Of a stretch of DNA of 24,660 bases, positions 1 through 24,660 are shown piece by piece. Numbering within the stretch: the stretch's first letter is position 1; each line of letters begins with the position of its first letter. Position numbers and translations under genes: made by a program. Under the pieces are notes generated by a model. The model searched no databases, was not told the origin of the DNA, and saw only the letters and a program-made list of their open reading frames with translations. This DNA is from a virus (Duplodnaviria > Caudoviricetes), in the IMG/VR virus record IMGVR_UViG_3300012041_000240, positions 1 through 24,660 of that record, one strand, 5' to 3'.

Positions 1-87
1 AGAGGGGTCGGGCTGGGTCACCTACAAATTTTACTCATGGGGGCATCGGGCCTTTTGAGCCGAACGCACGCCTATTTGGTAGAGGCA

Positions 88-116
88 TTGACAAATGTAA
101 TGATTACACCGAGACT
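88..116 (+). promoter_or_regulatory. Putative sigma70-like promoter with the palindrome in its spacer
   Basis: TTGACA (88-93), 17-nt spacer, GAGACT (111-116, a weak -10); TGTAATGATTACA occupies 96-108. Confidence 0.5.
96..108. promoter_or_regulatory. 13-bp palindromic site, copy 1
   Basis: TGTAATGATTACA upstream of the DUF1508 gene. Confidence 0.85.
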
Positions 117-145
117 CTCACCAATCGACCGTTCCAGGAGTGTGA

Positions 146-334
146 ATGATGAGGGTGTTGCTCTATCGGGACAAACAGGGAGAGTGGCGATGGACGCTGC
201 GGGCGAAGAATGGCCGGATTCTGGCGAACTGCGGCGAGGGCTATAAGAACGCGACGCATTGTAGGACCATGGCCCGCAAGTTATTTCCCACGGCTCTCTT
301 CTCTGCTGAAGGTCAGGCCGAGCCCTCCCGCTAA
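146..334 (+). CDS. DUF1508/YegP-family small protein
   Basis: Motif YRDKQGEWRWTLRAKNGRILANCGEGYKN matches the DUF1508 pattern; RBS AGGAG upstream. Confidence 0.8.
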   Translation: MMRVLLYRDKQGEWRWTLRAKNGRILANCGEGYKNATHCRTMARKLFPTALFSAEGQAEPSR

Positions 335-900
335 TGGCCAAGAAACCAGCACCTCCGCGCACATTGACCCAGCGGGCCGAGAACGAGTTGGGGAATGCCC
401 CGCCGATGACGATTGAATTGGCCGTGGTCTTTGCCAAACTCTTACATATTGGTTGCCCGGCACCCCGAGCCGTGCTCTATTGTGCTCCCCAATTAGCCAC
501 GGGCGGGCCGGGGATGATCGATGTGGTCAAAACCGTGGCCCGCCAATGGGTCCATGACGTGCTGGTGGTGGAGGCCATTGGCAATATCAACGGGGGCGCG
601 TTTCATGAGCTGCCGGCCGAGGACCGCATGCGAATTGCCCTGGAGAAATCTACGGCTGAAATCAGCTTCTATCTCTTTGCAACCAACTTCAACGACGTGG
701 ACTCACGGGAGGGCATCGACAAGATCAAATATGCCCGCGAAGTGCTAAAAGTGGCGCTGGGCCAACAGCCCGACGAGCTGGACCCCATGCAGGCATTCGC
801 CCGGTATGCGCTCGATATGGCGCGAGAGGCCCAGGCCAAGCGGTCGGCCGGCAAAAAGACGCCCCCCCAACTGAGCCCCGAACCCAACTTTAAGATGTAA
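334..900 (+). CDS. Hypothetical phage protein (possible terminase small subunit)
   Basis: 188 aa, TAATG coupling to the upstream gene, helical; TerS is a positional guess only. Confidence 0.55.
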   Translation: MAKKPAPPRTLTQRAENELGNAPPMTIELAVVFAKLLHIGCPAPRAVLYCAPQLATGGPGMIDVVKTVARQWVHDVLVVEAIGNINGGAFHELPAEDRMRIALEKSTAEISFYLFATNFNDVDSREGIDKIKYAREVLKVALGQQPDELDPMQAFARYALDMAREAQAKRSAGKKTPPQLSPEPNFKM

Positions 901-986
901 TGGGAAGCGTGACTGTTCGGGTTCGCTGCCGCTCCGCCTGTCTGGGGCTCTGCCCCATTCAGTCTACGCGGATAGAAACAAAGAGC

Positions 987-1015
987 TTGACAACCCAATC
1001 ATGTATCGATAAGCT
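987..1015 (+). promoter_or_regulatory. Sigma70-like promoter
   Basis: TTGACA (987-992), N17, TAAGCT (1010-1015) in the intergenic region before the wHTH gene. Confidence 0.65.
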
Positions 1016-1090
1016 ACGCCGCTGGAGGAGGGGGGCCGAAGGCCCCAATCCTCCATTCTGGAGTATTGGGGGGCGTGGGGGGTTTGACTG

Positions 1091-1342
1091 ATGGGGCCTC
1101 GCGGGGGTCACACCAACCTAGAGGCCGTGATGGCTCTCTTGGCCCGACTCCCTGGCTATCAGGGCGTTGATATTGCCCGCCGGTTAAACATGTCCAAGCC
1201 TGCTGCTGATAAAGCCATCCAGACACTTCGCAAGCAAGGTCGCCTAGAACGTCGCACGGTCACAGACCCTCACCATCCGAATGCCGGGGGGCTCGGCTAC
1301 TTTCCCACGGAGCATCATGAAAACACTCGACTCCATCATTGA
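1091..1342 (+). CDS. Winged helix-turn-helix DNA-binding protein (MarR/ArsR-like fold)
   Basis: GVDIARRLNMSKPAADKAIQTLRKQGRLERR is a typical wHTH pattern. Confidence 0.75.
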   Translation: MGPRGGHTNLEAVMALLARLPGYQGVDIARRLNMSKPAADKAIQTLRKQGRLERRTVTDPHHPNAGGLGYFPTEHHENTRLHH

Positions 1343-1868
1343 CGACGTGTTCATCAAAGAGGGCGACATCTACAGTGAGCCCCCCAAGAACGACCAACCT
1401 ACGGCCCGAGGGGGCATTACGCTCCCTGCCCTACAACGATTCTATAGTGCAATGGAACTGCCCCGCCGAGCGACGATACTGGACCTGAAAGGGCTAACCC
1501 ACGAAGAGGCACGGGCAATTGTGCGCTGGCTCCTGGAGCAGATCTCCCAGGAAATGGGGCTGGATGCCATTCCCTACCAGCCTCTCCGCTTGTTCATGTT
1601 GGACTTCGGCTACAACTCGGGCGGGGCGTTAGCGATTCGATGGCTCCAGCGGGTCCTAGGCGTGACCAGGACAGGGAATATGGACCTGTTGACCCGATCA
1701 TTGCTCAGTATGCCGGCTGAGGCCAAACAGTGGCGCTACATGCACTTGGCCTGCCTCTATGCCCGCCTGGAGATGGTGGACCGTTGGACCGATGCCCCGC
1801 CCAACAAGAAATATGAGGAGGGCCTGGAGAACCGCATCCACACTTTCAGCCTACTCCGAGTCCCCTGA
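1317..1868 (+). CDS. Endolysin, glycoside hydrolase family 108 with peptidoglycan-binding region
   Basis: N-terminal IIDDVFIKEGD, GGIT, LKGLTHEEARAI, LDFGYNSGGALAIRWLQRVLGV; start moved to ATG 1317. Confidence 0.8.
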   Translation: MKTLDSIIDDVFIKEGDIYSEPPKNDQPTARGGITLPALQRFYSAMELPRRATILDLKGLTHEEARAIVRWLLEQISQEMGLDAIPYQPLRLFMLDFGYNSGGALAIRWLQRVLGVTRTGNMDLLTRSLLSMPAEAKQWRYMHLACLYARLEMVDRWTDAPPNKKYEEGLENRIHTFSLLRVP

Positions 1869-1881
1869 TGTAATCATTACA
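1869..1881. promoter_or_regulatory. 13-bp palindromic site, copy 2
   Basis: ATGTAATCATTACAT (1868-1882) fills the gap between the endolysin stop and the terminase ATG. Confidence 0.85.
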
Positions 1882-3086
1882 TGGCCTGTCATCTCGCCCC
1901 CTCTCTCCGAGACCTGATGGTCCGGCAATTCCGGGCCGACATCTATAAACGTGTCGGCTTCGTGGAGTTTCCGCCTCAGGCAGCCTTCCGTCTAGCCTCG
2001 GAGGGCTGGGAGCTGACTAATAAAGTCGTGGAGGCTCCTGAGTGGGAGGAGCCCCCCTACGACCCGAAGATTACGGACCCGGCCCACTATCTCATTAAGC
2101 CCAAGCCTGTCCGGCTGCTTGTCCCGTGCTTGCCTGAGGACCCAGACGCCCAGCGGATAGCCGAGACAGACAACTTCGCCAAAGAGGAGTGGCGGCTCGC
2201 GGTTCCCCGAGAATTTAGCTACTTGGACCGCCAAGGGATTCCCGTCGTCAATGCCGGGGTGATCGCCCACAAGGTCAGCCTCTTGGCCAGCTTCAAGATG
2301 GGCAAGTCCCGCAATATTGGTATGTGGGCCTCTGGGTTCGCCTGCCTGCCGGGCGCAACGATTGAGATGGTGGGGCTGGAATACGCCACGTCCCAGCACG
2401 AGTTTGAGTATCTCTGCGAGACACTCCTTAGTGGGACCAACCCTATTATCAAGAAATGGAAGCATCGCTATAACGATGTGCGGGCCGGCCGCATGTATCT
2501 GGAGCTGCTGAACGGTTGTAGCTTCAGTGTGAAAAGCTGGCAGAACAAAGACCTGATGCGGGGTGCCCAGCTCACCACCTACATCTTCAACGAAGTCTAT
2601 CAGCTGCCCGGCCTAGAAGCATACACGGGCCACGCCCAGAACCTGCGTGTGGAGAAGGGCTTTGCCGTGTTCACCTCAACCCCGGATAAGCCCTGGGTCA
2701 AGGTGCTTCATACGATGGGTCACGGGCACAATCCAGACTGGCACTGCGTCTGCGATAACAATGCCTTCGTCAATCCCTTCTCGTTTGACTTGACGGGGCT
2801 GATGGCCGACTTGCCCGACTGGGCTACACTGAGAGAGTTTGCACCGGGGCTCATGGCCATGGCTGAAGCCTCAGGTCTACAGCCGGGGGCGCTCATGAGC
2901 AAAGAGAAGTTTATGATCTCCTGGCTCGGTCGGGTCGGGGGCTTTGTCGGGCGGGTCTACAGCTTCAGTCGGGAGGCCATTACCTGTAATCCCGGCACCC
3001 ATCCGAAAATCTGGAAGCCCAGTGTTGTTACTGCCTGGGAGGACCGTCAGGCGTATCTCCAGGAAGTCCGAGAGGCTGTCCACTAG
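1881..3086 (+). CDS. terL: Terminase large subunit, N-terminal ATPase part
   Basis: Q-motif PPQ, Walker A ASFKMGKS, LMRGAQL, Walker B-like YIFNE, motif III TSTP, linker GRVYSF. Confidence 0.8.
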   Translation: MACHLAPSLRDLMVRQFRADIYKRVGFVEFPPQAAFRLASEGWELTNKVVEAPEWEEPPYDPKITDPAHYLIKPKPVRLLVPCLPEDPDAQRIAETDNFAKEEWRLAVPREFSYLDRQGIPVVNAGVIAHKVSLLASFKMGKSRNIGMWASGFACLPGATIEMVGLEYATSQHEFEYLCETLLSGTNPIIKKWKHRYNDVRAGRMYLELLNGCSFSVKSWQNKDLMRGAQLTTYIFNEVYQLPGLEAYTGHAQNLRVEKGFAVFTSTPDKPWVKVLHTMGHGHNPDWHCVCDNNAFVNPFSFDLTGLMADLPDWATLREFAPGLMAMAEASGLQPGALMSKEKFMISWLGRVGGFVGRVYSFSREAITCNPGTHPKIWKPSVVTAWEDRQAYLQEVREAVH

Positions 3087-3731
3087 ATGCTGACTGCCGA
3101 TAATCTGCGTATCCCGAAATCCTGGGAGATTCTGGCCGGGGCCGATACCGGGACCTATCTCGGCGGAGCTATCTGTGCGATCGACCCTGACTATGAGCTG
3201 TATGTCCTGGAGGAGTTTCCGAACTATCACTATACCGGGGACGGCACGATTGAGCTAACCGGCATGACCGTGAGCGAATGGCTGCTCTGGTTCCGCTCTC
3301 GGATGCACCGCTGGACCGGCCAATCCCGTAACTTTGCCTGGGCCGATGCTAATACGCCATTCAAGACCGAGGTGATTAAGGGCTTCCGGTTCAAGATGAA
3401 TCGCAAGCCCCTGGAACTGCGGACAGAAATCACCCGTGAATACACCCGGAGTGGCCGGCTACATCTTATGCCGTGGCTCAAGGTGATCCCCTATGAAATG
3501 GAAGAAGCCGAGTGGCCCGAGCATGAATCTGTGGGCAGCGGTAAGATGCAGCGACTGAAGAAAAAGGACCATTGCCTTGATGGAGTCGAGCATGTGGCCA
3601 GTCGCCGGCCTCATCCGAAATTCAGGCTCGAAACACCGGGTAAGGCAAAGACCATGCGGGAACAACTCGCCCGCCGGCATGGGATGACGATGAAACCGCC
3701 AGCTCAGGACCCCCATCTCGGCCAGAACTAG
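3087..3731 (+). CDS. terL: Terminase large subunit, C-terminal RNase H-like nuclease part
   Basis: ILAGADTG, LYVLEEF, WADAN, KKDHCLDGVEH; same frame as the ATPase ORF, directly after TAG. Confidence 0.8.
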   Translation: MLTADNLRIPKSWEILAGADTGTYLGGAICAIDPDYELYVLEEFPNYHYTGDGTIELTGMTVSEWLLWFRSRMHRWTGQSRNFAWADANTPFKTEVIKGFRFKMNRKPLELRTEITREYTRSGRLHLMPWLKVIPYEMEEAEWPEHESVGSGKMQRLKKKDHCLDGVEHVASRRPHPKFRLETPGKAKTMREQLARRHGMTMKPPAQDPHLGQN

Positions 3732-3732
3732 G

Positions 3733-3745
3733 TGTAATGATTACA
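3733..3745. promoter_or_regulatory. 13-bp palindromic site, copy 3
   Basis: TGTAATGATTACA 1 nt after the nuclease ORF stop. Confidence 0.85.
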
Positions 3746-3761
3746 TCCGGCGGGAGGACAC

Positions 3762-3980
3762 ATGGCTCGAAAGCGTGAAAAGCCTAAGAAAACTGAAAAT
3801 GAAGACGAATCGGTCGCAGATGACTACAATGCGGCGGCTGACGAAGCTCGTCCGGGAGAGACACTAGAGGACTGGAACGAGCGGATGAATGCTGTCGAGG
3901 GTCGCCCGCATGATGCCAACGAATCGAGACATCCAGATCCCGAAGACGAGTTTACGGACCCGAACATGGGGAACATGTAG
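3762..3980 (+). CDS. Small acidic protein (PGE-x-ED motif)
   Basis: Strong RBS GGGAGGA; basic N-terminus then D/E-rich. Confidence 0.7.
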   Translation: MARKREKPKKTENEDESVADDYNAAADEARPGETLEDWNERMNAVEGRPHDANESRHPDPEDEFTDPNMGNM

Positions 3981-4218
3981 ATCCCATAAGCCTACGCTGG
4001 GGGACCAGCTCTTTTTGGGTAGCTACCGAGTCTACACCCGTGACGGGCATCAAACAAACCACATGCTGCACGTCACGAATGTTCGGGGCCGGAAGAACAT
4101 AGCAACAGGGCAATGGTATGGCTGGGTCACGGTCGAAACAGAGTCCGGCTCCGAAACCTGGGGTCTGCCGAGTCTGATTACTCTGATTACTGAAAGTATA
4201 CTTCGCCGGAAGGCGTAG
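3889..4218 (+). CDS. Hypothetical protein, start uncertain
   Basis: Fills the gap before the portal gene and reads protein-like from ~3981; upstream ATGs overlap the previous gene. Confidence 0.45.
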   Translation: MLSRVARMMPTNRDIQIPKTSLRTRTWGTCRSHKPTLGDQLFLGSYRVYTRDGHQTNHMLHVTNVRGRKNIATGQWYGWVTVETESGSETWGLPSLITLITESILRRKA

Positions 4219-4226
4219 GAGCGTCG

Positions 4227-6578
4227 ATGCTGGATAGGATAGATTCGGACGTAGACGCCTGGAGCCGAGACTGGAAGCGACTCCGCCATCAGAAGCATCG
4301 GCAGCGTGGCGGGGTCGAAGCCGCCATGCTCCTCGACTTCCTTCTGTATGAGGGAGAACATCAGAGCATCCAGGTTCAGAATGCTGTCCTGACCCGTGCC
4401 TTCCGCCACGAACGGGACAAGAATAAGCTCCGGCTCATTGTGCCTCTGGCCCGGCGGGCTGCAGACAAGCGTATTGGTCGGCACTTCTCCATCAATCATC
4501 GCTTCAAGGCGTCCCCAAATACCAAAGACGGCGTGGCCTTTGACCATGCCGATGTCATCTCAGACCAGCTCATCCCGGCGACAGACTTCAAGGCCCAGCA
4601 GGATACGTTACTCTGGGAAATCTACACATGGCTGGTGACGTGCGGCGTCTGCTTTGAGCATTGCGACTGGAAAGAGGCCGTCACCCAGGATGTGATGCCC
4701 AAGTATGACGAGGCCACGGGAGATATCATCTGGAAGGACAGTCTCACGGAGCAGGAAATCCCAGAGCGTGTGCTGGAGCAGCTCGTGCAGTCTGGCCGGG
4801 TTGCGCCCGAGCGGTTCTCCCCCTCGGTTGAAGTCCAGGCCGTGGGCGACTTCGGGGCGGACATCTATGACCCTTTCCGGGTCTTTGTGGACGCCAGCGT
4901 CAAGCAGGTCAAATTCCTTGGCCCCGATCAGGCCATCTATCTGGCCGACATCCGCACGTTCGATTGGATTAAGGCCACGTTTGGCAATAAGGCCACGGCC
5001 AAGCTCACTCCCTCCAAGCAACTGAGTATCATTGAGACGCAGCTGATTGATCGGGGGGTTCCCGTCTCTGGGGTCAACCTCAAAGACCTGTTACCCCTCA
5101 TTCAAGGCTCTCAGGGGAAGGATGACCCGGACAGTTGCATTGTCCTCACCCGCTATCAACCTCAGTCCGAGGAGAATCCCGAGGGCTTACGGTCCTTCTT
5201 CGTGCCGGACCAGGAGGCTCTGGAGAAGGGGGATAACCCCTACCCCGAGGTGCCCGTGGTCGATTACCATTGGTCGGCCCCCGTCAGCTCTATCTGGACC
5301 CGTGGCTTCATGCGGGACCTGCAGAGCATGAGCAAGTTCATCAATAAGCGGTTCTCTCAGCTGGGGGAGGCATCGAATGCCCAGCTCTATGAACTGCTGT
5401 TGACAGGTGGCGACATTTCCAAACGAGACATCCCGACTGACTTCCCCGGCATTGTGGAGGGGGGCCTGAGCGATGAGGGGACGCCCCTTGTCCAGACCGT
5501 GCCCCGAGGCAACATTAGCCCCTTCTTCCCCGAGTCCATTCGCTTGAGTATGGAGACGCTGGACGCCCTCAGCTCCTCCGATCTGTCCAGCGGTAAGAAG
5601 ATGCCGGCCCAGATGCGAGGCCCGCTAGCCCTCCCGCTCTTACAGGAAATTCTGGACTCTGAGGACGGCCCTCGCTACAAGCATCTGGCCGAGCAATTCG
5701 CCCGCGAGAAAATGATGCGAGTCAACCGCATCAAAGCCTTCTATCCACCCATTCGGACTCTCAACTACACGGGCGAGGACATGCGGACGGAAGTCCTGGA
5801 GTTTCATACCGATGAAGTGCTCCGGGCTGGCGTAGACTTCCAAGTCACTGTGGACCCTGGCTCTGTGTTCCCCGAGTCGGCATCTATGCGGGAGGCACGA
5901 GTGAGGGAGCGGATGCAGTGGGCTCCAGGGCTCTACACCAATCCTAGGACCGGCACCATGGATTGGTCGAAGGTGGCGAAGGACCTGAAATACAACGACA
6001 AGCAGCGGGAGTCTACAGAAGTCAGAGGCCGAAAGCTGGCGCGGCAGCTTCTGCAATGGGTCCGTAAGGGGAAGCTCACGGTCCAGGACATGCCCCAGCA
6101 GGGTATGGGACCAGACGGAGCCCCCCTGCTGCCAAAGCCCACGTTGTTCCGAACCGACACAAGTCAGTCCTTCGTGACCTATCCTTTCTGGCCCCATGAC
6201 GCCATGATGGATGAGTATCAGGACGCGATGGAAACAACGGAGTTTCTGGAGGCCAGCCCAACCTACCAGCGGGCACTCCTGACCCTCTTTGACTCTCATC
6301 GAGCTATCCTGGCCCAGATTGATCAGGCCCGGCAGCAATCTGTGGATAACAAGATGGTGCAGTCAGCAATGGCCCAGGCCAGCCAGCAGGCCGCTGCTAT
6401 GGCGGCGTCGGCAGCCGCGGAAGCCGCCATTCAGCAAGTTCAGGCACAGGGGGACCTCGGGGGCAACAACATGGATCAACTGGAGCAGCGGATGCGGCAA
6501 CTCCTGGGTGAATCCCAGGGGGGACAGCCCCAACGGCAACCCCAACGGCGGCCTATCGCTCCCATGCAACCCCAATAG
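4227..6578 (+). CDS. Portal protein (P22-like) with Q/A-rich C-terminal barrel
   Basis: 783 aa between terminase and scaffold; DIYDPFRVFVD, PYPEVPVVDYH, GFMRDLQSMSKFINKRFSQ, QQAAA tail; RBS AGGAG. Confidence 0.8.
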   Translation: MLDRIDSDVDAWSRDWKRLRHQKHRQRGGVEAAMLLDFLLYEGEHQSIQVQNAVLTRAFRHERDKNKLRLIVPLARRAADKRIGRHFSINHRFKASPNTKDGVAFDHADVISDQLIPATDFKAQQDTLLWEIYTWLVTCGVCFEHCDWKEAVTQDVMPKYDEATGDIIWKDSLTEQEIPERVLEQLVQSGRVAPERFSPSVEVQAVGDFGADIYDPFRVFVDASVKQVKFLGPDQAIYLADIRTFDWIKATFGNKATAKLTPSKQLSIIETQLIDRGVPVSGVNLKDLLPLIQGSQGKDDPDSCIVLTRYQPQSEENPEGLRSFFVPDQEALEKGDNPYPEVPVVDYHWSAPVSSIWTRGFMRDLQSMSKFINKRFSQLGEASNAQLYELLLTGGDISKRDIPTDFPGIVEGGLSDEGTPLVQTVPRGNISPFFPESIRLSMETLDALSSSDLSSGKKMPAQMRGPLALPLLQEILDSEDGPRYKHLAEQFAREKMMRVNRIKAFYPPIRTLNYTGEDMRTEVLEFHTDEVLRAGVDFQVTVDPGSVFPESASMREARVRERMQWAPGLYTNPRTGTMDWSKVAKDLKYNDKQRESTEVRGRKLARQLLQWVRKGKLTVQDMPQQGMGPDGAPLLPKPTLFRTDTSQSFVTYPFWPHDAMMDEYQDAMETTEFLEASPTYQRALLTLFDSHRAILAQIDQARQQSVDNKMVQSAMAQASQQAAAMAASAAAEAAIQQVQAQGDLGGNNMDQLEQRMRQLLGESQGGQPQRQPQRRPIAPMQPQ

Positions 6579-6612
6579 AATCAAGGGTTTCTGCCCCAGC
6601 CGGGGATGGGAC

Positions 6613-6641
6613 TTGACATCTCAGCCCCGGATTCTTACAAC
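6613..6641 (+). promoter_or_regulatory. Sigma70-like promoter for scaffold/capsid genes
   Basis: TTGACA (6613-6618), N17, TACAAC (6636-6641). Confidence 0.55.
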
Positions 6642-6677
6642 CAGCAGCCAGAGTCTCAGAGAGGGGACGATTTCACC

Positions 6678-7706
6678 ATGACCAGATCAACCAGCTTTGT
6701 CCGCGACTACTTCAGCCGTCCAGACAGCCTACCGTTTCACCCCGGATGTAATCATTACATGCCGGACTCCCCGATGTATGACAACGATGGGGACGGCGGA
6801 GGCGGTGTTGGGGGAGAAGGTGAAGGGGAGGGCGAAGGCGAAGGTGCGGGTGCCGGTGAGGGTGAAGGCGAAGGGGAGGGCACTGGAGGCGAAGGACAGG
6901 GCGACAACAGCCCCAAGGCCCGGATGGCCAAGGCCCTGGCCCTCAAGTCCGATGATGACTACGTTCGCGTTCCTGGCATCAAAGATCCGGTAAGAGTCGG
7001 GGACCTGAAGCAGGCGTATGGCCTCCGCACCCAGAACGAACAGAACATCAAGGTTATGGGTGCCGTGGCCCAGATTCTCCGTGAGCGGCAGGGTCAGGCC
7101 CCCCAGAAGAGCCGCCAGCAGCAGCAGCAGAGGCAGCAACAGGAACCCCGCCGCCGAGCCTCTGACCAGGACCAGGACCCGTTGGCCCAAATCGAACGCA
7201 TGGACGTGATTGACGGGAAGACCGTCGCGGCCATGTTCCGGGGTCTGCAGGCCCAGCTGGGCAAAGTTCTGCCGACAATGGGCGAGGGCATCAAAGACGT
7301 GCGGACGCGCCTCAGCCATCACGACTCCGCCCGTGACGAGCAGGCGTTCATGGGGGAAGTGAGCAAGGCCATTGACGCCCTGAAGCTCCCGGTTCTTGAC
7401 GGTAAGCGGGTTGAAGGCTCGGAGATTCTGAACGATCTGGCGCGGGATCTGTATCTCTCCTACGCCGACGAAGACCAGCCACGTTTGCTAGGAGAGCCGC
7501 TCCAGAAGCTGGTCAAGGCACGATTCGACGGCCTTCGGAAGATGTTCAAGGCTCTCGACAAGGCCGAGCTGGAATCCGCAAAGCTCAGACAGAAGCAACG
7601 CCTGTTCTCCCGGAAAGGTCAGTCCACGGGGGCCAACGGCAAGGGGCGACTCCTCACCAACCGGGAACTGGCCGACGCCGCGTTTGCAGGGGAAGCAAAC
7701 ACGTAG
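6678..7706 (+). CDS. Capsid scaffolding protein (putative)
   Basis: Between portal and MCP; acidic G/E N-terminus, helical Q-rich body, basic C-terminus; start 6678 chosen from RBS GAGGGG (6759 also possible). Confidence 0.7.
   Translation: MTRSTSFVRDYFSRPDSLPFHPGCNHYMPDSPMYDNDGDGGGGVGGEGEGEGEGEGAGAGEGEGEGEGTGGEGQGDNSPKARMAKALALKSDDDYVRVPGIKDPVRVGDLKQAYGLRTQNEQNIKVMGAVAQILRERQGQAPQKSRQQQQQRQQQEPRRRASDQDQDPLAQIERMDVIDGKTVAAMFRGLQAQLGKVLPTMGEGIKDVRTRLSHHDSARDEQAFMGEVSKAIDALKLPVLDGKRVEGSEILNDLARDLYLSYADEDQPRLLGEPLQKLVKARFDGLRKMFKALDKAELESAKLRQKQRLFSRKGQSTGANGKGRLLTNRELADAAFAGEANT
6747..6759. promoter_or_regulatory. 13-bp palindromic site, copy 4
   Basis: CCGGATGTAATCATTACATGCCGG; overlaps in-frame ATG 6759. 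Confidence 0.85.
6789..6902 (+). repeat. Low-complexity Gly-Glu dipeptide repeat in the scaffold gene
   Basis: GGEGEGEGEGEGAGAGEGEGEGEGTGGEG. Confidence 0.8.
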
Positions 7707-7711
7707 GCCGC

Positions 7712-7724
7712 TGTAATCATTACA
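7712..7724. promoter_or_regulatory. 13-bp palindromic site, copy 5
   Basis: TGTAATCATTACA between scaffold stop and MCP start. Confidence 0.85.
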
Positions 7725-7741
7725 CCGACACACACAGGGAG

Positions 7742-7815
7742 ACGAGAGCCGTATGTTGACCTTACTCATGAGCCTCAATCGACGTTGGAGGGTTGGAGCC
7801 CTGGCGCTGGTCGCC
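7742..7815 (+). repeat. 74-bp perfect direct repeat, copy A (MCP 5' end)
   Basis: Identical to 15915-15988 by base-by-base comparison. Confidence 0.95.
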
Positions 7816-9153
7816 CTGTTTCTGCTCCCCAATTTCGCGTTCGCCGTTAGCGTCTCAGACGTGGTGGAGCTGTTCAAATACAGCTACGGCGTAGACAAGA
7901 TGCTGTATCTTGCCTCCGTCGAAACAGTCATCTGGAACCTGCTGAAGCGCCGGAAGAAGACGGTTGGCGGACGCGGCCAGTGGATCATCCCCTACCAGAA
8001 GCAGAATGCTGGCCATATGGTGGGTATGGCCGAGGGCGCGACTCTGACGACCAAGCGGCCCCAGCCGTCCACTGCTGAAGCCACGTTCTCCCTCATCGAA
8101 TTTCAGGCCGTGTGGGATATCACCTGGAAGATGCTGAGGCAGGCGTCACGGGGCAAGGATGCGTTTGAGACGGCCATGAACTTCATGGACAACAGCATCA
8201 AGCGCCGCGTGTTCCGCGTTATCAACTCGCAAGTGTGCAGCTTCACCGGACTGGGTGAGCTGGCCATTCTGCCGGATGCTGACAACGACACAACCATTAC
8301 CGTCAACTCCTTGCCCTTCATGGATCAGGGGATGTCGGTGGACCTGATCGATGCCAGCGACAACACAACTGAGCTGGTGGCCGACCGGAGCATCAGTTCT
8401 CTCGACGTGGAAGCTCGCACTGTGACCATTTCGGGCGCGGCAGCAGCAGGCACGGCGGCTGGCGACTACTTCGTGACATCTGAACAGGTCACGGGCGGCG
8501 TCTCCTATTCCCTCCACGGGCTCGGAGCCTGGATCAGCAACGTCAACCCACCGGCCACAGTCGGCAACATTGGAGGCATCAACCGCTCGACCGCCGGCAA
8601 TGAGTTTTACAAAGGCAACGTCAAGGCCAATGGCGGGACGCTGCGCGCCTTCACCGAGGACTTGCTTATCTCCGGCGAGAACCTGATGCGGGAGCGGGGC
8701 GGAGTGCAACCAAGCCGCTACGCCGCCAACAGCAACATCATGGCCCGATACGCCGGGGACCTGATCCGGGACCGTTACTTTGCCTACAACAAAATCCGAC
8801 CCTTGGGCGCGGACGGCGACAAGCCGGGATTCGGCCGTGAGGGCATGGACCTGGAAGGCAAGGAAGACGGCAAGGGCACGACCCCCTATACGCTCTCCGG
8901 GAAGCCGTTCCACTGCGAGCCGTATCTCCGGGCAAACCGTGTCATCGGCTGGAACGATGATCACTTCTGGATTGGCCACGACGGCATCGAAGTGCCGACG
9001 CCGCTCTCGGAAATCTTCGATGAGATGGTGCCCTACTTCAGCATGAAGGCCACGCCGTCCGCCAGCTTCGACGTGTGGCACTACTGGGAGGCTCAGGTGC
9101 TGAGCGACAACCCCCAGGCCGGTATCCAGTTTCAGGACGTGGCCGAGAGCTAA
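7753..9153 (+). CDS. Major capsid protein (HK97 fold, putative) with signal-peptide-like N-terminus
   Basis: Position after scaffold; GMAEGATL, AVWDITWKML, SLHGLGAWI, IGGINRST, FTEDLL, PFHCEPY are capsid-like motifs; leader RRWRVGALALVALFLLPNFAFA. Confidence 0.8.
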   Translation: MLTLLMSLNRRWRVGALALVALFLLPNFAFAVSVSDVVELFKYSYGVDKMLYLASVETVIWNLLKRRKKTVGGRGQWIIPYQKQNAGHMVGMAEGATLTTKRPQPSTAEATFSLIEFQAVWDITWKMLRQASRGKDAFETAMNFMDNSIKRRVFRVINSQVCSFTGLGELAILPDADNDTTITVNSLPFMDQGMSVDLIDASDNTTELVADRSISSLDVEARTVTISGAAAAGTAAGDYFVTSEQVTGGVSYSLHGLGAWISNVNPPATVGNIGGINRSTAGNEFYKGNVKANGGTLRAFTEDLLISGENLMRERGGVQPSRYAANSNIMARYAGDLIRDRYFAYNKIRPLGADGDKPGFGREGMDLEGKEDGKGTTPYTLSGKPFHCEPYLRANRVIGWNDDHFWIGHDGIEVPTPLSEIFDEMVPYFSMKATPSASFDVWHYWEAQVLSDNPQAGIQFQDVAES

Positions 9154-9186
9154 GTCCACTCGTTAACCTGAATCTGGGAGGCATGT

Positions 9187-9360
9187 ATGACCCGTAAACG
9201 ACGTGATGCAGGGTCCGAGGATGAAGTCCTGGACTACCCCTACGACGGCCCGGATGACCCGATCCGCCCCCGAGGGGTGCCGTATCAGCCCCCATTGCCG
9301 GGAGAATCGGCAGAGGACTACGCGGCTCGCACGGCGACAGATGAGGTGGAAGGGGAGTAA
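9187..9360 (+). CDS. Small acidic protein, 57 aa, not in the ORF track
   Basis: RBS GGGAGG; MTRKRRDAGSEDEVLDYPYDGPDDPIRPRGVPYQPPLPGESAEDYAARTATDEVEGE*. Confidence 0.7.
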   Translation: MTRKRRDAGSEDEVLDYPYDGPDDPIRPRGVPYQPPLPGESAEDYAARTATDEVEGE

Positions 9361-9367
9361 TCCCCTT
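9350..9367 (+). terminator. Hairpin, possible weak terminator or processing site
   Basis: AAGGGGA-GTAA-TCCCCTT with GNRA loop and only a short T run. Confidence 0.4.
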
Positions 9368-9390
9368 TGCCCTCTACGGTCTAGCTTCCC

Positions 9391-9403
9391 TGTAATCATT
9401 ACA
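9391..9403. promoter_or_regulatory. 13-bp palindromic site, copy 6
   Basis: TGTAATCATTACA then CGGAGAG RBS of 9414. Confidence 0.85.
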
Positions 9404-9413
9404 CGGAGAGACG

Positions 9414-9836
9414 ATGGACGCGAAAACGCCGCTAGTCATTACGAAGTCAATTGACATCAACCCGGCGACGGCCCTCCCGGTTGACCATATCCTTTTCATC
9501 TGCCCAGAAGGGGCGGAGTATGAGGTTGTGGAGGTGAAGGAGGCTCACACCGTGGCCGGCAGCGATGGTGGAGCCGTCACCGGGGACATCAAGAAGCATT
9601 CGGCCGGGACCGCTCCAGATGCAGGAACTTCGGTGCTGTCCTCAACCTTCAACCTCAAATCGACCGCGAACACGCCCGTTAGCAAGAATACGGCGTCCGG
9701 GTTGGCAGCCCAGTCGGTAAGGCGGCTCACTGGAGGCCAAATGCTCTCCCAGGACTTCACGGGGACACTGACGGCCCTGGCGGGATGCTGCGTTACTGTT
9801 GTTCTCAAGATGCTTCGGCCTCCGATTTATCGGTAG
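9414..9836 (+). CDS. Putative capsid decoration protein (beta-rich)
   Basis: 140 aa, T/S/A/G-rich, downstream of the MCP. Confidence 0.55.
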   Translation: MDAKTPLVITKSIDINPATALPVDHILFICPEGAEYEVVEVKEAHTVAGSDGGAVTGDIKKHSAGTAPDAGTSVLSSTFNLKSTANTPVSKNTASGLAAQSVRRLTGGQMLSQDFTGTLTALAGCCVTVVLKMLRPPIYR

Positions 9837-9880
9837 GTTGGCCACGCGCGACTCGGAATCCTTAACTAAGGAGCTGACGA

Positions 9881-10816
9881 ATGGGACTCATGGAAGGCAT
9901 CAGTAAGCGGTATGCGCGAAATGCGCTGTCCGCAATGAACCCGGAACTGGTTGTTGGTCTGCGAGGTTTGCGGTCCAAGACCATCTTCGTTGACAGCAAC
10001 GCGGCATTGGGGGGCAACGGAGCCTCTTGGGATTCAGCTGTTCAGAGTCTGGCGACAGCAATCGGCTTAGCCGTTGCCGATGACCTGATTCTGGTTGCAC
10101 CCCTGCACGTCGAAACCATTGTGGCTGCGGCCGGCGTCGTGTTGAACAAGGCGGGCGTGACTGTCATTGGTCTTGGGAACGGCAATCGCCGCCCCCAGAT
10201 CAACTTCACGACCGTGGTCGGTGCTGACCTGGACATCACGGGCGCCGGAACGACCATGATCAATTTCCGCTTTACTGGCGGATTTGATGCGCTGACCGGC
10301 CCAGTCAATCTCGCGGCGGCCGATATCACGCTGATCGATATCGTGACCGAGGATGTGACAGGGCAGGCGACAGACTTCATTGTCACCACGGCCGCCTGTG
10401 ACCGACTGCGAATCAGTGGCTGGGAGCACCGGGGAGCAGCGGCGGCAGGTGCTGACACGGCCCTGTCTATGGTGGGCGGGGATGACGCGGTGGTCGAGGA
10501 CTTCAACATCTATGGCAACTTCGCGGTTGCCGGGATCGAGAATGTCACCACTGCCCAGAATCGCTTGCGGATTGGTGGGGGAACCCGACCAAGCTCTATC
10601 TGGACCGAGAACGCAGCTGATATCGCCATTACCCTGGTGGCGACGACGACGGGCCTGATCATGGGTCCCATCGATATCATGCTGCAAGACAACGCGGCCA
10701 ACATCACGGAGGCCCTGGTTGGCGTAGCAGTCTCTTTCTTCCAGCCCCTCCGGCTCGTCAATCTGGCCGGCGAGTCCAGCATGGAATCGAACATCACAGC
10801 TTCCACCGATGCCTAG
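9881..10816 (+). CDS. Right-handed beta-helix (pectin-lyase-like) virion protein
   Basis: TIFVDSN..GNGASWDSAVQSLATAI..DDLILVAPLH..GVTVIGLGNG cap motif; RBS TAAGGAG. Confidence 0.65.
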   Translation: MGLMEGISKRYARNALSAMNPELVVGLRGLRSKTIFVDSNAALGGNGASWDSAVQSLATAIGLAVADDLILVAPLHVETIVAAAGVVLNKAGVTVIGLGNGNRRPQINFTTVVGADLDITGAGTTMINFRFTGGFDALTGPVNLAAADITLIDIVTEDVTGQATDFIVTTAACDRLRISGWEHRGAAAAGADTALSMVGGDDAVVEDFNIYGNFAVAGIENVTTAQNRLRIGGGTRPSSIWTENAADIAITLVATTTGLIMGPIDIMLQDNAANITEALVGVAVSFFQPLRLVNLAGESSMESNITASTDA

Positions 10817-10836
10817 GGAGGCCTCAGCGGCGACAC

Positions 10837-10849
10837 TGTAATCATTACA
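10837..10849. promoter_or_regulatory. 13-bp palindromic site, copy 7
   Basis: TGTAATCATTACA, intergenic, abutting a GC hairpin. Confidence 0.85.
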
Positions 10850-10876
10850 TGGGCCGGGATTTAACCCCCGGCCCAT
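10849..10876. terminator. 10-bp stem hairpin, possible terminator lacking a U-tract
   Basis: ATGGGCCGGG-atttaacc-CCCGGCCCAT. Confidence 0.45.
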
Positions 10877-10907
10877 CGCATCTAGACGAGAGAGAGAGGA
10901 GACTCCA

Positions 10908-11792
10908 ATGGTTCGTGAACGCAAGGGGAGGAAGCCGACCAACCCCCTCGACCTGCCCGATGCCCGATTCCTGGGCACGGCCTATTCCAGCGAAGAGTGC
11001 GCGTTTCTGCTGGAGCACTTAGGCGAGCCTTCTGTTGTGGCAATGCCCCCCGACGACGAGTTGCCGATTGGCGTCAACGAGGATGCGGTTGGCCCCCTGC
11101 TCGACCGCACGTATCAGCTGGAGCAATACCAGCAGGCTATGCGGGATCGGACGGGCACCGAAGACCTGACCGTCTGGTGTGGCTTCGACAAGCTCAGGGA
11201 TGTCCTGTCCGAAACGCTTGACTGGCGGGCTCAGGTGCAGGAGCTGAAGCGGCGGACTCGGGGCTCTAGCTCAGAGATTCAACGGGCTGCGAATGCCCCG
11301 AGCCTCCACATGTGGGACCCCACGACCGATATCCCTTACTTGGGCGGTATTGGCGCGGATGCTGATATCGTTCAGACAGGCCTGAATGAGCGGGGGGAAC
11401 GGGTGGAGTTGTTCACGGAGCTGAAGAATACCGGCCCCGGCACCCTCAAGTCTCTGGCCGGCGTGGCGAGGTTTGTCCGAAGTCGGACCCGCGCCGAGCA
11501 GACGGCCAAGCAGCTGGACATTCCCGAGGACTTGCTTTATGACGAGGGCGAGCACTATGCCAGCGTAGCCTGCCCCATCTGCAAGAAATCCGAGCCGTAT
11601 GAAGTGAGCAAGGCCACGACCAAGCGCAAGGCCGTAACGGCGATCATGCGCCACCTGATTGAGGAGAACGTCTCCCAGGTGGACAAGCATCGGCTGCTCT
11701 ACCAGCGGATGAAGTCCGGCAAGTCCGGCAACCAATCCAAGCGGGTGCAGGCTCCATCACGTTCGACGGAACAGGAAACGGTGGAGGCGTAA
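10908..11792 (+). CDS. Hypothetical protein with C-terminal CxxC...H...H zinc-finger-like motif
   Basis: CPICKK...IMRHLIEENVSQVDKH; RBS GAGGAG. Confidence 0.65.
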   Translation: MVRERKGRKPTNPLDLPDARFLGTAYSSEECAFLLEHLGEPSVVAMPPDDELPIGVNEDAVGPLLDRTYQLEQYQQAMRDRTGTEDLTVWCGFDKLRDVLSETLDWRAQVQELKRRTRGSSSEIQRAANAPSLHMWDPTTDIPYLGGIGADADIVQTGLNERGERVELFTELKNTGPGTLKSLAGVARFVRSRTRAEQTAKQLDIPEDLLYDEGEHYASVACPICKKSEPYEVSKATTKRKAVTAIMRHLIEENVSQVDKHRLLYQRMKSGKSGNQSKRVQAPSRSTEQETVEA

Positions 11793-11796
11793 GTCC

Positions 11797-12486
11797 ATGC
11801 CCCGCTGGAGACGCCGGCAACCCCATGAACGCGAGACGTTCGGGATTGCTCTGAATCAGCCCACGGGACCGAGGCCGGGGCCAGAGATTCTGCCGTGGTA
11901 TTGGCATCCTGACCGGGAGGGGGCGCTGTCCCCTCCCGAATGGTTTGCCAAACGACTCCGAGAGATTGACCCAGACCTTTGCGTAGTCTTCTCGCCTGTC
12001 CATGAGCGATACATCCTCTGGGTCAAGAATCCCCGAATTGGTCATGACCCCGACCCTGAGGTGCGGGACACTATTCAGATGCTGGGCTGTGTCGGCTGGC
12101 AGCTTCTGATGATCTGGGAACATGCAGAGACACATGTTCCCATCCCATTGAGTGAGCTGATGTTCCATAACATCTATCTCATTTCGGGAGAGCGGTATCC
12201 GAACGCCCGCGCTTACTTCGACCGTATTCAGGAGGACATTCGCCGGCAGATCGAGTCACGGGATAAGACCTTTCAGGGGGAACGGCAGGATTTCCAGAAC
12301 GAGTATCGGAAGGGAACGCAGGTGATCTCCTCAGCAGGATCAGGGAGTAAGTCTGCTCTTAATGACTCGGTAGTCCCGAGCCGGGGAGAGGCCAACTGGC
12401 GGGCTGACCGGCGGAAGTGGAATCTGCCAGCTGAGATGCTGCAGGCCGAAAGGGACCAGAAAGAGAAAGACTTCTATACCCCATGA
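11797..12486 (+). CDS. Hypothetical phage protein
   Basis: 229 aa, tightly packed, ATGA overlap with the next gene. Confidence 0.65.
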   Translation: MPRWRRRQPHERETFGIALNQPTGPRPGPEILPWYWHPDREGALSPPEWFAKRLREIDPDLCVVFSPVHERYILWVKNPRIGHDPDPEVRDTIQMLGCVGWQLLMIWEHAETHVPIPLSELMFHNIYLISGERYPNARAYFDRIQEDIRRQIESRDKTFQGERQDFQNEYRKGTQVISSAGSGSKSALNDSVVPSRGEANWRADRRKWNLPAEMLQAERDQKEKDFYTP

Positions 12487-13172
12487 CTCTGCAGACCATT
12501 TTTGATAGGTGCATGCTCGGGGATAACGAGCTGGACCTGATTGCAGGCGGCGATGATGTTGTGCGCGGGCTGACGGCTGTCAACATGGTGCAGGATTGGT
12601 GGGAGGCTGTTGCAGCAGCTAAAGCGGACTTTCTGGCGACTCATTCGACATTCACTACGACTGCCGATGTCGAAACCACAACATGGCCCTCGACATTGAA
12701 GCGTCTGGATGGGGACCCCTGGCTGATTTCTTCAGTCACTGACAGGTCCGTCCGACAGATTGCTCGTGTCCAGGGTGTCGGGGGTCATGTGGTGGGGATG
12801 GCGTGGCCCTACTCGGAGCTGTCAGAGTCTGTGGCTGAGGGCTCGGGTTCACCTCGGGAATATTGGGCGACAGGACCTGGGGGGCTGTTCTATTGGACTC
12901 CCATCCCGGATGCCATCTATACCGTCCGGGCGTATGGGCTCTGGGCCAAGGCCGACTATACGGCAGCAGCGAATACGTTCGCCTATCCAGATGAAGTGGC
13001 ATTAGTTATCCCGACCTTCGCGGCGAAACTTATGCGAGTGGGGCTTAATCGTAACCTGGATGGGATTCAAGGGGAGGCCGAAGCTGCCTTCTCCGTTGTG
13101 GTGAAAGCGCTCAAGCGATTTACGCGGCAGGGGGCAGATTCTCTGCAATACAGTGAAGCACACGACACGTAA
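12483..13172 (+). CDS. Head-tail adaptor / tail tubular protein A-like (putative)
   Basis: MTLQTIFDRC start, GSPREYW, FYWTPIPDAIYTVRAYG, YPDEVALVI; size and position typical. Confidence 0.6.
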   Translation: MTLQTIFDRCMLGDNELDLIAGGDDVVRGLTAVNMVQDWWEAVAAAKADFLATHSTFTTTADVETTTWPSTLKRLDGDPWLISSVTDRSVRQIARVQGVGGHVVGMAWPYSELSESVAEGSGSPREYWATGPGGLFYWTPIPDAIYTVRAYGLWAKADYTAAANTFAYPDEVALVIPTFAAKLMRVGLNRNLDGIQGEAEAAFSVVVKALKRFTRQGADSLQYSEAHDT

Positions 13173-13187
13173 CGAGAGAGGACTGAC

Positions 13188-13577
13188 ATGATTGCGATGA
13201 TGGCGCTACTTGGACTCGACAGCCTCTTTGGCTCCATCTCTGACGGGCTGCTTCAGCTGGCCCTCCCGGCTCTGGCGACAGCGGCGGCTACTCTGCTGGT
13301 GGGCCTCCTGAAGAGGGGGTTTGCCTACATGAAGATTCAGATCACAGCTGAGCAGGAAGCCGCGCTACGTGAGAAGGTGCGAAATGCCATTCTCCGAATC
13401 GAGGAGCTGTCCAAGCAGGACCCCAAGACCCCTATGAAGGGAGAGGACAAGCTGGATAGCGCGATCGTGGGGGTCATGAACGAAACGGGGGTAGGTGCCA
13501 TGGAGGCCGAGAAGCTCATCCACGAAGAATTGCCAAAGGCTCGGGTGATGTGGCCGCCCAAAATCGGCGCCCGCTAA
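13188..13577 (+). CDS. Holin-like membrane protein (LL-H type)
   Basis: N-terminal hydrophobic segment, then VRNAILRIEE, KGEDKLDSA, AEKLIHEEL. Confidence 0.6.
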   Translation: MIAMMALLGLDSLFGSISDGLLQLALPALATAAATLLVGLLKRGFAYMKIQITAEQEAALREKVRNAILRIEELSKQDPKTPMKGEDKLDSAIVGVMNETGVGAMEAEKLIHEELPKARVMWPPKIGAR

Positions 13578-13584
13578 CGCCAGA

Positions 13585-13597
13585 TGTAATCATTACA
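13585..13597. promoter_or_regulatory. 13-bp palindromic site, copy 8
   Basis: TGTAATCATTACA then CGGAG RBS of 13611. Confidence 0.85.
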
Positions 13598-13610
13598 CGG
13601 AGCACAGCTT

Positions 13611-13970
13611 ATGCGATGCGTAGTAGACGGTCTGGTATTGGCGGGCACGCAGAACCCGCTGTTTTCCGCACTTGTGGCCGCTGATTCCAAGTCGGCTGTT
13701 GTCGGTCCAGGTCGAAACCATGCGATCACGAAGCATGTGTGGTATCTGGAATGGGGAGTTAGTGTGAGTCAGGGAGAGGCCGTGATTGAGACGGCCGGAC
13801 ATCCTGACTACTCGGGAGCCTGGGCACCTTTGGGCACCGTGCCCTTCTCTGCCGCCGGACAGGTTGACCGTTTCAGCTACGATGGAATGCTCAATTCCAC
13901 GCGGGTCCGTATGCTCCAGGCCGCCGACGGCGCCGGGGTCACAGTTCGGTTCTCGGGGCATAGGGGGTAG
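13611..13970 (+). CDS. Small beta-sandwich virion protein (putative)
   Basis: 119 aa, alternating beta pattern, AWAPLG..TRVRM. Confidence 0.55.
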   Translation: MRCVVDGLVLAGTQNPLFSALVAADSKSAVVGPGRNHAITKHVWYLEWGVSVSQGEAVIETAGHPDYSGAWAPLGTVPFSAAGQVDRFSYDGMLNSTRVRMLQAADGAGVTVRFSGHRG

Positions 13971-13972
13971 CG

Positions 13973-15589
13973 ATGAAGCGTATTATCGGACTGATCCTTA
14001 TCGGATATCTGCTGTGTGCTGTTACAGCTACAGCCCAAACCATTGTTGCTCCCTCTTATGCCCGTAGCACTGGATCATTAGCAGGGAGTGGGTCTGGTTC
14101 GCTCCAGATGACTACGGAGCGGATGGGAACAGCGACGGTCCAGATTACTGGCACATGGACTGGCACAGTCACATTTGAAGTCAGCAGCACTGGATCGACA
14201 TGGGTCACTCGGAGTCTTACGCCTCCCGGAACAACGACGGCGACAACGACGGCAACAGCTAATGGTGCATGGGAGGGGTCTGTTGCAGGTTGGCGCTATT
14301 TTCGTGTTCGGGTGTCAACCCCAGGCACTGGCACTCTTAATCTGGCGCTCAATGCTGTCAGCACTGGTGGGGGCGGAGGCGGAGGAGGCGGGGGGGGAGC
14401 GGGCACCAGCGACACGCTGGAAGCGACCCAACTAAATGTGCTGGCCGCCGTTGACGGCATCGAAGCGGCCTTGGCTGGTCTTGATTCTGGGACGGCCGTC
14501 ACGGGAACGGTCACGGTGACAGACGGAGCTGGAGCCCTGAACGTCATCATTGATTCGTCAGCCACGCTGACCGTGACGGATGGCGCCGGTGCATTGAACG
14601 TGATCATCGACTCCAGCGCCACCCTCACCGTTACTGACGGCGCGGGGGCTCTCAACGTCATCTGCGACTCAGGTTGTTCTGGCGGGGCGCAATACACCGA
14701 AGATGCGGCGGCGGCGGCGGACCCTGTTGGGAACGCCATGATCGTGGTCAGGGCGGATACGCCTGCGGGTATTGCATCGACCAATGGCGACAATGTGGCG
14801 TTGCGCGGGACCGACTATGGCGCGGTCTACGTGACGCTCTTGACCAGCGCAGGGGCGATCCCTTCGCTGGCAACAGACCTGACGGTCGGAACGGCGTTCG
14901 GGACGACTGGTCCTGGCGTCCTAACGTCCTACAAAGAGTTTGATGGCGCCGCGTTGCCTACAACGACGAACGTTGGCACCGAGGAAGAAGCCAATCCCCT
15001 TGCAACCACGCTTCAGGGCGTTGCGTATGCGTTCCTCGTCAACGAAGACGGGAGCAAGCAACTTGGGAAGCTGGAAGACGATGCGCATGCGTCGGCGGAT
15101 TACGGAGTGCCTGTCTGGGCACGCCGGATTGACGCGGCGGCGGTGTCGGGCGGAACCGATGCGGATTACTCGACGTTCAACGTCGATGTGCTTGGGTTGC
15201 TCTGGACGCGTTCGCTGGACCCATGTTCGGGTGTGGCGAAGACATACATTCCGATCAATATTTCGACCGCGACGACGACGGAGCTGACGGCCGCGCTGGC
15301 GGGCGCCTCAACGAACTACTACGTGTGCTCGGTCAACCTCGTCGCGGCGGCGGCGCAAACGATCGCCATTGTCTACGACGACTCGGACGGCTGCGGGTCG
15401 GTCACGGCAGGGATGGCGGGCGGCACGTCTGCGGCGACGGGCTGGAGCTTCGCGGCGAACGGCGGTATTGCCCTCGGGAACGGTTCGGCAACGGTCCTGA
15501 AAACGGGCGCCACGAATACTGTGATCTGTGCCGTGACCGGACAGGCCGCGCAAATATCAGGAACGATGGCTGTGGTGGCGGCACCATGA
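13973..15589 (+). CDS. Exported fibre/adhesin-like protein with signal peptide
   Basis: MKRIIGLILIGYLLCAVTATA|Q leader, beta-sandwich domain, poly-Gly linker, 19-aa repeats, Cys-containing C-terminal domain. Confidence 0.7.
   Translation: MKRIIGLILIGYLLCAVTATAQTIVAPSYARSTGSLAGSGSGSLQMTTERMGTATVQITGTWTGTVTFEVSSTGSTWVTRSLTPPGTTTATTTATANGAWEGSVAGWRYFRVRVSTPGTGTLNLALNAVSTGGGGGGGGGGGAGTSDTLEATQLNVLAAVDGIEAALAGLDSGTAVTGTVTVTDGAGALNVIIDSSATLTVTDGAGALNVIIDSSATLTVTDGAGALNVICDSGCSGGAQYTEDAAAAADPVGNAMIVVRADTPAGIASTNGDNVALRGTDYGAVYVTLLTSAGAIPSLATDLTVGTAFGTTGPGVLTSYKEFDGAALPTTTNVGTEEEANPLATTLQGVAYAFLVNEDGSKQLGKLEDDAHASADYGVPVWARRIDAAAVSGGTDADYSTFNVDVLGLLWTRSLDPCSGVAKTYIPINISTATTTELTAALAGASTNYYVCSVNLVAAAAQTIAIVYDDSDGCGSVTAGMAGGTSAATGWSFAANGGIALGNGSATVLKTGATNTVICAVTGQAAQISGTMAVVAAP
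14513..14671 (+). repeat. ~2.8 tandem copies of a 57-bp (19-aa) unit
   Basis: TVTDGAGALNVIIDSSATL twice, then TVTDGAGALNVICDS. Confidence 0.9.
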
Positions 15590-15855
15590 GGATCATCAGC
15601 CTGCTCGCGTTGCTTCTGCTCTCCGGGTGTGCGGCGCATTACGTAGACCCATCTAAGCCCGTTAAGAACCTCTCGGCCTTTCAGCAGTCATCTTCGACGG
15701 CGCTGATCGCGGGTCAGTGCGTCCAGGTGGTGATGTTCAAGAACGGGCGAACCGTGCGCCTCCCGCTTGATGCACAGATTTGCCGTGATGCCGAAACCGG
15801 CCTTGCTGTGGAGCAGGCGATGCGCAACACCCAAAAACCGGACGGCGTAAAGTGA
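15586..15855 (+). CDS. Lipoprotein, 89 aa
   Basis: MRIISLLALLLLSG|C lipobox; ATGA overlap with the upstream stop; true start lies inside track ORF 15223..15855. Confidence 0.75.
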   Translation: MRIISLLALLLLSGCAAHYVDPSKPVKNLSAFQQSSSTALIAGQCVQVVMFKNGRTVRLPLDAQICRDAETGLAVEQAMRNTQKPDGVK

Positions 15856-15869
15856 CGACGCGGAAGATG

Positions 15870-15895
15870 GCCAGGGGTCCCCGTCCAGACGCTTC
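15870..15895 (-). repeat. Inverted copy of 12698-12723 (adaptor gene), 25/26 identical
   Basis: Reverse complement GAAGCGTCTGGACGGGGACCCCTGGC versus GAAGCGTCTGGATGGGGACCCCTGGC. Confidence 0.9.
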
Positions 15896-15914
15896 GGCAG
15901 TGGACGGCTGGGGC
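15891..15914 (-). repeat. Inverted copy of 8058-8081 (MCP gene), 23/24 identical
   Basis: Reverse complement GCCCCAGCCGTCCACTGCCGAAGC versus GCCCCAGCCGTCCACTGCTGAAGC. Confidence 0.9.
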
Positions 15915-15988
15915 ACGAGAGCCGTATGTTGACCTTACTCATGAGCCTCAATCGACGTTGGAGGGTTGGAGCCCTGGCGCTGGTCGCC
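15915..15988 (+). repeat. 74-bp perfect direct repeat, copy B
   Basis: Identical to 7742-7815; supplies the start region and first 21 codons of 15926. Confidence 0.95.
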
Positions 15989-17647
15989 ATCCTCGCGCTC
16001 GTCCTGGCAGTGCTCGTTACCGTCACAGCCGATGCGCAGATCCGGTTGCGGTCTAGTGGGAGCGGGGGCGGGGATCGTGCGCTCCTGACGGAAGCGGATT
16101 TCACCTACTCCGGCTACTACGAGATGGGGACCGGGGACAATGCGAACTACGCGCAAGGGTTCACGGCTCGCACGGTCAGCGGCACCCTGCGATTCGCGAT
16201 TGGCGTCGGGCTCATCAGCAGCTCCATGTATCTGCGGGAGTTCACGCTTCCCGCGTCGTTCGGGCAAAACGTCACGTGGCGCACATGGATGAACACAGAC
16301 CCCTACCTGCTTGGGGCCGGGTCTCCGCATATCGGACTGTGGTTCAATGAAAACGTCTCAGGGAGCGACGATGAGCTCTGGGTGGACCACGCCTGTGATT
16401 ATCCGCAGGCAGGGTGTGACCAGGACGCGATCACGGTGCTGCGGACGTGGACCGTCAGCGATGCCGATGTCCTGTCGAACCTGCAAGGGTATTGGGGATA
16501 CAACACGGTCGGGATGCGCGCGACCTACGGCGGCGTGATGAAGGTGCCGACGTGGTTCAAGAACACCTACAGCACGCAGGAATACCTGACCGGGTGGGGC
16601 GGCTATACGAGCCTCTGTTCCGGCAGGACTCCGTCGCTCGGGCCATTCTTTTTGTTTTTCCCGCGTCCGCACGGTGTCTACACCGAATTGTCGTGGGATG
16701 TCACAACGGGCGGGATTCCGACGACGGATTACACGATCGCCGCCGATCATCGAGGGAGTCACTGCAACGGAGCCGACTGGTATAGCGGGAGTTACGCCAG
16801 TCGCACGGTTGAGCGCGGCATTCGTGCCACCTTGACCCACGCGAACTATTTCGACAGTGGGGACCCCCGCTCGAACCCCGACCAAATCACCAGAAACGTC
16901 GATGTGTCCGGCACGACCGTCACGTATGACGATGTGCCCGGCGCCGCATTCGACTTCTCCAACAAAGGCTGGTGGGCTGGCTATTCTGGCACCGTGGGCG
17001 GAATGACCGAGAACGGGACAGCGTATCAGGTCAACATCAACGCGACACCGTACACAGTCGCGAGTGTTGATAGCGCCACGCAGTTGACCCTCACGGCCTC
17101 GGCGGGAACGATCTCGAACGCTACGCTGGTCGGTCCTCTCGGGTCTCTGGCTCCGAAAATTGGGGTGTTGGATTCCGGGCTCTGGGACACGTCTGAGCCA
17201 ACGGCTGCAGGGGCTCCCTCTGATCCAGACGGGTGGGCGCGCTGGAACTCCCACGACACCTACAACAACACCTGTCAATGGATCGACAACGATGCGGGCA
17301 CTCGAACGAAGCACGGCTTCGTGTGCATCGCGTCGTTGCAGAACGGCAAAACGTGGTACTGCGGCAGTTCGGGCTGCTCAGAGTCGAAGGAATACGAGAT
17401 TCACGTGTTCAACCCGACGACCATCGCGCAGGGGTATGCCGGTTCGATTTCGGCGTGGAAAGTGCGACCGACGTATGCGTGGAGCATCAAGAGTCTCCTT
17501 GCGGGGATTACTGACAATGGTGGCGATCAGTCAGGGGAGCGCATCATCGGCGCCAAGTTTGTGAATAACAAACTGTATGTCTTCTGGGGGCAGGGCGGCG
17601 GAGGCGGCGGTGCGCGACTCTTTGAGTTTGCAGTGGCGGGGAGCTAA
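15926..17647 (+). CDS. Exported Cys-containing beta-rich (possibly propeller) protein with MCP-derived signal peptide
   Basis: Leader ...LALVAILALVLAVLVTVTADA|Q; many W/Y/G/T; inserted segment YTVASVDSATQLTLTASAG resembling phage fibre modules. Confidence 0.7.
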   Translation: MLTLLMSLNRRWRVGALALVAILALVLAVLVTVTADAQIRLRSSGSGGGDRALLTEADFTYSGYYEMGTGDNANYAQGFTARTVSGTLRFAIGVGLISSSMYLREFTLPASFGQNVTWRTWMNTDPYLLGAGSPHIGLWFNENVSGSDDELWVDHACDYPQAGCDQDAITVLRTWTVSDADVLSNLQGYWGYNTVGMRATYGGVMKVPTWFKNTYSTQEYLTGWGGYTSLCSGRTPSLGPFFLFFPRPHGVYTELSWDVTTGGIPTTDYTIAADHRGSHCNGADWYSGSYASRTVERGIRATLTHANYFDSGDPRSNPDQITRNVDVSGTTVTYDDVPGAAFDFSNKGWWAGYSGTVGGMTENGTAYQVNINATPYTVASVDSATQLTLTASAGTISNATLVGPLGSLAPKIGVLDSGLWDTSEPTAAGAPSDPDGWARWNSHDTYNNTCQWIDNDAGTRTKHGFVCIASLQNGKTWYCGSSGCSESKEYEIHVFNPTTIAQGYAGSISAWKVRPTYAWSIKSLLAGITDNGGDQSGERIIGAKFVNNKLYVFWGQGGGGGGARLFEFAVAGS

Positions 17648-17650
17648 CCC

Positions 17651-18373
17651 ATGACACGTCTGTTGTTCGCGCTTATCCTGCTACTCAGCGCGTCCGTTGT
17701 TCAGGCAGCGCCTACCTATCGGTCATCGTCGTCGCACGTAGAGTGCGGCTCGTGTAGCTCGCTATCTACGCTGTCGTATACCGTCACCGCTGGTGACGAT
17801 CTATTCGTGGCGATTCAAGTCGCGCACGATAGCACCCCATCGATATCATCGGTCACATCAGATCTGGATGGTGGCCTTACTCAAATTGGGACCAATTCTC
17901 CTCCCGGTGTTTCGGGGCGTATCGCGGCGCTCTATCGCAAAGCGGCGGCCACGGCGGGGACGCACACGATCACGATCACGACATCTGCCAGCATCAATCT
18001 GATCACGGGTGATGCCTTTGGCTATTCCAGTGTCGGCGGCCTGGGAACGCCAGCCGTCGCCAATGATACCGGCAACTCTCCAACCATCTCTGTAAACAAC
18101 GCATCCGGCGATACGATGATCATGATCATCATCGGCACGCAGGTCGATACGAATCGCGGCCCAGGGGCCACGGGCACCGAACAGTTTGAGCACGTGGGCG
18201 CAAACGGGGTGACTTACCTGTGGGACAGCACGACGGCTGGCACGCCTACGACAATCACCGGCGATGCTTCGATGACTCCATGGGCAGCCGTTGCTGTATC
18301 GCTAACTGCATCTGGCGGGGGTGGGCCGACCTGCACCGGCGGTCTGCTGTTGCGTGGAGCCGGTGGATGCTAA
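17651..18373 (+). CDS. Exported beta-sandwich protein with signal peptide
   Basis: MTRLLFALILLLSASVVQA|A; AGDDLFVAI, AALYRK, AGTHTITIT; tail GGGGPTCTGGLLLRGAGGC. Confidence 0.7.
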   Translation: MTRLLFALILLLSASVVQAAPTYRSSSSHVECGSCSSLSTLSYTVTAGDDLFVAIQVAHDSTPSISSVTSDLDGGLTQIGTNSPPGVSGRIAALYRKAAATAGTHTITITTSASINLITGDAFGYSSVGGLGTPAVANDTGNSPTISVNNASGDTMIMIIIGTQVDTNRGPGATGTEQFEHVGANGVTYLWDSTTAGTPTTITGDASMTPWAAVAVSLTASGGGGPTCTGGLLLRGAGGC

Positions 18374-19137
18374 TGCGTCCGCTCGGCGTAGAGCATCCCG
18401 TACCGCTCGTCGCCTGTAATCGCGTGAATGGTGTGCGTTCTGGCCAGTACCTGCGTGATCAGCGTGAGTCCGCCAGGGCGCACATGGTCATGGTATTCCA
18501 GCACGATACGCTGGCAGCGTCGCAGGGTGTCCGGCGAGGCGGCGGCGAGCATGTCGGCCTCCGCACCCTCGATGTCTACCTTGAGCAAGTCGATGCGGTC
18601 GGATTCAGCGAGCGCGACGGCGCGATCGAGTGTCAGGACCGGGACTGTGCCGTCTCCAATCACCAGTCGGTGATCGAGGCTGCGTTCGCCGCCGTCGACG
18701 ACGTGTCCCAGGCCGGACGTCGCGCTAAGCGCCGCGCAGTGTGTCTCGATGCGGTACCCGCGCGTGTTGGACTGCAGCGTTGCGAAGTTCTCGGGATGCG
18801 GTTCAAAGGCGATGACGCGCGCCTCGCGTGCGTGATGCGCGATCCACAGGCTGAACAGACCGACGTTCGCGCCCAGGTCGAGGACGACGTGATGGTTGGC
18901 CGGTGCGTAGAATCCGCGCGGGGCGTATTCCTGATGGCCCCAAATTTCGACCACGGTATCCACAAAGCCGCCGCGTGTGCCGGCGTTGCGAATGACGGTG
19001 CCGCTCCAGAGCACGGCGCAATCGAGGGGTTGCCGGTAGTGGTGCGCCCATGCTAATTGCGGTCCGTTGCGGAAGGCGGCTATCAGTGGGAGATAGCTGC
19101 GCCAGTGGTACGACAGCGGTTTTGGGGCGAGGCTCAT
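18370..19137 (-). CDS. FkbM-family SAM-dependent methyltransferase
   Basis: VVLDLGANVGLFS, VIAFEPHPENF, IDLLKVDIEGAEADML, IVLEYH; start 19137 preferred (19209 possible). Confidence 0.9.
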   Translation of the reverse strand: MSLAPKPLSYHWRSYLPLIAAFRNGPQLAWAHHYRQPLDCAVLWSGTVIRNAGTRGGFVDTVVEIWGHQEYAPRGFYAPANHHVVLDLGANVGLFSLWIAHHAREARVIAFEPHPENFATLQSNTRGYRIETHCAALSATSGLGHVVDGGERSLDHRLVIGDGTVPVLTLDRAVALAESDRIDLLKVDIEGAEADMLAAASPDTLRRCQRIVLEYHDHVRPGGLTLITQVLARTHTIHAITGDERYGMLYAERTH

Positions 19138-19748
19138 CTGGGCTGACGATTCTAGCCCAACTCGCCGCTGCAAGTCTGTGTATGCTGGCGTTCGTCGCCT
19201 CGCCGGCATTCGCGCAGGCGCACCCCTGTGATGCCGCCTGGCCGACGTCCCAAACCATCACCCCCGGCGCCGCCTATCGGGTGCAGCTGTGCGCCACAGG
19301 CACGCCAACGGATGCCGCGTTGCTCGTGAACGGCACGGAACGCCCAGTCCAGGCGCTCACGCGCGTGCAGGGACCGAACGCCTCAGGTCGGTCACTCTTT
19401 GAAGGGGTCGCGACGGTCTCGTTCGTGTCAGGTGCCTACACGCTCGATGCCCGTGTATTTACCGGGAGCGTGGAACAGGCGCGGGCCGGCGTCCTGGCGG
19501 TTCAGGTCGGTGCCGTGGCGCCTCCGCCTCCTCCGCCTCCTCCACCACCGTCCGATCCGTGCGTCAGTAACCCGCTGGTGATCAGCGGCGTGAAGTGGCC
19601 GACCTCGAACACCGGGACGCGCTCCATCACGTTCGGCGTCGGCACGAAGCGCTGGCTCAAAGAAACGCTCGAGTGGCGGGCAGACGGCAAGCACGTGCTC
19701 ACGGTGACGGATGACCGCGGCTGCACGGCGATGGTGAGGAAGCCGTGA
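19050..19748 (+). CDS. Exported Ig-like protein with poly-Pro linker, start uncertain
   Basis: LAAASLCMLAFVASPAFA|Q cleavage motif, GAYTLDARV, poly-Pro run, HVLTVTDDRGCT. Confidence 0.6.
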   Translation: MLIAVRCGRRLSVGDSCASGTTAVLGRGSSGLTILAQLAAASLCMLAFVASPAFAQAHPCDAAWPTSQTITPGAAYRVQLCATGTPTDAALLVNGTERPVQALTRVQGPNASGRSLFEGVATVSFVSGAYTLDARVFTGSVEQARAGVLAVQVGAVAPPPPPPPPPPSDPCVSNPLVISGVKWPTSNTGTRSITFGVGTKRWLKETLEWRADGKHVLTVTDDRGCTAMVRKP

Positions 19749-19790
19749 GCGTGAGCTATCAGATGATGGCTCCATCCCAGAGCCAATAAC

Positions 19791-20054
19791 ATGGATGCAG
19801 CGGTTGTAACCGCCTTCGCCATTAATCTTATCGCAGTCGTCTCTGGGCTGTGGAAGGGAATCTCAGTTCTCATTACCGTCCGAGACGAAATTCGGGATAT
19901 GAGGCGCAACATCGGCACGAAAGATCCGGCTGACGGGCTTCTCGGGGATGTTGTGGAGCTAAAGGCCGCCATACGGGATCACGATAAGTCCATTGTTGCC
20001 TTACAGATACAGACAGGGGTCATCCGTAACAGGCGTTCTTCCCCCCTCGTGTAA
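19791..20054 (+). CDS. Small membrane protein (TM plus coiled coil), holin-like
   Basis: N-terminal hydrophobic helix then heptad-like segment. Confidence 0.55.
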   Translation: MDAAVVTAFAINLIAVVSGLWKGISVLITVRDEIRDMRRNIGTKDPADGLLGDVVELKAAIRDHDKSIVALQIQTGVIRNRRSSPLV

Positions 20055-20062
20055 TCATTACA
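20050..20062. promoter_or_regulatory. 13-bp palindromic site, copy 9
   Basis: Contains the TAA of 19791..20054 and ends 1 nt before ATG 20064. Confidence 0.85.
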
Positions 20063-20063
20063 T

Positions 20064-22025
20064 ATGGGCTACCTCCCACTCATGTCACAGAAAATCCCTG
20101 CGCTCCTCGGGGATAGTCAGGCTCAATCCCCCTTCATTCTGTCCCAAGCCTATAGCCCTGGGGGGTCAATTAATCTTTACATCGACAAGCTCGGGCAGAT
20201 TCGGACCATTGACGGTTATACCCGCCAGAATGCCGCCGCGTTTACCACGGATACAGGGGGCTCGGCTGCATTTGTGCGGAGCCTCTATCAGTTCAGGAAG
20301 ATTGCAGCGGGAGCCACGACCCGGCAAGTCTTAATGCTCCTAGATGATGGAGTGAATGAAGCGGAGCTGCACTACAGCACAGACCTGGGCGTCACGAAGA
20401 CCCTTATCACAGACTTTGGTGCAGGTTCGGTTGGCACGATTCTCGACTTCGCCATGTTTGGGGATCAGCTCATTATCACAAATGGAGTCATTACCCCTCG
20501 CATCTGGGACGGGGCGGCGCTTACCGTAGCTGGGGGCACTCAGTTAGCGGCCCCCACACTTGCAGCCTCTGGCAGTGGCCCCCTGGACGGAGCCTACAAG
20601 TATCGTGTCATCCCCATTCTTGCGAACAAGCAGCGCAAGATTGCGAGTGTGGCCAGCGCATCCTTTCAAATCTCTCGGGGTGCCATTGCGCTTGCGTGGA
20701 CGGCTGATGCCGACGGCACGGTGGTAGGGTATGAAATCTGGAGGACTTCTGGGACGGGCCTGGACTATTACTTTCTGGCCTACTCTGATGGTCGCCTTGT
20801 CGTCGCCTACGTCGATAACCTTCCCGATATCGACCTGCTGGGACGTGAGGCATTAGCCGTTGTGGCCTCCCATGGCGATGCTCCTCCCGTCGGGGCGTAT
20901 TTCTGTGTGGCCCATAAGGGTCGCATGTGGTATCTCCGCACAGACACCTACCCTCGCCGGCTCTGGCATAGTGACCCCGGCAATGCCGCCTCTGTGTATC
21001 TGGACCGGAGCTATTCCGAGCTGACAGACGCTGCATCCCTCGGTGACGTTATCGTCGGGGGGGCCGGCGACTTCGATGGCATGATTGTCATTTTCCTGGA
21101 GAACAGTATTTGGACAATTAGCGGGACAGGTGAAGTGGTGGGTCAGCGGTTGGATTGGCGGAAACGCCGGGCCAATGCGGCGAAGACGGGATCTGTGTCT
21201 GGGCGCACAGTAGTCAGAGTGCCGGCCGGATCTGTCTATCTCAATCAAGAGGGGGAGCCGGTTCCAGTAGACCGGAACGTCTTGGCCTACATGACCCCCC
21301 AGAAAGACATTCGGATTTTCGACGGCACCAACGACCGGATTATCAGTTACGCCAAGACTGACACCCTGGCCCGGCTGAATCTGACACATGCCCGGAAGTC
21401 CTTTGCCTATGACGACTTAGAGCATCAGATGTTTGTCTGGGTGTTCCCGGCCGACAATGACACGGAACCGAGTCTGAGTGTGGCCTGGAATTACGCGTTC
21501 GGCACCTTCCATGAGTGGACAGGCACGAATTTTGGCCATGTTACACCAGCAGAGTCCAGCTCAGCTCGTATCCTACTGGCTGGGGATGCTCGGGTTGCAA
21601 CGGGGGCCTTACTGTATCGCCTCTGGAACGGCACGGACCAGGACGGGGCAGACATCATTGCGACTTTCCTCTCGAAGCCTCTCTATCCGCCCATAGAAGA
21701 GAATGGCCTCCCGGAATACAGCTACGAAAAACGGCTGGCAAATCTGTTCCTGTTGTTTGCGAAGGATGCAACCCCAACCAGTTTAACTGTGGGTATTCTG
21801 TCGCATGATGCTGCCGATGCGGATGCCCCAATCATTTCACGGGTTATCAATGGGACCTCCCGCGTCAAGGTGCCGGGCCGGTATCCTGCAGCAAACGCAC
21901 GAGCTGGGAAGTATTTCACAGGGCCGGGGTGGCGAATTAAGCTCACCTCAACTGCAGATACAGGACCATGGACGCTCCGAGCGATTGACCAAATGTATCA
22001 GGTGCTGCCGGGAGCCACGCGCTAA
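20064..22025 (+). CDS. Tail nozzle / DNA stabilisation protein (P22 gp10 / tail tubular B-like beta-propeller)
   Basis: 653 aa; FAMFGDQLIITNG, AHKGRMWY, LWHSDPGN, IVIFLENSIWTISG blade motifs. Confidence 0.7.
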   Translation: MGYLPLMSQKIPALLGDSQAQSPFILSQAYSPGGSINLYIDKLGQIRTIDGYTRQNAAAFTTDTGGSAAFVRSLYQFRKIAAGATTRQVLMLLDDGVNEAELHYSTDLGVTKTLITDFGAGSVGTILDFAMFGDQLIITNGVITPRIWDGAALTVAGGTQLAAPTLAASGSGPLDGAYKYRVIPILANKQRKIASVASASFQISRGAIALAWTADADGTVVGYEIWRTSGTGLDYYFLAYSDGRLVVAYVDNLPDIDLLGREALAVVASHGDAPPVGAYFCVAHKGRMWYLRTDTYPRRLWHSDPGNAASVYLDRSYSELTDAASLGDVIVGGAGDFDGMIVIFLENSIWTISGTGEVVGQRLDWRKRRANAAKTGSVSGRTVVRVPAGSVYLNQEGEPVPVDRNVLAYMTPQKDIRIFDGTNDRIISYAKTDTLARLNLTHARKSFAYDDLEHQMFVWVFPADNDTEPSLSVAWNYAFGTFHEWTGTNFGHVTPAESSSARILLAGDARVATGALLYRLWNGTDQDGADIIATFLSKPLYPPIEENGLPEYSYEKRLANLFLLFAKDATPTSLTVGILSHDAADADAPIISRVINGTSRVKVPGRYPAANARAGKYFTGPGWRIKLTSTADTGPWTLRAIDQMYQVLPGATR

Positions 22026-22028
22026 CCC

Positions 22029-23015
22029 ATGCCCGATGACATCGGAGAAGGACTTTTTCGGGACCTTGCTGAAGTAGAGCGGGGGAACATGCGGGCGACA
22101 GCGGACGCCCTCTCCTATCTCTTTGGTCAGATTGAGGAGATTCGCCGGGTGCGCCCCCAAGGCACCAGTCGCCAAGTGTTTGGGCAGTATTGGCCGATTG
22201 GCCCGTGGTGCTTGAATGACCTCGGGAACCCCGCAACGGTTTCACAGGGGGCGATGCTGCGACCCCCAGATGTCTCGGGCACCTATCACAACTACACCCC
22301 AACCGGGATTGATACGGCCTGCGGCTTTGAAGTGGAGCCTACGGCCGCTGTCACCATCACAGGTATCCGGCACTTCTCACAATTCCAGAAACGGCTGCTT
22401 ATTGTTCGGAACCGAGACAGCACGGATGCAATTACGTTGGCCCATGAAAATGCTGGGTCAACAGACATCTATCGTTTCGATCTGCCCCATGATCGAGACT
22501 TTGTTATTGGTCCCCGGCGGGCAGTGGAACTCTACTATGATCCGGGCCGTGAACGGTGGACCGTTGTGTCTACGACCGGCACCCAGCCTGGGCAAGTAGT
22601 GTTCCCGGCTACGGCCAACCCCTCCAGCGACCCGAACGTGCTGGATGAGTATGAGGAGGGGGCCTATACGCCATCCGACCAGAGCGGGGCGGGGCTGACA
22701 TTTACGGATGTCCAGGGAATTTACGTCAAGATTGGTCGCCATGTGCTGGTGGGCTGGCGGCTCACGTATCCGGCAACGGCCGATGTCAGTCAGGCTAAAG
22801 TCTCCCTACCCTTCGCCGGAGTCACACTCACGCAAACCCCCATGTTTGGCACCTGGATATTGAATGGGAACGGGGCCGCCTCAGCTATTGGCGTGGTGCC
22901 GAGTAATGCGGCCTATGTGGCTGCTGTGACCTCTTCAGGGGGAACAGCCGTCACCAATGCCGACTTAGCAACAGCGACCCTGTTTATGGGCTTTTCATAC
23001 TACGCAGGAACGTAG
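22029..23015 (+). CDS. Tail fibre-like protein
   Basis: VFPATANPSSDPNVLDEYEEGAYTP...YVKIGRHV...VSLPF, a common podophage fibre C-terminal motif. Confidence 0.65.
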   Translation: MPDDIGEGLFRDLAEVERGNMRATADALSYLFGQIEEIRRVRPQGTSRQVFGQYWPIGPWCLNDLGNPATVSQGAMLRPPDVSGTYHNYTPTGIDTACGFEVEPTAAVTITGIRHFSQFQKRLLIVRNRDSTDAITLAHENAGSTDIYRFDLPHDRDFVIGPRRAVELYYDPGRERWTVVSTTGTQPGQVVFPATANPSSDPNVLDEYEEGAYTPSDQSGAGLTFTDVQGIYVKIGRHVLVGWRLTYPATADVSQAKVSLPFAGVTLTQTPMFGTWILNGNGAASAIGVVPSNAAYVAAVTSSGGTAVTNADLATATLFMGFSYYAGT

Positions 23016-23021
23016 AGAGAC

Positions 23022-23034
23022 TGTAATGATTACA
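23022..23034. promoter_or_regulatory. 13-bp palindromic site, copy 10
   Basis: TGTAATGATTACA contains the ATG of 23026. Confidence 0.85.
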
Positions 23035-23313
23035 CGGCAAGAAGTCATTGACCGCATCGAGATTATGGAGGATGGCGTGATTCAGGTCCGCCACGCCACC
23101 TATTTCGTTGAGGACGGGGTTCGCCTAGGCCCCCCAGCCTATACCCGCTCAACGCTCACACCGATCAATACGCTTCCTCCCGCAGCAGATGCCCGATTGC
23201 GGAGGGTTGCAGTAGCTGTGCATACCCCTGATGTGGTAGACGCCTATCGGGAAAAACATAACCCCTCACGTGCGATTCCATTAGACGAAATTGGGCCTGA
23301 AAATAGGCCGTGA
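23026..23313 (+). CDS. Tail-fibre companion/chaperone-like small protein
   Basis: IDRIEIMEDGVIQVRHATYFVEDG...VHTPDVVDAY; this type usually follows LDDYEEG-type fibres. Confidence 0.6.
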   Translation: MITRQEVIDRIEIMEDGVIQVRHATYFVEDGVRLGPPAYTRSTLTPINTLPPAADARLRRVAVAVHTPDVVDAYREKHNPSRAIPLDEIGPENRP

Positions 23314-23338
23314 CAACTCACAGTTTTCGTGCTACCCT
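23310..23338 (+). promoter_or_regulatory. Putative promoter with extended -10
   Basis: GTGACA (23310-23315), N17, TG-c-TACCCT (23333-23338). Confidence 0.4.
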
Positions 23339-23420
23339 AGCCCCGGTGGGGTTAAGGAAGGATGTTGGAAGGAAACCATTAGGGGTTTTTGGTTGGCAAT
23401 TTCAGCCGTGAGGAGAGAGC

Positions 23421-24152
23421 ATGGCTAGAGCACGACAGCATCGACAGTTGAGGCGTGGAGAGAGCCCAGCTGAGGGACTAGCAGGGAAGCTCGGGAGGGC
23501 ACAGGGGCGCATCCCAGCCCCCCCGACAACACAGAAGGTAGCCCCGTTTAAGTCACGGGAGGAGTTACAGGAGCAAGCTGATGCTCTCGATGGCGGGTCG
23601 GAACAGGACTATCCCGACGAACAAGAGTGGACAGCAGCGATTCCGCCGGATACGGATGCGGATATCCAGTCGGCGTTATCCCAGTCTCTCTCGATTGTCG
23701 AAGCCGATGATGCTGCCCTCGATCAGCTCTGGGACTGGGCACGGAACGACATGGACAGGGCCGCTCGGTTTCTCGGGACACGGCCGGCCACGTCAACCGC
23801 AATGAGAGGCCGGTGCGAGACGTTCGCCCCAGACTTCTACGCTCTGAGCGATTCGACGTTGGACGGGGATGTGCTGGTCGGCTTTGTGGCACTGATTGTC
23901 CAGGGGGACTCGGCGCTGATGCGCTTCTACTTAGCCCCGACATTCCGGGACCGAGCCCAGCGCATTCTACTGCAGCTGATGCAGCAAGCGACGAAGGCGT
24001 ATGAGGAAGTGAAGGCGTTCACGGTGGCCGCTGAGGACCCGGAGGATGCCAAGATGTTTAGGCGGGCGGGATTCACGATGGCCTTTATGCTGACGTGGAC
24101 GAAGCCTCAGCTCCCGGATGTAATCATTACATTGGGCAAAGAGGAGCCGTAA
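23421..24152 (+). CDS. GNAT-fold protein preceding ejection proteins (putative)
   Basis: VLVGFVAL..MRFYLAPTFRDRAQRILLQL..AKMFRRAGF; RBS GAGGAG. Confidence 0.6.
   Translation: MARARQHRQLRRGESPAEGLAGKLGRAQGRIPAPPTTQKVAPFKSREELQEQADALDGGSEQDYPDEQEWTAAIPPDTDADIQSALSQSLSIVEADDAALDQLWDWARNDMDRAARFLGTRPATSTAMRGRCETFAPDFYALSDSTLDGDVLVGFVALIVQGDSALMRFYLAPTFRDRAQRILLQLMQQATKAYEEVKAFTVAAEDPEDAKMFRRAGFTMAFMLTWTKPQLPDVIITLGKEEP
24119..24131. promoter_or_regulatory. 13-bp palindromic site, copy 11
   Basis: CCCGGATGTAATCATTACAT inside the 3' end of the GNAT gene, 21 nt before ATG 24153. Confidence 0.85.
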
Positions 24153-24660
24153 ATGGCAATGGGCTGGGATGACGCCGCGATGATTGGGGCTCAGCTGGTG
24201 GGGGGCCTCCTAGGCGGCGGGGATGAGGCTCAAGAGCGAGCGTCCTTCAGGAATCAGAAGGTAAGCGGGGTCAGCGTGGACCCCAGGAATCTCCAGGCCC
24301 AGGCCAAAGTTGGGGGGGAGGATATGCTGTCTGCCCTCCTGGACTGGCTGGGGCAGGACATTACCATGAAAACCACGGTCCAGCCCCTCCCGAGCTATGT
24401 TGGCGGGGGGTTGCCAATGGCTATCTCGGCTCCAGGCAAGGATCAGGCCCTGGCTAATCCGGGCCTATTGACGACGCCGGGCCTCAAGGTTCAGCGGCGA
24501 GCCCTAGACCCTCGGCTAAACGACAAAGCCGAGGGTAGCGGGGGCCTGTTCGGGAATCTTGCGAAACAAGTGGCAGAGAAGCAGGGAATACTCCCCGGCC
24601 CCAATTTGTCGGATGAAGTGGGCGGGCGGGCACCGGCCCCAGTGATGTCTCCGCAAGCTC
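24153..24660 (+). CDS. DNA ejection / internal virion protein (partial, runs off the window)
   Basis: RBS GAGGAG; MAMGWDDAAMIGAQLVGGLLGGG N-terminus; frame open to the end. Confidence 0.6.
   Translation, partial: MAMGWDDAAMIGAQLVGGLLGGGDEAQERASFRNQKVSGVSVDPRNLQAQAKVGGEDMLSALLDWLGQDITMKTTVQPLPSYVGGGLPMAISAPGKDQALANPGLLTTPGLKVQRRALDPRLNDKAEGSGGLFGNLAKQVAEKQGILPGPNLSDEVGGRAPAPVMSPQA

Follow-up and report, generated by a model that had tools for sequence, protein, structure and literature searches.

The major capsid protein encoded in the viral DNA analyzed here, a stretch of 24,660 nucleotides (the window), begins with a leader of 31 residues (positions 7753 to 7845) arranged like a bacterial export signal, with a predicted cut before Val32. 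The leader appears to be a conserved add-on to an otherwise ordinary HK97-fold capsid protein, and its features suggest a membrane step in the building of the head.

The capsid gene, its head module and its leader

The open reading frame (ORF) at 7753 to 9153 (plus strand) encodes an HK97-fold major capsid protein within a podovirus-like head module. The first-pass annotation had already called it a capsid protein, and this is borne out by a match to PHROG 14242, major head protein (E value of 1.3e-12, residues 42 to 343), by the fold and by the gene context. An AlphaFold model built from 94 sequences (pLDDT of 84.2, pTM of 0.78) was compared with 48,161 solved chains using VIA-align. The best match was the capsid of cyanophage A-1(L) (PDB 7f38; Z of 19.6, rmsd of 3.5 over 284 residues), followed among others by 6j3q (Z of 17.5) and HK97 itself (1ohg, Z of 14.7), so that the fold check proposed in that annotation also came out in its favor. 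All 50 of the matches listed were phage capsids, HK97 or encapsulins, while phmmer against PDB sequences returned a single row at chance level. The nearest named Atlas cluster was SU10_MCP, on 11% of its members. The predicted mature protein (7846 to 9153, plus strand, 435 amino acids) has no membrane helix (best 19-residue hydropathy of at most 1.7), and cysteine content is similar in leader-bearing and leaderless capsids (1.7 versus 1.9). In the structural alignment, residue 56 of the model falls on residue 26 of the 7f38 chain, an offset equal to the leader length, and the leader itself is modeled as a helix at residues 10 to 24.

The gene order is kept in relatives: a split terminase, portal, putative scaffold, capsid, a homologue of the SU10-type adaptor and a nozzle-like gene. 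The ORF thus sits in a terminase/portal/scaffold head module and is not an encapsulin, the scaffold being assigned by position only, and the phage is podovirus-like. The large terminase is encoded by two plus-strand ORFs (1881 to 3086 and 3087 to 3731); it is split here and in several relatives and is a single fused ORF, matching the PHROG 2 terminase, in L059 and L132. The portal (4227 to 6578, plus strand) is 37 to 49% identical to its relatives, which match PHROG 156 portal, with the Pfam P22_portal match below the cut-off. The putative scaffolding protein (6606 to 7706, plus strand), conserved upstream of the capsid gene, was recognized from position and composition; its likely start is at 6678 (Shine-Dalgarno [SD] energy of −8.2), and hydropathy from 6606 is 0.01. 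The podovirus-type head-tail adaptor lies at 12483 to 13172 (plus strand), with homologues in L106 and L124 matching Pfam SU10_adaptor. Portal, scaffold, both terminase ORFs, adaptor and nozzle all lack a hydrophobic, signal-like start. In 50,697 phage records, tblastn with the capsid, portal and nozzle proteins matched no cultured relative, and a GTDB scan gave one 1-kb fragment and distant leaderless capsids only.

The leader, scored with our own scripts (Kyte-Doolittle hydropathy, charge and motif counts), has four parts, all on the plus strand. A hydrophobic 8-mer (M1 to L8, 7753 to 7776) precedes the basic n-region NRRWR (N9 to R13, 7777 to 7791), an h-region of 12 uncharged residues (V14 to L25, 7792 to 7827; best 11-residue mean of 2.85) and a c-region (7828 to 7845) with Pro26 at −6 and Ala29-Phe30-Ala31, the predicted cut falling between 7845 and 7846. 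The codons at the junction with the body are GCC|GTT, so the junction offers no start codon, just as had been noted at first. The ribosome-binding region (AGGGAG then GAGAG, 7736 to 7748, plus strand) gives an anti-SD duplex of −8.2 kcal/mol at ATG 7753 against +0.7 and +0.4 at GTG 7861 and 7864, calculated with an anti-SD motif of the E. coli type. Translation from one of these two GTG codons had been named beforehand as a finding that would count against the leader; neither has a ribosome site. Because the strong site lies at ATG 7753, the 31-residue leader is very likely translated from there. A single contig from run X1 covers 7742 to 14957 with zero differences and places leader and capsid body on one piece, a check of the assembly only, as X1 is possibly the source sample.

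A 13-bp palindrome, TGTAAT(C/G)ATTACA, occurs 11 times in the window (at 96, 1869, 3733, 6747, 7712, 9391, 10837, 13585, 20050, 23022 and 24119), mostly close to gene starts; one copy precedes the capsid ATG by 41 bp. The 11-bp core of the palindrome recurs in the close relatives L105, L106, L107, L149 and L150 and is absent from all 14 loci checked at greater distance, and it is likely a subclade-specific operator or promoter element.

Conservation, duplication and loss of the leader

A search for capsid homologues gave 289 proteins, and we analyzed the best 120 of them, query included. The junction was placed nine residues ahead of a conserved downstream motif, not by searching for Ala. Among these best 120 of 289, a leader of 21 to 37 extra residues is present in 74, persisting down to about 43% identity, and absent from 46. 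In 45 of the 46 leaderless proteins there is exactly one Met before the junction, and the predicted cut coincides with this start Met. The signal-peptide-type layout first described from the window alone, with its basic n-region, h-region, Pro and A-F-A site, is confirmed, and the presence of a leader of this kind in 74 of the 120 proteins speaks against chance. Among these same 74 leaders from the best 120 of 289, Ala occupies −1 in all, with Ala at −3 in 61, a small residue or Val at −3 in 69 and Pro at −6 in 44; net charge ahead of the h-region is at least +1 in 73, and the best 11-residue hydropathy is at least 2.42 in every one (mean of 3.13). For the 68 leaders of at least 30 residues in this set, the first Lys or Arg stands at position 7 or later in 61, and positions 2 to 8 contain at least four hydrophobic residues, again in 61 of 68. 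The mature protein starts acidic (net −2 over its first 30 residues). The n/h/c layout and the Ala-X-Ala site are those predicted for a Sec signal peptide cut by signal peptidase I, with an atypical hydrophobic 8-mer ahead of the n-region.

Other classes of leader were rejected on the same 74 leaders from the best 120 of 289. The Tat motif S/T-R-R-x-F/L was found in none (any RR in 14). There is no lipobox Cys as in lipoprotein (signal peptidase II) signals, +1 being Val in 55, Ala in 16 and Ile in 3. A leader of the Prp type (80alpha), cut F|A, does not fit −1 being Ala in 74 of 74.

In six close homologues, leader identity was 52 to 65% versus 70 to 84% for the body, and the leader usually diverges faster than the body while keeping its signal-like properties. 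Third-position changes predominate in three of four leader pairs compared. A leader ATG with SD energies of −5.9 to −8.4 was present in 9/9 leader-bearing loci tested; one of them, L050, also carries a junction GTG, whose ribosome site is weak. Leaderless loci have a start codon at the junction in 104 of 105 cases, 103 of them with SD of −4 or lower, most of these loci belonging to one redundant clade. The window itself (L104), L118, L122 and L127 were excluded from both counts. Atypical capsid extensions occur in the same clade: that of L122 (8740 to 8820) is non-hydrophobic, while those of L127 (6084 to 6197) and P0166 are longer and end in Gly.

The leader might instead be an artefact of annotation or assembly, a chance extension or misjoin ahead of a downstream start. 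The duplication of its DNA at 15915 to 15988, beside a patchwork of short inverted copies, speaks for such an origin. Against it stand the 74 leader-bearing proteins among the best 120 of 289, from many independent contigs, the SD signal solely at the leader ATG, the lead of third-position changes in three of four pairs and the X1 contig spanning leader and body. The artefact reading is largely refuted, and we consider it hardly credible.

The duplicate itself is an exact 74-bp copy of 7742 to 7815 (15915 to 15988, plus strand, 100% identical) that supplies the start and first 21 residues of ORF 15926. The first-pass annotation had taken it as support for real targeting activity. As an exact DNA duplicate, it provides no independent support for targeting; moreover, none of five homologues of the ORF 15926 protein has a signal-like start (read by eye), and its 3′ junction (15988) is unbridged, X1 contigs leaving 15945 to 16218 uncovered. 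Beyond the copied part, ORF 15926 has a hydrophobic stretch of its own ending Ala-Asp-Ala, and its 573-residue protein is present in both JGI and ENA. The region from 15870 to 15988 is a patchwork of an inverted 26-bp copy of 12698 to 12723, an inverted 24-bp copy of 8058 to 8081 and the direct copy of 7742 to 7815. The two inverted copies overlap by 5 bases and both lie inside an X1 contig. The patchwork looks like the result of serial template switching, and it could be a source of antisense RNA to two late genes.

To look at the history of the leader, we ran a profile search that added 149 capsid representatives, of which none of the 109 with at least 380 residues has a hydrophobic start. 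A tree made with FastTree only (124 rows, L122 left out) confines the leader to one clade of 100 rows with support of 100, 78 with it and 22 without, and the subclade of the query has it in 33/33 rows. The distribution requires 12 changes, 11 of them forced by strong branches; the simplest history is one gain and about 11 losses. Recombinational swapping of 5′ ends would give the same pattern, and some losses known only from protein records, such as P0079, may be miscalled starts. Three leaderless sisters were verified at the DNA level, with mature parts 88% (L113 versus P0050), 81% (L111 versus P0061) and 76% (L116 versus P0044) identical to those of leader-bearing relatives. At such identities, the mature protein needs no different pathway, and the repeated loss, overlooked in the first-pass annotation, sets a limit on how far the assembly pathway can depend on the leader.

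This repeated loss could point to a dispensable regulatory or chaperone-binding tag like that of 80alpha, whose only effect may be on how fast capsid protein is supplied. Mutants of 80alpha whose capsid protein is pre-cleaved or cannot be cleaved are viable (PMC5744158). However, presence in 78/100 clade rows and 33/33 subclade rows and the invariant Ala at −1 indicate strong selection where the leader is present. We regard such a tag as quite improbable; it also overlaps our best explanation (see below), the benefit being the main difference.

Possible routes through the membrane

The reading we lean to, with rather less than even confidence, is that the capsid precursor engages Sec, is cut after Ala31 by host signal peptidase I and returns to the cytoplasm for assembly. 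The leader would carry the new chain to the host Sec machinery, and cleavage after Ala31 is predicted to occur at the membrane, probably by signal peptidase I. The enzyme follows a −3/−1 rule for its cleavage sites and its active site faces the periplasm, as stated in a review (PMC9360617), and the model therefore requires aborted translocation: the mature chain would slip back into the cytoplasm and assemble into the head together with portal, scaffold and terminase, none of which has a leader. A wholly different assembly pathway is unlikely, because the head must be built with partners from the cytoplasm and near-identical sister proteins lack the leader. The benefit might be that precursors stay at the membrane and cannot assemble before they are cut. 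The additional hydrophobic 8-mer, which resembles extended autotransporter signal peptides, may slow translocation, although this is a guess. Cleavage followed by return has precedents in thylakoid Tat substrates (PMC2171186) and in HBV p22 (PMC9300162); no bacterial Sec example of aborted translocation was found in the literature searched. The same review states that backsliding in Sec is prevented by channel closure (PMC9360617).

The strongly hydrophobic h-region and the acidic mature start would suit complete export at least as well, and true export, with the capsid protein crossing wholly or partly into the periplasm, is a lesser but real possibility. A periplasmic pool could join heads across the inner membrane or after its opening, or it could serve a second function, as a decoy or by hiding from cytoplasmic capsid sensors. 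Besides the textbook signal layout and the acidic start, export is favored by four plus-strand ORFs of the tail module (13973 to 18373) with signal-like starts, namely 13973, 15586 (lipoprotein-like), 15926 and 17651 (N-terminal hydropathy of 2.8 to 3.4, SD of −4.7 to −10.6). Their first Lys or Arg is at position 2 or 3, unlike in the capsid leader. ORF 17651 matches PHROG 553, minor tail protein, and of two homologues, a signal is present in one and missing from the other, which lies on a 745-bp contig. A crude scan of the genes that follow the capsid gene found signal-like starts in 5 of 12 loci of the leader clade versus 3 of 41 others, those three amounting to one lipoprotein, in a scan that misses known cases and compares related loci. 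Also within the tail module is an FkbM-type methyltransferase gene (18370 to 19209, minus strand) that overlaps the 5′ end of an ORF at 19050 to 19748 (plus strand); this ORF has a signal-like stretch ending Ala-Phe-Ala-Gln without a clear start codon with a ribosome site.

Also in favor of export, a protein resembling PMT_2 protein mannosyltransferases (Atlas 0.97, PMT_2 family on 23% of members) is encoded in L108 and L109, two genes downstream of the capsid. PMT_2 protein mannosyltransferases act outside the cytoplasm. At L109:6062-7084 and L108:3532-4542, it is a membrane protein of 7 to 8 helices, behind a small signal-bearing protein and after a leader-bearing capsid gene. Yet this gene is in those two loci only. 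The co-occurrence of the leader with other signal-like starts is weak, with no other downstream signal in L050, L002 and L127, and two such genes occur elsewhere in G003, which is complete and leaderless. Export is also opposed by the absence of a leader from portal, scaffold, terminase, adaptor and nozzle, by the leaderless sisters at 76 to 88% identity and by packaging, which requires ATP and DNA. A broader scheme, which we consider doubtful, is that this clade routes the capsid and several surface proteins via Sec into the periplasm, with subunits maturing outside the cytoplasm before or during head filling and possibly glycosylated in some members.

The leader could also act as a membrane tether or internal propeptide, removed by a different protease specific for Ala that works on the cytoplasmic face of the membrane or inside it, either a host rhomboid-like enzyme or a phage gene product. 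This would avoid the topology problem, and the extra hydrophobic 8-mer is not standard in signal peptides. Nevertheless, a basic n-region predicts insertion with the C terminus out by the positive-inside rule, the −3/−1/−6 pattern is the one specific to signal peptidase I and the sole credible multi-helix membrane gene found was the mannosyltransferase-like one. T4 proheads, assembled on the inner membrane (PMC3185693), offer a parallel in favor of a tether. Six-frame searches of five records for the S26, rhomboid, S78 and Rce1-like families (PF01694, PF10502 and PF02517 among the profiles used) found none in any record, the leader-bearing records being 32 to 83% complete, which speaks, if only suggestively, against a tether cut by a phage protease. 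We judge the tether reading unlikely.

Pfam scans of 25 ORFs in the window and 92 of its relatives likewise showed no protease. The statement in the first-pass annotation that no prohead protease is evident thus holds, with S78 in none of five records and the leader-clade records incomplete. The complete genome of the leaderless G003 has no S78 match either, so the absence carries little weight. With no phage protease match in the incomplete leader-clade genomes, it is suggestive that the cutting enzyme would come from the host. In the close relative G001, whose own capsid leader falls past the contig end, a signal-bearing beta-helix protein is encoded among replication genes (L149:8023-9402, minus strand).

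Scaffolds of the non-marine clade have short hydrophobic or amphipathic starts (L109:2959, L002:3143, L050:6073, L125:2072, L127:5028 and L117:9056) that end in an F/L-x-P-D/E-G motif, ahead of a Gly-rich run, while those of the marine clade lack such starts. The L109 scaffold has D-E-R-G then E-V-V-I, a prepilin-like arrangement. Such motifs are possibly further host-peptidase sites.

Comparison with known systems

In the accepted view, the heads of tailed phages form in the cytoplasm. If the leader works as a signal-peptidase-I-type signal, either Sec cuts a substrate and hands it back, or shell subunits exit the cytoplasm, and, to the extent of our searches, either outcome would be a first among tailed phages. 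The clade is a good test bed, with natural sister capsids with and without the leader at 76 to 88% identity.

The HK97 gp5 delta domain and the T4 gp23 propeptide are also N-terminal pieces removed in head maturation; they are cut by phage prohead proteases and are not signal-like. Unlike HK97 and T4, our phage has a separate scaffold gene and no S78 protease was found in five records. T4 heads do start at the membrane (PMC3185693). Similar in fold are the capsids of cyanophage A-1(L) (7f38, the best match, at 14% identity) and of SU10-type podoviruses; judged by the alignment offset, the solved 7f38 chain has no comparable leader. The capsid of Staphylococcus phage 80alpha is an HK97-fold protein with a short N-terminal leader that is cut by a host protease, Prp, and is not strictly needed, and the 80alpha scaffold also has a leader cut by Prp; however, this enzyme is soluble and cleaves F|A behind an L27-like motif of 13 to 14 residues (PMC5744158). 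Here, the leader is 31 residues long and of membrane type, with an Ala-X-Ala site, and the scaffold has none. The f1/M13 procoat is also a major coat protein with a leader, one that signal peptidase of the host removes at the inner membrane, as is predicted here, but it is a short membrane helix extruded around single-stranded DNA (PMC3185693), in contrast to an HK97 fold whose mature part has no membrane helix and which sits in a portal-terminase module. In HBV precore p25/p22 (PMC9300162) and thylakoid Tat (PMC2171186), a trans-side peptidase cuts and the mature chain can return, although these are eukaryotic ER or Tat systems. The HBV capsid protein is made from a separate start, whereas here the junction has no start codon.

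Capsid leaders cut by a host enzyme (80alpha) and coat proteins with signal peptides (f1) are already known. In the literature searched, mainly open-access, no tailed-phage major capsid protein is described as having a signal peptide, and the predicted signal-peptidase-I-type leader on an HK97 capsid appears to be new as far as searches reach. To the systems above, this case adds the absence of a visible phage protease, a rooted pattern of gain and loss and an exact register with leaderless relatives.
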